Below, piece after piece: positions 1 to 41,856 of a stretch of 41,856 bases of DNA. Numbering within the stretch: position 1 is the first letter of the stretch; each line of letters starts with the position of its first letter. Made by a program: the position numbers and the translations under genes. The DNA is taken from UHGV virus genome UHGV-0391345; one strand, written 5' to 3'. This DNA comes from a virus. Under the pieces are notes generated by a model that worked only from the letters and a program-made list of their open reading frames with translations, ran no database searches and was not told the DNA's origin.

Positions 1-315
1 AGAACCATACAGCTAATCAAGGATGTGCGCGACAAACTGGAAAGTTGTCTTGACGGGGCAATATATGCGCTCAATGTATATGCTGACCTGTACGGACTGG
101 CACCAGCCGGAAACTACGAAATAACATATGATTTTGGGGACATTACATACAACCGTGAAGAGGACCGGGCAAGATGGTGGCAGTATGTTGTGCAGGGAAA
201 GGTGCCGGCCTGGATGTATTTTCGGAAGTTTGAAGGATTATCTGAAGAAGATGCAAAAGCTATGGTACAGGAAGCGCAACCGAAGGATAGACCGAGGATG
301 TTTGAGGAGGAATAA
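1..315 (+). CDS. portal protein, C-terminal fragment (frame open from nt 1; continues the ORF running off the window end)
   Basis: Frame 1 is open from nt 1 to the stop at 315. The ORF at 40738..41856 ends in the same codon phase, and 373+105 aa matches the ~470-aa SPP1-type portal length. Confidence 0.55.
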   Translation, partial: RTIQLIKDVRDKLESCLDGAIYALNVYADLYGLAPAGNYEITYDFGDITYNREEDRARWWQYVVQGKVPAWMYFRKFEGLSEEDAKAMVQEAQPKDRPRMFEEE

Positions 316-421
316 ATTGAGAAGCTTATTAATTTGGATAGTATTCAATATACCACTTGGTTCATTTGCCCCGAAAGTGCTTGAATGGACAATTGGACAT
401 AAGGGAAAGAAGGAAGAGTAA

Positions 422-1645
422 ATGTTAAGCCCTGAGTACCTTGCAAGAATCGCAGAAGGAAGCGAAGAAATAGCCTCACAGCTCCATACATACATTATCC
501 GTCAGATAATAGACCGCATGATGATACGCATAGGCCGCGGTGATGATTACCTGCTCACCTCCTCTGACCGATGGCGCATACAGATATTGCAGGATGCAGG
601 ATATCTGCTGGAGGACATAACGGCAGAATTATCCAAAGTCACTAATCGGCAGGAAAAAGAAATCAAGTCCGCAATGGAAGAAGCGGGAGTCAAGGCCCTG
701 GAATATGACCATAAAATATATGAAGCTGCTGGTTTATCTCCAATTCCTCTTACTCAATCTCCGCAGCTTATCCGACTGATGGAACGAAACATGGATGCAA
801 CAATGGGAGAGTGGGAAAACTATACTAGGACCACAGCAGAAGCTGCACAAAGGCTTTTTATAAACGAATGTGATAATGCATACCACCTTGTATCTTCTGG
901 GGCTGTATCGTACACACAGGCTGTCAAAGAGGCAGTTAATAATGTGGTATCGGGCGGAGTGATAGTACACTATCCTTCGGGCCATAAAGACACCATAGAA
1001 ACTGCTACGGCGCGTGCAGTACGTACTGGAGTAGCCCAGGCTACAGGCGATATCTCTATTAAGCGTATGGAAGAAATGGACTGGGATATCATACTGGTGT
1101 CGGCGCACATCGGGGCCAGAACCGGGGATGGGGGACAGAATCCGGGCAATCATTTATGGTGGCAAGGGCAGTTTTACAGCAGGACTGGAAAGGATAAGCG
1201 CTTTCCTCCATTTTCCCATACTGGATACGGAACAGGTGAAGGGTTATGTGGATGGAACTGCCGTCACTCCTTCGGAAGCGGTGATGGGGTAAACAATCCA
1301 TACAAAGACATCCAAACCGCAGACAATTACAAGGTTGAGCAGCTGGAGAAGCGACAGAGAACGCTTGAACGGCGCATCAGAAAGACCAAACGCGAAGTCA
1401 TTGGGATGCAAGAGGCCGTGGATAAATGCAAGGACGAATCAGTTAAATTTGAAATGCAGCTTGACCTTGACCGAAAGTCGTATCTGTTACAGCGGAAGAA
1501 TAAAGCATACAACGAATTTTGCAAAGCGAATGACTTACGCACCCAGCAGGAACGGTTACAGATTGCCCGCTGGAGCCGTGAACAGGCCGCAAAGGCCAGA
1601 GGGGCGGCAAGGCGGTATCAAAATGCGAAAGGGGAATTAATTTGA
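422..1645 (+). CDS. phage head morphogenesis / minor head protein (Mu gpF / SPP1 gp7-like)
   Basis: 407 aa. Lies immediately after the portal gene. C-terminal region NPGNHLWWQGQFYS...GYGTGEGLCGWNCRHSF is typical of the MuF-like domain. The C-terminus is coiled-coil and basic. Confidence 0.7.
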   Translation: MLSPEYLARIAEGSEEIASQLHTYIIRQIIDRMMIRIGRGDDYLLTSSDRWRIQILQDAGYLLEDITAELSKVTNRQEKEIKSAMEEAGVKALEYDHKIYEAAGLSPIPLTQSPQLIRLMERNMDATMGEWENYTRTTAEAAQRLFINECDNAYHLVSSGAVSYTQAVKEAVNNVVSGGVIVHYPSGHKDTIETATARAVRTGVAQATGDISIKRMEEMDWDIILVSAHIGARTGDGGQNPGNHLWWQGQFYSRTGKDKRFPPFSHTGYGTGEGLCGWNCRHSFGSGDGVNNPYKDIQTADNYKVEQLEKRQRTLERRIRKTKREVIGMQEAVDKCKDESVKFEMQLDLDRKSYLLQRKNKAYNEFCKANDLRTQQERLQIARWSREQAAKARGAARRYQNAKGELI

Positions 1646-2025
1646 ATAGATGGAAACCATATAACCCTAACCCAGTCCGTAATCAGCGTGTAGGCGACTG
1701 TGCCATACGTGCAATCTGCAAAGCAACCGGACAGGATTGGGAAACCGTCTTTGCTGGTGTTATGGTGGTGGCGTGCGAGAAATCAGATATGCCGTCAGCT
1801 AACAGCGTGTGGGGGACATATCTCAGGCGCAACGGGTTTCGGAGAAACATTATACCAAACGAATATCCAGAAGATTATACTGTGGAAGAATTTGCGGCAG
1901 ACCACCAGAACGGAGTGTTTGTTCTTGGGCTTGATGGTCATGTGGTAACGGTTGTAGACGGATTTTACTGGGACACATGGGACAGCGGGCAGGAGATACC
2001 AATATACTACTGGGAAAGGCGATAA
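1642..2025 (+). CDS. papain-fold (C39-like) Cys/His peptidase-like protein
   Basis: TTG start overlapping the upstream stop (TTGA), so translationally coupled to the MuF-like gene. Has an N-terminal VGDCAIRAI Cys motif and a C-terminal LDGHVVTVVDG His motif with the spacing of papain-like peptidases. Confidence 0.4.
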   Translation: MNRWKPYNPNPVRNQRVGDCAIRAICKATGQDWETVFAGVMVVACEKSDMPSANSVWGTYLRRNGFRRNIIPNEYPEDYTVEEFAADHQNGVFVLGLDGHVVTVVDGFYWDTWDSGQEIPIYYWERR

Positions 2026-2028
2026 CTT

Positions 2029-2322
2029 ATGGAAACATTAAACTCTATTATGGTTGTATGTGGTTGGCTTATTACTCTTGGAGGCGCAGGAACCGTAATA
2101 TATAAATTGTTTCACCCGGCATTTAAGCTAAAAAACAGAGTGGATAAATTAGAAATAAATGTGGAAAAGGATTATAAATCTATCCAAGAAATAAGAGATA
2201 TGCAATCTCTTTTATGCCAGGGAATGATAGCATTAATTGATAATCGTATAACCGGTAACAATATTGAGGGTTTAAAAAAAACCAAAGATGCTATGATAAA
2301 GCATTTGTCAGAAGGTATTTAA
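2029..2322 (+). CDS. small membrane-anchored coiled-coil protein, unknown function
   Basis: 97 aa, N-terminal TM helix (MVVCGWLITLGGAGTVIY), AT-rich. Confidence 0.4.
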   Translation: METLNSIMVVCGWLITLGGAGTVIYKLFHPAFKLKNRVDKLEINVEKDYKSIQEIRDMQSLLCQGMIALIDNRITGNNIEGLKKTKDAMIKHLSEGI

Positions 2323-2333
2323 GGAGCGTTGCT

Positions 2334-2534
2334 TTGAAAGTATATGACTTTACGGTGCCAGAGTTAAACTATTTCCGTACATACTGCAATTTCACAAATG
2401 ATGAACGGCAGCTTTTTGAATTACGTTCACAGAACATGCCGCTGGAACAATGTGCAGAAAAAATGAATGTCAGTGTGTCCACGGCGAAAAGATTAAGCCG
2501 AAAAGTCAATAATAAAATAATCAGAGTATGCTGA
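2334..2534 (+). CDS. small HTH protein resembling sigma-70 region 4 / late-gene regulator
   Basis: 66 aa, TTG start with an AAGGAG RBS. Segment EQCAEKMNVSVSTAKRLSRKV has a region-4-type HTH pattern. Confidence 0.4.
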   Translation: MKVYDFTVPELNYFRTYCNFTNDERQLFELRSQNMPLEQCAEKMNVSVSTAKRLSRKVNNKIIRVC

Positions 2535-2557
2535 TACTTGCATGATACTTTTATAAG

Positions 2558-2592
2558 TCTTTGACGACCTGTCAAGGGCTTATTTTTTATGG
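2558..2592 (+). terminator. possible stem-loop terminator (CTTTGAC-N5-GTCAAGG followed by a T-run)
   Basis: Inverted repeat CTTGACgacctGTCAAG followed by GGCTTATTTTTTAT. Confidence 0.3.
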
Positions 2593-2626
2593 GATAATTG
2601 GGATATAAAAGAACGGAGGGGATATA

Positions 2627-3097
2627 ATGCCGCAACCATTTATCAATCCAAACTACCTGAATGCATATCCAAACGCATACCCGTATCAGCCGCAGATGCA
2701 ACCACCTATGGATCGTTTGCAACAGCTACAGGCACCATACCAGATGCCGCAGCAGACACAAGTACCACAAGTCCCACAAACCAATCAGGGAATATTATGG
2801 GTACAGGGAGAGGCAGGTGCAAAGTCTTATTTAGTAGCACCTAGCACATCCATATTGTTGATGGACAGCGAGAACGAATATTTTTATATTAAGACAACCG
2901 ATGCAGCAGGAATGCCAACACTCCGCACTTTTGAATATAAAGAGATTGTCAATGGGCAGAAAAAGGAATCTGTTCCAGCGGATAATCTGGATGATAAGTA
3001 TGTAACACGAAATGAGTACCAGGATTTAAAAGCAAAATACGAGGAATTATATGGACTTTTAGAAACCAGTACGGCGCCAACAGGAAAGGGGAAATAG
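2627..3097 (+). CDS. Pro/Gln/Tyr-rich N-terminal low-complexity protein with a globular C-terminal domain, unknown function
   Basis: 156 aa with a GGAGG RBS. N-terminal region is PYQPQMQPP...QQTQVPQVPQ. Confidence 0.45.
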   Translation: MPQPFINPNYLNAYPNAYPYQPQMQPPMDRLQQLQAPYQMPQQTQVPQVPQTNQGILWVQGEAGAKSYLVAPSTSILLMDSENEYFYIKTTDAAGMPTLRTFEYKEIVNGQKKESVPADNLDDKYVTRNEYQDLKAKYEELYGLLETSTAPTGKGK

Positions 3098-3101
3098 ATA
3101 T

Positions 3102-3350
3102 ATGAATCCATTATTTAATATGTTGGGCGGTAGCTCACCAATGGGTGGAATGATGCCTGGAATTGGTGGGGGAAACAACCCCATGCAAATGATACAGAAA
3201 TTCATGGAGTTTAAAAACAATTTTAGGGGAAACCCTCAGGAAGAAGTACAGAAAATGCTACAGTCTGGTCAAATAACTCAGCAGCAATTAGACCAGGCGC
3301 AACAGATGGCCCAGCAGTTTCAGCAGATGCTTGGAGGCATGAAAAAATAG
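3102..3350 (+). CDS. Met/Gly/Gln-rich small low-complexity protein
   Basis: 82 aa: GGMMPGIGGGNNPMQM...QQLDQAQQMAQQFQQMLGG. Confidence 0.4.
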   Translation: MNPLFNMLGGSSPMGGMMPGIGGGNNPMQMIQKFMEFKNNFRGNPQEEVQKMLQSGQITQQQLDQAQQMAQQFQQMLGGMKK

Positions 3351-3404
3351 TACATAAATCAATGCGCATGATTTTGTAAATATATTTTAAAAGGAGTAAA
3401 TTTT

Positions 3405-4109
3405 ATGGAAAGTGGTTACTCTTTAGCGGACATTGCTGCCGCTACAGGAAACGGAAATAACAGAAATGGTGATGGTATGTGGGGCGATTGGATTTGGATT
3501 ATCGTTCTCTTCCTGTTCGCCGGGGGAGGCTGGGGCAATGGCTTCGGCGGCAACGGTGCAAATGGAGCGGGACTCCAGGGTCTTGCAACCAGAGCAGATA
3601 TCAATGAGGGTTTTGCTTTGAACGGTATAGAAAACGGAATTAGAGGTATCCAGCAAGGTATCTGTGACAGCACATACGCTCTGAACAACACTATTACCAG
3701 CGGATTTAACGGTGTTGACCGTAGCTTATGCCAGATGGGATATCAGCTTCAGGATTGCTGCTGCCAGACACAGCGAGCAATTGATGGCGTAAACTACAAT
3801 CTGGCTACACAGTCTTGCGACACCAGAAATACCATTCAAACTGCAACCAGGGATATTCTGGACAATAATAACAGCAACACCAGGGCTATCCTTGACTTCT
3901 TAACTCAGGATAAGATTTCCAGCCTCCAGGCAGAGAATCAGACCCTTAGGTTCCAGGCAAGCCAGACAGCCCAGAACGGCTTTATTGATGCAGTTGGCAA
4001 CACCATCGTTGCACAGCTTCGTCAGCCACAGCCTGTACCGGCTTATACGGTTCCGGCGCCATATCCATATGCATCTAATTGTGGATGCAATGCTGGATGT
4101 GGATGCTAA
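3405..4109 (+). CDS. Gly/Asn-rich membrane-anchored protein with coiled-coil and Cys-rich C-terminus (NCGCNAGCGC), unknown function
   Basis: 234 aa. Has a glycine-zipper TM helix (WIWIIVLFLFAGGGWGNGFGG), a DCCCQTQ motif and a C-terminal CGC repeats. Confidence 0.45.
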   Translation: MESGYSLADIAAATGNGNNRNGDGMWGDWIWIIVLFLFAGGGWGNGFGGNGANGAGLQGLATRADINEGFALNGIENGIRGIQQGICDSTYALNNTITSGFNGVDRSLCQMGYQLQDCCCQTQRAIDGVNYNLATQSCDTRNTIQTATRDILDNNNSNTRAILDFLTQDKISSLQAENQTLRFQASQTAQNGFIDAVGNTIVAQLRQPQPVPAYTVPAPYPYASNCGCNAGCGC

Positions 4110-4315
4110 ACCGAAACGAACAGTTTTATGATAATCTTGCCTTATATGCAGCAGCATTACAAATGATTGATGTGTTTTTGCTTTTGGGAGAAGCTTCTAA
4201 TAATGATATTATGGAGGCATTGCAACAGCAAAACAAAGAATACATGGAAAAGATTATCGACCAAAACAACCGTATATTGCGTATCTTGTCCGAAAAGGAC
4301 ATGTCTACTGAATAG
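4079..4315 (+). CDS. small hypothetical protein (start uncertain; overlaps the preceding gene end)
   Basis: Open frame only; an internal Met near 4166 is a possible start. Confidence 0.2.
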   Translation: MWMQCWMWMLNRNEQFYDNLALYAAALQMIDVFLLLGEASNNDIMEALQQQNKEYMEKIIDQNNRILRILSEKDMSTE

Positions 4316-4380
4316 TAGTATTACACATGTGGAAGGGTAGGCATAGGCTTGCCCTTCTGCACATTTAAGGAGGATTTATT

Positions 4381-4779
4381 ATGGCAGATTTTGTAACTGC
4401 TGGCACACAAACTGTTGAAGTTAATGGAAGTGTACTGTTTGCAGCAAACCGGGTATATTCTTGCAATTGCCCAAACATAAGGCATGAGCCACTTTCTGGT
4501 AGAGTGGTGTTGCTTCCTGGCCTGTACCGTGTAGGATTTAACGGAAACTTTTCCGCAGCTGCCGCAGGTGATGTTATCTTTGAAGTGCAGCAGGACGGAG
4601 AAGGTATTCCAGGAGCAAGAATCCAGAATACAGTCGCAGCTGGAGCAACAATCAATGGTGCAGCAACTGTAGAAGTGCGAGTATGTAAGCCATGTTGCGC
4701 TACGCTCTCAGTGAAAAACGTTGGAACCGCAGCAGCAACGGTAACAGACGCTAACCTTGTAGTTAGCAGAATAGGTTAA
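4381..4779 (+). CDS. beta-rich Ala/Gly/Thr/Val protein (jelly-roll C1q/BclA-C-terminal-like impression), unknown function
   Basis: 132 aa, AGGAGG RBS. Composition is rich in Ala/Gly/Val/Thr. A CNC...CKPCC Cys cluster is present. Confidence 0.4.
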   Translation: MADFVTAGTQTVEVNGSVLFAANRVYSCNCPNIRHEPLSGRVVLLPGLYRVGFNGNFSAAAAGDVIFEVQQDGEGIPGARIQNTVAAGATINGAATVEVRVCKPCCATLSVKNVGTAAATVTDANLVVSRIG

Positions 4780-4791
4780 GGAGGTAAGGCT

Positions 4792-5337
4792 ATGAGTTAT
4801 AAGTTAATGCAGAATATCCACGAAGAACTGGATAAGATTGCGGAAAAGGGCCTGAATACCAACAACCTTGAAACCGCATATAAATTGATTGACATGTGGA
4901 AAGACATGGAGAATGTAGAGTACTGGAAATGCAAGGAAGAGTACTACAACCAGGTAATGGATGAAATGGATGGTGGAGAGTACAGCGAAGCACGCCGCAA
5001 GCGTGATAGTATGGGACGCTATAGTCGCGCTGATGGACGTATGTCTCCAGACTACGATAATGACAGCTCTTATCGCGGTACCAGAGGAAAGCATTATGTC
5101 AGAGGTCATTACAGCCGTGCAACTGGTCCGGCTGCGTATGATGACTATATAAATCAGAAGCAAAGTTACCGATCCGGTGGAAAAGATGAAGATTGCAAAC
5201 GGCGTATGCTTTCCGCGCTGGAGGAACACATGGATGCTCTCACGGAAGAATTAGGCGAAATGTCTAAAGATGCGGATTGCCGTGAAGAACGGGAAACCAT
5301 GAAAAGATATATCGAAAAGTTACGTAATATGATGTAA
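4792..5337 (+). CDS. highly charged Arg/Tyr/Asp/Ser-rich protein, unknown function
   Basis: 181 aa, GGAGG RBS. Central region is RKRDSMGRYSRADGRMSPDYDNDSSYRGTRGKHYVRGHYSR. Confidence 0.45.
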   Translation: MSYKLMQNIHEELDKIAEKGLNTNNLETAYKLIDMWKDMENVEYWKCKEEYYNQVMDEMDGGEYSEARRKRDSMGRYSRADGRMSPDYDNDSSYRGTRGKHYVRGHYSRATGPAAYDDYINQKQSYRSGGKDEDCKRRMLSALEEHMDALTEELGEMSKDADCREERETMKRYIEKLRNMM

Positions 5338-5342
5338 CGTAT

Positions 5343-5372
5343 TGGCGGTGGGAATAATTTCACCGCCTTTTG
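5343..5372 (+). terminator. rho-independent terminator
   Basis: GGCGGTG-loop-CACCGCC followed by TTTTG. Confidence 0.6.
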
Positions 5373-5517
5373 AAGATGTATAACCAAATAGTGTCTTGAC
5401 AAATAAGGGAATAGGATATATTATTTAACTATAAGGTATCAGCAGATGGGGTTGATACTGGTCACCGCTCTCCAATCTGAGCGGTGTGGATTGAAATATT
5501 AGGTTATTCGTTTTTAT

Positions 5518-5558
5518 CAAAAAAATATCGCCAACTCATATTGAGAAGGCGATATTTT
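5518..5558. terminator. bidirectional terminator (A-run, ATATCGCC...GGCGATAT, T-run) between convergent genes
   Basis: Perfect 8-bp stem flanked by A7 and T7. Confidence 0.6.
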
Positions 5559-5559
5559 T

Positions 5560-5907
5560 TTATAATAAATCTTTCCTGCGATACAGAATGTATTCACGGG
5601 TGTATCCCAGCTTTTCCATTGCTGATATTACTGCTTTTACCGCCTCATCTCGCGAGCCAAACTTATAATAATCTGTTTCGTAATCGTTAGACGGGAGGCT
5701 TGCCATCCAGCCCTCACCATTAAATACCCCATATTGTCTTGTCTCATTGTCAAACTTAGCATCTCTAGCAACAGCTTTTGCGTCAGCCAAAGTTTTACAC
5801 CACGGACACCTGTCAATGATAGGGTCATCTCCATATGTGGCCAAACATACTCTATAACCGCCCTCTGATTTAAAAATATCATATTTCTCCATAATATTAT
5901 CCTCCAA
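5560..5907 (-). CDS. hypothetical protein (third gene of the minus-strand moron operon)
   Basis: 115 aa, CPWC motif. Confidence 0.45.
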   Translation of the reverse strand: MEDNIMEKYDIFKSEGGYRVCLATYGDDPIIDRCPWCKTLADAKAVARDAKFDNETRQYGVFNGEGWMASLPSNDYETDYYKFGSRDEAVKAVISAMEKLGYTREYILYRRKDLL

Positions 5908-5927
5908 ATTTCCTGAGTAAGTATTTG

Positions 5928-6248
5928 TTACAAAAAATCATCAACATCGCAGTCAAGGGCTTTTGCCAGAGCCAGAGCATTGCGCAGGGTCATGTTGCCA
6001 AGATCCCCTTCTCCAGATTCAAACTTCTGAATCTGACGGATATTTATTTTGGCGGCATCCGCTACCTGCTGTTGGGTCATCTCCGCCAAAGAGCGTTGAT
6101 ATAACAGCTTGTTTATTTTGTTGTTGTGGCAATCCCTGCCACGACTGGAGGCGGAGCAGGCCCCGCATAGTCCATCAGTTCTTATGCAATCAGGATATCT
6201 TCTCAATTTTTCACACCTCCTATTTGATAATATATAATACTTCTGCAT
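5928..6248 (-). CDS. XRE-family HTH regulator with N-terminal Cys cluster (Aca-like position)
   Basis: HTH segment MTQQQVADAAKINIRQIQKFESG. An N-terminal CxxxxxxCxxC...C cluster precedes it. It overlaps the upstream gene. Confidence 0.55.
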   Translation of the reverse strand: MQKYYILSNRRCEKLRRYPDCIRTDGLCGACSASSRGRDCHNNKINKLLYQRSLAEMTQQQVADAAKINIRQIQKFESGEGDLGNMTLRNALALAKALDCDVDDFL

Positions 6249-6549
6249 CTTTTAATATTACCTCTCCTGCATCAAGACCATATGAAAAACGGTTACTTGC
6301 AAGTAGGGCTATGTGGGAACCAAAATATCCACGACCATTGAGCGCACCAGCAGCTTCCGGAGAGTTTAAATTAATGGCACATATTCCATCAAGTTCCTCT
6401 TCTGTTTCCTCTCCATCAACCCAGACTTTTGAGTTGTGGTCAACAGTTCCGAGTTCAAAGTCCTGTTCTTGAATGCGGATACCATATTTTTCGTAAGAAT
6501 CCCAATCATTATTGTTCGCAATCATTTCCTTTAATTCGGCCACTGTCAT
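6220..6549 (-). CDS. small acidic protein, first gene of operon (anti-defence candidate by context only)
   Basis: 109 aa, Asp/Glu-rich, AGGGGA RBS, directly downstream of a consensus promoter. Confidence 0.45.
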   Translation of the reverse strand: MTVAELKEMIANNNDWDSYEKYGIRIQEQDFELGTVDHNSKVWVDGEETEEELDGICAINLNSPEAAGALNGRGYFGSHIALLASNRFSYGLDAGEVILKDAEVLYIIK

Positions 6550-6581
6550 TGTTTTAATCCCCTTCCCTTACTTCTAATTAT

Positions 6582-6610
6582 ATTATACGCCAATATTGGC
6601 GTAAAGTCAA
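6582..6610 (-). promoter_or_regulatory. consensus sigma-A promoter (TTGACT-17-TATAAT) whose spacer is a perfect 14-bp palindrome CGCCAATATTGGCG (operator)
   Basis: Read on the minus strand. The -35 element is at 6605-6610, the -10 at 6582-6587, and the palindrome at 6588-6601. Confidence 0.55.
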
Positions 6611-6691
6611 CAGTATATTTAAAATGTGGGGACGATTATTTTAGGCCAATACGGTAAAATGGGAGTAAGAATAAACAGAAAGGGTGAAAAC

Positions 6692-6862
6692 ATGGTAAAA
6701 GACGGTTGGGTATACTGCCCCATATGCAGTAATAAGACAAGAACAAAAATCAGAAAAGATACCGAAGCCAAGAATTTACCTGTGTTTTGTCCAAAGTGTA
6801 GGAATACAATTGTAATGGATATATACGGAAGTGAAATAAAAAGAATGCAAAACATTAATTAG
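6692..6862 (+). CDS. Cys_rich_KTR family small protein
   Basis: CPICSNKTRTKIRKDTEAKNLPVFCPKCRN matches the CxxC-NKTR...CPKC pattern of this family. The start was chosen at the internal Met. Confidence 0.6.
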   Translation: MVKDGWVYCPICSNKTRTKIRKDTEAKNLPVFCPKCRNTIVMDIYGSEIKRMQNIN

Positions 6863-6877
6863 AGCCAGTCGCCAGTC

Positions 6878-6925
6878 GCAGAGCCATACAGATTACAAGA
6901 ATGTAGTTTGTGTGGCTCTTTCTAG
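6878..6925 (+). terminator. stem-loop terminator (AGAGCCA...TGGCTCT followed by TTTCTAGTATTT)
   Basis: Inverted repeat followed by a T-rich tract. Confidence 0.45.
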
Positions 6926-7124
6926 TATTTGAACCTCCTCCAACTGCACATGTCCTTAATAGAAACGGGTCCTAATGCATAGCATAAACGGCCTGGAGGT
7001 TGAAAAGCGGATGCAATTTCCGGCATGTGCGTTTCGGGACACGCCAAGTCCTACAAAATGGCAAACCGTTGGTGGACGGTTACACACCTACAAATAACCT
7101 AATAACGGAAAAGGAGAATCATCA

Positions 7125-7742
7125 ATGAAAACCGAAGAATTAAAAGCACAGGGATTAACAGAGGAACAGATATCTTTTGTCATGGCTGAAAATGGAAAAG
7201 ACCTTAAAAAGTTGCAGAAAGAAAATGACAATCTTACATCCGAACGGGATACCTGGAAAGAAAAAGCAGAAGCAGCAGAAACAACGCTGAAAGGCTTTGA
7301 AGGGGTTGACCTGGAGACGATGCAGAAAGAACTGTCTGACTGGAAACAAAAAGCTACAGAAGCCGAAAAGAACGCCCAGGCACAGCTTTATGAACGTGAT
7401 TTCGCGGATGCGCTTAAGACAGAATTTGAAGGGATTAAATTTTCCAGTGAGGCAGCAAAGCGGGCAATTATGGCAGAAGTAAAAGAGGCCGGTTTAAAAC
7501 TGAAAGATGGTAAAATTCTGGGGCTGAATGACCTTTTGTCTCAAATGAAAGAAAAAGATGCTTCGGCTTTTGTTGATGGTGCACAGCAGCAGGTACAGCA
7601 GAACATGGCGAGGTTTACTGCACCTAAAAAAACGAATAGTTCTGGCACCATGAGTAAAGATGAGATTATGGCTATTAAGGACCGGGGGGAACGCCGCACC
7701 GCCATAGCTCAAAACATGCATTTATTTGAAGGAGATAAATAA
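7125..7742 (+). CDS. phage scaffolding protein
   Basis: 205 aa, Lys/Glu-rich coiled-coil, immediately upstream of the capsid gene, GGAGA RBS. Confidence 0.7.
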   Translation: MKTEELKAQGLTEEQISFVMAENGKDLKKLQKENDNLTSERDTWKEKAEAAETTLKGFEGVDLETMQKELSDWKQKATEAEKNAQAQLYERDFADALKTEFEGIKFSSEAAKRAIMAEVKEAGLKLKDGKILGLNDLLSQMKEKDASAFVDGAQQQVQQNMARFTAPKKTNSSGTMSKDEIMAIKDRGERRTAIAQNMHLFEGDK

Positions 7743-8611
7743 TGGCAGCAGAAGTAAATTTAATTAAAAAATCCGACTTAGCCAAGGTGCGCGAAGTCGA
7801 ATTTACCAATATGTTTGGCTATTCCCTTAAAAAATTAACGGAAGCACTGGGTGTAACAAGAAAGATTTCGAAACAGGCCGGTACTGTCCTTAAATCTTAT
7901 AAGGCGGCTGGAACATTGGAAAATGGGGAAGTGGCAGAAGGAGACACCATTCCACTGTCAAAGTATAAAACAGAGCCTGTCACATACAAAGAAATCACAC
8001 TGCATAAATGGAGAAAAGCAACATCAGCCGAAGCCATTATCGACCGAGGATATGAACAGGCAGTGGATATGACCACAGATGAGATGCTAAGAGATGTTCA
8101 GAAAGGAATCCGAAAAGATTTCTTTGATTTTTTGGCAACGGGTACAGGGACAGCAACTGGTGCTAGTTTTCAGGCAACTCTTGCTCAGGCATGGGGACAA
8201 TTACAAGTGCTTTTTGAAGATGATGAAATCCAGTCCGTTTATTTTCTTAACCCATTGGATATAGCAGATTACCTTGCATCTGCAAACATTACTTTACAGA
8301 CCGCATTTGGTATGACATATGTGGAAAACTTCCTGGGTCTTGGAACTGTATTTTTTAATAGTTCTGTTCCGAAAGGAAAAATATACGCAACGGCTGCTGA
8401 CAACATTGTATTGTATTATATCCCAGTAAATGGAGCTGATTTAAACGAAGCATTTTCGTTCACTTCTGACGAAACTGGATATATTGGAATTCATGAAGAG
8501 GCAGATTATACCAATATGACTGCATCAGATACAGTTGTGTCTGGAATTGAACTTTTTGCAGAGCGAATTGATGGAATCGTGGTTGGAAGCATCAGCGCGG
8601 GGGGAGCGTAG
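7742..8611 (+). CDS. major capsid protein
   Basis: 289 aa. ATGA overlap with the scaffold gene. Position and size fit an HK97-fold major capsid protein. Confidence 0.6.
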   Translation: MAAEVNLIKKSDLAKVREVEFTNMFGYSLKKLTEALGVTRKISKQAGTVLKSYKAAGTLENGEVAEGDTIPLSKYKTEPVTYKEITLHKWRKATSAEAIIDRGYEQAVDMTTDEMLRDVQKGIRKDFFDFLATGTGTATGASFQATLAQAWGQLQVLFEDDEIQSVYFLNPLDIADYLASANITLQTAFGMTYVENFLGLGTVFFNSSVPKGKIYATAADNIVLYYIPVNGADLNEAFSFTSDETGYIGIHEEADYTNMTASDTVVSGIELFAERIDGIVVGSISAGGA

Positions 8612-8694
8612 CCGCCAGCACTTTATCCCTGGACGCTGACGGCGAAGAACTGACAGGGAGTAAGAAAGCACGAAGTAAGTAAGGAGGAACCGGC

Positions 8695-9192
8695 ATGGCC
8701 TATGCTGATTATGAGTTTTACACAACAAAATACTACGGCAGCGCCATACCGGATTCTCAATCATTTGATAAAGAAGCAGAACGGGCAAGCGACTTTCTTG
8801 ACATTGTAACTAGAGATAGGTTGGTTTATGGCCTCCCAGACAATGAACGAGCGCAAACCAAAATCAAGAAAGCCGTATGTGCCTTAGCTGATAAGCTGTA
8901 TGGTTTGGAACTGGCAGAAAAACAGGCGCTATCTGCCGCCGCTGGAAGTGATTCTAAGACAGATATCAATGGAAAATCTTCTGGAATTATTATTTCTCGC
9001 AATTCCGGTTCCGAATCAATCAGCTATGCATCCCCGTCTGAAATAGCTAACGGAGCTAAAGCCTGGAGTACTGTATACTCTGCGGCAGGGGATGAACAGG
9101 CAACCAATAAACTTCTGTATGATACTGTAAAGGTGTATCTGATGGGAGTAAGAGATAGCAAAGGGACACCGCTTTTGTTTGCAGGATTGTAG
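8695..9192 (+). CDS. head-tail connector / DNA-packaging (gp6/gp15-like) protein
   Basis: N-terminal YADYEFYTTKYYGSAIPDSQSFDKEAERASDFLD resembles the connector family. Confidence 0.5.
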   Translation: MAYADYEFYTTKYYGSAIPDSQSFDKEAERASDFLDIVTRDRLVYGLPDNERAQTKIKKAVCALADKLYGLELAEKQALSAAAGSDSKTDINGKSSGIIISRNSGSESISYASPSEIANGAKAWSTVYSAAGDEQATNKLLYDTVKVYLMGVRDSKGTPLLFAGL

Positions 9193-9217
9193 TGTGAACA
9201 TAACAGAAAGGACTATT

Positions 9218-9496
9218 ATGAGGTACAGAAAGAAACCTGTAGTAATCGAGGCATTTCAATACGATGGAGATTTAAAAAGTTCTGATGGAAAATATTATGT
9301 ACCGGAATGGGCAGTGTATTCATTTGAGGGAGAACATCCGGTGATGTATTATGATGGACCAGAATTGTATATTTCCACACTCGAAGGTGTTCACCACGTT
9401 TCTGTTGGTGATTATGTCATTCGTGGTGTAAACGGAGAACTGTATCCCTGTAAGCCAGACATTTTTATGAAAACTTATGAGGAGGTAACAGGGTGA
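9218..9496 (+). CDS. hypothetical head-tail module protein
   Basis: 92 aa from the internal ATG. Confidence 0.35.
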   Translation: MRYRKKPVVIEAFQYDGDLKSSDGKYYVPEWAVYSFEGEHPVMYYDGPELYISTLEGVHHVSVGDYVIRGVNGELYPCKPDIFMKTYEEVTG

Positions 9497-9759
9497 TGGA
9501 TATTACGACATTGGGAACATGTGTGGCTATTGTGGCTTTGAGCTATGTGGTTGGCCTTGGATGCAAGGCCGCAAAGAAGATACCGGATGAATGGATTCCG
9601 GTCATTATGGCTGTTGTGGGTGGCATTCTGGGCGCGCTTGGTATGGGGACAATCCCAGATTTCCCGGCATCGGACTATATCACGGCTGTAGCGGTTGGTG
9701 CGGTATCTGGCCTGGCGGCTACAGGGGTTAACCAGATGTATAAGCAGATGAATAAATAA
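9493..9759 (+). CDS. small 3-TM membrane protein (holin-like candidate)
   Basis: 88 aa with three hydrophobic segments and a charged C-terminus (KQMNK). It is embedded in the head-tail module and is not adjacent to the endolysin. Confidence 0.35.
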   Translation: MMDITTLGTCVAIVALSYVVGLGCKAAKKIPDEWIPVIMAVVGGILGALGMGTIPDFPASDYITAVAVGAVSGLAATGVNQMYKQMNK

Positions 9760-9774
9760 TGGAGGGGATACCTT

Positions 9775-10242
9775 ATGTACAATGCCACGGTGACTGTTTT
9801 TAACTATTATGAATCATCCACAACTGGCGTTGGACTTTGGTATCCCCATGTATTATCTGGTGTTGACCTTAATACTGACAAAGGCGCAATACTAAAAAAG
9901 TATGGACCAGATAGCACAGATAATGCAGAGTTACACATAGTCTACGAGTTACAAGACGGTAAACAGATAATCCGTGATGCTGATGGCAAATTATTGCCCT
10001 GGCTCCCTCCGAAGGAGTGGAGGAGACAGGTAAATGATTTGTTGGACGATACCATTACATTTGAGGCTTCGGATGATTGCTTTTTCTGGGAAGGAATATG
10101 GGATGGCGGCCCGGTAAATGATTCTGATTATCGCAGCGGATTTTATGCCTATATGAATAACCAATATGACTTTGTATATTTGGTATCCTCTGTTGGAGGT
10201 CCATACTCTGTGATTCCTCACTTTGAGATATTGGGGAAATAA
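9775..10242 (+). CDS. head-tail joining / head closure-like protein
   Basis: Gene order only. Confidence 0.4.
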   Translation: MYNATVTVFNYYESSTTGVGLWYPHVLSGVDLNTDKGAILKKYGPDSTDNAELHIVYELQDGKQIIRDADGKLLPWLPPKEWRRQVNDLLDDTITFEASDDCFFWEGIWDGGPVNDSDYRSGFYAYMNNQYDFVYLVSSVGGPYSVIPHFEILGK

Positions 10243-10243
10243 T

Positions 10244-10729
10244 ATGGCAAGTAAAATAACACATTTTAAAGGGTTTTCCGTTGTTGACGGTGATATCAAA
10301 ATCAATCTTAATTTGACCCGGTTTGACAAACAATTCCAGCGCGCCCAGTATCAACTTGACGGAAATGTTATGAATAGTATGGTTCCTTTTATGCCGATGG
10401 TCAATGGAACTTTTATTGACGTTACCAGGGAAGCTAGCGCAGCAATACAAGGAACAGGACAAGTATATGCTGCATATGGTTCACAGGGTTATTTTTTGTA
10501 TATGGGTAAGACAATGGTAAGCTCTGTAACTGGTAGTACATGGGCAAAAAAAGGGGAACCACCCAAAGTATTAGTAAGCCAATATGGAGGAAAAACAAAC
10601 GCCAAAGAAAATCTAACATATTCAAGAGCTGGAGCAAAGGCATTATGGTTTGATGCTGCTAAAAAGAAAGATGGTAAATCATGGATAAAGCAAGCCAAGA
10701 AAACGGCTGGAGGTGGAAAGCGTGGATGA
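10244..10729 (+). CDS. minor capsid / tail completion-like protein
   Basis: Gene order. C-terminus is Lys-rich. Confidence 0.4.
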   Translation: MASKITHFKGFSVVDGDIKINLNLTRFDKQFQRAQYQLDGNVMNSMVPFMPMVNGTFIDVTREASAAIQGTGQVYAAYGSQGYFLYMGKTMVSSVTGSTWAKKGEPPKVLVSQYGGKTNAKENLTYSRAGAKALWFDAAKKKDGKSWIKQAKKTAGGGKRG

Positions 10730-11228
10730 TGAACGAAAACCAATAGGAAAAGATGCAAGCGGATATGATGTGCTGACAATCGCTGTAAAGGCCTTGCTTA
10801 ATCAATTTCCCGGTTTGTATGAAAATGAAACCGTTAAGTTTGAAGAATTGAGTGAGGATAGTGGGATTGCATTTTCGGCAGATAATGGAGCCTTAATCTT
10901 TTCTGAGACTGAGGATGTACTAGGTGGAGTGCGCCAGACCTGCCAGTATCCCTTCTATATTATATACCGTACATCCTCCACAAAAGAGCGGCAGAAGATG
11001 AGCATACAGGAATTTCTTGATACGTTCGGGAAGTGGCTATGTCGTGAGCCGGTTGTGATTGATGGGAGTGAGCAGCGATTATCAAATTATCCCACATTAT
11101 CTCAGGGAAGAAAGATAACCAAAGTTACCCGTGATAACTCATACGGACTGGAACCGCAGGAAAGTGGCGTGCAGGACTGGATACTTCCAGTATCTATAGA
11201 ATATAAATATGATTTTGAAAGATGGTAG
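10713..11228 (+). CDS. tail completion-like protein
   Basis: Gene order. The start is ambiguous (GTG 10713 or 10722). Confidence 0.4.
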   Translation: MESVDDERKPIGKDASGYDVLTIAVKALLNQFPGLYENETVKFEELSEDSGIAFSADNGALIFSETEDVLGGVRQTCQYPFYIIYRTSSTKERQKMSIQEFLDTFGKWLCREPVVIDGSEQRLSNYPTLSQGRKITKVTRDNSYGLEPQESGVQDWILPVSIEYKYDFERW

Positions 11229-11246
11229 AGCCAGACGCTAAGACGC

Positions 11247-11277
11247 AGAGCCTTGTGTGATGGCTCTATTTTTATTT
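11247..11277 (+). terminator. terminator/attenuator upstream of the major tail gene (AGAGCC-N9-GGCTCT followed by ATTTTTATTT)
   Basis: Hairpin followed by a T-run. The track's ATG at 11257 lies inside it. Confidence 0.5.
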
Positions 11278-11292
11278 GAAAGGAGAAAAACA

Positions 11293-11820
11293 GTGGCAAC
11301 GTGGACTTATGCCGATGGAGAGGCAAAAAGAAAAGACTTTATGGTCTTTTGGATAACTGATGGAAGCACCACAAATATCACAAAAGATAAACTTGAAATT
11401 ATTGGAAAAGGCGTTGAAGATATGCCGATTTCGATGAATCCAGAGACGGAAGAAAGCCAGGATGTGCTTGGAAATAATAACTATGACATCACCGGCTATG
11501 CAGAAAGCATGACAGTGGACCCAACCAATGTATCTGGAGAAAGTAAATACGCTCAGAAGATAGATACGCTCATGGAAGAAAGGGCAACTCTGTCAGATTT
11601 GAGATTGAAATATCTCTGTGTAAAGCGATACAAAACCGATAGTACCGGAAATATGCGTGCATGGGTGCAGGAGGGTGTTGTTGAGTTGGGAGACTTTGCA
11701 GGAGGCCTGAAAGGTGTTTCTGCAACGCATACGGTGCACTATGTAGGTGATAGGACTCTTGGCGCTGTAAACCCTACAACGATGACTTTTACGGCTGATG
11801 GAGCTTCTTTGTCAGAGTAA
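11293..11820 (+). CDS. major tail protein
   Basis: GTG start 6 nt after GGAG. About 176 aa. Lies immediately upstream of the chaperone pair and the tape measure gene. Confidence 0.5.
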   Translation: MATWTYADGEAKRKDFMVFWITDGSTTNITKDKLEIIGKGVEDMPISMNPETEESQDVLGNNNYDITGYAESMTVDPTNVSGESKYAQKIDTLMEERATLSDLRLKYLCVKRYKTDSTGNMRAWVQEGVVELGDFAGGLKGVSATHTVHYVGDRTLGAVNPTTMTFTADGASLSE

Positions 11821-11833
11821 AGGAGGATAAATT

Positions 11834-12304
11834 ATGCCTAATATTCCAATAAATATTGAAAGCCCAGTTAAATACTACGATTTTACGGACCAGCATGGAG
11901 ATGTGCTGGCAACTTTCAAATTTGTTCCAACCGACCTTGACATATTCAAGCGGCAGCAGAATGTGTATAAAGCATTCGAGGATATGTGGATGGAATTAAA
12001 AACAACTCTTGATAACAAGAAGAAGGAAGAAATGTCGTTAGAGATAATTAATAAATATGCAAAGTCGCTTCAGGAAAAATTTGATTATCTATTTAACGCA
12101 GACACTTCTGGCTTCTTCAAAATCGCCAGTCCATTTACCCCTATGGAAAATGGCGACCCTTGGGCGCTGGTGATACTTGAGAGCGTTAAAAAAATTATAG
12201 AGCAGGAAACGGGTAAAAATTTCACGGAAATGGAAAGTAAAGCCGGGAAATATACACAACAGTATAATGCTGGTCCTGGAAAATATCCATTTCCTGTTAA
12301 ATGA
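11834..12304 (+). CDS. tail assembly chaperone
   Basis: Position between the major tail protein and the tape measure gene. Acidic. Confidence 0.5.
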   Translation: MPNIPINIESPVKYYDFTDQHGDVLATFKFVPTDLDIFKRQQNVYKAFEDMWMELKTTLDNKKKEEMSLEIINKYAKSLQEKFDYLFNADTSGFFKIASPFTPMENGDPWALVILESVKKIIEQETGKNFTEMESKAGKYTQQYNAGPGKYPFPVK

Positions 12305-12858
12305 GTGCAGCGTGGTCCCTCCCATATTCTCTCTCTGTTAATGGGGTAAATTATGAAATTCGTGAGGACTTCCGGGCAATATTAGATATTTTATCAGCCT
12401 TTGCGGATGAAGAATTGTCTGACCCAGAGAAAACACAAGCAATGCTTGAAATTCTTTACTGGCCCGTTATCCCGCCTCCGCAGGATTTAACAGAAGCGGC
12501 AGAAAAAGCATTATGGTTTATCGACTGTGGTGTGGTGCATGAAGATACTCCATCACCGCGCGTAATTGACTGGGAACAGGACGCAGGAATTATTTTCCCG
12601 GCGGTTAACAGGATTGCAGGGTTTGAAACACGCGGATGCCAGATAATCCATTGGTGGACTTTCTACGGATGGTTCATGGAAATTGGGGACGGATTGTTTT
12701 CTCAGGTCCTTTCTATCCGGCAGAAACTGTCAAAAGGGAAGCGCTTAGAAAAGTGGGAGCAGGAGTTTTTACAGAACAATAAAAAGCTATGTGAACTTGA
12801 AAAATCCACTGACAAATCTAAAGAAGAATTTGATTATTTTGCAGAGTTGCTAAAGTGA
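12301..12858 (+). CDS. second tail assembly chaperone-like protein
   Basis: ATGA overlap with the previous gene. Confidence 0.45.
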   Translation: MSAAWSLPYSLSVNGVNYEIREDFRAILDILSAFADEELSDPEKTQAMLEILYWPVIPPPQDLTEAAEKALWFIDCGVVHEDTPSPRVIDWEQDAGIIFPAVNRIAGFETRGCQIIHWWTFYGWFMEIGDGLFSQVLSIRQKLSKGKRLEKWEQEFLQNNKKLCELEKSTDKSKEEFDYFAELLK

Positions 12859-12859
12859 G

Positions 12860-15316
12860 GTGATATCTTTGCAACCTGATGGAACTGTATTAATAGATAC
12901 TAAAATCAAAACGGATGGTGCAAAAACAGGAAGCGAAGATATCAAAAGAACGCTATCCGGCACAATGGATTATATAAAATTGCTACCTCAGGCTTTTAAG
13001 GATATTCCAGGCATTATGAAACATACATTTTCATCTGCTTCTAAATCCATACAAAGTCTTGCTCCAAGTGTACGCAATTTGCAAGATGAGGTGGACCAAT
13101 ATAAAGATGCATTGTATTACGCTGAAAAGGCTGGTTATGGACTTGGCGATGCGCCATATGACAAGGCATTAGCAGGATTGCAGCGGGCTAAAAAAGCAAT
13201 GCAGGATTACAAGAAAAAGTTGCTCGGTGTTGATAATGAACAAAAGAAGGCAAGCAAAAGTGGAAGTAAGCTCAATAAATCATTAAAAGGTACTGAGAAA
13301 GCATCCCGAGGTGCACGAATGGGATTGGGCCGAATGCTTGCAACATCTATCTTATTTAGCACTGTTTTCCGTGCCATTTCCGCAGTAACGGGCGGATTAA
13401 AAGAAGGTATGGATAATCTGGCCCAGTATTCAGATGATACCAATAAAGCGTTATCCATGCTGATGTCCAGTATGACCCAGCTTAAAAACTCTTTTGGCAC
13501 AGCCTTTTCTCCGTTGGTGGAATACGCAGCTCCGGCCCTAGCACAGTTTATCAATTTGCTATCCCAAGCCGTTACCTGGACGGCGCAACTGCTGGCAGCA
13601 TTAACCGGGAAGGATACATTTGTTAAAGCGGTTAAGGTCCAGCAGAATTACGCTGACAGTCTGGACAAAACCAAAGACGAAACAAAAGATGCAGCCAAAG
13701 AAACAGAAAAAGCATTAGCGCCATTTGATAAGCTGATACAGATTACAACGGGAAAGAAAAAAAGTGAAGATAAGAACGAGCTTAAACCTGAGGATATGTT
13801 TGCCACCGAGGAAGTATCCAACGATATTAAGTTGCAGGCCGAAGCGATAAAGAATACGCTTGGGAAACTGTTCGACCCGCTTAAAGAATCATGGCTTGAA
13901 AATGGTCCACAGGTAATGAGTTCATTACAAAATACATTTTCTGCTATTAAGAAGCTTGCAAGTGATGTAGGCGCATCGTTTATGCAGGTGTGGAATGTAG
14001 AGGGATATGGGAAAGCAATCACAGATGATTTACTAATTACTTTTGCAAATCTGGTTGATACAGTTGGTAATCTAGTTACAAACTTTGATAAGGCGTGGGT
14101 ATCTGGAGATACTGGAACAAACATTTTAAGGCATCTTGGGGATATTATTCTTGAGATAACAGGATTTTTCCGTCAGGCATCAGAAAGTTTAAAAGAATGG
14201 TCTGCGGATTTGGATTTTTCACCTTTATTGGAAAGCTTTGACAGAATTTTAATTTCTGTAAAACCTATTGTATCAGATGTTGGAAACTTGCTATTGTGGT
14301 TTCTTAACGATGTACTACTTCCAATTGCAAAATGGGGAGTAGAGCAAGCGTTGCCAACCGTATTTGATTTAATTGCAGCAGCCCTGAAAGCAATACATAG
14401 TGTGATTGATGCACTGAAGCCATTGGGAATATGGTTATGGGAAGAATTTTTACAGCCATTAGGAGAGTGGACCGGAGCAGTTATCATAGCTGCATTAGAA
14501 AAAGTTGTTGAATGGTTGACTAAATTTTCGGATTGGGTAAGTCAAAACCAGACATTGGTGGAAAATATTACACTTGCAGTGCTGGCATTTTTTGCAGCGT
14601 GGAAGTTTTCAGAATTTGTATTGGGAATAGGACAATTAATAAGCAATCTTGGAGGATTTTTAGCAATTGGAGAACGTGTTATTTCACTTTTAGCAAGAAC
14701 TGTATTAAATATAAATCCACTTGTCCTTGCTATATCAGGCATAATATCGCTGATTGCTGTATTGGCCAAAAACTGGAACAACATGTCCCCAACAGAAAAA
14801 GTCATAGCAAGTATACTGGCAGCGGCTTCAGCAGTAGGAATCTTGGCGGTTGCTTTGGGCGCTTTGGCTGGTGGTGTAGGCGCTGGTGTTGTAGCTGCTT
14901 CATTAGCTGCTGGAATAGCTGCTGCTACAATAGCAATTAATGCTGGTAAGCGTGCTGCATCTGCCGGATATTCTGGTGGGTATGGAGGAAGAAGTGCCTA
15001 CCCCATGTCTGCCTATGCAGCAGTCCCATATAAAATGCCAATGCTTGCAACTGGTACAGTAGTGCCACCACGGGCCGGAATGTTTGCTGCTATCCTGGGA
15101 GATAACAACCGTGAAACGGAAGTAGTGTCTCCGCTATCAACTATGAAGCAAGCTCTTAAGGAAGCACTGGCAGAAAGCAATATATCAAGCGGAAACCAGA
15201 TTGCTAAAGCAGAGCTAATACTTGATGGTACAAGATTTGGTCAGCTTGTAGTCAAGTTCGGAAACAACGAAAAGAATCGTGTAGGTGTAAGAATGGTGAC
15301 GGAGGGCAGCGTATAA
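12860..15316 (+). CDS. tail tape measure protein
   Basis: 818 aa. Coiled-coil N-terminus, central hydrophobic/TM segments, and a Gly/Ala-rich region. Confidence 0.85.
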   Translation: MISLQPDGTVLIDTKIKTDGAKTGSEDIKRTLSGTMDYIKLLPQAFKDIPGIMKHTFSSASKSIQSLAPSVRNLQDEVDQYKDALYYAEKAGYGLGDAPYDKALAGLQRAKKAMQDYKKKLLGVDNEQKKASKSGSKLNKSLKGTEKASRGARMGLGRMLATSILFSTVFRAISAVTGGLKEGMDNLAQYSDDTNKALSMLMSSMTQLKNSFGTAFSPLVEYAAPALAQFINLLSQAVTWTAQLLAALTGKDTFVKAVKVQQNYADSLDKTKDETKDAAKETEKALAPFDKLIQITTGKKKSEDKNELKPEDMFATEEVSNDIKLQAEAIKNTLGKLFDPLKESWLENGPQVMSSLQNTFSAIKKLASDVGASFMQVWNVEGYGKAITDDLLITFANLVDTVGNLVTNFDKAWVSGDTGTNILRHLGDIILEITGFFRQASESLKEWSADLDFSPLLESFDRILISVKPIVSDVGNLLLWFLNDVLLPIAKWGVEQALPTVFDLIAAALKAIHSVIDALKPLGIWLWEEFLQPLGEWTGAVIIAALEKVVEWLTKFSDWVSQNQTLVENITLAVLAFFAAWKFSEFVLGIGQLISNLGGFLAIGERVISLLARTVLNINPLVLAISGIISLIAVLAKNWNNMSPTEKVIASILAAASAVGILAVALGALAGGVGAGVVAASLAAGIAAATIAINAGKRAASAGYSGGYGGRSAYPMSAYAAVPYKMPMLATGTVVPPRAGMFAAILGDNNRETEVVSPLSTMKQALKEALAESNISSGNQIAKAELILDGTRFGQLVVKFGNNEKNRVGVRMVTEGSV

Positions 15317-15726
15317 TGGCACAGAATGGGAACGGAGTATTTACCATAGACGGAGTTAATCTCCGCCTATGGGTAAAATCCTTAAAACGGAATTTTTCAG
15401 TCGCAGATAGTGAAAATTCTGGACGTTTGCAGTCTTACCGGATGCACCGGGATATCATTGGTACATTTTATAATTATACGCTTGATATTGATGCGGAAAG
15501 AAGTAATCCGGCTGACTATGATACGTTTTATGAAATCATATCTGCTCCGGTTGAGTCTCACGATATGGTATTTCCTTATGGACAGGAAACCAAAGAGTTT
15601 GAGGCATACATAACAAGCGGGGATGATGAAATAAAAATCAACAAGAATGGAAAAGAAGGGCAGCGTAACCATTGGACCGGGTTATCTATTACCTTTACCG
15701 CTATGGAGCCGCAGAGGAGGCCGTGA
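15316..15726 (+). CDS. distal tail protein-like (small)
   Basis: Position immediately after the tape measure gene. Confidence 0.4.
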   Translation: MAQNGNGVFTIDGVNLRLWVKSLKRNFSVADSENSGRLQSYRMHRDIIGTFYNYTLDIDAERSNPADYDTFYEIISAPVESHDMVFPYGQETKEFEAYITSGDDEIKINKNGKEGQRNHWTGLSITFTAMEPQRRP

Positions 15727-15727
15727 T

Positions 15728-17521
15728 GTGTTTTTAAAGCAATCCATATTATCTGACGCAGAACAGAACACTGAGGGATTAAAGATTGTTTATGACGACT
15801 TGGCCCCTTATGCCAAAGAAAATAGTACAGCATCCATTACAAGGCCTGGATTAAGACCGAGAATAGGGCTTCATCCAGGCCCTGGTTTACATCCGCATGG
15901 GACAATAATAGAGCAGGAATTTCCAGAATTAAAGCGAGATGATATTTCTTATCCCGGATATGCTCTATGCTTTCCACGGTTTTCTCTGCTTAATGGAAAG
16001 TATATCAATTTTCCAGATAATCCACTTCCGTATGGATATATAAGTCCAGAAGTATCAAATGAACAAGGATTGTTCGGATATGTTAAGCAAAGCCAAGGAC
16101 TTAAGCCCCAAATAGGTTTGCATCCAGGAATGTTTTTATATCCTAAATCAACAACTGAAAAGATAATTGAATCCCCCATGCTTACAGTAACCTTTAATCA
16201 AAAATTCACCAGTGTAGGATTGCTCTTTACTTTTAATATGATGTCTGGAGATTATTGTACACGAATGAGAGTAAAGTGGTACTCGGATAATAACCTCTTG
16301 TCAGATATGGAGTTTTCCCCGGATTCAGTCAGATATTTTTGTAATAATTATGTGAGAGGATATAACAAACTGGAAATAACGTTTTTGCAGACATCAAACC
16401 CCATAAGGCCAGTATTTGTTACCAGAATAGATTATGGAATATACCGTGATTTTCTGGACAACGAATTATTAGAAAGAAACTGTTTGCAAGAAATCAATGC
16501 AATATCAGAAAGCATAAGTATTAACACATTGAATTTCACGGTAAGGACAACATCCAATATACCGTTTGATTTACAGAAAAAGCAGAAACTTACTTTATAT
16601 TTCAACGGTGAGCTTATAGGAAATTTTTATCTTAAAAACGGTGCCAGGAAAAACAAAACGGATTACCATATGGACGCGCATGATGCAGTGGGCGTATTGG
16701 ATGGCAATGAATTCGCTGGAGGAATATATACAGGCCAGCCGGTTTCTGAAGTATTAGAGAAAATATTTGAGAATGAAGATTTTAATTATTTGTTGGATGA
16801 ATCATTTTCAGATATTCCGCTTTATGGATACATACCGTATACCACAAAGAGAAACGCATTAGTATACATATGCTTTGCTATTGGAGCTATTGCAGATACA
16901 AGCAATTACGATGGAATTGTTATATATCCGCAAGAAAATGTTTTAAATGGTGAATTTTTGAATGATGAAGTATTTTCTGGCGTTACATTGGAGCATTCTG
17001 ATATTGTCACTGGAATTCGTTTAACAGTCCATTCTTATCAGAAATCAAACGAAACGCAGGAATTGTATAATGATAATTTGAATGGCACGGCAGAAGTTAT
17101 TTTTAGTGAACCTTATCACAGTTTGGAGATAACTGGTGGTACCATTGGTCAGTATGGTGATAACTATGCCTATATAACTGGAACCGGTGGAAATGTAACA
17201 CTAACTGGTAAGAGATATAACCATCTTACCACTTCAATCCTTAAGGAAAATCCAGATATTGTATTTAACAAAAATATTCGCGAAGTAACAGATGCAACAT
17301 TAGTTTATAGCGGAAATGCGCAGCAAGTGCTTGACCGCGTATATGCATATTACCAGCGAGCAGAAAATGTGGTGGGGGATGTGCTTGTTGGAACGAAAAA
17401 ATTAGGACAGAAAGTCAAGATTGATACAGATTACGATGGATACCGCACCGGTATTATTGAGAGCTACAATTACAGCTTTTCTCCCAACGAAATTAAGGCA
17501 GAGGTAAAAATACATGAGTAA
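15728..17521 (+). CDS. tail-associated / baseplate hub protein (Tal-like)
   Basis: About 598 aa from a GTG start 7 nt after GAGGAGG. Position after the Dit-like gene. Confidence 0.45.
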   Translation: MFLKQSILSDAEQNTEGLKIVYDDLAPYAKENSTASITRPGLRPRIGLHPGPGLHPHGTIIEQEFPELKRDDISYPGYALCFPRFSLLNGKYINFPDNPLPYGYISPEVSNEQGLFGYVKQSQGLKPQIGLHPGMFLYPKSTTEKIIESPMLTVTFNQKFTSVGLLFTFNMMSGDYCTRMRVKWYSDNNLLSDMEFSPDSVRYFCNNYVRGYNKLEITFLQTSNPIRPVFVTRIDYGIYRDFLDNELLERNCLQEINAISESISINTLNFTVRTTSNIPFDLQKKQKLTLYFNGELIGNFYLKNGARKNKTDYHMDAHDAVGVLDGNEFAGGIYTGQPVSEVLEKIFENEDFNYLLDESFSDIPLYGYIPYTTKRNALVYICFAIGAIADTSNYDGIVIYPQENVLNGEFLNDEVFSGVTLEHSDIVTGIRLTVHSYQKSNETQELYNDNLNGTAEVIFSEPYHSLEITGGTIGQYGDNYAYITGTGGNVTLTGKRYNHLTTSILKENPDIVFNKNIREVTDATLVYSGNAQQVLDRVYAYYQRAENVVGDVLVGTKKLGQKVKIDTDYDGYRTGIIESYNYSFSPNEIKAEVKIHE

Positions 17522-17951
17522 GTATTTAGAATCTCTTATTTTTGACCGTACGCAGTCAGACATAATAGAATTAACCGACAAGGCTTACATTGATTACAAA
17601 GACCTAAACCGTGTCGAACAGGCAATCAAATGGGTATCTTATGTCCTTAATCAGTACGGATATAGAAATACGATTGTATCTAAGACATGGAAACCGCAGG
17701 ACCATAGGACGGATTACGAAATGGACCGTCTGAGAAAAAATATAGTTGCAATAAGGAATGCATACTATACAGACAGCAACACCCCGCTAACCCCTGATAA
17801 GATAACATACACATCAATTTATCAGGCCAACGCTATAGAAAGAATCATTTATGATTTGGGGAATCTGATTGTAAAATCCTGTCCAGGTCCAAACCATCTT
17901 GCATTCACACTTGGAAGAAAAACATTAGGAAACAGGAGTATAAGCCTATGA
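17514..17951 (+). CDS. tail fibre/collar-like protein (shares an N-terminal DLNRVEQAIK motif with 19767..20315)
   Basis: Motif shared with the downstream fibre gene. Confidence 0.4.
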   Translation: MSKYLESLIFDRTQSDIIELTDKAYIDYKDLNRVEQAIKWVSYVLNQYGYRNTIVSKTWKPQDHRTDYEMDRLRKNIVAIRNAYYTDSNTPLTPDKITYTSIYQANAIERIIYDLGNLIVKSCPGPNHLAFTLGRKTLGNRSISL

Positions 17952-18415
17952 GTTTGAAAACTGATTATAAAAATGATAAATTTTCTGGAATGCGTAAATA
18001 CAAAATTGAAACTGATTCTGAAACCGGACTATCTACATTGGATGATAAAACCGAATATGTGGAGGTAGGGGACATATTCTCTGCTGATGATATCAATGAT
18101 ACAAATAAGGCCATTAACAAGATAGAAGGAACAGTTAATGATATGATTGGGGCAATCAGGCTCGATTTCCCTAAAACTGGGTGGAGCACCCAGGCACCAT
18201 ATAAACAGACTGTAAACAATGCGGGTATAAATGATACGGATGTCCCAGTGCCAATGTTCGAGTATCCTGTCATTAATTCGGAACAGCAACAGAAAGACGT
18301 GGACAGAAGCGTGGGGTATATCACCGACATAACAACGAATAATGGATCAGTGACCATTACATGTAATTATAGGAAACCAACAGCAGATTTCATACTTGTA
18401 TTGAAAGGAATATGA
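17948..18415 (+). CDS. hypothetical tail/baseplate protein
   Basis: Overlapping start and stop within the tail operon. Confidence 0.4.
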   Translation: MSLKTDYKNDKFSGMRKYKIETDSETGLSTLDDKTEYVEVGDIFSADDINDTNKAINKIEGTVNDMIGAIRLDFPKTGWSTQAPYKQTVNNAGINDTDVPVPMFEYPVINSEQQQKDVDRSVGYITDITTNNGSVTITCNYRKPTADFILVLKGI

Positions 18416-18837
18416 CAATGAGAATCGGATTACCGTTTAAAGGAAGTGGGGTTGATGTGACCGGCCTAACCGCTACATCACCAAGAGTCAGAAAAGGAAA
18501 AACATTTTATGGAGCTGGGACTGATAATGAACAGTCTGGGACAATGCAAGATGTTGAATCGATTAATAAAAAGATGGACGTAAATGAAACATATAATATT
18601 ACGCCTGGATACCATGATGGAAATGATACATTCTTCCAAAACCTTGAAACATACAGAGGTGGATTTGTTGACCCTGGTCCTGGTAAACAGGTGATTGAAA
18701 CAAAAGGAAAATACGTAATGTATGATATTATTGTATTGGAAGTAAGCGGATTGCGACCGGAAGTGATAAAATATGGCGTGACTGTTGGTGAAGGTGAAGG
18801 GGCGGTAACTGGTACATGGCAGGGTTTTGTAAGTTAG
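18412..18837 (+). CDS. receptor-binding/baseplate protein paralogue (short form)
   Basis: Clearly homologous to the N-terminal about 130 aa of the next gene (shared LTA.P...PG..G....PGPG...KYG...L.PEVIK.G). Confidence 0.45.
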   Translation: MTMRIGLPFKGSGVDVTGLTATSPRVRKGKTFYGAGTDNEQSGTMQDVESINKKMDVNETYNITPGYHDGNDTFFQNLETYRGGFVDPGPGKQVIETKGKYVMYDIIVLEVSGLRPEVIKYGVTVGEGEGAVTGTWQGFVS

Positions 18838-18854
18838 TGGAATGGATGGTGTAT

Positions 18855-19757
18855 ATGGCGAAGTTGGCGTTACATAAATTTGGTAGTCAAGCGAATCTGG
18901 ATGACTTAACAGCAATGCCAGAGAATGTATTGGAAGGTAATATATTCCTTGGGAAAGGAAGCGAGGAGAAACAGACCGGAACACTTCCAGACAAAAAATC
19001 CCCAACAATTATATTGTCGGCAAACGGGGAAATAAAACTTGAACCTGGATATTATTCAGGTGGGAAAATCACCCAGAACATTGAAACATTTGATGCACAG
19101 ACAATCGGTCCTGGAGCAAAACAAATCACGGTCAAGACTGCTGGAAAATACGGGAATGGTGATATCACTATTAATCCGGTTAAAAACCTAACCCCTTCGG
19201 TCATTAAGAAAGGTGAATATGTTGCAGGCGTAGGTCCTGGACTGTGGGAAGGATATGTAAATGAGGACCCATATACCCCATATCTATTCGGGACATTTTA
19301 TGGCTCACAGGGTATTACATATTTTAGGTATACAACATATAGACAAGGTACTGGTACGGTAAAACTGTCAAAGGACCACATAGAAGCAAGTGCAGGTTCA
19401 GGAGAAACAGTCGCATTTGTTTTTGACCTACCCATCAACCTTACAAATGTAAAATCGGTTACGGTCCAAATGTCTGGAACCGGAAAGGTTTGCAAGGTTA
19501 TGGTATGCCGGAATAGGGTGGAAAACTATATTGAGGAAGCATATCAGTCCGGTTCAAGCGTGCAATATAGATATAATCCGAATCTAGGTGACATATTACT
19601 TGATGGGTCAATTGGAAGAAGTAGCTCTTCCGGCGCTGAATGGGAGCAAGAAAAAACATTTACCTTAAGCGGAATAACTGGCAATGCCTACCTGTATATT
19701 GGAGCTTCTGGGGCTGCGTTTGACTACAATTTATATTTGGCTAGATTTAATCTATAA
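18855..19757 (+). CDS. receptor-binding/baseplate protein paralogue (long form with extra C-terminal domain)
   Basis: Paralogue of 18412..18837. C-terminal about 170 aa are additional. Confidence 0.45.
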   Translation: MAKLALHKFGSQANLDDLTAMPENVLEGNIFLGKGSEEKQTGTLPDKKSPTIILSANGEIKLEPGYYSGGKITQNIETFDAQTIGPGAKQITVKTAGKYGNGDITINPVKNLTPSVIKKGEYVAGVGPGLWEGYVNEDPYTPYLFGTFYGSQGITYFRYTTYRQGTGTVKLSKDHIEASAGSGETVAFVFDLPINLTNVKSVTVQMSGTGKVCKVMVCRNRVENYIEEAYQSGSSVQYRYNPNLGDILLDGSIGRSSSSGAEWEQEKTFTLSGITGNAYLYIGASGAAFDYNLYLARFNL

Positions 19758-19766
19758 GGAGGTTAC

Positions 19767-20315
19767 ATGAATAACATAGAAAATATCCAAGAATATATAC
19801 CTACTGTGTATGTTAATGACTCTGAGCCAGATTTGGATGAGACAAACTTAAACAAAACAGAACAGGCAATAAAACGGGTAACCGATGCAGCCAATAAAGC
19901 AATTGATGCATTAAAGCAACTGGACCGGGAGAAGTTAGCGTTATCTGCTATATCTAACGTATTATCTGATGCTACAGATAAGGTTCCATCATTGGCTTTA
20001 GCTAATACAATGCAGCTCGCGATTAATGACTTAAATAGCAATTTGGGAAGTACAAATAATCGCGTATCCTCGCTTGAGGAAAATTTTTCCAGCGGTTATG
20101 ATGGCCCCCTTGCTGGATCCACGGTAAGAACCAAAGGAACAGAAGGATGGTATGTGGAATTGTCCAATAATAACCAGTGGGCAGCCATGACACTAAACAT
20201 TGGAGAGAGTATACGGTATCGCCTCCAAATTGAGAATACGGGGCAACTTACCATGTACCGGACAACTGACAACTGGGCAACCAATCAATCTAAAGTTGTT
20301 TCGGAGGGATGGTAA
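19767..20315 (+). CDS. tail fibre protein whose C-terminal half lies inside a candidate invertible segment
   Basis: N-terminal NLNKTEQAIKRV fibre motif. The left inverted repeat falls in codons LNSNL (20031-20045). Confidence 0.5.
   Translation: MNNIENIQEYIPTVYVNDSEPDLDETNLNKTEQAIKRVTDAANKAIDALKQLDREKLALSAISNVLSDATDKVPSLALANTMQLAINDLNSNLGSTNNRVSSLEENFSSGYDGPLAGSTVRTKGTEGWYVELSNNNQWAAMTLNIGESIRYRLQIENTGQLTMYRTTDNWATNQSKVVSEGW
20032..20045. repeat. left inverted repeat TAAATAGCAATTTG
   Basis: Its perfect reverse complement is at 20555-20568. Confidence 0.6.
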
Positions 20316-20323
20316 AATGATCA

Positions 20324-20584
20324 TTATGTCGGCTTATTAAGTTTCCAAACCTGGTTCCAAGTGGTTCCATTGTAAAAGTCATACCAAATTCCCGTATTAT
20401 TAAAGGCTATTGATGCAATCTCTCCGGATGCGTATTGCAACTGGATTGCCCGATCAGTGCGGTCAGAATAGACAGTTGTAAACCCATTAATGTTCTTAAC
20501 ACCATTCAGGATGACTTTGTTATTTGCCGTAGCAGCTGTATTGGAAACATCAGTCAAATTGCTATTTACTATATAAAAAACATA
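20324..20584 (-). other. silent alternative fibre C-terminal cassette (open frame without RBS or ATG; frame open to 20584)
   Basis: Minus-strand frame YVFYIVNSNL|TDVSNTAATANNKV...YNGTTWNQVWKLNKPT. The C-terminal motif resembles YRTTDNWATNQSKVV of the + strand gene. Confidence 0.45.
20555..20568. repeat. right inverted repeat CAAATTGCTATTTA
   Basis: Reverse complement of 20032-20045. Confidence 0.6.
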
Positions 20585-20613
20585 TTAAAAAACATATCCA
20601 TGAAAGGAGTAAG

Positions 20614-21027
20614 ATGAATCAATTAAAACTATCAAACAACACAAAATACGACTTAATAACAAACGGGGTGGAAGAATCCGGCGATTACCTAACCATGTCG
20701 TTTCTTCCCGGCCTAGACAGCTTTGAGATGGTAGAATCCGAATTTAATCCGACAAATGCAGAGAAAATTTACATACTTGGTTTGGATGGTCAGCCGATTG
20801 AAGTAAAAACCGGATTTACTCAGCTGGTGGAGATGCGCAAGAAAATGGATTATGTCATATCTTCTGAAACAGTAAATACCGGCACCGAGGAAGAACCGAA
20901 TTATGAAACCAAGGAAGTGAAAGATACCGTTATGGTAGTTAAACTTCGTAGGCCAGATATCCGGGATACAGTACAGACATTGCAAGATACAGTGGATGCA
21001 ATAATTTTAAGTCAGCTGGAGGTGTAA
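20614..21027 (+). CDS. hypothetical protein (XkdW-position)
   Basis: 137 aa, GGAG RBS, immediately precedes XkdX. Confidence 0.4.
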   Translation: MNQLKLSNNTKYDLITNGVEESGDYLTMSFLPGLDSFEMVESEFNPTNAEKIYILGLDGQPIEVKTGFTQLVEMRKKMDYVISSETVNTGTEEEPNYETKEVKDTVMVVKLRRPDIRDTVQTLQDTVDAIILSQLEV

Positions 21028-21028
21028 C

Positions 21029-21154
21029 ATGTATACAACCTTAAAAAGGCTATATAACAATGGTAAAGGGCCATTAACTGTTGCTGAACTCAACCGGGCT
21101 GTGTCAATTGGATGGATTACAGAGCAGCAGAAAAACAGTATAATCGGAGGATGA
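21029..21154 (+). CDS. xkdX: XkdX-family small phage protein
   Basis: 41 aa MYTTLKRLYNNGKGPLTVAELNRAVSIGWITEQQKNSIIGG. Size and the pattern Y.NG...V......GWIT.EQ...I.G match XkdX. Not in the ORF track because it is under 60 aa. Confidence 0.5.
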   Translation: MYTTLKRLYNNGKGPLTVAELNRAVSIGWITEQQKNSIIGG

Positions 21155-21897
21155 TTGTGAGAGATATCACATTGTGCCATCCACGCTTGCAGCTTTTAGC
21201 GGGCCAGTTGGTGGATGAATGCAATAAACAGGGATTGAAAATTAAGATAGGCGAAACACTGCGGACCGTGGCAGAACAGGATGCCTTATACGCCCAGGGT
21301 CGAACTGCGCCAGGGAATATTGTCACTAATGCTCCTGGCAGTAGCTACAGCTCCTATCATCAGTGGGGAACGGCTTTTGATATATTCCGCAATGATGGAG
21401 CTGGGGCCTATAACGAAATTGGTGGCTTTTTTAACCGCGTGGGTACTATTGGTGTATCCATTGGTCTTGAGTGGGGAGGAAATTGGAAGTCTATTGTAGA
21501 CAAGCCGCATTTTCAGCTTCCAGACTGGGGGAGTAGTACATCTGGAATCAAGAAATTGTATCGTAACCCGGATGAATTTATGAAAACTTGGGTGACGGAG
21601 GAACGCACCGGTTGGATTAAAGATAATAACGGTTGGTGGTACCGCAGGCCAGATGGGACCTACCCGGCTAATAAGTGGTGTGTCATAAATCACCATTGGT
21701 ATCTGTTTAATAAGGACGGATATGCTTGCACCAGCTGGCACCGATGGAATGGTAGCGTATGTGACCCCGATGACGGTTCGGGAGATTGGTATTACTTTGA
21801 TCCTACACCAGACGGTCCATTGGAGGGGGCGTGCTGGCATAGTCAGGATAATGGCGCACAAGAAATCTGGTATATAGAGGATTCTAATTCAATATAA
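21151..21897 (+). CDS. endolysin: M15 (VanY/L-Ala-D-Glu peptidase-like) zinc peptidase with C-terminal choline-binding-type repeats
   Basis: SYHQWGTAFD fits SxHxxGxAxD, and DKPHFQ fits the third zinc ligand. C-terminal repeats are GWIKDNNGWWYRRPDG...HHWYLFNKDGYACTSW. The start overlaps the xkdX stop. Confidence 0.7.
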   Translation: MIVRDITLCHPRLQLLAGQLVDECNKQGLKIKIGETLRTVAEQDALYAQGRTAPGNIVTNAPGSSYSSYHQWGTAFDIFRNDGAGAYNEIGGFFNRVGTIGVSIGLEWGGNWKSIVDKPHFQLPDWGSSTSGIKKLYRNPDEFMKTWVTEERTGWIKDNNGWWYRRPDGTYPANKWCVINHHWYLFNKDGYACTSWHRWNGSVCDPDDGSGDWYYFDPTPDGPLEGACWHSQDNGAQEIWYIEDSNSI

Positions 21898-21930
21898 AAG
21901 CGCTAGAATTCAACTCTGACGCTTTTATAT
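21897..21930 (+). terminator. weak stem-loop terminator after the lysis gene
   Basis: AAAAGCG-loop-CGCTTTTAT. Confidence 0.35.
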
Positions 21931-21950
21931 AATATACCATCTTCGGAAAT

Positions 21951-21972
21951 ATGCAACACGAAATGCAACACG
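21951..21972. repeat. tandem pair of ATGCAACACG (candidate integrase arm-type sites)
   Basis: Copies at 21951-21960 and 21963-21972. A second pair lies 175 bp away. Confidence 0.45.
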
Positions 21973-22146
21973 GAGCCTACAAACCGCATAAAACCGTTGT
22001 ATTTTACGGGTCCGATTCCCGTCAGCAGCTTTTTCTTAAAACCTTGTAGATACGTAGAAAACAACGTATTTGCAAGGTTTTTTCATGTTTTTGAATAGCA
22101 CTTCCTCCGTCTGTCACGGAGGAAATAATTACAATATTTAAGATAT

Positions 22147-22166
22147 ATGCAACACGATGCAACACG
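22147..22166. repeat. tandem pair of ATGCAACACG (candidate integrase arm-type sites)
   Basis: Copies at 22147-22156 and 22157-22166, about 20 bp from the integrase stop. Confidence 0.45.
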
Positions 22167-22183
22167 GAAAATATGCTATTCTA

Positions 22184-23272
22184 TCACATGATGAACTTTT
22201 CAAAGTGTTTATTGATTTTTTTATTTTGCCGGACAGATTCCAGGTCAATCACATTTCTGTATACAGTTTTCATGATATTGTCACTGGCCCATCCTCCCCG
22301 CTGCAATATATATTGGTCTGGTACACCTATGGCGTGCATAATGGATGCAGCATAATGCCGGAGGTCGTGAAAGCGGAAATGCGGTACATCAATCTTTTTA
22401 AGCACCCGCCCAAATCTATGTGTAATATAATCCGGGTTCATGTCAACTAATTTCCCTTTTTTACCCGATATCCGGTCAATTACAAATGCTGGCATTTCTA
22501 CATCCCGTGTACTATCATCCGTCTTTGGCTGTTTGATATACCATTGATTGTCTGGCCCCTTGACCATATTGTCTCTTACATGGATAATATGACCATCTAC
22601 GTTTTTATCAGTAAGGGCGCTTATCTCTCCTCGCCGGAGTGGGCCAAATGCAGCCAGTAATACGGCTATCTCTAAATCTGTACCTTTGATAGCGTCTAAC
22701 AGCTTTTTGATATCATTGTCATTGGGGCAGTATAAATCGGGGCGTTTTTTCTGCGGAAGCTTTACCTTTAAGGTTAAATCCGGCGCAAACATTTCCAAGG
22801 ATGCGGATAACAGGCCATAGGCATTTCTAACTGTCTTTGGAGACAGTTGTTTCCCTGCCAAATCACTTACCCATATCTGTACAGATGGATTAGATAGTTC
22901 TGAGAGCCGTTTACGCCCAAATAAGCCGTCAAAATATTGCTTTTGCATACCAATATACCCTCTAAGCGTAGAAGGGCTTAAAACGCCTTTTTTGACGCTC
23001 AAATAACGTTCGATAGCTTGGTTTACTGTTATATCTTCGTCCTCATCATCTTCCGATTCATTGTATCGCTCTATGGGCTTGTCTTTCATGTCTAATTTCC
23101 ATCTGGTAGCCATTTCTTTTGCTTCCTTGCGTGATGGGGCAACAAAGCTTTTGTAATGCCGCTTACCTTTATCATCTGTATACAGATACACTTGCACTCG
23201 GACATTTCCAGACGGAAGTACTCCTTTTTTTCTTTTCGGGGCTTTTATAGTCATTTTTCTTTCCTCCTTCAA
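22184..23272 (-). CDS. tyrosine integrase
   Basis: 362 aa. Catalytic region FHDLRHYAASIMHAIGVP...YRNV contains the H, R, H and Y boxes. N-terminal core-binding domain present. Confidence 0.85.
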   Translation of the reverse strand: MKEERKMTIKAPKRKKGVLPSGNVRVQVYLYTDDKGKRHYKSFVAPSRKEAKEMATRWKLDMKDKPIERYNESEDDEDEDITVNQAIERYLSVKKGVLSPSTLRGYIGMQKQYFDGLFGRKRLSELSNPSVQIWVSDLAGKQLSPKTVRNAYGLLSASLEMFAPDLTLKVKLPQKKRPDLYCPNDNDIKKLLDAIKGTDLEIAVLLAAFGPLRRGEISALTDKNVDGHIIHVRDNMVKGPDNQWYIKQPKTDDSTRDVEMPAFVIDRISGKKGKLVDMNPDYITHRFGRVLKKIDVPHFRFHDLRHYAASIMHAIGVPDQYILQRGGWASDNIMKTVYRNVIDLESVRQNKKINKHFEKFIM

Positions 23273-23425
23273 TTGATTTTCCTAAAAATAGGTATAAAAA
23301 ATACAGCTCCACAAAAATATTGCAAAGCCGCCCCGAAGATGGTACAATATAGGTGCAAATTATAATGCATATCTTCGGGTATGTAAGCCGGTTCCTGTTG
23401 GCGCAGGGGCCGGTTAATTTTGTTG

Positions 23426-23454
23426 TTGAAATTTTTCTATGTTTGATATATAAT
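23426..23454 (+). promoter_or_regulatory. consensus promoter TTGAAA-17-TATAAT driving a short + strand transcript convergent to the toxin-like peptide gene
   Basis: The -35 element is at 23426-23431 and the -10 at 23449-23454. Confidence 0.45.
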
Positions 23455-23460
23455 ATACTT

Positions 23461-23570
23461 AACAAGACAGCCAGTAAGGGAGGTTAAGGCTCCCCGCCCT
23501 GGCAAAAACATTTAGCTAAGAAATAGCCGCCTAATCTTTACCAGAGAGCAGGGCGGCTATTTCTTATGTG
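23461..23570 (+). ncRNA. candidate antisense small RNA (type I antitoxin-like), ends at a bidirectional terminator
   Basis: No ORF. Runs from the promoter to the perfect 11-bp stem AAATAGCCGCC...GGCGGCTATTT (23521-23563). The stem is followed by T-rich tracts on both strands and overlaps the 3' end of the minus-strand peptide gene. Confidence 0.25.
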
Positions 23571-23640
23571 TGTAAGTCAGGATTGCAACGATTAGTAATG
23601 CCACGGATGTAATCAACTGCAATTCCTCATATGTACTCAT
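23557..23640 (-). CDS. 27-aa hydrophobic peptide MSTYEELQLITSVALLIVAILTYTHKK (type I toxin / Fst-Hol-Tox-like)
   Basis: Strong RBS AGGAGGGGA. Polar N-terminus, single TM helix, C-terminal KK. The stop overlaps the bidirectional terminator stem. Confidence 0.4.
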   Translation of the reverse strand: MSTYEELQLITSVALLIVAILTYTHKK

Positions 23641-23749
23641 AAGCATCCCCTCCTATCAAGACTCAGGACGGGTGCCGCAGCCGCCCTACCAGCTGCCCGG
23701 GTAAGTATATTATATTATCAAGGTGGTGTCCCTGTTGGCACAGGGACCG

Positions 23750-24100
23750 TTATTTTAGAATTAACTTTACAAACTCAATAATGGTTCCGATTAAGCCAAA
23801 ACCATAAAGAAACCCGGAAATAATTCTTTTAAAATTGTCTGACAGATATTTTGTTTTATACTGTACTATTCCATCAATTACTAATGGAACACAAAGAAAA
23901 GGCAATACAAATATGTTCAAAGTTATAAATGGAGTGATTATAAATGCTGATAAATAACCTATAATCATTCCGGTACATCTGGCGCAAACCGGAAATTGAT
24001 ATCCTTTAAAGAAAAAACTTCTTTCTGGTATTTGATGGCATCCCCAATATTTTGAGAATAGTTCCATGGTTTTTATCCAGAGTTTATCCTTTTTATTCAT
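23750..24100 (-). CDS. DUF2085-family membrane protein
   Basis: CHQIPERSF...PVCARCTGM followed by TM helices matches the DUF2085 signature. Confidence 0.55.
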   Translation of the reverse strand: MNKKDKLWIKTMELFSKYWGCHQIPERSFFFKGYQFPVCARCTGMIIGYLSAFIITPFITLNIFVLPFLCVPLVIDGIVQYKTKYLSDNFKRIISGFLYGFGLIGTIIEFVKLILK

Positions 24101-24276
24101 TACATTTTAAATTTATATCCACATTTTTTGCAAACCCAATAGTGAGTTGTTGTAGTCTTTCCTGTTCCACATAAACCTAAAAGGCCACAAAAACATAATT
24201 TCCAGAAACTGGCACCTTTTCCTTGAACATCACTTATAACTTCCATTTCTTCGCTTCCACATTTGGGGCATTTCAT
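24100..24276 (-). CDS. 58-aa zinc-ribbon protein (CxxC...CxxC), translationally coupled to the DUF2085 gene
   Basis: MKCPKCGSEE...WVCKKCGYKF. Good RBS GGAGGGAAAA. TAATG stop/start overlap. Confidence 0.45.
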   Translation of the reverse strand: MKCPKCGSEEMEVISDVQGKGASFWKLCFCGLLGLCGTGKTTTTHYWVCKKCGYKFKM

Positions 24277-24383
24277 GATTTTCCCTCCACTTTTATATTA
24301 TTTTATTAAAACGCTTTTAGCGAATTAATCAGAATTATAATTCTTCCACAAAAACTTTGGTACTAATTTTAGAAATCTCAAAA

Positions 24384-25412
24384 TCATATTTTTTTTCGAT
24401 ATATTTCTACGTTTCCGTTTGGAGTATTTTTTCCTATTCTTTGCACAATCAGGTGAAGTCCGTTTAGCCTAATTTGAATCCAATAGTCTTGAATAGATAA
24501 ATTTGCTTTTCCTATATTCCCATCAGCAAGAAAATAAATGGAACCAAATACCTTATAAACGTATAAAGTAGAGCCATTATAAATATGTTTTTCTGGTTGT
24601 TCTCTAAAATGTAATATTGCTGGATATTTTGAAATTCTCCCAGTTTTCGTATAAGGAATACATTCAACATATGTATTTGCTATACTGTCTTTTTCCATAG
24701 GAATAGGATAAAAGAAATCTATATTTTCAGTACATATATATAATGATTCATCAAAATGTGTATAAGAGTACGATTCCTCTATAATAGAATTGATGTAATT
24801 AATAGCAGATAAAGCTATATACTGGTTATTTTTATTTAATATAAACCATGCTATTCCATTAGTGTGATTAAGTTCCATTACCCATTTCCATTCAAAGGGA
24901 ATTTCTGTGAACTGATACATATCAAAAATTTTAAAAGAGTTATGTAAATTCAAATATTCTTGATTTTCTTGCTCTCTTTCTTTTAAAACAATAGCCCGTT
25001 GTTCTTCTTTTGCTTTTTCTTCTGATGTTGTAAAATGTATTCCAGCATCTCTGTATTCTTCTTCCTTTTCTACAGCAGCATTATAAATAGCTTTATTATT
25101 AACGTACGCTTCCCTAGCATGTTTTCTCAAAATGGAATCCATACCGTACTCAACCCCATTAATTTCTATAATATTACGAAAAACGGGCAATTTATAGATA
25201 TCTTCAGGGTTATCAAGGTCATATTTTTTTCCATTTATAGTATAATAGCGAGGTAATGAAGATATTTGTGAAAGAATAATAGTCCCATTATTTTGGGGAT
25301 AATTTTTACTACTGATATATGGGGTTATAGGGGGGATATTATGCATATCGCTTTTCACCTCCTTAGTATTTCTAAGTTTGAATTCGTTTAATAACGTATC
25401 AAAGACATTCAT
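24384..25412 (-). CDS. AT-rich 342-aa protein of unknown function cotranscribed with the cI-like repressor (superinfection-exclusion/defence candidate by context)
   Basis: ATGA overlap with the upstream 72-aa gene. GC content is markedly lower than that of its neighbours. No recognisable catalytic motif. Confidence 0.5.
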   Translation of the reverse strand: MNVFDTLLNEFKLRNTKEVKSDMHNIPPITPYISSKNYPQNNGTIILSQISSLPRYYTINGKKYDLDNPEDIYKLPVFRNIIEINGVEYGMDSILRKHAREAYVNNKAIYNAAVEKEEEYRDAGIHFTTSEEKAKEEQRAIVLKEREQENQEYLNLHNSFKIFDMYQFTEIPFEWKWVMELNHTNGIAWFILNKNNQYIALSAINYINSIIEESYSYTHFDESLYICTENIDFFYPIPMEKDSIANTYVECIPYTKTGRISKYPAILHFREQPEKHIYNGSTLYVYKVFGSIYFLADGNIGKANLSIQDYWIQIRLNGLHLIVQRIGKNTPNGNVEIYRKKI

Positions 25413-25627
25413 CCATGTGCCCTCGATTCAATATCTTGTACATCATCTTTTTCAAAATCATTTCCTTCTAAGTGCCTCATAACATGCCAGAATCTTTGTC
25501 TTTGAGATTCCGTGGTTGCATTTTTATCTAAAAATATAGTAACGGTTCCATCCTCATTAGGCGTTACGGCTTCATGTATTTTTCCAGATGGAAAGCTAAT
25601 CAATTGGACGTTGTAGTCAATCGACAT
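25409..25627 (-). CDS. 72-aa hypothetical protein, middle gene of the repressor operon
   Basis: Overlaps both neighbouring genes. Confidence 0.45.
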   Translation of the reverse strand: MSIDYNVQLISFPSGKIHEAVTPNEDGTVTIFLDKNATTESQRQRFWHVMRHLEGNDFEKDDVQDIESRAHG

Positions 25628-25997
25628 TGCCTCGTTCCTTTCTTTTCAAAGCTAAAAGCATATCATGCGTAGTTTTCAAATCATCTGCGGTTGCATCTCT
25701 GGCAGCATCGAATAGCAGACGCAGTTCTTTATTTTCGAAAATGTCTTGTGCTATGGCCGCAGTTTCTGGATTGATATAGTATCTGTCAGCTTCTGCCTTT
25801 TCGTTTCCGGGCATTAAATCATTGACCGACACTCCAAAATAGTCAGCTATTTGTTGGAGTTTTTTTATTGTCGGACTTGTGCCTCTGGTCTTAAATTTAC
25901 CAATATACCCCCTTCCAAATCCCAATTCATTTTCTAAGGCCGTAATCGCAATTTCACGTTGTTTGCAAAGGTCAGAAATTATATCATATGTTGTCAT
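25617..25997 (-). CDS. cI-like XRE-family HTH repressor
   Basis: HTH TSPTIKKLQQIADYFGVSVNDL. GGAGG RBS. Divergent from a cro-like gene. Confidence 0.7.
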   Translation of the reverse strand: MTTYDIISDLCKQREIAITALENELGFGRGYIGKFKTRGTSPTIKKLQQIADYFGVSVNDLMPGNEKAEADRYYINPETAAIAQDIFENKELRLLFDAARDATADDLKTTHDMLLALKRKERGNVD

Positions 25998-26019
25998 GGT
26001 GGCCTCCTGATGAAAAAAA

Positions 26020-26035
26020 GTAGAAAAAAGTCTAC
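26020..26035. promoter_or_regulatory. operator O1 GTAGAAAAAAGTCTAC
   Basis: Inverted repeat GTAGA-N6-TCTAC. Confidence 0.5.
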
Positions 26036-26044
26036 AAAAACTAT

Positions 26045-26072
26045 TGACAACATAGAATATAGTCTGTATAAT
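26045..26072 (+). promoter_or_regulatory. rightward consensus promoter TTGACA-16-TATAAT
   Basis: The -35 element is at 26045-26050 and the -10 at 26067-26072. Confidence 0.55.
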
Positions 26073-26085
26073 ACAAATATGCGAA

Positions 26086-26101
26086 GTAGAAAAAATTCTA
26101 C
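26086..26101. promoter_or_regulatory. operator O2 GTAGAAAAAATTCTAC
   Basis: Perfect palindrome GTAGAA-AAAA-TTCTAC. Confidence 0.55.
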
Positions 26102-26152
26102 TAAATATAAAATACAGATTTTGATGTTGTCTATGATTTTGCTGGTAACTTG

Positions 26153-26182
26153 ATTATAGAATAAAATCTACATCATGTCAAT
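26153..26182 (-). promoter_or_regulatory. leftward consensus promoter TTGACA-17-TATAAT (minus strand), face-to-face with the rightward promoter
   Basis: Read on the minus strand, the -35 element is at 26177-26182 and the -10 at 26153-26158. Confidence 0.55.
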
Positions 26183-26189
26183 ATATAAG

Positions 26190-26208
26190 GTAGAATTTTT
26201 TCTAAAAG
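26190..26208. promoter_or_regulatory. operator O3-like GTAGAATTTTTTCTAAAAG overlapping the cro RBS
   Basis: Matches the half-site consensus GTAGAA...TCTA. Confidence 0.4.
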
Positions 26209-26223
26209 AAAGGAGGATATAAG

Positions 26224-26409
26224 TTGCTGATTTACGATAGGATTAAAGCAATATGTGAAGAAAAGGGTATTAGTGTTCGACAAGTAGAAACTACTGCTGG
26301 ACTTAAAAACGGTGCAATTAGCAAATGGAATGATTCAAGTCCAACAGTAAAGAGCCTTAAAGCGGTTGCAGATGTTTTAAAAGTAAAGGTTGATAAGCTT
26401 ATTTCTTAG
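26224..26409 (+). CDS. cro-like XRE HTH protein
   Basis: 61 aa. HTH ISVRQVETTAGLKNGAISKWN. AGGAGG RBS. Confidence 0.7.
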   Translation: MLIYDRIKAICEEKGISVRQVETTAGLKNGAISKWNDSSPTVKSLKAVADVLKVKVDKLIS

Positions 26410-26425
26410 AGGAGGAGGTGAAGCG

Positions 26426-26632
26426 GTGGAGAATGAAAAAATCATTTTTATGGACAAAGGGGCTTTGGCATTAGATTTGAATAGAGATAGTGCTACTTCG
26501 ATTCTTTGCCAAGCTATGATGGACGAAACTGTGAGATTGCGGTCATGTATTTGGAAAAAGGAAAGAGATTCCATAAGGAAGTTTCTTATAGAATCTTTTC
26601 AAATAATTTCTGTAAATATTCAAGATAAGTAA
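26426..26632 (+). CDS. small hypothetical protein
   Basis: GTG start after GGAGGAGG. Confidence 0.3.
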   Translation: MENEKIIFMDKGALALDLNRDSATSILCQAMMDETVRLRSCIWKKERDSIRKFLIESFQIISVNIQDK

Positions 26633-27113
26633 AATCAAGAAAAGCATTAAGGTGATAAGCGGCAAGCGAACCAATCAACCAATAAATACCAGTCAGGATT
26701 ATATTGAGGATGAAAGGCAAATGTATATTTTTCGTTTGTACCCAATGTGCAGGTAAAAATATTATGTGGATGGGAAAAATTGAATGTTTTAATCTATTCC
26801 TAAAAGTTCCAATTGTAATAAGAAATACTTTTTCAACCTCTAATTGATATTTTTTTCTATCGCACAAATAAGCAACATTTGTTAAACAACGTTGCTTATA
26901 TCCTCCTTTATTTTCATCATAATAGGTTGGGTATGATGTACCTGCTTGTTTGAATATTTCGTCAACATCTGGTATGTAAGATGACATTTCTTTTCCCGTG
27001 GTAAATCGACCATAAAGCCTTTTTGATTTTAAATACCAGTACGTATTTGAAATTATGCAATATACCCAAATACCAATGCATATAATAATGAGTTTCATTA
27101 GTTTGCTCCTCAC
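26586..27113 (-). CDS. AT-rich membrane protein (2 TM), unknown function
   Basis: N- and C-terminal TM helices. Opposite orientation to the surrounding early genes. Confidence 0.4.
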   Translation of the reverse strand: MRSKLMKLIIICIGIWVYCIISNTYWYLKSKRLYGRFTTGKEMSSYIPDVDEIFKQAGTSYPTYYDENKGGYKQRCLTNVAYLCDRKKYQLEVEKVFLITIGTFRNRLKHSIFPIHIIFLPAHWVQTKNIHLPFILNIILTGIYWLIGSLAAYHLNAFLDFTYLEYLQKLFEKIL

Positions 27114-27269
27114 AAACCGATATAAAAATTATATCATGTAATGAATAAAATGCCCCGGCGGTGCTACGAACACCAACCGGAGCCGTAACCACATTAACCA
27201 GACTAATGCGGATACAGGAATATTTTACCATTTTCTCCTGTATTACGCAAGCACAGGAGGAAAATATTT

Positions 27270-27536
27270 ATGAACATTGAAAACCAAAAGGACAAGCCAA
27301 CATGGGAAGGGCTGGAACAGTATTTTGCTGTAGAGGTAATAGAGCAAAGCAAGAGGAATGCAAAGCATTGGTTTATAGCGTTCCTGGTAACGCTGGCAGC
27401 GCTGATAGGAACCAATGCCGCATGGCTTTATACAGCCGGAACATATGATTATGTTTCCCAGGATGGCACTGGACTGAACAACATCAACACAGGAACACAA
27501 GGAGATTTAGAAAATGGGACAGAGGGCCAGGATTAA
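27270..27536 (+). CDS. single-TM small protein
   Basis: AGGAGG RBS. Confidence 0.4.
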   Translation: MNIENQKDKPTWEGLEQYFAVEVIEQSKRNAKHWFIAFLVTLAALIGTNAAWLYTAGTYDYVSQDGTGLNNINTGTQGDLENGTEGQD

Positions 27537-27585
27537 GAAGAACGGAAAGAGCCGTGGGATTAAGAGAAAGAGAAGGAGATAGCCT

Positions 27586-27690
27586 ATGTACGTTGATCCA
27601 TTTTTGGCGGGAGTTATCTGCACTATCTTTGGAGAGGTATTAATCATTATATTGGCTGCGATTTATCAGTATTTAAAAAGGAGGAAGTAA
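27586..27690 (+). CDS. 34-aa hydrophobic peptide MYVDPFLAGVICTIFGEVLIIILAAIYQYLKRRK
   Basis: AAGGAG RBS. Not in the ORF track. Confidence 0.3.
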   Translation: MYVDPFLAGVICTIFGEVLIIILAAIYQYLKRRK

Positions 27691-27693
27691 AGC

Positions 27694-27921
27694 GTGAAAT
27701 CTAAGAAGCCATCAGAGTGGCAAAAGGACAGCATCCGTGTACTGATAGAAGAAGCTAAGATAAGAAATAATTTTGATGATTCTGAGTTGGCCCAATACTT
27801 AGGATTATGTACAAGCTCATTTAGGGAGCGCAAGGCCAATCCGGGTAAACTGACAATAGATAAGCTACAAATACTTTTGGAGCTGACAAAGAAGGAGATG
27901 AAATTTAATGAAACAGCTTGA
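27694..27921 (+). CDS. small HTH-like protein
   Basis: GTG start. Segment SELAQYLGLCTSSFRERK is helix-turn-helix-like. Confidence 0.35.
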   Translation: MKSKKPSEWQKDSIRVLIEEAKIRNNFDDSELAQYLGLCTSSFRERKANPGKLTIDKLQILLELTKKEMKFNETA

Positions 27922-28048
27922 ATACATACCTGTTGGGAAAACACATTTAAGCCCACGGCAGAAAGACCGGATGATTATTCGTGGCTTAACCGCTGCGGTG
28001 ATGGTCTTAAGCGGATTGTTGGTAATATGTGTGGCGGTGATATTATGA
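27908..28048 (+). CDS. 46-aa single-TM peptide
   Basis: Overlapping start and stop with its neighbours. Confidence 0.25.
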   Translation: MKQLEYIPVGKTHLSPRQKDRMIIRGLTAAVMVLSGLLVICVAVIL

Positions 28049-28224
28049 GCCGCCGCCGGAATGGAACCAACCGGGCCGGGGCAATGGTGAATGCCAGTCG
28101 GTACACCGGATATGGTAAGCCAATAAAAAAGGTCGTCAGCCTGGCAGGGCTAAACGACCGAATACAAAAAACAACTCAATCTGATTATATCAGAGATTAT
28201 GGAGGTTTTCAAGATGGAAGATAA
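28045..28224 (+). CDS. small basic protein
   Basis: ATGA overlap. Confidence 0.25.
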   Translation: MSRRRNGTNRAGAMVNASRYTGYGKPIKKVVSLAGLNDRIQKTTQSDYIRDYGGFQDGR

Positions 28225-28528
28225 GTATAAGATACTATATCACTATCTTTGGACACGTTTTAGAAAAGAGACTGCACAAAAGGCCATCAATGCAGCTAGT
28301 ACTGAGGTAAAAGAGCATTATGACCAAATATTAGAGGATATGGCTGTGATGGAGGCGGAAGTTTTTTTGATGAATATTGTGAATGACTACCAATGCGATT
28401 CCTGTGGATGTTTCCTTGACCCGGAGAGATGGAAAGTATGCGATAAATGCAATAAGAAATCCACAAAGCGGAATAAAGAGCATTACAAGGAGGTTATAAA
28501 ACATGAATCTGGAACACAAGATGATTGA
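28214..28528 (+). CDS. zinc-ribbon-containing hypothetical protein
   Basis: CDSCGC...CDKC. GGAGG RBS. Confidence 0.4.
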   Translation: MEDKYKILYHYLWTRFRKETAQKAINAASTEVKEHYDQILEDMAVMEAEVFLMNIVNDYQCDSCGCFLDPERWKVCDKCNKKSTKRNKEHYKEVIKHESGTQDD

Positions 28529-28653
28529 TGGTACTGCAATGGTATCTTATCTCCGAGATAGACAAAGCCACTTAAGCATAGGGAGTGCCGCCCGGAAGGA
28601 GCTTGAAAAAGCTGTGATATATGTTGTAGGAACGCTGATGAAGGAGGATACGG

Positions 28654-29355
28654 ATGAAAAATCTTGAACTATATGAGCAGGTCCGTTCCGTCCCGGATAG
28701 CGCCAAGAAAACCATTAAGGGAGGACGTACTAGTGGTATGACCGATATTAACCCCATGTGGCGCATAAAAGTCCTTACTGAGCAGTTTGGCCCATGTGGG
28801 ATAGGATGGTACTACATCCCAACGCGGAAGTGGCTGGAAACATCAGGGAATGAGATAGCGGCTTTTGTGGATATCGAATTATACATAAAGGTTGACGGGG
28901 AATGGTCTAAACCAATTCCCGGAAACGGCGGCAGCATGTTTGCATCAAAAGAGAAATCCGGTATATATGTTTCGGACGAATGCTATAAAATGGCAACCAC
29001 AGATGCTATATCGGTAGCGTGTAAGCAGCTTGGAATTGGTGCAGATGTGTACTGGGATTCTGACAGGACTAAATACAACAAAGAACAAATTTTAGAATCA
29101 AAGAATGAAAAGAGTATTACAAAGGAAAAGAAGCTAAACGAGGATCAGGTAAACGATTTGATAGCAGAGTGTGAGAGAACTGGTAAACATTGGAGGTCCA
29201 TATGCTCTATTTATGCTGTAGACAAATTCAGTGATATGGTTGAATCGCAGTATATAGATTGTATTGCGAGGTTTAAGAATACACCAGATAAACCTTCTAA
29301 TGAAAACACTGCACCTCCAGATGAAATGCAGGAGAGCGGACTTCCGTGGAACTAG
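28654..29355 (+). CDS. Rad52/Sak-type single-strand annealing protein
   Basis: LTEQFGPCGIGW, AAFVDIELYIKVDGEWSKPIPGNGGS and KMATTDAISVACKQLGIGADVY line up with the conserved Rad52 N-terminal-domain blocks. Confidence 0.55.
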   Translation: MKNLELYEQVRSVPDSAKKTIKGGRTSGMTDINPMWRIKVLTEQFGPCGIGWYYIPTRKWLETSGNEIAAFVDIELYIKVDGEWSKPIPGNGGSMFASKEKSGIYVSDECYKMATTDAISVACKQLGIGADVYWDSDRTKYNKEQILESKNEKSITKEKKLNEDQVNDLIAECERTGKHWRSICSIYAVDKFSDMVESQYIDCIARFKNTPDKPSNENTAPPDEMQESGLPWN

Positions 29356-29365
29356 AGGTGAATAT

Positions 29366-29992
29366 ATGCATGAGTCAGCAAATATAACGGCATACAAACT
29401 GGTTCCAGAGGGGACATATTTACAGATTTTTATTCCTGGGAAAAATCTTATGGATCCGATCATCGAAAAGCGTATGAATAGATGTAGCGTATGGCTTGAT
29501 GATGGCAGACATATAAGCGCAGACCAGCGCAGGAAGATTTACGCCACAGTCAATGACATCTCCGCCTATTCCGGGAACGTGCCGGAGGTAGAGAAAGAAT
29601 GGCTTAAGTATTTACATATCAACCGGACCGGATGCGGATATTTTTCACTGTCTGATTGCTCTATGGATACTGCCAGGGAATTTATCAATACCATGTTGGA
29701 TTATTCGCTGGAGCAGGGAATACCGTTGTTGGATTTCGCTCTTAACCGTACCGATGATATAGGACATTACCTGTATGCGTGTTTAAAGCTTCGTAAGTGT
29801 GCTATATGCGGTCGAGATGGAGAGATACACCATGTAGATACTATCGGCATGGGTAATGACCGGAGGAAGGTTGATGATTCGGAGTACCGGAAAATATGCT
29901 TATGCCGGCAGCACCATACAGAAGCGCATAGCATTGGTATGACAGCGTTTGAGGACAGATATAAGGTGTACGGAATCAAGTTTGATAACTGA
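29366..29992 (+). CDS. HNH-like Cys/His motif protein
   Basis: C-terminal CAICGRDGEIHHVD...CLCRQHHTEAH. Confidence 0.4.
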   Translation: MHESANITAYKLVPEGTYLQIFIPGKNLMDPIIEKRMNRCSVWLDDGRHISADQRRKIYATVNDISAYSGNVPEVEKEWLKYLHINRTGCGYFSLSDCSMDTAREFINTMLDYSLEQGIPLLDFALNRTDDIGHYLYACLKLRKCAICGRDGEIHHVDTIGMGNDRRKVDDSEYRKICLCRQHHTEAHSIGMTAFEDRYKVYGIKFDN

Positions 29993-30009
29993 TATCAGCA
30001 GTATTGAAT
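29987..30009. repeat. intergenic motif copy 1: AACTGATATCAGCAGTATTGAAT
   Basis: Consensus (T)AAACTGATAWTCAGYAGTATTARCA. The palindromic core CTGATATCAG includes the upstream stop codon. Confidence 0.5.
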
Positions 30010-30022
30010 TGGGAGGAAGAAA

Positions 30023-30178
30023 ATGATTAAAGAATATATCAGCACCCCACAGGCATTAGCATTGGCTGTCATGGTTTTTACTTTAGGGTTAAAGACACCA
30101 GTTAGGGACGAGACAGCATTAAATGTGATTAAAATACTGTGTGTTATAAGTATAGTTGTTCTGTGGGCATTGATGTAA
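30023..30178 (+). CDS. 51-aa membrane peptide
   Basis: Strong RBS GGGAGGAAGAAA. Not in the ORF track. Confidence 0.3.
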   Translation: MIKEYISTPQALALAVMVFTLGLKTPVRDETALNVIKILCVISIVVLWALM

Positions 30179-30332
30179 TTGATATTAGCATCCCTATCGG
30201 TATCAGATCCCGCAAGGGATGATACATACAGCGGTAAATATAGTTGGTCAGATTGCATATGTCACGAATACTTTCTGACGCTGGGCCGGGACCTATCAAA
30301 CCTCCTTTACCCGGCCCGAAAGGAGGGATTAT

Positions 30333-30716
30333 TTGAAGAATAAGCGAACTGTTAGTGAAGATGTTCAAGCAAGGGTATATAATGCACTCCTTGTAGGGAA
30401 AGAGAATGCATTGAACCGGGATGAATTAGTATCCAAGACAGGAGAAAAGGACAGAGATGTAAGAACCGCGATAGAGATGTTAAGGCATGATAAAGTGATT
30501 CTTTCCTTGACAACAGGAAAAGGTTACTATGTACCCCGTGACGATGCACAGGGACGGCAAGAAGCCTATAAATGGATGGAAAGCCAGAATAGCCGGATAG
30601 AGAGCATAAAGGCGGCAGAGCGTGGCGCACAGCTATTTGTAGGCCGAAATAAGAAGAACAAGAGAAAGAATACCGAAATCCCTGGACAACTGAGTATGTT
30701 TGGTACTGGATTATGA
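30333..30716 (+). CDS. winged-helix DNA-binding protein (replication-module)
   Basis: TTG start 8 nt after AAAGGAGGG. Confidence 0.4.
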   Translation: MKNKRTVSEDVQARVYNALLVGKENALNRDELVSKTGEKDRDVRTAIEMLRHDKVILSLTTGKGYYVPRDDAQGRQEAYKWMESQNSRIESIKAAERGAQLFVGRNKKNKRKNTEIPGQLSMFGTGL

Positions 30717-31372
30717 GAGATAGTGTTGTATTTTATCGCAGCTTCTGGGAAGCCATTAAGCAATTGCCGGAAAAAGAAAGATTGGAATCTCTTACAGCAA
30801 TCTTAGAATATGGACTTGATGAAATAGAGCCTAAATCAGCAGGTGTTGCATCAGCAATGTTTTTAATGGCAAAACCACAAATTGATGCGAATAATCGTAG
30901 ATACCAAAACGGAACCAAGGGTGGTAGGCCAGCGACCAAAACAGAACCAAACAATAACCTAGAATCCAATTATAATAAACCAAGTGATAACCAAACCATA
31001 ACCAAAGCAAAACCTAAGGAAAAGGATAATGTAAAGGAAAAGGATAATGTAAATGATAATAATAAAAAAACATTTACTCCACCTTCGGTGTCGGATGTGT
31101 CCGATTATTGCAATTTGAATGGATATGGCATTGACCCAGAGAGTTTTGTTGATTTTTATGCATCAAAGGGATGGATGGTTGGAAAAAACAAAATGAAGGA
31201 CTGGAAAGCTTCGGTAAGGACCTGGGTGAGAAGCCAGCGGCAGGAATTGACCGCCAAAGGCAGTAAAAACCAGTTCCACAATTTTGACCAACGAGAAACT
31301 GATTACGATGCATTGATGCTAAAACAGGTACAGGACTGGGTAGGGGAGGGGACAGATGAAGGAAGCACATAG
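30713..31372 (+). CDS. DnaD-like / replisome-organiser-like replication protein
   Basis: C-terminal motif FVDFYASKGWMVGKNKMKDWKASVRTW. The low-complexity linker carries an 18-bp tandem duplication. Confidence 0.45.
   Translation: MRDSVVFYRSFWEAIKQLPEKERLESLTAILEYGLDEIEPKSAGVASAMFLMAKPQIDANNRRYQNGTKGGRPATKTEPNNNLESNYNKPSDNQTITKAKPKEKDNVKEKDNVNDNNKKTFTPPSVSDVSDYCNLNGYGIDPESFVDFYASKGWMVGKNKMKDWKASVRTWVRSQRQELTAKGSKNQFHNFDQRETDYDALMLKQVQDWVGEGTDEGST
31016..31051 (+). repeat. perfect 18-bp tandem duplication AAGGAAAAGGATAATGTA x2 (in-frame KEKDNV x2)
   Basis: Copies at 31016-31033 and 31034-31051. Confidence 0.6.
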
Positions 31373-31610
31373 GCGTATACTTGACTATATTAAGTCCTAC
31401 ATGGTGATCCATAACTATCCTCCCACTACCAGGGAGATTGGGGATGGAGTTGGATATACATCTAGTTCTACCATATGGGGATATTTACGTGACATGAGAG
31501 ATAAGGGACTGATTGATTATACGGATGAATGCCCAAGGACGATTACAATACCTGGATGTCATTACGTTTTTGAGAAGGGAGATGTGCTTGAATGCCGGAA
31601 AATAAAATAA
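31356..31610 (+). CDS. LexA N-terminal DNA-binding-domain-only protein (no peptidase domain)
   Basis: ILDYIKSYMVIHNYPPTTREIGDGVGYTSSSTIWGYLRDMRDKGLI matches the LexA winged-helix domain. Only 84 aa. Confidence 0.55.
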   Translation: MKEAHRRILDYIKSYMVIHNYPPTTREIGDGVGYTSSSTIWGYLRDMRDKGLIDYTDECPRTITIPGCHYVFEKGDVLECRKIK

Positions 31611-31777
31611 AAAATCAATATAGCGAAAATTCAGAACGCCAAAGAATGGCAGCAATAAAAGATATGGAAAAACATCCATCGCCCATGACACAAGCATATC
31701 TACGTCCAGCCTATGATAGGACGGAAATATGCCCGGATCATTCCAGGCGTCCAAGTAATCAAAATGCCCATTTCTGA
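31592..31777 (+). CDS. hypothetical protein
   Basis: Open reading frame only. Confidence 0.25.
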   Translation: MPENKIKNQYSENSERQRMAAIKDMEKHPSPMTQAYLRPAYDRTEICPDHSRRPSNQNAHF

Positions 31778-31793
31778 AAGGAGAAGAAACTGA

Positions 31794-31955
31794 ATGAAAA
31801 AATATCACTTTTATATGGGGACAGGATTTGCCGGGGCAACCCATGAAGAAGAATTTGAATTTGATGATGATGCATCGCAGGAAGAAGTTGAAGATTCGTA
31901 TGAGGATTGGAAAAATAGTCATTTAGATTGTTCTTGGTGGGAGGTAAAAGAATAA
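31794..31955 (+). CDS. 53-aa acidic hypothetical protein
   Basis: AAAGGAG RBS. Confidence 0.3.
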   Translation: MKKYHFYMGTGFAGATHEEEFEFDDDASQEEVEDSYEDWKNSHLDCSWWEVKE

Positions 31956-31980
31956 ACACAGATTTAGAGGAGGAAGCAGA

Positions 31981-32286
31981 ATGGGAAGACTAATTGATTC
32001 GGATGATGTAAAAAAACTGCTTATTGCAAGATATGAGGGAGAAGAGTACATAATCGAGGATATAAGAAAAATTCCAACCGCAAAAACAGAGAATAAGTGG
32101 GTTCCGGTTGAAAGGGACCTTCCTCCGTGTGGAGAGATAGTACACGTTACGGTTAGACGTGGATATGTTGAAGTTGGATATTATGATGATGTTAGAGAAG
32201 AATGGTGGAAGGTTGATGATGAAGGACTTCTTGATGTGATTGCATGGCATCCAGCACCGGATCCATATAAGGAGGCAGAGGGATGA
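31981..32286 (+). CDS. hypothetical protein
   Basis: GGAGG RBS. Confidence 0.4.
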   Translation: MGRLIDSDDVKKLLIARYEGEEYIIEDIRKIPTAKTENKWVPVERDLPPCGEIVHVTVRRGYVEVGYYDDVREEWWKVDDEGLLDVIAWHPAPDPYKEAEG

Positions 32287-32645
32287 AGGGATATAGACCA
32301 AAACTCGTTGAAGGACGGGTAAACAGCACTGGATGGCCGATAGATGGGTATGTAGTAGCGTTAACGTTATGGGATTATGACAACTACGAGATGTATCATC
32401 TGTTCAGCTGGCCGGATGAATCGGACGATGCAATGATGCGAACTATGTACCAGACAGAAGAGGAAGCCGGATTTTTGCTGGCTGATAGTTTGGAAGAGTT
32501 TGAACAGCAGTGGAAGGCTGGAGAGTGGGAGGCTCAAGGATCATTCTACATTCCGCTCGATAAAGTGGAGGTTATTAAGGTAATCTGGGAAGAGGAAAAA
32601 GAACATGATTATGGGGAGCGAGGGAAGGAAAAGTATGACAATTGA
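32283..32645 (+). CDS. hypothetical protein
   Basis: ATGA overlap with its neighbour. Confidence 0.4.
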   Translation: MKGYRPKLVEGRVNSTGWPIDGYVVALTLWDYDNYEMYHLFSWPDESDDAMMRTMYQTEEEAGFLLADSLEEFEQQWKAGEWEAQGSFYIPLDKVEVIKVIWEEEKEHDYGERGKEKYDN

Positions 32646-32907
32646 CAAAAGAGAAGCCATAGGCATATTGCAGGAACACATTAATACATACCACCACCAA
32701 ATTACGGATGGTGGATGGGAACAGATGGTGCGTATGGGAATTGCCAGAAACACGATACAAGACAAGTTGGCATTCCGGGCAGACGCAGAAAAGCAGATAC
32801 AGGCATATAAGATGGCAATCAAAGCACTGGAGAGCGGGGAGGCAGAGGAGTTTGCGAACCGGTGTTATCTGGATGGAATATGCTCGTTTCAGTCGCCAAT
32901 TTGTTAA
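32635..32907 (+). CDS. hypothetical protein
   Basis: ATGA overlap with its neighbour. Confidence 0.35.
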   Translation: MTIDKREAIGILQEHINTYHHQITDGGWEQMVRMGIARNTIQDKLAFRADAEKQIQAYKMAIKALESGEAEEFANRCYLDGICSFQSPIC

Positions 32908-33063
32908 CCAAAATCGCTATTTAAGCAATTAAAGAAATAGAAAGTAAAACAGTCCTGGCCGGGTAAAGTGATCACTTTCTGAATGGTAAAATTACAGGAT
33001 TTACCAGTCAATACATTAGCGCTGGTGAGCGATAATAGTAATTATTCATTTTAGGAGGTACCT

Positions 33064-33789
33064 ATGAAAGTATGTTGGTTTAGCACCGGAGTATCGTCTT
33101 TTGTGGCGTGTTACTTGGCTAAGGATATTGATAAAATTATTTACACTCATGTCGAAAATCAACATCCTGATAGTCTGAGATTTTTGAAGGATTGCGAGGC
33201 GATTTTGGGAAGAAAGATTGAGCCTATACAATCAGATAAATACAAAGATGTGGATGATGTAATTGAAAATACCAGATGCATAAACACAGCTTTTGGAGCA
33301 CCCTGCACTAAATGGTTGAAAAAACAGGTACGCAGAGACTGGGAGGCAGCGAATCCAGACCATCATACATATGTGTGGGGTTATGATGTGAATGAGATGC
33401 ACAGAGCAGACGCAGTTGTTAAAGCGCTTTCTGACTACGACCATGAGTTCCCGTTGATTGAGAATGGATTGACAAAAGCAGAGTGCCACGGGATAGCCGA
33501 TAAACTGGGGCTGAAACGCCCAGTAATGTATGACATGGGGTATCCAAACAACAACTGCATTGGTTGCGTAAAAGGCGGCATGGGATACTGGAATAAGATT
33601 CGGATTGATTTCCCGGAGGTATTTGAACGCCGGGCTAGGCAGGAGAGGGAGATAGGGCATAGTTGTATCGGGGGAGTATATCTGGACGAGTTAGACCCGA
33701 ACCGTGGAAGGATGGACCTGGAGGTTATGGAAGACTGTACGATAGCCTGCCAATTACTTAGCCAGGGGATAGGCTGGATAAATGACTGA
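33064..33789 (+). CDS. PAPS-reductase-family (PP-loop ATP-pyrophosphatase fold) protein with a degenerate PP-loop
   Basis: N-terminal CWFSTGVSSFVA corresponds to the SGGxDS PP-loop position. Size and C-terminal Cys pairs fit the family. Confidence 0.5.
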   Translation: MKVCWFSTGVSSFVACYLAKDIDKIIYTHVENQHPDSLRFLKDCEAILGRKIEPIQSDKYKDVDDVIENTRCINTAFGAPCTKWLKKQVRRDWEAANPDHHTYVWGYDVNEMHRADAVVKALSDYDHEFPLIENGLTKAECHGIADKLGLKRPVMYDMGYPNNNCIGCVKGGMGYWNKIRIDFPEVFERRARQEREIGHSCIGGVYLDELDPNRGRMDLEVMEDCTIACQLLSQGIGWIND

Positions 33790-33844
33790 AAGGAAATATT
33801 GTATTAAACGATGAAAATTAGGATTTGAGAAAGGACTGTAGCGA

Positions 33845-34087
33845 ATGGAAATTGAAAAGGCAATAGAAATTGTTAGCAGAAAAACAACAATCCCTAATGA
33901 GGGTGAAAGTTTTTCTGATATCGAGGAGGCATATAAAATCGCTATAGTATCTATGCGAAAGGATATTTACAAGAGATGTGCGTATGATAGGGGATTTTAT
34001 CTCTGCCCTAATTGTGGTGAATCAACTGCGGAAGACTGTGTAAATACAGGGCGTTGCTCTACATGTGGTCAGGCGATAATCCATTAA
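33845..34087 (+). CDS. small Cys-rich protein (CPNCG...CSTCG zinc ribbon)
   Basis: The repeat motif follows the stop. Confidence 0.4.
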   Translation: MEIEKAIEIVSRKTTIPNEGESFSDIEEAYKIAIVSMRKDIYKRCAYDRGFYLCPNCGESTAEDCVNTGRCSTCGQAIIH

Positions 34088-34110
34088 ACTGATAATCAGC
34101 AGTATTAACA
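34086..34110. repeat. intergenic motif copy 2: AAACTGATAATCAGCAGTATTAACA
   Basis: Same motif, directly after the stop of 33845..34087. Confidence 0.5.
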
Positions 34111-34112
34111 TT

Positions 34113-34304
34113 ATGGAGGAACCAGCTGTGGCATATGTAAGATGCGGGAATCATGATTGCGAAAATCATAATAAGAAAATGGGATGTAAGTTATCCGTGG
34201 TATTAATATCATCACATTCGGAAAACGATATACCATGTGGAGAAAATGCATTGCTTGACAATTTGACATACTGCTTAAATTATTCTAAAAAGCAGGAAGA
34301 TTAA
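34113..34304 (+). CDS. small Cys-rich protein
   Basis: CGNHDCENH...C...PCG...C. Confidence 0.35.
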   Translation: MEEPAVAYVRCGNHDCENHNKKMGCKLSVVLISSHSENDIPCGENALLDNLTYCLNYSKKQED

Positions 34305-34327
34305 AATTTTACAGAGGAGTAAATAAC

Positions 34328-34558
34328 ATGAAAGTAAAACAGACGCGTGAGATGGTGAAACGAATAGAGAGCCTAATGTCTGATCTTGAAAAAGTAGATA
34401 AATCAAGAGATATTGACGATAGCATTGAGGAAAGCATTGAATGCTATTCAGGCGTAAAATCATTTTCAGGGTTGTTGATTGACACTGTGGCTTGTTTGGG
34501 TGATTATAGATCACTTCTAAATCGAGCCATTGAAGAAGCAGATATCCCATTAATTTAA
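34328..34558 (+). CDS. hypothetical protein
   Basis: GGAG RBS. Confidence 0.35.
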   Translation: MKVKQTREMVKRIESLMSDLEKVDKSRDIDDSIEESIECYSGVKSFSGLLIDTVACLGDYRSLLNRAIEEADIPLI

Positions 34559-34575
34559 AATTTTGAGGTATTGGT

Positions 34576-34746
34576 ATGATTAAAAACAAAGAGCTGTTGG
34601 GGATTATTGAAACAAAGAAACGGGAAAAAAGCTGCGAAAATTGTAGGCACTGCAATCTACAAGCATTCCATAGGGGGCAGTGGTATTGCAATAAGATAAG
34701 TGTTTTTGATGTTCCAGTGGAAACAAAAAAATGTTTTGAAGATTAG
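34576..34746 (+). CDS. 56-aa Cys-rich protein (CENCRHC...C...C)
   Basis: Not in the ORF track. Confidence 0.3.
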   Translation: MIKNKELLGIIETKKREKSCENCRHCNLQAFHRGQWYCNKISVFDVPVETKKCFED

Positions 34747-34955
34747 TATCTGGAGGATAAAGAATGATACCAGAAGACAGAAGAAAGATATATATGTAAA
34801 TATTGCATATATTGTGAATGTGAGAAAGAAACAGAAGGAATGGTAATTTGTAATGTTGATATAAGAGAACAGGTGGATGTTAATCACCCAAGTTGCTACT
34901 GCTTTGATTATGATGATACTTTTAAGAGATATTAAGTTTTCCAGAGGTAGAAAAT

Positions 34956-35171
34956 ATGAAATTTATAAAAAATGGTGGTTTGTATGAAACAGATAAAAGT
35001 AATGAATGTAAAATTTCAAAAATCACAGAAGATGAAAAGATAATGACAATATCGGTTGTTGTGCCTAAGGATTTTAACGGAACTTATTGCCAAAAATGTC
35101 CGATATGGTGTGACAGTATATCTTGTTCTGTAATTGGAATTTGTCCGTTAAATGATAATCAGCAGTATTAG
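34956..35171 (+). CDS. small Cys-rich protein
   Basis: CQKCPIWCDSISCSVIGICP. The repeat motif overlaps the stop. Confidence 0.35.
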   Translation: MKFIKNGGLYETDKSNECKISKITEDEKIMTISVVVPKDFNGTYCQKCPIWCDSISCSVIGICPLNDNQQY

Positions 35172-35173
35172 CA
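35148..35173. repeat. motif copy 3: TAAATGATAATCAGCAGTATTAGCA
   Basis: Overlaps the last codons and stop of 34956..35171. Confidence 0.5.
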
Positions 35174-35195
35174 TTTGATTGAGAAGGAGGAAAAT

Positions 35196-35468
35196 TTGAA
35201 AGAATTTGAGTATGACTGGCAGCGTCCTTTAAGGAGATTGGAAGTCGGAGACAGCGCCATTATAAAAGTCAGGCATAACAGTTTGGAAAAAGAGTCACAA
35301 AGGAAAAAGTACGGAGCAATATCAGATGGAGTTTATAAGGCGCAAGTAATAGCACCGTATGAATTAAAATGTGAGGATTATCCGATTTTAAGCGGAAAAT
35401 ATTGTTATTGGTATGGTAATAAGTTTGGTTGTTCTGGGCTTATTTATGCTGACGAGTTAGGTCGCTAA
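35196..35468 (+). CDS. hypothetical protein
   Basis: TTG start after AAGGAGG. Confidence 0.35.
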   Translation: MKEFEYDWQRPLRRLEVGDSAIIKVRHNSLEKESQRKKYGAISDGVYKAQVIAPYELKCEDYPILSGKYCYWYGNKFGCSGLIYADELGR

Positions 35469-35518
35469 ACTGATATTGATCAAAAATTGTGTATACATAC
35501 ACAGAAAGGGGCAGAGGT

Positions 35519-35686
35519 ATGGCAAGACCAAAGAAAGAGACCAATAAGAAGTATATCCGGCAGAACATAAGCATGGACCCGGAACAACTAAAACGGGTAA
35601 CCGCCTACTGCCAGAAAGAGGACAGGGCTATAAGTTGGGTGATCCGGCAGGCCCTGGACAGGTATCTTAATGATAACGTTGCGTAA
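35519..35686 (+). CDS. ribbon-helix-helix (CopG/Arc-like) DNA-binding protein
   Basis: KRVTAYCQKEDRAISWVIRQALDRYL. Confidence 0.45.
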   Translation: MARPKKETNKKYIRQNISMDPEQLKRVTAYCQKEDRAISWVIRQALDRYLNDNVA

Positions 35687-35747
35687 CAATGTGTATCGTT
35701 ACACAACAAAACTGATATTTCCGGGAGTAACGAAGGAAGGAATAAAG

Positions 35748-35960
35748 ATGAAAAAATATCGAGTTATGGTACCGATAGTTGCAGCATGTTATGTGGAAGT
35801 CGAGGCGGAAAACGAGAAAGAAGCTATCGCTTGTGCATTGAATAGCGAAGAACTGTCTCTTGAAAATGTAGAAGAATGGGAGGGGCTTGAGGCCATTGTT
35901 ACGGGTAATGTAGTTTATACATACAACCATACTGCCTGGGCTGAGGAGTTGGAGAATTAA
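35748..35960 (+). CDS. hypothetical acidic protein
   Basis: GGAAGG RBS. Confidence 0.35.
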   Translation: MKKYRVMVPIVAACYVEVEAENEKEAIACALNSEELSLENVEEWEGLEAIVTGNVVYTYNHTAWAEELEN

Positions 35961-35993
35961 GATTTTAAATTATAATCCAGAAAGGGAATGATC

Positions 35994-36224
35994 ATGACAA
36001 AAACAGAGGCTATGAATATATTAGCGGTATTTGATAGACAGGTAGTAGCTAAATCTGATGGTGCACATCAAACATTGGAAGGGCTTGAGGCCTGCGAGAT
36101 GGGTATTAAAGCGCTGAAAAAGTGGATTATTATGGAAGCAGATTTAAAACACTACTTAAGAGACAACGAAGAAAATGGAGTGGTTTATGTACCGAAATTT
36201 ATCATAGAGAAACTGCTAAACTGA
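35994..36224 (+). CDS. hypothetical protein
   Basis: The repeat motif overlaps the stop. Confidence 0.35.
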   Translation: MTKTEAMNILAVFDRQVVAKSDGAHQTLEGLEACEMGIKALKKWIIMEADLKHYLRDNEENGVVYVPKFIIEKLLN

Positions 36225-36241
36225 TATCAGTAGTATTAGCA
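36217..36241. repeat. motif copy 4: TAAACTGATATCAGTAGTATTAGCA
   Basis: Overlaps the stop of 35994..36224. Partial copies occur at 35466-35489 and 35708-35721. Confidence 0.5.
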
Positions 36242-36341
36242 GTTTCAGATTAAAGAAAAATAGATAAAGGAACACATATATGCACAGAATGAAAACTGAG
36301 CGATGGTCACCCGCCAAGATGATTCCACCGCTCTCGTAAAT

Positions 36342-36373
36342 ACGTCTGAGTATATTATATCTCACTCAGACGT
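36342..36373. repeat. perfect 10-bp inverted repeat ACGTCTGAGT-N12-ACTCAGACGT upstream of the second recombinase (candidate recombination/operator site)
   Basis: No T-run follows, so it is not an intrinsic terminator. Confidence 0.4.
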
Positions 36374-36404
36374 GAAAATCAATACGAATGAGGAGGATAT
36401 AATT

Positions 36405-37451
36405 ATGAGTACACAGACAATTAAAGCTGAAATAATTAACAATGTACTGGTAGCCATGTCCTTATATATTGTGGAGCAGCAGACTCTTAACATTCTGCAA
36501 AATGTAATGCAGCAGGAATTGGTAAGGGTAAATATGGAGGAAATAACTACTCTTCCGGCAGAAAGAAAGGATGATATAAGCCAGCGGAATCAGTACATAA
36601 TACAATTATTCCTGATTAAAAAACGCGATTTAGCAAGAGGAACCAAACAAAACTATCTGAATGCCATACGAAGATTGTTGACAGAAATAAACACAAAATC
36701 ATTGGACCAGATGGATACCACAGATATTGATTGGTATTTATCCCGATACGAAATTAGGAATGTGTCCAGCGGAGGAAAGAAAAATCAGCCCAGTACCTAC
36801 AACAATGAACGCCGTTTTCTATCAGCATTCTTTACATGGATGCGCCTTGAAAAGCTTATTACAGATAATCCGGTGGAACCAATACCTGCCAAGAAAGTAC
36901 CAATTAAACCAATTGATTATTACAGCCCAGAAGAATCTGCAAGGTTAAGGGACGCGTGCAAAAATATTCGCGAGAGGGCCTTACTGGAAGTGCTTCGAAG
37001 TACTGGGGCCAGGATAGGAGAAATTGCGGAAACAACTCTAGACCAGATAGACATGAGAACCGGCGATATATGGATACAGGGAGAGAAAGGCGGAAGATAC
37101 CGCACAATCTATCTGGATGATGATGCGCGACATTATTATGGACTGTATTTGGACAGCAGAAAAGATGATTGCCTGTATATGTTCCCACGCTCCAGAAAAC
37201 CGTATGGGAAAATGACTACTTGCGGATTCCGAGCAATATTGAAAACCATAAAAAAGAGGGCCGGATTAACATGCCGGGTATATCCGCATAAGTCACGCAA
37301 GACACTGGGAATGAATCTGAAGAACAGAGGCGTTGATATTGGGACTATACAGGAGATTATGGGACACGCAGACCCAGGAGTTACGGCACGGTATTATGCA
37401 CAGTCTAATCCCCGCACCCTTCGGTCGATAAGGGAAATGGTTAATGTGTAG
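36405..37451 (+). CDS. second tyrosine recombinase (XerC/D-phage integrase family)
   Basis: RSTGARIGEI (R box), HKSRKT (H-x-x-R), GHADPGVTARYY (H box and Tyr). GAGGAGG RBS. Confidence 0.75.
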   Translation: MSTQTIKAEIINNVLVAMSLYIVEQQTLNILQNVMQQELVRVNMEEITTLPAERKDDISQRNQYIIQLFLIKKRDLARGTKQNYLNAIRRLLTEINTKSLDQMDTTDIDWYLSRYEIRNVSSGGKKNQPSTYNNERRFLSAFFTWMRLEKLITDNPVEPIPAKKVPIKPIDYYSPEESARLRDACKNIRERALLEVLRSTGARIGEIAETTLDQIDMRTGDIWIQGEKGGRYRTIYLDDDARHYYGLYLDSRKDDCLYMFPRSRKPYGKMTTCGFRAILKTIKKRAGLTCRVYPHKSRKTLGMNLKNRGVDIGTIQEIMGHADPGVTARYYAQSNPRTLRSIREMVNV

Positions 37452-37456
37452 GAAGG

Positions 37457-37765
37457 ATGGATATGAGGACCAGGAACAAGAACTATAACGACTATGGAAT
37501 TACAGAAGATGAAGCCAAGCGCATAAAAGAATACTGCCAGACCGCCAGCGTAGAAGATAAGCTTACATTGTTCCAGTGTGCCATATCCTCCGCCCCTGGC
37601 CTGGAAGTAGAAATATATGAGAGCCTTGTAGGTAACATCGGATATGATAAACTCAGTAAGAGGAAGAACATACCAATTAAACGGGATGATTTTTATGGGT
37701 ACCAAAGAAAGACTCTGGATGAATACAGGCGGTTAATGACATTATTTGGGAGGTGGAAAGGATAG
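37457..37765 (+). CDS. hypothetical protein downstream of the recombinase
   Basis: Open reading frame only. Confidence 0.35.
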   Translation: MDMRTRNKNYNDYGITEDEAKRIKEYCQTASVEDKLTLFQCAISSAPGLEVEIYESLVGNIGYDKLSKRKNIPIKRDDFYGYQRKTLDEYRRLMTLFGRWKG

Positions 37766-37767
37766 CC

Positions 37768-38151
37768 ATGCCAATTGGAGAAAACATTAAGAAATATCGA
37801 AAAAGAAAAGGATTGACACAAAAGGAATTGGGTGCAGTTTTAGGATTGGCAGAAATTACAATTAGGCAATATGAAAATAATATGCGCAAGCCCAAATATG
37901 AAATACTTTTTTCTATTGCAGATGTGCTAAACGTATCTATTGCTGACTTAATGAGTATTGATACCGGGAAACAGATAATAGAAGCAAGAGTAAAAGCAAA
38001 ATTAACGCAAGAAAAATTGGCGCAAAAAGCAGGAATTTCCGTCTTTACCTTACAGAAATATGAATCAGGCGACCGAAATCCAAAGATAGAATCATTACAA
38101 AAAATAGCAAATGCTTTAGGTATACCAATTACTAGATTTAAAAATATGTAA
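37768..38151 (+). CDS. tandem-HTH XRE-family regulator
   Basis: Two HTH_XRE units (LTQKELGAVLGLAEITIRQYE and LTQEKLAQKAGISVFTLQKYE). Confidence 0.6.
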   Translation: MPIGENIKKYRKRKGLTQKELGAVLGLAEITIRQYENNMRKPKYEILFSIADVLNVSIADLMSIDTGKQIIEARVKAKLTQEKLAQKAGISVFTLQKYESGDRNPKIESLQKIANALGIPITRFKNM

Positions 38152-38153
38152 AA

Positions 38154-38417
38154 ATGGAGGGACGGTTTGATTATCCTACTTATGGTAAAATTAGTATAGG
38201 ACTATTATATCGCATGGGGAAAAACATGATTATTAATCTATTGAAGGAATGCTGTGAAAACTGCATTCATATTGACGCAAAAGCCGAAAACATAGTTTCA
38301 TCATATAGAAATATGCTGGAATCTAATGTGGTAAAATCTACGACTGCAACTATTTGGTGTGCACACATGGAAGTGTGCAAAGAATACCGTGAGGCAGAAA
38401 GCAAAGATGAATCTTAG
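38154..38417 (+). CDS. hypothetical Cys-containing protein
   Basis: Open reading frame only. Confidence 0.3.
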   Translation: MEGRFDYPTYGKISIGLLYRMGKNMIINLLKECCENCIHIDAKAENIVSSYRNMLESNVVKSTTATIWCAHMEVCKEYREAESKDES

Positions 38418-38670
38418 TTCAATCATGAAAAAGCTCCAGCGTGCCATATTGCAGACCAGACTTGTAATCAAGATATCCACCAGCCAATTCTACAGCGAGG
38501 AACAGGGGCGCATGATAACTATATGGATATTAAGCACCCCTGTACTACAACAGGATAAGCATGGGGAGTGGAAAACCAGGGATTATGAGATATTGCGGAG
38601 TGCATCGGGGATTGAGGTTGTGAAGTGCTTGCAGGAGATATGGGAGGCGGTGAAGGGATGGAATCAATAA
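38407..38670 (+). CDS. hypothetical protein
   Basis: ATGA overlap with its neighbour. Confidence 0.3.
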   Translation: MNLSSIMKKLQRAILQTRLVIKISTSQFYSEEQGRMITIWILSTPVLQQDKHGEWKTRDYEILRSASGIEVVKCLQEIWEAVKGWNQ

Positions 38671-38912
38671 AAGACAGTTTGCCAGAAAAATATAAAAAGC
38701 CTCCTCTTGGAACCTGTCCAAGTTGGTATGTGATTCCGAAAAGAATACAAGAATTGTCAGATGCTATAAGTAGATTTACAGGGCATGATAGCATTGGAAA
38801 AGATAAAGAGGTAACTATGGCAATAAGGGAGTGGGCTGTTGAGATTATATGTCATTGTGATACGCTAGATAAATTACAAGACTTTATGGGTAAACAAGAG
38901 GACGGTGATTAA
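38658..38912 (+). CDS. hypothetical protein
   Basis: Overlap with its neighbour. Confidence 0.3.
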   Translation: MESIKDSLPEKYKKPPLGTCPSWYVIPKRIQELSDAISRFTGHDSIGKDKEVTMAIREWAVEIICHCDTLDKLQDFMGKQEDGD

Positions 38913-39335
38913 GTGGGGCTTACACCGAAGCAGAAAGCGTTTGCGGATTATTATATTGAGTGTGGAAATGCGGCAGAGGCTGCGAGAAAGGCTGGTTATA
39001 GCTTACGGACAGCAGACGCAATAGGACGTGAAAACTTACGGAAGCCTACGGTTTCTGCATATATCTCCGAGCGACAGAAACAGATTGATGATTGCCGCAT
39101 AGCTGATGCTGCTGAAATACTGCAATACCTTACGTCTGTAATGCGCGGAGAAGTAAAAGACCAATTCGGACTTGATGCTCCGCTGGCAGAGAGAACTAAA
39201 GCGGCGGTGGAACTGGCAAAACGTAAGATAGATACAGACAAAAAGCAGGAGGGCGGCGGGATTACCATTGTCAACAACATACCAAGACCAGACAACAATA
39301 AATCTGACCGATGTAATCGCTCCGTCCTTCTATGA
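38913..39335 (+). CDS. terminase small subunit
   Basis: N-terminal KQKAFADYYIECGNAAEAARKAGYS HTH typical of terminase small subunits. Precedes the large subunit gene. Confidence 0.6.
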   Translation: MGLTPKQKAFADYYIECGNAAEAARKAGYSLRTADAIGRENLRKPTVSAYISERQKQIDDCRIADAAEILQYLTSVMRGEVKDQFGLDAPLAERTKAAVELAKRKIDTDKKQEGGGITIVNNIPRPDNNKSDRCNRSVLL

Positions 39336-40527
39336 TGTTCATTGGGATATCCTTGAAGGTAAACATACATATTATGACCTGTACGGTGGGCGAGGTTCTG
39401 CGAAGTCCTCTTTTATATCAGCGGAGATTGTGCTAGGTATGATGAATGACCCAGAGGCCAATGCTGTCATATTTCGTAAGTACGCCGTAACCATTGGAGA
39501 ATCAGTATTTGAGCAGATACAGTGGGCCATAGATGCGTTAGGAGTAACAGATTTATGGGAATCCCGTACAAGCCCATACAGATTCGTTTATAAGCCAACA
39601 GGACAAAAGATAATATTTCGTGGACTTGATAAGGCAAAGAAAACAAAGTCTATAAAGGCCAGTAAAGGATATTTTAAATACCTATGGTTTGAAGAACTAG
39701 ACGAATTTGCAGGACCAGAGGAAATACGAACTGTTGAACAGTCAGTATTGCGTGGCGGTAGCAAGTTTGTTGTATTCAAATCCTTTAACCCGCCCATCAG
39801 CCAAAGTAACTGGGCTAATCAGTATGTAAATACGCCGGATGATAGCGCATACAGGCATAAAAGCGATTACCGTTCTGTACCGGCAGAATGGTTAGGGGAA
39901 ATGTTTGTTGAGCGCGCCGAACATCTTAAAGCTACCAATGAGCGGGCATATAATCATGAGTATTTAGGTCTACCGGTTGGACTTGGTACAAATATATTTG
40001 ACATGTTGGATGTGCGAACAATCACAGACGAAGAAATCAAGGGATACCAAAGCATTTACCAGGGGCAGGACTGGGGCTGGTTCCCGGACCCCAAAGCATT
40101 TATCCGGGCTGCATACATACCGAACAAGGAAATGGTTGTGCTGCTTGATGAAATGGGAGGCTGCAAAATCCGTAACAGTAAGATGGCGGAGGATATACAG
40201 ACGGCTGGGTACGATGATTATACAATCTATTGCGGAGTGGATGAAGAAGAAAGCATTATAGACTTCCGTGACGCTGGTTTACCGGCCCGCAGAGCCATTG
40301 TGACGCCAGGAAGTAGGAAATATACCTTTGAGTGGTTGCAGTGCCGTACAATCGTTATAGACCCGGCCCGCACGCCGCGAGCATATAAAGAAATCATAGA
40401 ATACGAGCATGAGGTAGACAGCAACGGAGAAGTGATAGCGGATTATCCAGATGGAAACGACCACTGGATTGACGCTCTTCGTTATGCCACAAGCCCGTTG
40501 TCAATGAGAAGGGGGAACAGTGCATGA
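39268..40527 (+). CDS. terminase large subunit
   Basis: Walker A LYGGRGSAKS near the N-terminus. 419 aa, with a C-terminal nuclease region. TTG start, uncertain. Confidence 0.85.
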   Translation: MSTTYQDQTTINLTDVIAPSFYDVHWDILEGKHTYYDLYGGRGSAKSSFISAEIVLGMMNDPEANAVIFRKYAVTIGESVFEQIQWAIDALGVTDLWESRTSPYRFVYKPTGQKIIFRGLDKAKKTKSIKASKGYFKYLWFEELDEFAGPEEIRTVEQSVLRGGSKFVVFKSFNPPISQSNWANQYVNTPDDSAYRHKSDYRSVPAEWLGEMFVERAEHLKATNERAYNHEYLGLPVGLGTNIFDMLDVRTITDEEIKGYQSIYQGQDWGWFPDPKAFIRAAYIPNKEMVVLLDEMGGCKIRNSKMAEDIQTAGYDDYTIYCGVDEEESIIDFRDAGLPARRAIVTPGSRKYTFEWLQCRTIVIDPARTPRAYKEIIEYEHEVDSNGEVIADYPDGNDHWIDALRYATSPLSMRRGNSA

Positions 40528-40737
40528 CAAATAAAAAGAACAGTGTAATTACAAGAGAAAATATTCTTACAAGCCTGGACATATTGAATAAATTGCAGTT
40601 TTTTTCAAGGTCAAAGAGCGGGGAGAGAACTTTGGAATAATAAACCGGAAGATGTACAAAACAAGGACATAGAGAATTTTAATAAAGATTTGGATTTTCT
40701 CAGAATTGTTTTAACGGCGGTTGATTTGGGTGATTAA

Positions 40738-41856
40738 ATGGGACTAATAACATGGGCTAAAAAGGTGATAGGAATGATATTCAAGCGACAAGCAGAAGAA
40801 GATTTTAATGTTGAGTCAGTAGTTTCCCCGGAGATGGAAAGCAAGATTGCAGAGTGCGCCAATATCTACCGGGGTACTCCCTATTGGGTGAATGCTGACG
40901 ATAACGTTAAGACAATCAATTTCGCAAAGGCTATATGCTCCGAGACGGCCCGGCTTGCCACACTGGCAATCGGAATACAGATTGATGGGAGTTCGCGGGC
41001 TGCATGGCTCCAGGAGCAGATTGATAAGATATATTTCCAGATTAGGCACTGGGTAGAATATGGTATGGCCTACGGTACAATCATACTTAAGCCCAATGGT
41101 AAAGGACTGGACATATTCACACCGATGGATTTTATTATTACAGACTGCGATAACGAAGGTATCTATGGGATTGTATTTAAGGATAGCTACAGCGAAAATG
41201 ATAAGTATTATACTCGGTTTGAGTATCATCGGTTTGTTGAAGTCAAGGATGGAGATAACACTTATTACCCATATTACATATCCAATAGAGCTTATGTGTC
41301 TCATTCTGCAAAAAGTGTGGGGGACCCAATAGCATTAAATAGGACTAAGTGGTCCGACTTGCTTCCAGAGACTCCACCTATACTTAAAGCAAACAATGAT
41401 AAAATAGATGGTCCCATGTTTGGAATACTCCGCACTCCACAGGCTAATAATTTGGATATTTCATCACCTTTTGGATTACCGATGTATGCCGAGGCCATAG
41501 AAGAATTAAAGGACCTTGATATAGCATATAGCCGAAACGTGGGTGAAATATTTGACAGTGAGAAAATCATATTGGCAGATGACCAGCTGATGTTTGGAAG
41601 CGGTACAAACATTAAAAGCCGTTATGCTGGCATGAGCAATGAAAAGCTTCCTCATTATGTTAAAAATGTATTTGGAAATGGAACAGAGTCTTTCTATCAG
41701 GAGATTGTTCCATCGTTGAATACTGATATCAGAATTACCGGAATAAACAACCTACTCTCATTTGTGGGATTTAAGTGTGGATATTCCAATGGGTATTTTG
41801 TGCTTGATGAAAAAACAGGAATGGTCACAGCCACACAGGTAGAGGCTGACGACAGG
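40738..41856 (+). CDS. portal protein, N-terminal 373 aa (runs off the window end)
   Basis: Follows the terminase large subunit gene. No stop before the window end. The frame matches the fragment at 1..315. Confidence 0.7.
   Translation, partial: MGLITWAKKVIGMIFKRQAEEDFNVESVVSPEMESKIAECANIYRGTPYWVNADDNVKTINFAKAICSETARLATLAIGIQIDGSSRAAWLQEQIDKIYFQIRHWVEYGMAYGTIILKPNGKGLDIFTPMDFIITDCDNEGIYGIVFKDSYSENDKYYTRFEYHRFVEVKDGDNTYYPYYISNRAYVSHSAKSVGDPIALNRTKWSDLLPETPPILKANNDKIDGPMFGILRTPQANNLDISSPFGLPMYAEAIEELKDLDIAYSRNVGEIFDSEKIILADDQLMFGSGTNIKSRYAGMSNEKLPHYVKNVFGNGTESFYQEIVPSLNTDIRITGINNLLSFVGFKCGYSNGYFVLDEKTGMVTATQVEADDR

Follow-up and report, generated by a model that had tools for sequence, protein, structure and literature searches.

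Organization of the locus

The window, by which we mean the whole stretch of 41,856 nucleotides analysed here, represents an almost complete temperate phage whose host is Enterocloster (Lachnospiraceae). The final gene of its tail module (19767..20315, + strand), an ORF with a ribosome binding site, encodes a fibre-like, putatively receptor-binding protein of 182 aa and is taken as the expressed distal tail gene; lysis genes follow downstream. In Pfam and PHROG scans, an M15 endolysin was recognized among the neighbours, which otherwise comprise a 137-aa protein and a 41-aa ORF. A megablast search of GenBank phage records with the locus returned no match, and we found no account in the literature of such a switch in Lachnospiraceae phages.

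Protein comparison divides the 182-aa product into a constant and a variable part. Residues 1-93 (19767..20045, +), which end in ...LNSNL, are 99-100% identical in dozens of proteins, and divergence is complete directly after L93. Homologues of the full protein carry the source names 'pyocin knob domain-containing protein' and 'Baseplate component'. Searches of Pfam, PHROG and NCBIfam with the fibre gene, the silent cassette described below and the neighbouring genes revealed no family for the fibre gene or the cassette, and neither the fibre protein nor the 'pyocin knob' variant P0029 matched anything in sequence searches of solved structures. The AlphaFold2 (AF2) model of the 182-aa protein is of low confidence (pLDDT 53, too low for a fold search), and places helices at residues 25-106 followed by six beta strands at 118-181. 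A preceding sequence-only reading of the window had called the product a tail fibre; the position of the gene, the names of the homologues and the lectin or fibre-tip domains present in some variant tips agree with that name, but a family match for the 182-aa protein itself does not stand behind it. The tips presumably bind receptors.

The end of the constant part coincides with one arm of an inverted repeat. The left arm (IR-L, 20032..20045, +) and the right arm (IR-R, 20555..20568, -), TAAATAGCAATTTG and CAAATTGCTATTTA, match perfectly over 14 bp with no further extension and are spaced 509 nt apart, delimiting a putatively invertible segment of 537 bp when both repeats are counted (20032..20568). 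Each arm contains the 12-bp core AAATAGCAATTT, at 20033-20044 and 20556-20567 respectively, which is the proposed crossover site. On the + strand the codons TTA AAT AGC AAT TTG specify LNSNL, residues 89-93 of the 182-aa gene, and on the - strand GTA AAT AGC AAT TTG specify VNSNL, followed by 76 codons (TDVSN...KPT) and a stop at 20324-20326.

The content of the segment is two cassettes only, with no accompanying gene. Cassette 1 (20046..20315, +), of the GSTNN type with 89 aa and a stop codon, is currently expressed. Cassette 2 (20324..20554, -), of the TDVSN type with 76 aa and a stop codon, is silent and convergent with the first, and the two stop codons lie tail to tail, 8 nt apart. The minus-strand frame has a stop six codons 5' of NSNL and contains neither an ATG nor a Shine-Dalgarno sequence, and no promoter-like site facing it was found. 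The sequence-only reading had described the perfect 14-bp repeat, the common codon phase of its two NSNL copies, the convergent frame lacking a ribosome binding site and start codon, and the sizes of the constant and alternative parts (93 and 76 aa), all of which agree with the sequence and with translation of both strands. It had also claimed that the two C-terminal modules are alike, which fails statistically: homology between them was not detectable (BLASTP E=4.6; hhalign probability 0.04%), and the short NTG...Y..DG.TW-like motif common to both was recognized by eye only.

Cassette 2 is intact and equals its expressed homologues in length. Cassettes of its type are expressed as a fusion to the N-terminal part in P0001 and P0002, two proteins of 169 aa (90% and 82% identity, respectively) that are full-length natural homologues of the fusion that the sequence-only reading had predicted. 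When the silent cassette was compared with its relatives, a silent-versus-silent comparison included, dN/dS was 0.07-0.15 with dS of ∼0.9 or more. The silent cassette is under purifying selection.

Related loci and the proposed crossover site

The same layout, with one expressed and one silent cassette and the identical 12-bp core at the joints, was found in ∼60 related phage loci, in which more than 20 types of tip are linked through the core to at least four distinct N-terminal scaffolds. The window, like nearly all of its close relatives, has two sites and two cassettes and no more, and four core sites were seen in L209 only. In ∼39 distinct site contexts both sites have the identical core, and variation sets in directly beyond it, in the flanks. 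The base that follows the core stays with the cassette, which places the crossover inside the core. Outside IR-R, the sequence differs between otherwise identical loci in which the repeat and the cassette are unchanged. In L150 the same two-base variant of the core, AAATTCCAATTT, with TC in place of the central AG, is present in both arms; judging from these sequences, its two partner sites have evolved in concert.

At least three cassette pairs occur naturally in both orientations, at 96-100% identity and with breakpoints exactly at the core. The siblings L001 and L002 express a TDVSN-type tip and have a different silent cassette behind the same core. In-silico inversion of L001 yields a 193-aa protein with an exact match in public data (P0073), and the contigs encoding P0073 (L013 and L014) contain the 563-bp segment of L001 in inverted form, at 99.8-100% identity and with alignment breakpoints at the 12-bp cores. 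A 488-bp stretch with 98.8% identity is inverted between L125 and L126, its limits coinciding exactly with the cores and its flanks being collinear, and L131 and L134 form a further flipped pair at 95.9% identity. Two additional cassette types are silent in some loci and expressed in others. The occurrence of homologous sibling segments in both orientations, with breakpoints at the repeat, supports the principal claim of the sequence-only reading, namely a Mu G-segment-like switch of the C-terminus of a distal tail protein.

Taken alone, the 14-bp repeat is weak evidence, since pairs of this kind are not rare. Composition-matched (first-order Markov) simulations of the window had a mean of 0.23 perfect 14-mer inverted-repeat pairs within 1 kb, 14.5% of the simulations had at least one, and the real window has ∼7, several of which are terminator hairpins. 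It could thus be supposed that the repeat is an isolated chance match and the minus-strand frame meaningless, a doubt that the sequence-only reading had itself raised. The comparative data refute this, since the repeat is in frame and the core is conserved in ∼60 related loci, flipped pairs exist, the two arms of L150 co-vary and the silent cassette is under purifying selection; we consider the probability of a chance match to be negligible.

The window's own segment was seen in its present orientation only. In the public collection, 67 blocks index the exact 182-aa protein (23 contigs were examined for it), and all nine of the examined loci that encode the identical protein have the orientation of the window. 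The exact fusion protein expected after inversion was absent from ∼15 billion proteins, and the predicted inverted junction (GACTTAAATAGCAATTTGACTGATG...), in which the constant part is followed by TAAATAGCAATTTG and ACTGATGTTTCC, had no exact counterpart among the contigs of IMG/VR or of JGI metagenomes. Because the present orientation alone turned up in public assemblies, the current activity of this pair is something that we infer, and we think it fairly likely that the window's copy still flips. These observations could also mean that the NSNL joint is a hotspot at which phages exchange tips, that inversions belong to the past and that the window's copy is locked in one orientation. Such a relic would fit the failure to find the inverted form despite the many indexed copies of the expressed protein, as well as the AKTNAKV (expressed)/PYID (silent) pair, which has one orientation only in at least nine loci, and the decay seen in some relatives (degenerate IR-R in L129, L135, L136, L151, L152, L153 and L156; truncated cassette in L129 and L153). 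In the window, however, both arms are perfect, and the intact cassette 2, of the same length as its expressed homologues, has the low dN/dS values given above. Moreover, assemblies show the majority orientation only, and selection or a low rate of flipping could fix one of the two. We therefore regard a locked relic as unlikely. As a separate matter, 7 of 53 contigs break off no more than 70 nt beyond the joint. We rejected these contig ends as proof of inversion within a culture and treat them as a hint only, since the same breaks would be expected from a genome with several related prophages.

Candidate recombinases

The sequence-only reading had reported two tyrosine recombinases and no serine invertase, and for the ORFs screened our searches bear this out. 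PF00239 (Resolvase) had no match among ∼40 larger ORFs of the window in the Pfam scan, a tblastn search of the window with an approximate Gin/Hin-like query returned no match, and the serine catalytic motif Y.R.S[ST]..Q was absent in a six-frame scan of the window; the negative result applies to these ∼40 ORFs, the tblastn search and the motif scan.

The recombinase nearest to the switch is the phage integrase (22184..23272, -), a member of the tyrosine family (PHROG 1) that is separated from IR-R by 1.6 kb and that close relatives have conserved. Proximity and conservation would allow it to double as the invertase, but its attP core differs from the switch core. The attP core, ACGGGTCCGATTCCCGTCAGCAGCTT (22006..22031), was located from the ends of prophage contigs: integrase-side contigs end at 22006, and homology is lost at 22030-22032 in lysis-side contigs and in L122, a prophage of Enterocloster hominis CLA-SR-H021. 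It is GC-rich and to our eye resembles the 3' end of a tRNA gene, whereas the switch core is AT-rich, and the two sequences are unrelated. All three copies of a putative arm-type repeat (ATGCAACACGGA) lie in the attP region, and the recombinases that homologous switches contain, including the switch-adjacent one of L204, have no similarity to the integrase. We judge that the integrase is not the invertase, and a double role seems very improbable. The 471-aa integrase of L122 was considered as a sign of an integrase swap and rejected, as it belongs to a separate small element beside attR.

The other enzyme is an Xer-like ('armless') tyrosine recombinase of 348 aa (36405..37451, +), delimited here by the start codon that most homologues use; the longest ORF starts at 36303. 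It contains Phage_integrase and SAM_4/SAM_1 domains (Pfam), is XerA/XerD-like in NCBIfam at scores below the cut-off, and has XerA, XerC-like and XerD proteins as its nearest solved structures. The invariant alignment columns R203, K228, H295, R298, H321 and Y331 are, as we read them, the probable R-K-H-R-H-Y catalytic residues of tyrosine recombinases. The Xer-like family is widespread in Lachnospiraceae prophages, and some carriers were missed by the fibre N-terminus searches, which are pattern-limited. An identity of 27% is ordinary between Xer-like proteins.

Homologous enzymes are found within or beside other switches. The window's Xer-like protein aligns over its full length with the recombinase embedded in the L204/L209 switch (27% identity over 352 aa, E 7e-34), with the probable catalytic residues conserved. 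In L209 an Xer-like recombinase gene lies between four copies of TAAATAGCAA, and in L210 and L212 a 78%-identical recombinase lies ∼300 nt from a core pair. The Xer-like gene of the window is carried by all full-length close relatives with the switch, and the distant switch-bearing contig of L177/L258 has a 62% homologue. Co-occurrence was rejected as a discriminator between the two recombinases, since both are present in all full-length close relatives. The gene is 16 kb from the switch, no core copies were found within 2.5 kb of window-type Xer-like genes in 51 related loci (260 kb), and the repeats around the gene include nothing site-like. Because of this distance, the absence of a nearby core and the wide distribution of the family, the gene may have another primary role. 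The Xer-like protein would be the best candidate for the invertase, acting in trans, a proposal to which we give somewhat less than an even chance.

A real switch might instead be flipped by a recombinase of the Enterocloster host or by one from a co-resident L204-type prophage. No recombinase adjoins the switch, and a shared host enzyme would explain why one core is found across divergent phage lineages, in which fibre N-termini have no more than 38-47% identity. Identity to the window's Xer-like protein is only 27% for the closest relatives of the switch-embedded recombinase, the window-type gene was never near a core copy in the 51 related loci, and trans-acting global invertases are known, RecV of C. 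difficile among them. Mpi is a further trans-acting global invertase (cited in PMC6109161). On the other hand, a phage that depended on a host enzyme would lose its switch on changing hosts, and the Xer-like gene accompanies the switch in all full-length close relatives as well as in the distant L177/L258. Inversion by a host or co-resident enzyme is a rather unlikely explanation, though one of some weight.

Proposed mechanism

We consider it probable that the last tail gene of this phage contains a two-state site-specific inversion switch, with a trans-acting tyrosine recombinase as the most likely enzyme. The constant 93-aa N-terminal part ends in NSNL, the codons of which (AAT AGC AAT TT) would form the 12-bp recombination core, and a second, inverted copy of the core heads a cassette devoid of promoter and start, in tail-to-tail position relative to the expressed 3' end. 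The 537-bp segment would flip through recombination inside the two cores, and the flip would fuse the constant part in frame to the 76-aa TDVSN-type tip in place of the 89-aa GSTNN-type tip. The virions produced by a lysogen population would then have either of two distal tips, which presumably differ in receptor specificity. Most likely, the enzyme would be supplied in trans, our first choice being the phage's own Xer-like recombinase (36405-37451).

More tentatively, and with a smaller probability than we give to the Xer-like protein as the invertase, AAATAGCAATTT (NSNL) may be a universal 12-bp joint in a family of Lachnospiraceae prophages, at which an Xer-like recombinase, distant or sometimes inside the switch, would flip tips and also permit their exchange between unrelated fibre scaffolds. 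The logic of such a 'cassette marketplace' would be nearer to that of an integron or shufflon than to that of Mu.

Comparison with known inversion systems

The window's switch is a Mu-like tip switch with a 12-bp site and no adjacent invertase gene, and its kin are the Mu G segment, the Rin shufflon and inversion in trans. With the Mu G segment/Gin system and its counterparts (P1 C/Cin, e14/Pin and p15B/Min) it shares an invertible segment, inverted repeats inside the fibre gene, a constant N-terminus with two convergent alternative C-termini, one of which is joined to the promoter-proximal part, and a presumed role as a host-range switch. Mu-type systems encode a small serine invertase beside the segment, use 26-bp gix-type sites with a 2-bp central crossover in 34-bp repeats and a Fis-dependent enhancer, and couple a chaperone gene (U/U') to each variable part. 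In the window, by contrast, we found no serine recombinase among the ORFs screened, the shared core is 12 bp, the cassettes have 76-89 codons and there is no chaperone gene. To our knowledge, the core has no resemblance to gix or hix.

In the Rin shufflon of bifidophages, tandem cassettes adjoin the gene of a tyrosine recombinase that is predicted to be Xer-like and armless and is not the integrase, and the C-terminus of a receptor-binding protein is varied via 11-bp rix sites at the constant/variable joint (Mavrich et al. 2018, PMC6109161). Variation of a C-terminus, short sites at the joint and an Xer-like recombinase, in our case a candidate, are common to both systems. However, Rin lies beside several tandem cassettes, whereas the window has a single silent cassette and its candidate is 16 kb off; the site sequences are unrelated (rix, TTCCCTAACCC; window core, AAATAGCAATTT), and the hosts are Actinobacteria and Clostridia, respectively. 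A Rin-like layout, with the recombinase among four sites, is seen in L209, a distant relative of the window phage. A second locus of bifidophages, in the pair 689b-1/Bb423phi2, has a ∼500 bp inversion that takes in a small gene fragment and, next to it, the 3' end of a structural gene, with an 8-bp crossover and no flanking recombinase, and an invertase acting in trans was proposed (PMC6109161). The size of the inversion, the very short crossover and the lack of a flanking recombinase are as in the window. Sequences and host are unrelated, however, and that case is a single genome pair with genes whose function is not known, whereas the window type has ∼60 loci, several flipped pairs and a named candidate enzyme.

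In the R64/IncI shufflon there are multiple segments and conserved sfx repeats of 19 bp, and the gene for Rci lies next to them. Rci inverts these segments and swaps the C-terminus of PilV at short asymmetric sites, at which assemblies break even in clones (PMC5430464). The likeness lies in a tyrosine recombinase that swaps the C-terminus of an adhesin-like tip, although R64 is a plasmid pilus system and the window encodes a phage tail. Of the features of shufflons, two are present in the window: a short crossover sequence that is conserved at the constant/variable joint and does not differ between partner sites, and an Xer-like recombinase that is encoded by the element and distinct from the integrase. 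The window does not have three or more cassettes, nor a recombinase that adjoins them (16 kb), the latter being present in L209 and in L210/L212. The sequence-only reading had considered use of a tyrosine recombinase or an enzyme in trans to be unusual; it is less so than claimed, since both were proposed for Bifidobacterium prophages in 2018 (PMC6109161).

The host range of phages of gut Clostridia is poorly understood, and their hosts are hard to work with. If our interpretation is correct, a compact two-state tip switch with more than 20 interchangeable tip modules is widespread in Enterocloster/Lachnospiraceae prophages. It would add to the few phage tip switches for which a tyrosine recombinase, and not a serine recombinase, is considered responsible, here with an enzyme acting at a distance, and would explain the frequent assembly breaks of these phages at a fibre-like gene. 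The minimal 12-bp site and candidate recombinase could be used for engineering invertible or swappable receptor-binding tips. For the phages themselves, the switch could account for the ability of a single prophage lineage to go on reaching surface receptors that vary.

Phage and gene context

The window spans nearly all of a temperate phage genome, with a terminase at 38913-40527, a minor capsid protein at 422-1645 and a tail module whose last gene, 19767..20315, carries the expressed side of the switch. Downstream of this module lie a 137-aa gene, a 41-aa ORF and an M15 endolysin with cell-wall-binding repeats, then a tyrosine integrase on the minus strand (22184-23272), after which come the repressor region and the early genes. 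Another tyrosine recombinase, of Xer-like type, is encoded at 36303/36405-37451. Relatives of the window are Enterocloster prophages, one of which, L122, was located in E. hominis CLA-SR-H021, and homologues are named by their sources in E. aldenensis, E. bolteae and E. citroniae. Directly past attR of the L122 prophage, positions 8323-12215 encode a 471-aa tyrosine integrase, a Rep protein (Viral_Rep / Gemini_AL1 domains) and an FtsK-like ATPase, apparently an independent small integrative element, or a satellite, inserted beside the prophage. The immunity region of the window holds a 20-nt inverted repeat (26204-26223 / 26895-26914, 95% complementary, arms 671 nt apart), each arm being the RBS-like AAAGGAGGATATAAG; its arms may be no more than the matching translation start regions of two divergent genes, or may bound a further invertible element.

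The inverted repeat and its reading frames

The perfect 14-bp inverted repeat from which the sequence-only reading had proposed a fibre-tip switch is present: TAAATAGCAATTTG occupies 20032-20045, its reverse complement occupies 20555-20568 without a mismatch, and identity ends at 14 bp with no extension beyond. Both arms lie in the same codon phase, as had been claimed, and encode LNSNL on the plus strand (residues 89-93 of the 182-aa product of 19767..20315) and VNSNL on the minus strand. The minus frame then stays open for 76 codons (TDVSNTAATANNKV...WKLNKPT) and terminates at 20324-20326, the two stop codons being spaced by the 8 nt originally described. This frame was said to lack an ATG and a ribosome-binding site; neither is present, and a stop codon occurs six codons ahead of NSNL. 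The 14-bp repeat alone is not very improbable, and the case for a switch rests on comparative evidence: some perfect 14-mer inverted repeat within 1 kb arises in ∼15% of composition-matched simulations of the window, and the window itself contains about seven such repeats, most of them hairpins. Within the 624-aa tail gene 15647..17521, a perfect inverted repeat of 14 nt (16198-16211 / 16948-16961) is probably due to chance, no long minus-strand ORF between its arms having been noticed in the ORF lists.

Tip diversity and the core site

We queried 5.8 billion proteins with the in-silico inversion product, residues 1-93 joined to the 76-aa cassette. The in-frame fusion predicted earlier has natural 169-aa homologues, P0001 (90% identity) and P0002 (82%), which match over 100% of the length. 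Dozens more proteins, of 151-290 aa in total, are 99-100% identical through ...LNSNL and entirely different thereafter, so that the boundary between constant and variable parts coincides exactly with the repeat. A domain of the H-type lectin / gp53-like fibre-tip kind, or collagen repeats, were seen in some variant tips. Several small tip cassettes, including both of the window (20046-20315 and 20324-20554; alignment A1), end in a similar motif, ..NTG..Y.Y.DG.TW.., that is reminiscent of an Asp-box hairpin, and no relatedness of these motif-sharing cassettes was detectable over their whole sequences.

About 60 loci have an identical layout of one expressed tip and one convergent silent tip. 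Their partner sites share 12 bp, AAATAGCAATTT, with variable bases just outside, and more than 20 tip types are joined by this core to at least four N-terminal scaffolds, one of which is an unrelated 325-aa protein. The base following the core stays with the cassette upon flipping, which places the crossover inside the core. More distant relatives, with N-termini 38-47% identical, retain CTAAATAGCAA within repeats of 13-38 nt. In one locus, L150, both arms read AAATTCCAATTT, two central bases being changed at both sites with NSNL still encoded; such a paired change is what one would expect of a strand-exchange region needing identity in both partners. The right arm alone is mutated in seven loci, with the silent cassette already truncated in two. 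A more distant fibre family (L026-L031; N-terminus 54-59% identical) has a different joint, GTTAAATGGCGA, encoding LNGE or LNGD, near 4282. Two contigs of this family end exactly at that joint, and in L029 a second copy follows the stop codon at 4727, in direct rather than inverted orientation.

Both orientations in related phages

Both orientations of homologous segments occur in nature. The two loci encoding P0001 (L001 and L002) express a TDVSN-like tip; in both, the inverted core is unchanged and heads a different silent cassette, ELESGAATINTDW.... Inverting L001 in silico gives a 193-aa product that an exact-sequence lookup identified as P0073, and the P0073 contigs L013 and L014, from other samples, contain the 563-bp segment of L001 reversed (99.8% and 100% identical), with the blastn alignments breaking at the 12-bp cores; once inverted in silico, L001 matches these contigs from end to end. 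L125 and L126 likewise differ by 488 bp (98.8% identity) inverted exactly between the cores, with collinear flanks, and L131 and L134 form a further flipped pair (95.9%). One A/B cassette pair has opposite states in L017 and L019 on the one hand and in L021 and the L122 prophage on the other, and for the PYIDTSKK and ANKNIIG/AAANAKV types there are loci that express the cassette and loci where it is silent.

The window's own pair shows the present orientation only in the public data searched. The identical 182-aa protein occurs in 67 blocks of a public collection, with the window's arrangement in all nine loci inspected; the exact inverted fusion was not found among ∼15 billion proteins, nor the inverted junction in IMG/VR or JGI metagenome contigs. 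This limits the claim of current activity without refuting it, since assemblies show the majority state only. A never-translated fragment would be expected to drift towards a dN/dS of 1. The silent cassette gives 0.07-0.15 against expressed or silent homologues (dS ∼0.9 or more) and is thus a working coding module; other cassette families give 0.05-0.44. Among IMG/VR contigs with the constant part, 7 of 53 end within 70 nt after the joint, compared with ∼0.1 expected by an arithmetic estimate, and ends at or slightly beyond the joint were seen in L022-L024, L030, L031, L178-L180 and L199. Such ends point to heterogeneity at the joint, or to several related prophages per genome, which would give the same result; some of the IMG/VR entries are presumably single-genome assemblies, judging by their identifier numbering.

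Candidate recombinases

In agreement with the sequence-only reading, no serine invertase was found in the window by Pfam on ∼40 of the larger ORFs, tblastn with a Gin/Hin-like query, and a six-frame motif scan. The switch would most likely be driven by a tyrosine recombinase encoded away from the segment.

The integrase is a very improbable source of the activity. The integrase-side prophage contigs stop at window position 22006, and lysis-side contigs and L122 lose homology at 22030-22032, which defines the 26-bp attP core of this enzyme, ACGGGTCCGATTCCCGTCAGCAGCTT. By eye this core resembles a tRNA gene's 3' end, and it shares nothing with the AT-rich switch core; nor was similarity found between the integrase and the switch-embedded recombinases described below. 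Three copies of ATGCAACACGGA around the attP core (21951, 21963 and 22157, within 21928-22170) are probably arm-type integrase sites, and a 19-nt inverted repeat (21928-21946 / 23333-23351, 89% complementary) brackets the integrase gene.

We tentatively favor the Xer-like enzyme, which may flip the switch with a likelihood somewhat below even. It combines a SAM-like core-binding domain with a catalytic one, the nearest solved structures are XerA, XerC-like and XerD, and the Xer-like alignment shows no variation in the columns that we read as catalytic Arg, Lys, His, Arg, His and Tyr. Its homologues contained in or adjoining distant switches argue for this role. In L204 and L209 (switch region L209 2271-4723, contig IMGVR_UViG_3300029533_000005) a 354-aa Xer-like recombinase gene (L209 3001-4062) lies between four TAAATAGCAA copies (+, -, +, -), embedded in a small shufflon that would invert its own recombinase gene; one silent cassette there is the tip expressed in L203. 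L210 and L212 (2160-4020) have a 526-aa fibre gene with a core pair, its silent cassette just 12 codons long, and ∼300 nt beyond this pair a gene 78% identical to that recombinase. The window protein matches the L204/L209 type over its full length, N-terminal extension included (27% identity, E 7e-34), with a bit score of 116 compared with 58-76 for solved Xer proteins. Its gene is carried by all full-length close relatives, and a homologue (62% identity) lies ∼22 kb from the switch in one distant switch-bearing contig (L177 and L258). However, the gene is 16 kb away from the switch, no core copy was found near it in 51 loci, and the family is widespread, some carriers having been missed by fibre searches limited to shared peptide patterns. 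That an enzyme of the host or a co-resident prophage flips the switch instead is somewhat less likely. For a second inversion in Bifidobacterium prophages (∼500 bp, 8-bp site, no flanking recombinase) an enzyme acting in trans has been proposed (PMC6109161).

Comparison with known systems

The likeness to the Mu and P1 host-range switches drawn in the sequence-only reading holds for the logic, which the Mu G and P1 C segments share, but not for family membership, since it has neither gix-type sites nor chaperone genes that invert with the segment, and no serine invertase among the ORFs screened. Most similar among published cases are the Bifidobacterium prophage inversions, which include the Rin shufflon, whose Xer-like tyrosine invertase is encoded next to it and whose rix sites are 11 bp long (PMC6109161). 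Programmed inversions listed in a systematic survey include some that target phage tail genes (PMC9881135). Our literature search found no description of this switch in Lachnospiraceae phages. The first interpretation was correct in essentials. Invertible tail-fibre C-terminus switches were already known; new here is a real two-cassette tip switch with a 12-bp core that is widespread in Enterocloster prophages.

Follow-up and report, generated by a model that had tools for sequence, protein, structure and literature searches.

A cassette of about 300 bp beside the integrase of a temperate Lachnospiraceae phage is, with a probability of roughly 0.8, a self-contained type I toxin-antitoxin system, as judged from its sequence and from those of its relatives. 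The cassette lies in the window, by which is meant the whole 41,856-nucleotide stretch of DNA that was analysed (UHGV virus genome UHGV-0391345), and is predicted to hold a gene for a 27-residue membrane peptide and a convergent gene for an antisense RNA of about 110 nt. The putative system is a new and widespread gut-Lachnospiraceae subfamily with an undescribed antitoxin small RNA, closest to bsrG/SR4, bsrE/SR5 and TxpA/RatA. An earlier reading of this DNA, made from the sequence alone, had proposed a type I module at this site, and the proposal is supported in silico by a transmembrane peptide under selection, a covarying antisense RNA that is free of ORFs, an overlap at the 3' end of the toxin gene and a hairpin over its Shine-Dalgarno (SD) sequence.

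Experimental work on type I toxin-antitoxin systems has centred on Bacilli, Enterococcus, Staphylococcus, C. difficile and enterobacteria, and literature searches turned up no account of such a system from Lachnospiraceae or the phages of this family. The published work on bsrG/SR4, on EF3263 and on prophage type I systems fits the picture of the cassette given here (PMC8309996, PMC2887945, PMC6563280, PMC8594479).

Setting in the phage genome

The gene content of the window is that of a temperate phage or prophage, and the following features define the surroundings of the cassette.

~23426-23722, both strands: putative type I toxin-antitoxin cassette, ~300 bp, beside the prophage integrase in the lysogeny region
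22184-23272, minus strand: tyrosine integrase (int), with the cassette directly upstream
21112-21897: endolysin
23386..23415, plus strand: flanking hairpin with a T-run, part of a conserved element upstream of int that is also found in cassette-less phages
23728-23749: second copy of the hairpin of the int-upstream element, on the other side of the cassette

Genes for a DUF2085 membrane protein, a Zn-ribbon peptide, two proteins of unknown function and a cI-like HTH repressor follow on the far side of the cassette from int, along with a divergent cro-like gene. Among phage records, those of Ruminococcus gnavus and Blautia phages come closest; a conserved element of ~110 nt precedes int in them as well, and the cassette is absent. 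The window cassette sits between two copies of the hairpin of this element. A MITE-like mobile element was considered as an explanation and rejected, as the flanking hairpin belongs to the int-upstream element and the flanks of other cassettes differ. A blastn search of phage records with the cassette returned the neighbouring int-upstream element only, and the same program found no match to the cassette in plasmid records. A search for an empty site with a 30-mer from the right flank retrieved just two contigs, both with the cassette present, and PADLOC gave no match for the peptide or the neighbouring genes.

Relatives of the cassette and their distribution

Relatives were collected with two patterns. 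The first, a degenerate DNA pattern back-translated from the peptide, retrieved 22 viral contigs, and the 27-residue ORF is intact in all 22 loci. The full cassette, including a TATAAT -10 element for the antisense RNA and the same RNA start, is present in 21 of them, and the 22nd ends at a contig edge. The RNA side played no part in this search, so that the antisense promoter and hairpins seen in 21/21 complete loci are unbiased evidence, and the recovery of the full cassette from the peptide alone indicates that the arrangement is not due to chance. The flanks of these 21 loci diverge completely outside a block of ~300 bp that runs from the toxin -10 to the antisense -35.

The second pattern was based on the RNA (AAATAGCCG N65-95 TGTTAAGTRTATTATA) and yielded 78 viral loci, with five viral look-alikes removed. 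It also matched at least 120 species-representative genomes, nearly all of them Lachnospiraceae; the host genera among the matches listed are Blautia, Frisingicoccus, Eisenbergiella, Enterocloster, Mediterraneibacter, Coprococcus and others. Cultured carriers include Blautia celeris NSJ-34, Blautia schinkii DSM 10518, Frisingicoccus caecimuris DSM 28559 and Jingyaoa shaoxingensis NSJ-46. In all, about 195 related cassettes with unrelated flanks were available, from 78 viral contigs and from species genomes numbering at least 120. Because the pattern fixes AAATAGCCG and TGTTAAGTRTATTATA, the conservation of these two motifs in the large set holds by construction, and for the RNA side just the 22 peptide-found loci are unbiased.

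For 146 cassettes the nearest ORF of at least 150 aa on the antisense side was recorded; it encodes a tyrosine integrase in 58 of them and a large serine recombinase in another 15. The cassette thus sits immediately upstream of an integrase of either type in 73/146 cases, always with the integrase on the toxin's strand and typically ~170 nt away, and varied cargo is found on the toxin side. This one fixed orientation, along with the further terminator-like hairpins and face-to-face promoters that lie between the window cassette and int, would suit a plus-strand RNA whose main task is to insulate or regulate the integrase, either by interfering with transcription that reads through from the repressor operon or by acting in trans as a small RNA, with the overlap of the peptide gene being secondary. 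Such a main task is very unlikely: the other half of the cassettes have no adjoining integrase, the int-upstream conserved element exists without the cassette, and the covariation of the tail-loop contact and of the fold-back, described below, ties the antisense RNA to the toxin mRNA.

The putative toxin peptide

Translation of the toxin gene is defined by two features.

23557..23640, minus strand: toxin ORF of 27 aa plus stop, MSTYEELQLITSVALLIVAILTYTHKK, assigned from the ORF, the Hol_Tox and PHROG matches and codon selection
23647..23654, minus strand: Shine-Dalgarno sequence AGGAGGGG, with AGGAGG at 23649-23654, 8 nt upstream of the ATG

The sequence-only reading had called a 27-residue minus-strand ORF with a strong ribosome binding site here, and both the ORF and its SD are as it described. 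An in-frame ATG also occurs at 23646, six bases upstream of the toxin ATG. Only 2 nt separate this codon from the SD, and relatives either have it out of frame or lack it; its closeness to the SD and its lack of conservation argue for a product of 27 aa. The polar N-terminus, single transmembrane (TM) helix and C-terminal KK noted earlier are likewise seen in the window peptide, which ends in HKK, and this architecture is constant among the variants, all of which have a short polar N-terminus (MSTYEE., MYVTYSD. or MVTW.D.), one hydrophobic helix and a basic end (HKK, NKK or KKK).

Results from profile searches place the peptide at the edge of the Pfam Hol_Tox model (PF16935), with 22.1 bits (E=1.3e-4) against a gathering score of 23.3, i.e. 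1.2 bits short. Hol_Tox is reported at E<=0.01 in 32/39 cassette peptide variants, with a best E of 2.6e-7. The window peptide also matches PHROG 9488, a 27-position family of unknown function, from end to end (E=9.7e-6), and one 30-aa cassette peptide carries the NCBI name 'putative holin-like toxin'. The type I toxins of the TxpA/BsrE-like group make up Hol_Tox (PMC2887945; bioRxiv 10.1101/2024.02.02.578676). The peptide had earlier been likened to both Fst and Hol-Tox toxins; the Hol_Tox half of this comparison stands and the Fst half does not. The Fst/Ldr toxins carry the motif APxxxGxxx in the TM helix (PMC8309996), whereas the window peptide contains no Pro or Gly, has no Fst Pfam match and gives Hol_Tox as its sole Pfam report at E<=10. 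A tblastn search of phages with the peptide returned only hits of E>=2, which are not significant and pointed to SPbeta-like phages, and a PDB profile search gave nothing meaningful.

The ORF is intact (26-33 aa) in 176/195 assessable cassettes, which encode 120 distinct peptides. In the other 19 the toxin ORF has decayed and the antisense gene is retained, which is the direction of decay expected of a toxin-antitoxin pair. The dN/dS ratio is ~0.28 (mean dN / mean dS, codons 1-22), and the codon-position entropy is 0.88, 0.52 and 1.40 for positions 1-3 (codons 2-22), so that the third position varies most. The gene therefore encodes a small, hydrophobic, membrane-type peptide under selection, as expected of a type I toxin. 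These values bear on the idea that the ORF is untranslated, a by-product of RNA constraints in what would be a convergent pair of non-coding RNAs or a terminator/insulator. Being very short, the peptide is seldom annotated as a gene, the exact window sequence is absent from the protein collection, and the last five codons are constrained by a hairpin arm. Codons 1-22 nevertheless have the third-position variability and dN/dS of a coding sequence, the 120 peptides keep a constant architecture behind an SD at a fixed distance, and the peptide matches both Hol_Tox and a PHROG family, which together make an untranslated ORF highly improbable.

The predicted antisense RNA and the central hairpin

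The convergent gene on the plus strand is made up of the following parts, the last of which is shared by the two strands.

23426..23454, plus strand: antisense (antitoxin) promoter, TTGAAA-17-TATAAT, with 11/12 consensus positions, the best site in 22900-24400
~23461 to 23570-23572, plus strand: predicted antitoxin small RNA without an ORF, ~110 nt (105-112), placed from fold and covariation
23517-23531 / 23552-23566, both strands: central hairpin with 15-bp perfect arms and 20 nt between the arms that contain a further 5-bp helix

The consensus promoter claimed earlier for this strand is confirmed at its position, and its -35 is conserved in homologues. Although the -35 lies outside the search pattern, TTGACA is found in 105/155 distinct homologous promoters (mean 5.54/6), and the spacer is 17 nt in 105/155. 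A convergent RNA of ~110 nt that lacks an ORF and overlaps the 3' end of the toxin gene, also part of the earlier proposal, is predicted from the promoter, the fold and the covariation. This RNA would consist of a single-stranded 5' tail CAAGAC (23463-23468), hairpin 1 (23470-23503), an A-rich linker, the terminator hairpin (23517-23566) and a U-tract. It has no ORF that begins with a start codon, folds with -46.3 kcal/mol (z=-6.0) and matches no Rfam family. Among 51 distinct antisense RNAs, 96.2% of cells are paired in the structure. Two-sided changes occur in 100 cells, compared to 37 in shuffles (0/500) and at most 20 in slid controls; the cassette sequences are related by descent, and such permutation counts are therefore not true probabilities. 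The predicted RNA thus comes from an antisense gene with its own promoter and terminator, has no ORF and is complementary to the toxin mRNA, as in type I systems.

Perfect 15-bp hairpins with a loop of at most 40 nt are expected ~0.002 times per 42 kb by our own estimate. One arm of the central hairpin holds the toxin's THKK codons and stop codon. A YUNR U-turn motif in the loop of the terminator was set aside as uninformative, since such a motif arises too easily by chance. The inverted repeat had been described as a perfect 11-bp stem (23521-23563) flanked by A/T tracts; the repeat is real, but its arms are 15 bp long (23517-23566), and the tracts are present largely within the arms (AAGAAAT / ATTTCTT) and do not flank them. 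The predicted end of the antisense RNA at ~23570 falls inside toxin codons 24-27, as in the BsrE-G-H/as-Bsr organisation of T1TAdb (PMC8594479).

The hairpin had further been proposed as a bidirectional terminator. In the homologues it contains 62 G.U cells that pair only in the plus sense, compared to 9 A.C cells, and this asymmetry suggests that it has been selected mainly as the terminator of the antisense RNA. The antisense half of the proposal is retained. A partial terminator of the toxin mRNA at the same hairpin is possible, and the mRNA probably reads through it, as described below.

The predicted toxin mRNA

The toxin transcript is predicted to have the following elements, all on the minus strand.

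23703..23722: toxin promoter region, -10 TATAAT at 23714..23709, no conserved -35; one boundary of the conserved block, which starts at this region
23677..23702: 5' end of the toxin mRNA, ACCCGGGCAGCUGGUAGGGCGGCUGC, which resembles the 5' end of the antisense RNA in the same sense (inverted repeat I1)
23642..23676: two-tier hairpin of the toxin 5' UTR, predicted to sequester the SD, with the apical loop AGUCUUGA at 23656-23663
23457..23504: probable toxin-mRNA terminator, with UGUCUUGUUAAGU after the complement of hairpin 1, placed from the BsrG-model alignment and the 5'-3' pairing

Transcription is predicted to start at ~23702. In the 31 promoters captured the -10 is good and the -35 averages 2.29/6 matches, which is no better than chance, and the toxin promoter would appear to be a weak one that consists of a -10 element alone. 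The SD is paired in the minimum-energy fold of the window's leader, and the two-tier SD hairpin occurs in the folds of 47/48 distinct homologous leaders, with stem sequences that differ between subtypes. These leader structures were taken from per-sequence folds, as RNAalifold on a MAFFT alignment of the 5' UTRs gave none owing to indels.

Since the 5' ends of the two RNAs are alike in the same sense, the start of a long toxin mRNA would be complementary to its own far 3' end. In the fold of the 246-nt window transcript the 5' end pairs back onto the 3' end (-94.3 kcal/mol, z=-3.5), and the 5'-3' pairing is present in 46/47 homologue folds. The 5' ends of the two convergent RNAs change together between cassettes, and the mean energy of the 5'/3' duplex is -35.6 kcal/mol for cognate, -29.5 kcal/mol for non-cognate and -23.4 kcal/mol for shuffled ends (0/5000 permutations, a count and not a probability given the common descent). 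Two other explanations were dropped in favour of this self-pairing, which explains the observations better: the I1 likeness as an unexplained duplication, and an RNAduplex pairing of the toxin UTR with the 5' half of the antisense RNA as a duplex formed in trans.

As the 5'-3' pairing needs the segment at 23457..23504, it supports the longer of two conceivable toxin mRNAs. The terminal hairpin of the Rfam BsrG model also aligns to this second hairpin in one homologue (L066), and the wobble asymmetry of hairpin 1 is weak (21 vs 14). From these folds and alignments, transcription of the toxin gene probably continues past the central hairpin as far as the second one, giving an mRNA of ~245 nt, which would then overlap the whole antisense RNA as in bsrG/SR4. 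A shorter toxin mRNA of ~186 nt that ends at the central hairpin is possible.

Proposed contact between the antisense tail and the toxin leader

A further match between the two RNAs involves the loop of the SD hairpin.

23657..23662, minus strand: loop hexamer GUCUUG (CAAGAC on the plus strand) of the SD hairpin, complementary to the antisense 5' tail

The plus strand carries CAAGAC as a direct repeat, at 23463-23468 and 23657-23662. In relatives, tail and loop change together, with the pairs CAAGAC/GUCUUG, AACAGG/CCUGUU, CAGAAC/GUUCUG, AAGGC/GCCUU and CAGGA/UCCUG. The longest Watson-Crick helix between tail and loop has a mean of 5.0 for cognate and 4.0 for non-cognate combinations (122 distinct combinations; 0/5000 permutations, again to be read in light of shared ancestry). 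Complementarity is poor in some subtypes, namely those with AAGGAA tails and the second copy of tandem pairs. A par-like second contact of the antisense 5' tail with the SD-hairpin loop is thus supported by covariation, and a function for it would follow by analogy. The RNAs resemble those of par in being convergent, in sharing a terminator and in having direct-repeat complementarity near the start of toxin translation. The proposed contact recalls the 5' repeat contact of par RNA I/RNA II and also the 5' domain with which SprA1AS acts in trans.

Proposed mechanism and significance

The elements above suggest the following mechanism. The weak minus-strand promoter would give rise to an mRNA for a 27-residue, single-pass membrane peptide of the Hol_Tox / TxpA-BsrE-BsrG kind. 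This mRNA would be kept silent in two ways, with the SD held in the two-tier hairpin and the 5' end folded onto the 3' end. The near-consensus plus-strand promoter would supply an abundant antitoxin RNA of ~110 nt without an ORF, which is fully complementary to the 3' region of the toxin mRNA over at least ~50 nt, or over ~105 nt if the mRNA reaches the second hairpin. The duplex of antisense RNA and mRNA would be subject to RNase III-type decay, which has been shown for bsrG/SR4. If the antisense 5' tail also paired with the SD-hairpin loop, which lies 15 nt ahead of the start codon, an additional block to ribosomes would result, comparable to par and SprA1. Upon loss of the unstable antitoxin RNA, through loss of the prophage or a shut-off of transcription, the peptide would be made and would damage the membrane. 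The biological role would be prophage retention or abortive infection.

The peptide could instead be a regulated small membrane protein, for example a holin-like factor in lysis or its timing, or a modulator of some host process in the manner of ComI, whose level is tuned by the antisense RNA and which is no toxin of addiction or defence. The name of the Pfam family, 'putative holin-like toxin', points this way, and the cassette is <2 kb from the endolysin in the circular phage genome. The NCBIfam ComI model (NF052249) matches the window peptide weakly, with 15.7 bits that are under its 55-bit cut-off, and ComI has been assigned to the BsrE-like family (bioRxiv 10.1101/2024.02.02.578676). Overproduction of certain members of the family, for example YhzE-2, was also found to be non-toxic (PMC2887945). 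In contrast, the cassette travels autonomously beside integrases of two unrelated families and not beside lysis genes, and its layered silencing by an SD hairpin, a fold-back and a strong antisense promoter is a hallmark of a dangerous product. The 19 cassettes in which the antisense gene has outlasted the toxin ORF argue in the same direction, and a regulated protein of this kind is unlikely.

A more far-reaching proposal, which we put forward tentatively and hold to be possible rather than probable, is that the cassette combines three layers of control (a hok-like fold-back, a 3' overlap like that of bsrG/SR4 and a par-like contact) and is coupled to the integration module, where it may serve addiction or abortive infection and at the same time shield int from repressor-operon read-through.

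The relatives form a compact and sharply bounded cassette family in at least 120 species-level gut Lachnospiraceae genomes and dozens of gut phage contigs, with an antitoxin small RNA that is unannotated and has no Rfam family. If functional, the cassette probably helps prophages to be retained, or phages to be excluded, in abundant commensals of the human gut, and it could provide a small, ready-made part for counter-selection or RNA control in genetically difficult Clostridia. The natural covariation allows explicit predictions of how mutations would act on the fold-back, on the SD hairpin and on the tail-loop contact.

Comparison with known systems

The cassette is most similar to bsrG/SR4 and bsrE/SR5 from prophage regions of B. 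subtilis (RF01412, Hol_Tox). These systems are also prophage-borne, encode a short single-TM peptide of the form MST(Y/F)..L.L ... KK, have a convergent antisense RNA that covers the last stretch of the ORF and the 3' portion of the mRNA, and have a 5' UTR that pairs with the 3' region, with the SD partly sequestered. The Rfam BsrG model (RF01412) scores 21.8 bits on the toxin strand of the window and 21-28 bits on homologues, in the correct register and with the threshold of 55 not reached; one homologue matches over the full length of the model, below threshold. An SPbeta-like phage locus that scores 212 bits on the same model encodes the 27-aa peptide MSTFQALMLMLAFGSFIIALLTYINKK, which is 44% identical to the window peptide without gaps. 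In that locus, as in the window, the stem of the antisense terminator starts at the toxin stop codon (AAAAAATAGACC... vs AAGAAATAGCCG...), and the antisense U-tract is templated by the toxin Lys codons. The window cassette differs in the predicted lengths of the RNAs, an mRNA of ~245 nt and a small RNA of ~110 nt as compared to 294 and 180 nt, in a symmetric central hairpin that could terminate both strands, in the extra covarying match of antisense tail and SD loop, and in its Lachnospiraceae hosts as opposed to Bacilli.

The TxpA/RatA family belongs to the same 'holin-like toxin' superfamily, and its member EF3263 of E. faecalis likewise has an antisense RNA of ~110 nt over the 3' end of the toxin transcript (PMC2887945). 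A 27-aa member, BH0344, is known in this family (Fozo et al. 2010, PMC2887945). Direct comparison gives no significant sequence match to TxpA/RatA, and membership is through the common Pfam model only. The par system (Fst RNA I/RNA II of pAD1) and SprA1/SprA1AS share with the cassette the convergent transcripts, a common hairpin terminator and direct-repeat complementarity between the antisense 5' end and the toxin translation-initiation region. Their toxins are unrelated to the window peptide, and the second site in the cassette is a 6-nt loop upstream of the SD, unlike a pairing across the ribosome binding site. No overlap exists between the antisense RNA and the ORF in par (PMC8594479). The sequence-only reading had equated the cassette with the arrangement of both par and txpA/ratA; the convergent overlap and second contact bear this out, but an Fst-type toxin is not present, and the toxin belongs with TxpA/BsrE/BsrG.

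In hok/Sok and AapA1/IsoA1, a 5'-3' fold-back also closes the full-length toxin mRNA and SD/anti-SD hairpins occur, whereas the toxins and hosts are unrelated and the target of the antisense RNA is the 5' region. Trimming at the 3' end has been documented as the activating step in both of these systems. Compared to the prophage toxin-antitoxin systems of C. difficile (CD0956.2/RCd10 and others), the cassette has no sequence similarity, and the toxins there are 34-53 aa long with Lys-rich tails. The two groups are alike in being carried by prophages of Clostridia and in having convergent, overlapping genes (PMC6563280), and the type I systems of C. difficile prophages have been shown to stabilise the prophages that carry them (PMC6563280).

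The integrase-upstream element

Immediately upstream of the tyrosine integrase gene, the window carries a conserved element about 110 nt long (23300–23430). The features of this region are as follows.

23303–23331, minus strand: terminator-like hairpin with ATTTTTTATA after it, located within the presumed 5′ leader of the integrase
23320–23348, plus strand: promoter TTGCAA-17-(TG)TACAAT
23332–23340 and 23371–23379: helix formed by CCGAAGAT and ATCTTCGG
23387..23359, minus strand: promoter-like site, directed oppositely to the plus-strand promoter
23386–23425: hairpin CCGGTTCCTGTTGGCGCAGGGGCCGG with a T-run

The element was found in 13 distinct copies, which include those in R. gnavus phage phiRg507T2_3 and Blautia phage Montmirail, both of which are devoid of the cassette (the candidate type I toxin-antitoxin unit located upstream of the integrase in the window). 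Rfam contains no family for this element. It may function as a regulator of int, and the terminator-like hairpin in the presumed leader could serve as an attenuator.

The integrase-upstream hairpin is duplicated immediately after the DUF2085 gene (window 23728–23749, 86% identical). A copy is present on each side in the same direction, and the cassette is therefore flanked by two direct copies, which is suggestive of insertion or recombination at this hairpin.

Cassette variants and carrier contigs

Tandem pairs of cassettes belonging to different subtypes occur at three comparison loci (L046, 13034–13488; L078, 11351–11803; L116, 3760–4213), and in these pairs the antisense tail of the second copy (the single-stranded 5′ end of the antisense RNA) is mismatched to the loop of its own SD-hairpin in the toxin 5′ UTR. 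Additionally, 19 of the 195 cassettes, among them L040, L047, L055, L044, L048, and L057, have a broken toxin ORF but retain an intact antisense promoter and RNA. The sole cassette in a genome assigned outside Bacillota is carried by a 2.9-kb contig binned as Prevotella sp. (L149), which is probably mis-binned.

Matches to other RNA families were also observed on the carrier contigs. The viral contig L009 contains a Hammerhead type II ribozyme (2545–2609, plus strand; 44 bits versus a gathering score of 37) about 900 nt from a cassette, and cassette-bearing contig L053 contains a near-threshold match to the abiF RNA motif (939–978, minus strand; 34.5 bits versus a gathering score of 37).

Proteins between the repressor and the cassette

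The genes between the repressor and the cassette include those for the following two proteins.

24384–25412, minus strand: 342-aa protein
25409–25627, minus strand: 72-aa protein with a match to PHROG 20886 (unknown function)

The 342-aa protein has no match in Pfam or PADLOC, and its only match, to the PHROG annotated as 'Alt-like', is weak (E=4e-4). Both could be lysogenic-conversion or exclusion genes.

An SPbeta-like relative

In Bacillus phage SPbetaL8 (L025, 582–695), the 37-aa ORF of the deposited annotation is in the wrong frame, and a 27-aa BsrG-family peptide at 601–684 is missing from that annotation.

Follow-up and report, generated by a model that had tools for sequence, protein, structure and literature searches.

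A conserved element at gene junctions in the early region of a temperate gut phage, and its possible role as a recombination linker

The early region of a temperate, siphovirus-like phage of gut Firmicutes (UHGV virus genome UHGV-0391345; “the window” is the whole stretch of 41,856 nucleotides that was analysed) contains an array of small genes punctuated by near-identical copies of a short element. The element is conserved in related phages, has a fixed orientation and a fixed position between stop and start codons, and coincides with cassette ends and with the breakpoints between the window and its relatives. We lean towards reading it as a portable intercistronic junction that doubles as a short-homology recombination linker, similar to the promoter-early stem-loop (PeSL) motifs of T4-type phages but lacking promoter and terminator. 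The original prediction had described a palindromic repeat and proposed a protein-binding or RNA-processing site; the observation is confirmed, and its interpretation is supported in part.

The element and its copies in the window

The repetition described for at least four gene ends is borne out: the + strand carries four near-identical full copies of 28-30 bp (wAAACTGATA(A)TCAGYAGTATTARnATTT), none being expected from shuffled sequence. The exact pattern TGATA(W)TCAGYAGTATT occurs on the + strand at 29990, 34090, 35153 and 36222 and, with both strands of the window scanned, at no other site; a 25-mer consensus with up to three mismatches has two matches in the window against 0.00 expected (100 shuffles). 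The exact 8-mer AACTGATA is present six times on the + strand, namely at five early-region gene ends and at 24910, and is absent from the - strand of the window. All full copies are confined to 29985-36243, and the structural genes are without a copy. The palindrome is a perfect 5-0-5 or 5-1-5, its 10-bp and 11-bp variants are present together in one genome, arms and spacers vary in length and sequence between copies of one genome, and conservation runs asymmetrically 17 nt past the palindrome. The 3' half alone, with four copies in the window against about 1.9 expected, is not statistically enriched. Half and decayed copies beyond those listed earlier lie at 30176-30194, 33817-33826, 34300-34309 and 35956-35965. 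The main sites are:

29985..30010, + strand: full element, copy 1; 10-bp core, TATTGAATT as its 3' part; TGA stop of the HNHc_6 gene inside
30176..30194, + strand: decayed copy with internal deletion, TAATTGATATTAGCATCCC, at the stop of 30023-30178
33817..33826, + strand: 3' half element ATTAGGATTT, 3' of a PAPS-reductase-like gene; bounds a 726-bp cassette block on the left
34085..34112, + strand: full element, copy 2; 11-bp core; opens with the TAA stop of 33845-34087
34552..34566, + strand: 3'-half-like junction TTTAAAATTTTGAGG, preceding 34576-34746; right end of the 726-bp block
35148..35176, + strand: full element, copy 3; AAATG variant; 34956-35171 reads through it as ...LNDNQQY*, with the TAG of TATTAG at the end
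35466..35478, + strand: 5' half copy TAAACTGATATTG; bounds the RHH cassette on the left, with a homology breakpoint to L038 at 35467
35708..35720, + strand: short form AAAACTGATATTT, in which TTT follows directly on the 5' half; separates the RHH cassette on its left from cassette 35720-35962 on its right
35956..35965, + strand: 3' half element ATTAAGATTT; its TAA serves 35749-35960 as stop codon
36217..36243, + strand: full element, copy 4, the last of the array; 10-bp core, CAGTAG; TGA stop of 35988-36224 inside

The weaker copies noted originally are confirmed as 5' halves (TAAACTGATAT at 35466, AAAACTGATATTT at 35708), and the corresponding sites in relatives are occupied by longer versions: a full element 3' of the RHH gene in L040, and AAACTGATAAT at position 6040 of L038. 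The short form at 35708 recurs in L038, L254, L255, L267 and L271. At the junctions equivalent to 30176-30194, L042 and L038 have longer, diverged versions, with breakpoints at 30184 and 30196.

The overlap with stop codons also holds: TGA lies within ACTGATA (29366-29992 and 35988-36224), TAG within TATTAGCA (34956-35171), and TAA just 5' of the element (33845-34087). The claim that the ribosome-binding site of the next gene follows applies to three copies, where a GGAGG-type RBS and a start codon come 14-30 nt on (copy 1, for example, leads into the RBS and ATG of 30023-30178), but not to the copy at 36217, which is followed by a weak SD, a 19-codon uORF and a gene for an Xer-like recombinase. 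As had been described, the genes between the copies are for the most part small Cys-rich ORFs, together with one for an RHH protein; the gene before the first copy differs in encoding a 208-aa HNHc_6 nuclease.

Copies in other phages and exchange of cassettes

Conservation in related phages is well supported, with about 30 distinct copies in viral (IMG/VR), metagenome and isolate-genome contigs, Enterocloster citroniae being the one host named. The carriers are probably a group of temperate phages of gut Lachnospiraceae. Every copy is co-oriented with the genes and overlaps or abuts the upstream stop codon, and the next start codon lies 10-34 nt downstream. Many copies were retrieved by patterns built from the element itself, so the invariance of the core is partly circular; the conserved stretch reaches 7-8 nt outside the searched pattern. 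The left boundary is sharp and identical across more than 20 unrelated upstream contexts, and the element remains nearly identical although the genes common to these phages are only 45-70% identical. Independent lineage-specific variants retain the overall architecture, and decayed or internally deleted forms are abundant (30176, 35466 and 35708 in the window; copies in L042, L049, L254 and L263-L271). The sequence was found neither in INPHARED nor in a full-text literature search, in line with the original remark that it had not been described.

Comparison with relatives bears out the proposed cassette-like array punctuated by the element. Five upstream contexts, each with its element, are joined to two to four unrelated downstream genes among relatives; the switch point lies directly after ATTT, and the variable R and n positions go with the downstream gene. 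Copy 3 with its upstream gene, for instance, precedes a different downstream gene in L160, L165 and L251. The “MKYTVHYESKPGMWE” gene is present twice in L006 and once in L007, in three contexts; its homology extends from AATTARnATTT and the UTR as far as the full element downstream; over the final 75 nt the gene copies are nearly identical, while elsewhere they differ by about 15-20%. Between the window and L038, L042, L253, L254, L160 and L165, breakpoints fall at 29985-30008, 30184-30196, 33826, 34552-34560, 35191, 35467, 35720 and 35962-35966, all of them at full or half elements. Homology to L038 and L042 stops within copy 1, at 29988 and 29985, respectively, and the breakpoints at 35962-35966, in the 3' half element at 35956..35965, are seen against L038, L042, L160 and L254.

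Deletions among close relatives end at ATTT. The 726-bp block (33817-33826 to 34552-34566) is missing from L253, L251, L160 and L165; L160 has a near-full element before the gene matching 34576-34746, and in this locus the element-bounded block 34552-35191 is duplicated around a 1.1-kb insert. One cassette is complete and mobile:

35720..35962, + strand: complete mobile cassette, consisting of a 5' UTR hairpin over the SD, ORF 35749-35960 and ATTAAGATTT

It is missing at the equivalent site of L038 and found within a different array in L254, where nearly all junctions read ATTARnRTTT. Breakpoints also occur at element-free junctions (31950, 32270, 32637 and 32911), so the element is not required for mosaicism, and breakpoints at gene boundaries are expected in any case. 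Some junctions are imprecise internal deletions.

Alternative functions of the element

An unlikely alternative is that the element acts as an RNA signal in a polycistronic early transcript, where a small hairpin (CUGA...UCAG or ACUG...YAGU) with a conserved single-stranded tail might be bound by a phage or host protein so as to control RNA processing or stability or the translation of the following cistron, by analogy with the T4 RegA/RegB targets and the T7 RNase III sites. Such a signal would fit the strict common orientation of all copies 10-34 nt before a start codon, the exchanges at palindrome pair 10-18 (UA in 28 cases, CG in two, UG in one), the Y polymorphism, which retains G-C or G-U in the alternative helix, and the 1-nt change in centre length, which is tolerable in a loop; moreover, many cassettes carry a wobble-compatible UCCGG-GAGAA-CCGGA hairpin over the SD. 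However, seven of eight copies fold no more stably than shuffles (z -0.9 to +1.1), the exceptional hairpin is not kept in L042, and the stem comprises 3-4 bp only. The 5-1-5 palindrome shows a single independent compensatory change, which 17 of 500 shuffles reach, and there is no candidate RNA-binding protein common to all motif-bearing phages. Rfam 15 covariance models give no match at E<=1 over 29500-37000, and no intrinsic terminator is predicted at any copy. The RNA-processing or termination-control role suggested originally is therefore not supported, given that terminator, stable fold and Rfam family are all lacking. A scan of the gene strand for the sigma-70 promoter consensus likewise finds none at any copy; for the -10-like hexamers TATTAA and TAACAT, inspection places the -35 in non-conserved upstream coding sequence.

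The palindrome invites comparison with DNA operators. Cluster A mycobacteriophage stoperators match the early-promoter operator and bind the immunity repressor (PMC9283540, PMC6550527), and they resemble the element in being short, repeated, transcription-oriented intergenic sites that often lie over stop codons (PMC9283540). By analogy, a dimeric protein bound at CTGAT(A)ATCAG might act as a roadblock that silences or times the accessory genes. In favour of this, the perfect 5-0-5 / 5-1-5 palindrome has changed symmetrically from T:A to C:G in one lineage, and the element's most frequent neighbour is a LexA-DBD winged-helix gene, present in 21 of 36 motif-bearing loci. We nevertheless regard an operator as rather improbable, since none of the candidate regulators named originally (RHH, LexA-DBD and tandem-HTH proteins) tracks the motif. 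About 14 of 80 loci with a LexA-DBD homologue carry the motif and about 66 do not, and an identical motif goes with different LexA-DBD recognition helices (SSSTIWGY / SPASINSN / STSTVATY). RHH homologues occur in only six of the 36 motif-bearing loci, the RHH gene having different flanking palindromes of its own, and the tandem-HTH protein occurs in few loci. The coexistence of 10- and 11-bp spacings in one genome fits poorly with one dimeric operator, as does conservation that extends asymmetrically beyond the palindrome. Unlike stoperators, the element is unrelated to the CI/Cro operators of its own phage (GTAGAAAAAAnTCTAC palindromes at the PR/PL switch, ~26020-26204), no copy lies in the PR/PL region, and the four full copies are restricted to the accessory array, whereas stoperators are distributed genome-wide over early and late operons.

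In integrons, too, small promoterless cassettes share one orientation and terminate in a conserved site that is partly palindromic, with a tyrosine recombinase gene adjoining. Here, direct repeats flank such cassettes, and an Xer-like tyrosine recombinase gene (36405-37451) lies just 3' of the array; at least 12 related loci likewise have a tyrosine recombinase gene at the distal end. The consensus can also be read as 10-7-10 with symmetry at eight of ten positions, so that the recombinase might excise and insert cassettes at the element. This is highly improbable. The recombinase reaches 63.3 bits with the integron-integrase model TIGR02249, whose cut-off is 265 (its best NCBIfam match, Xer-like, also falls short of the cut-off), and the full element is present in only two of 80 loci that encode the recombinase, many of them at 95-97% identity; the recombinase is neither an IntI-type integrase nor linked to the motif. 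Several recombinase loci have only a 14-nt short form, or nothing, and the motif-bearing L002/L009, L006, L052 and L186 carry another gene in place of the recombinase. A tyrosine-recombinase core site with inverted arms and a 6-8 bp spacer was also considered and rejected: the arms are unsupported, the 10-7-10 reading showing no covariation (73.8% of cells paired, as in shuffles), and the spacer is not uniform, arms and spacers being polymorphic within one genome. The junctions, moreover, include imprecise internal deletions. Integron attC sites measure 57-141 bp and have paired R''/L'' and L'/R' boxes; the element is far shorter and offers only its 5-1-5 palindrome.

The element might, finally, have no function of its own and represent a fossil gene end (...DNQQY*, in one frame) with a generic A/T-rich junction, passively spread by recombination and intact only when young. 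One gene of the window (34956-35171) indeed ends in LNDNQQY*, decayed forms are plentiful, and the 3' half does not exceed chance. Against this stand the sharp, shared left boundary, the near-identity of copies in phages with strongly diverged genes, and the architecture preserved by independent lineage variants; we consider a mere fossil rather improbable.

A recombination linker and its precedents

The recombination linker that we favour could work as follows. The 5' part, AAAC TGA TA(A), would provide the last one or two codons and at least one in-frame stop for any upstream gene, and the 3' part, TATTARnATTT, an A/T-rich leader directly into the Shine-Dalgarno of the next gene. With the same ends on many unrelated small genes, about 30 bp of identity would be available between any two copies, whether these lie in a single genome or in different co-infecting or resident phages. 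There, homologous or microhomology-mediated recombination might insert, delete, duplicate or replace a cassette, presumably with expression left intact. It also speaks for the linker that a rival cis function finds no support in a promoter, terminator, stable fold or Rfam family. The enzymes would probably be the phage's own recombination functions or host RecA, and a candidate, by PHROG and Pfam family names, lies nearby:

28654..29992, + strand: candidate phage recombination module, a 233-aa protein (PHROG “exonuclease” family) plus the HNHc_6 nuclease

An SSAP assignment gained no support from a PDB sequence search. Phage recombinases can use short, diverged homology (PMC3945230).

A passive linker leaves the near-invariance of 28-30 nt in more than 20 unrelated contexts unexplained, which suggests selection on a further cis function. 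Conceivably, if rather improbably, the CTGATA(A)TCAG palindrome with CAGTATTA might be a dedicated recognition site for a phage or host factor (a nuclease, recombinase or hairpin-binding protein) that aims breaks or strand exchange at gene junctions. This would constitute a genuine cassette-exchange system that goes beyond passive homology, functionally similar to integrons or homing but mechanistically distinct.

In lambdoid and dairy phages, too, crossovers between otherwise unrelated sequences fall in short conserved stretches where genes meet; boundary “linker” sequences and relaxed homologous recombination by Rad52-like recombinases shape module junctions there (De Paepe et al. 2014, PMC3945230), with phage recombination functions nearby as in the window, in which the recombinase assignment is weak. 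Those linkers are usually pairwise and locus-specific, whereas one defined sequence occupies many junctions here, in one genome and in many phages. A closer precedent for regulatory junctions that mediate modular shuffling is provided by PeSL motifs, which combine functional sigma-70 early promoters with stable stem-loop terminators and yield mini-circles when nearby copies recombine (Arbiol et al. 2010, PMC2839356; Comeau et al. 2014, PMC4122927). The element differs in having no predicted promoter, terminator or stable stem, in its smaller length (28-30 nt) and much more uniform sequence, and in its host phage, a temperate siphovirus-like Firmicutes phage instead of a T4-like myovirus. Both are repeated conserved motifs concentrated in a hyperplastic region of small ORFan genes, and both have been read as substrates for homologous recombination that shuffles modules. 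Like PeSLs, the element spans the interval between the stop codon of one gene and the SD and start codon of the following one, and indels and replacements between close relatives end within it.

Genome context and copies of the element

At 41,856 bp and 40.7% G+C, the window represents a complete, circularly permuted genome; alignments with close relatives continue from its end into its start, and the portal ORF spans the window end (from about 40739 across to 421). The phage looks temperate and siphovirus-like, with AGGAGG-type ribosome-binding sites. Enterocloster citroniae DSM 19261 is the sole named host among the related contigs, and the remaining relatives stem from metagenomes of human-gut type and from three NCBI assemblies.

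Main features of the window (coordinates, strand where assigned, identity)
Portal region to about 22 kb, +: structural genes
22184-23272, -: integrase
25617-25997, -: CI-like repressor
26044-26072 and 26181-26153: divergent promoter pair, perfect consensus
3′ of the divergent promoters, +: long early region, which comprises all features in the lines below
28654-29355: 233-aa protein, PHROG "exonuclease" family
29366-29992: HNHc_6 nuclease
30713-31372: DUF6291 protein
31356-31610: LexA-DBD protein
33064-33789: PAPS-reductase-like protein, 241 aa
33845-36224: run of tiny ORFs, most of them rich in Cys, plus an RHH protein
36405-37451: Xer-like tyrosine recombinase, 3′ of the small-ORF run
3′ of the Xer-like recombinase: tandem-HTH protein, then terminase

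For the protein at 28654-29355, the PHROG family is the sole match among Pfam, NCBIfam, PDB sequence and PHROG searches, and an SSAP identity gains no support from the first three. The lysis-lysogeny switch (26020-26204) lies between the CI-like gene and a Cro-like gene (26226-26410, +) and contains the divergent promoters (TTGACA-17-TATAAT) together with three GTAGAAAAAAnTCTAC-type palindromes.

The repeated motif of the original prediction is real: exact TGATA(W)TCAGYAGTATT occurs at 29990, 34090, 35153 and 36222 only, always on the + strand, and no consensus matches are expected in shuffled sequence. These matches belong to four full copies of a 28-30 bp element (29985, 34085, 35148 and 36217), and the two supposedly weaker copies at 35466 and 35708 turn out to be genuine 5′ halves of it. 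Stop codons lie within or against the element, as had been noted, in three registers (TAA just 5′, TGA inside ACTGATA, TAG in TATTAG), and the claim that a ribosome-binding site follows closely holds for three of the four full copies, with the site and a start codon within 14-30 nt 3′. The short junction form of the element is AAAACTGATATTT. A perfect CTGATATCAG at 41723-41732, inside the portal gene and without the motif extension, is treated as a chance occurrence.

The RHH gene of the window has direct AAACTGATAT repeats on both sides. Its flanks also carry TGTGTAT-containing palindromes of their own (TTGTGTATACATACACA upstream, 35488-35505; GTAACAATGTGTATCGTTAC downstream, 35688-35706), which likely represent an RHH operator and a terminator-like hairpin and have counterparts in L049, a related locus.

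Conservation and cassette exchange among related phages

Copies were gathered by pattern scans, a profile was made from the matches, and loci were retrieved via neighbouring proteins. This yielded about 30 distinct copies in differing flanking contexts, and the conserved stretch is longer than the searched pattern, giving the consensus wAAACTGATA(A)TCAGYAGTATTARnATTT. All real copies share the orientation of the genes, abut or overlap the upstream stop codon and precede a start codon by 10-34 nt; chance matches in unrelated genomes come without the 3′ extension and without a ribosome-binding site. Lineage variants are AAAAACGATAATCGGTAGTATTAATATTT (L172 group), TAAACTGACAATCGGCTGATTTAATATTT (L183) and AAAACTGATAATCAGAAGTTTTAATATTT (L186). 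A host regulatory motif was rejected: 24 matches came from a scan of 185,579 species genomes, and chance appears to explain 23 of them (no 3′ extension, no ribosome-binding site), whereas the other lies on a prophage contig of Enterocloster citroniae. Lysogens with the element include E. citroniae DSM 19261 (contig NZ_JBEPLZ010000052) and the strains of GCA_000233455.1, GCA_027662505.1 and GCA_040926685.1. A looser pattern, TCAGYAGTATTARNATTT, mostly produced chance matches in IMG/VR and added just five real loci. The element sequence was not found in GenBank phage records or in the searched full-text literature.

Each of five upstream genes, with its own element, has between two and four unrelated partner genes downstream. 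At these joins, divergence begins directly 3′ of ATTT and the variable R/n positions track the downstream partner, which therefore places the crossovers inside the element. A gene of about 55 codons (MKYTVHYESKPGMWE...), present twice in the related locus L006 and once in L007, shows homology that begins at AATTARnATTT and a CYGGRAGAACCGGAGG leader and ends at the downstream full element; the final 75 nt of the copies are almost identical and the remainder has diverged, as expected of putative conversion tracts that start at the element.

Comparison of the window with the related loci L038, L042, L253, L254, L160, L165 and L251 reveals homology breaks at 29985-30008, 30184-30196, 33826, 34552-34560, 35191, 35467, 35720 and 35962-35966, and every break coincides with the element, either in full or as its 5′ half (AAACTGATAT) or its 3′ half (ATTARnATTT). 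Near-isogenic L253 lacks the 726-bp block 33826-34552 and reads ATTAGAATTT|TGAGG at the hybrid junction there. Block 34552-35191 is present twice in L160, with a 1.1-kb insert between, the product that would be expected of unequal exchange between element copies. Cassette 35720-35962 is missing from the equivalent place in L038 and present in a second array of L254, where nearly all junctions read ATTARnRTTT, followed by a small hairpin and an SD sequence. The RHH gene of L049 has AAAACTGA-containing junctions on both sides, and L040 has a full element 3′ of its RHH gene. Taken together, the comparisons define cassettes of one gene each, with the element or one of its halves at the ends.

The second array of L254 (14120-18790) has a truncated terminase fragment and a 378-aa PAPS_reduct gene on its 5′ side, and its genes include a MazE-like one. 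The window cassettes 35720-35962 and 35988-36224 each have a second copy there. In the assembly collection, 442 blocks list a protein identical to the PAPS-reductase-like protein of the window. The phages that carry it (L249-L258) differ greatly in integrase, replication module, terminase and portal; the segment therefore moves between backbones.

A probable recombination linker and its alternatives

The best-supported account, which we regard as probable on balance, sees the element as a portable junction between cistrons and a short-homology recombination linker. Its 5′ part would supply the terminal codon and back-up stops to the upstream gene (AAC TGA TAA in the 11-bp core, TGA...TAG...TAR in the 10-bp core), and its 3′ part would be the leader of the next gene. 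With the same sequence at many junctions, the element could serve as a short-homology crossover point, and recombination there would move, duplicate or delete single-gene cassettes while leaving expression undisturbed. The account agrees with the known use of short, diverged homology by phage recombinases (PMC3945230). PeSL (promoter-early stem-loop) motifs of T4-type phages are thought to play the same shuffling role (PMC2839356, PMC4122927), but they combine a promoter and a terminator, whereas the element is neither. However, the central 17 nt are near-invariant with a sharp left edge, which the linker account leaves unexplained and which suggests an additional constraint; rival readings are therefore kept. 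A functionless fossil is rather improbable.

An RNA-level signal is unlikely. The 5-1-5 palindrome hints at a symmetry or pairing constraint, with 93.5% of cells paired in an alignment of 31 distinct copies, but provides no real evidence for structure: one pair varies (UA in 28, CG in two, UG in one), both CG rows come from a single lineage, and the pattern is reached by 17 of 500 shuffles. An alternative ACUG/YAGU helix is preserved via G-C and G-U only, and a 10-7-10 recombinase-core reading shows no covariation. The proposed role in processing or termination control gains no support, as neither an intrinsic terminator nor a stable fold is predicted, bar one unconserved case: among eight copies folded with flanks, stability exceeds that of shuffles only at 36208-36246 (-17.5 kcal/mol, z -4.4), where flanks absent from L042 lengthen the palindrome. 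No copy has a predicted sigma-70 promoter, no ECF-like, MerR-like or sporulation-sigma -10/-35 register fits by eye, and the genome contains no gene of the size of a single-subunit RNA polymerase. There is no Rfam match at the element, and ARAGORN finds neither a tRNA nor a tmRNA gene in the window. By-eye resemblances to a Fur box (TGATAAT), the dif XerD arm (ATGTTAA), the IHF consensus, the phiX174/pC194 nick site, the CRESS nonanucleotide (TAGTATTAC) and the 16S 530 loop were set aside, being either too short or in the wrong register. A DNA operator or roadblock is rather improbable. LexA-DBD homologues are the commonest neighbour (21 of 36 loci), but co-occurrence argues against all three proposed binders: about 14 of 80 loci with a LexA-DBD homologue carry the element or a variant, RHH homologues occur in six loci, and the tandem-HTH protein in fewer. 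For LexA-DBD, strongly different recognition helices in phages with identical elements also argue against binding. A CI stoperator was rejected, as the CI/Cro operators, which are GTAGAAAAAAnTCTAC palindromes, bear no relation to the element. Site-specific recombination is very improbable, although many relatives have the Xer-like recombinase at the distal end of the array: the full element is found in only two of 80 recombinase loci, many at 95-97% identity, several have just a 14-nt short form (AAAACTGATATTTT) or no trace, and other motif-bearing phages carry a different gene at this position. The recombinase is not an integron integrase, and an integron-like or Xer site was rejected.

Conserved junction motifs that mediate modular shuffling are a known phenomenon; the element itself appears undescribed, as do its host range and the absence of promoter and terminator content. 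Phage genomes are mosaics, and the exchange of their modules can seldom be tied to defined sequences. Here, many Lachnospiraceae-type temperate phages and prophages share one specific junction of 28-30 bp, which delimits single-gene cassettes. It offers a concrete, testable substrate for work on the movement of accessory genes among gut phages, including those for small Cys-rich proteins and RHH regulators as well as toxin-antitoxin-like and Abi-like genes. The PeSL idea, so far tied to virulent T4-like phages of Proteobacteria, would also cover temperate phages that infect gut Firmicutes, and the motif is a practical marker for accessory-gene arrays and cassette boundaries in metagenomes. The element is real, conserved and experimentally tractable, with a putative linker role.

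Leaders, hairpins and genes around the recombinase

A conserved 19-codon uORF lies within 36280-36404 (MHRMKTERWSPAKMIPPLS; MYEYNKRWTPAKMIPPLL in the relative L255), followed by a hairpin (ACGTCTGAGT-N12-ACTCAGACGT) and the SD and ATG of the Xer-like recombinase. The hairpin has a compensatory T:A to C:G change in L255, and the region is kept in L263-L278 even with a differing upstream junction; uORF and hairpin look like leader-peptide or attenuation-type control. Another hairpin, UCCGG-GAGAA-CCGGA, recurs in 5′ UTRs with its 3′ arm overlapping the SD (CCGGAGG), in the window at 35719-35741 and in L006, L008, L042, L047, L049 and L254. Its variants (UCUGG, UUCGG, ...UCGGA) are wobble-compatible, and it may be an SD-sequestering or translational-coupling device borne by many cassettes.

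Directly 3′ of the Xer-like recombinase, relatives (L041, L043, L165, L183, L232) always encode a DUF1492 / sigma-70-region-4-like protein, presumably a late regulator, and this recombinase-regulator pair stands upstream of the terminase; in the window (36405-37765 region), an unrelated 102-aa protein takes its place. The large terminase is split (152 aa and 259 aa) by a NUMOD4/HNH_3 homing-endonuclease gene in two close relatives, L252 (15647-17738) and L258 (11934-14025), and is intact at the equivalent position in the window (39268-40527).
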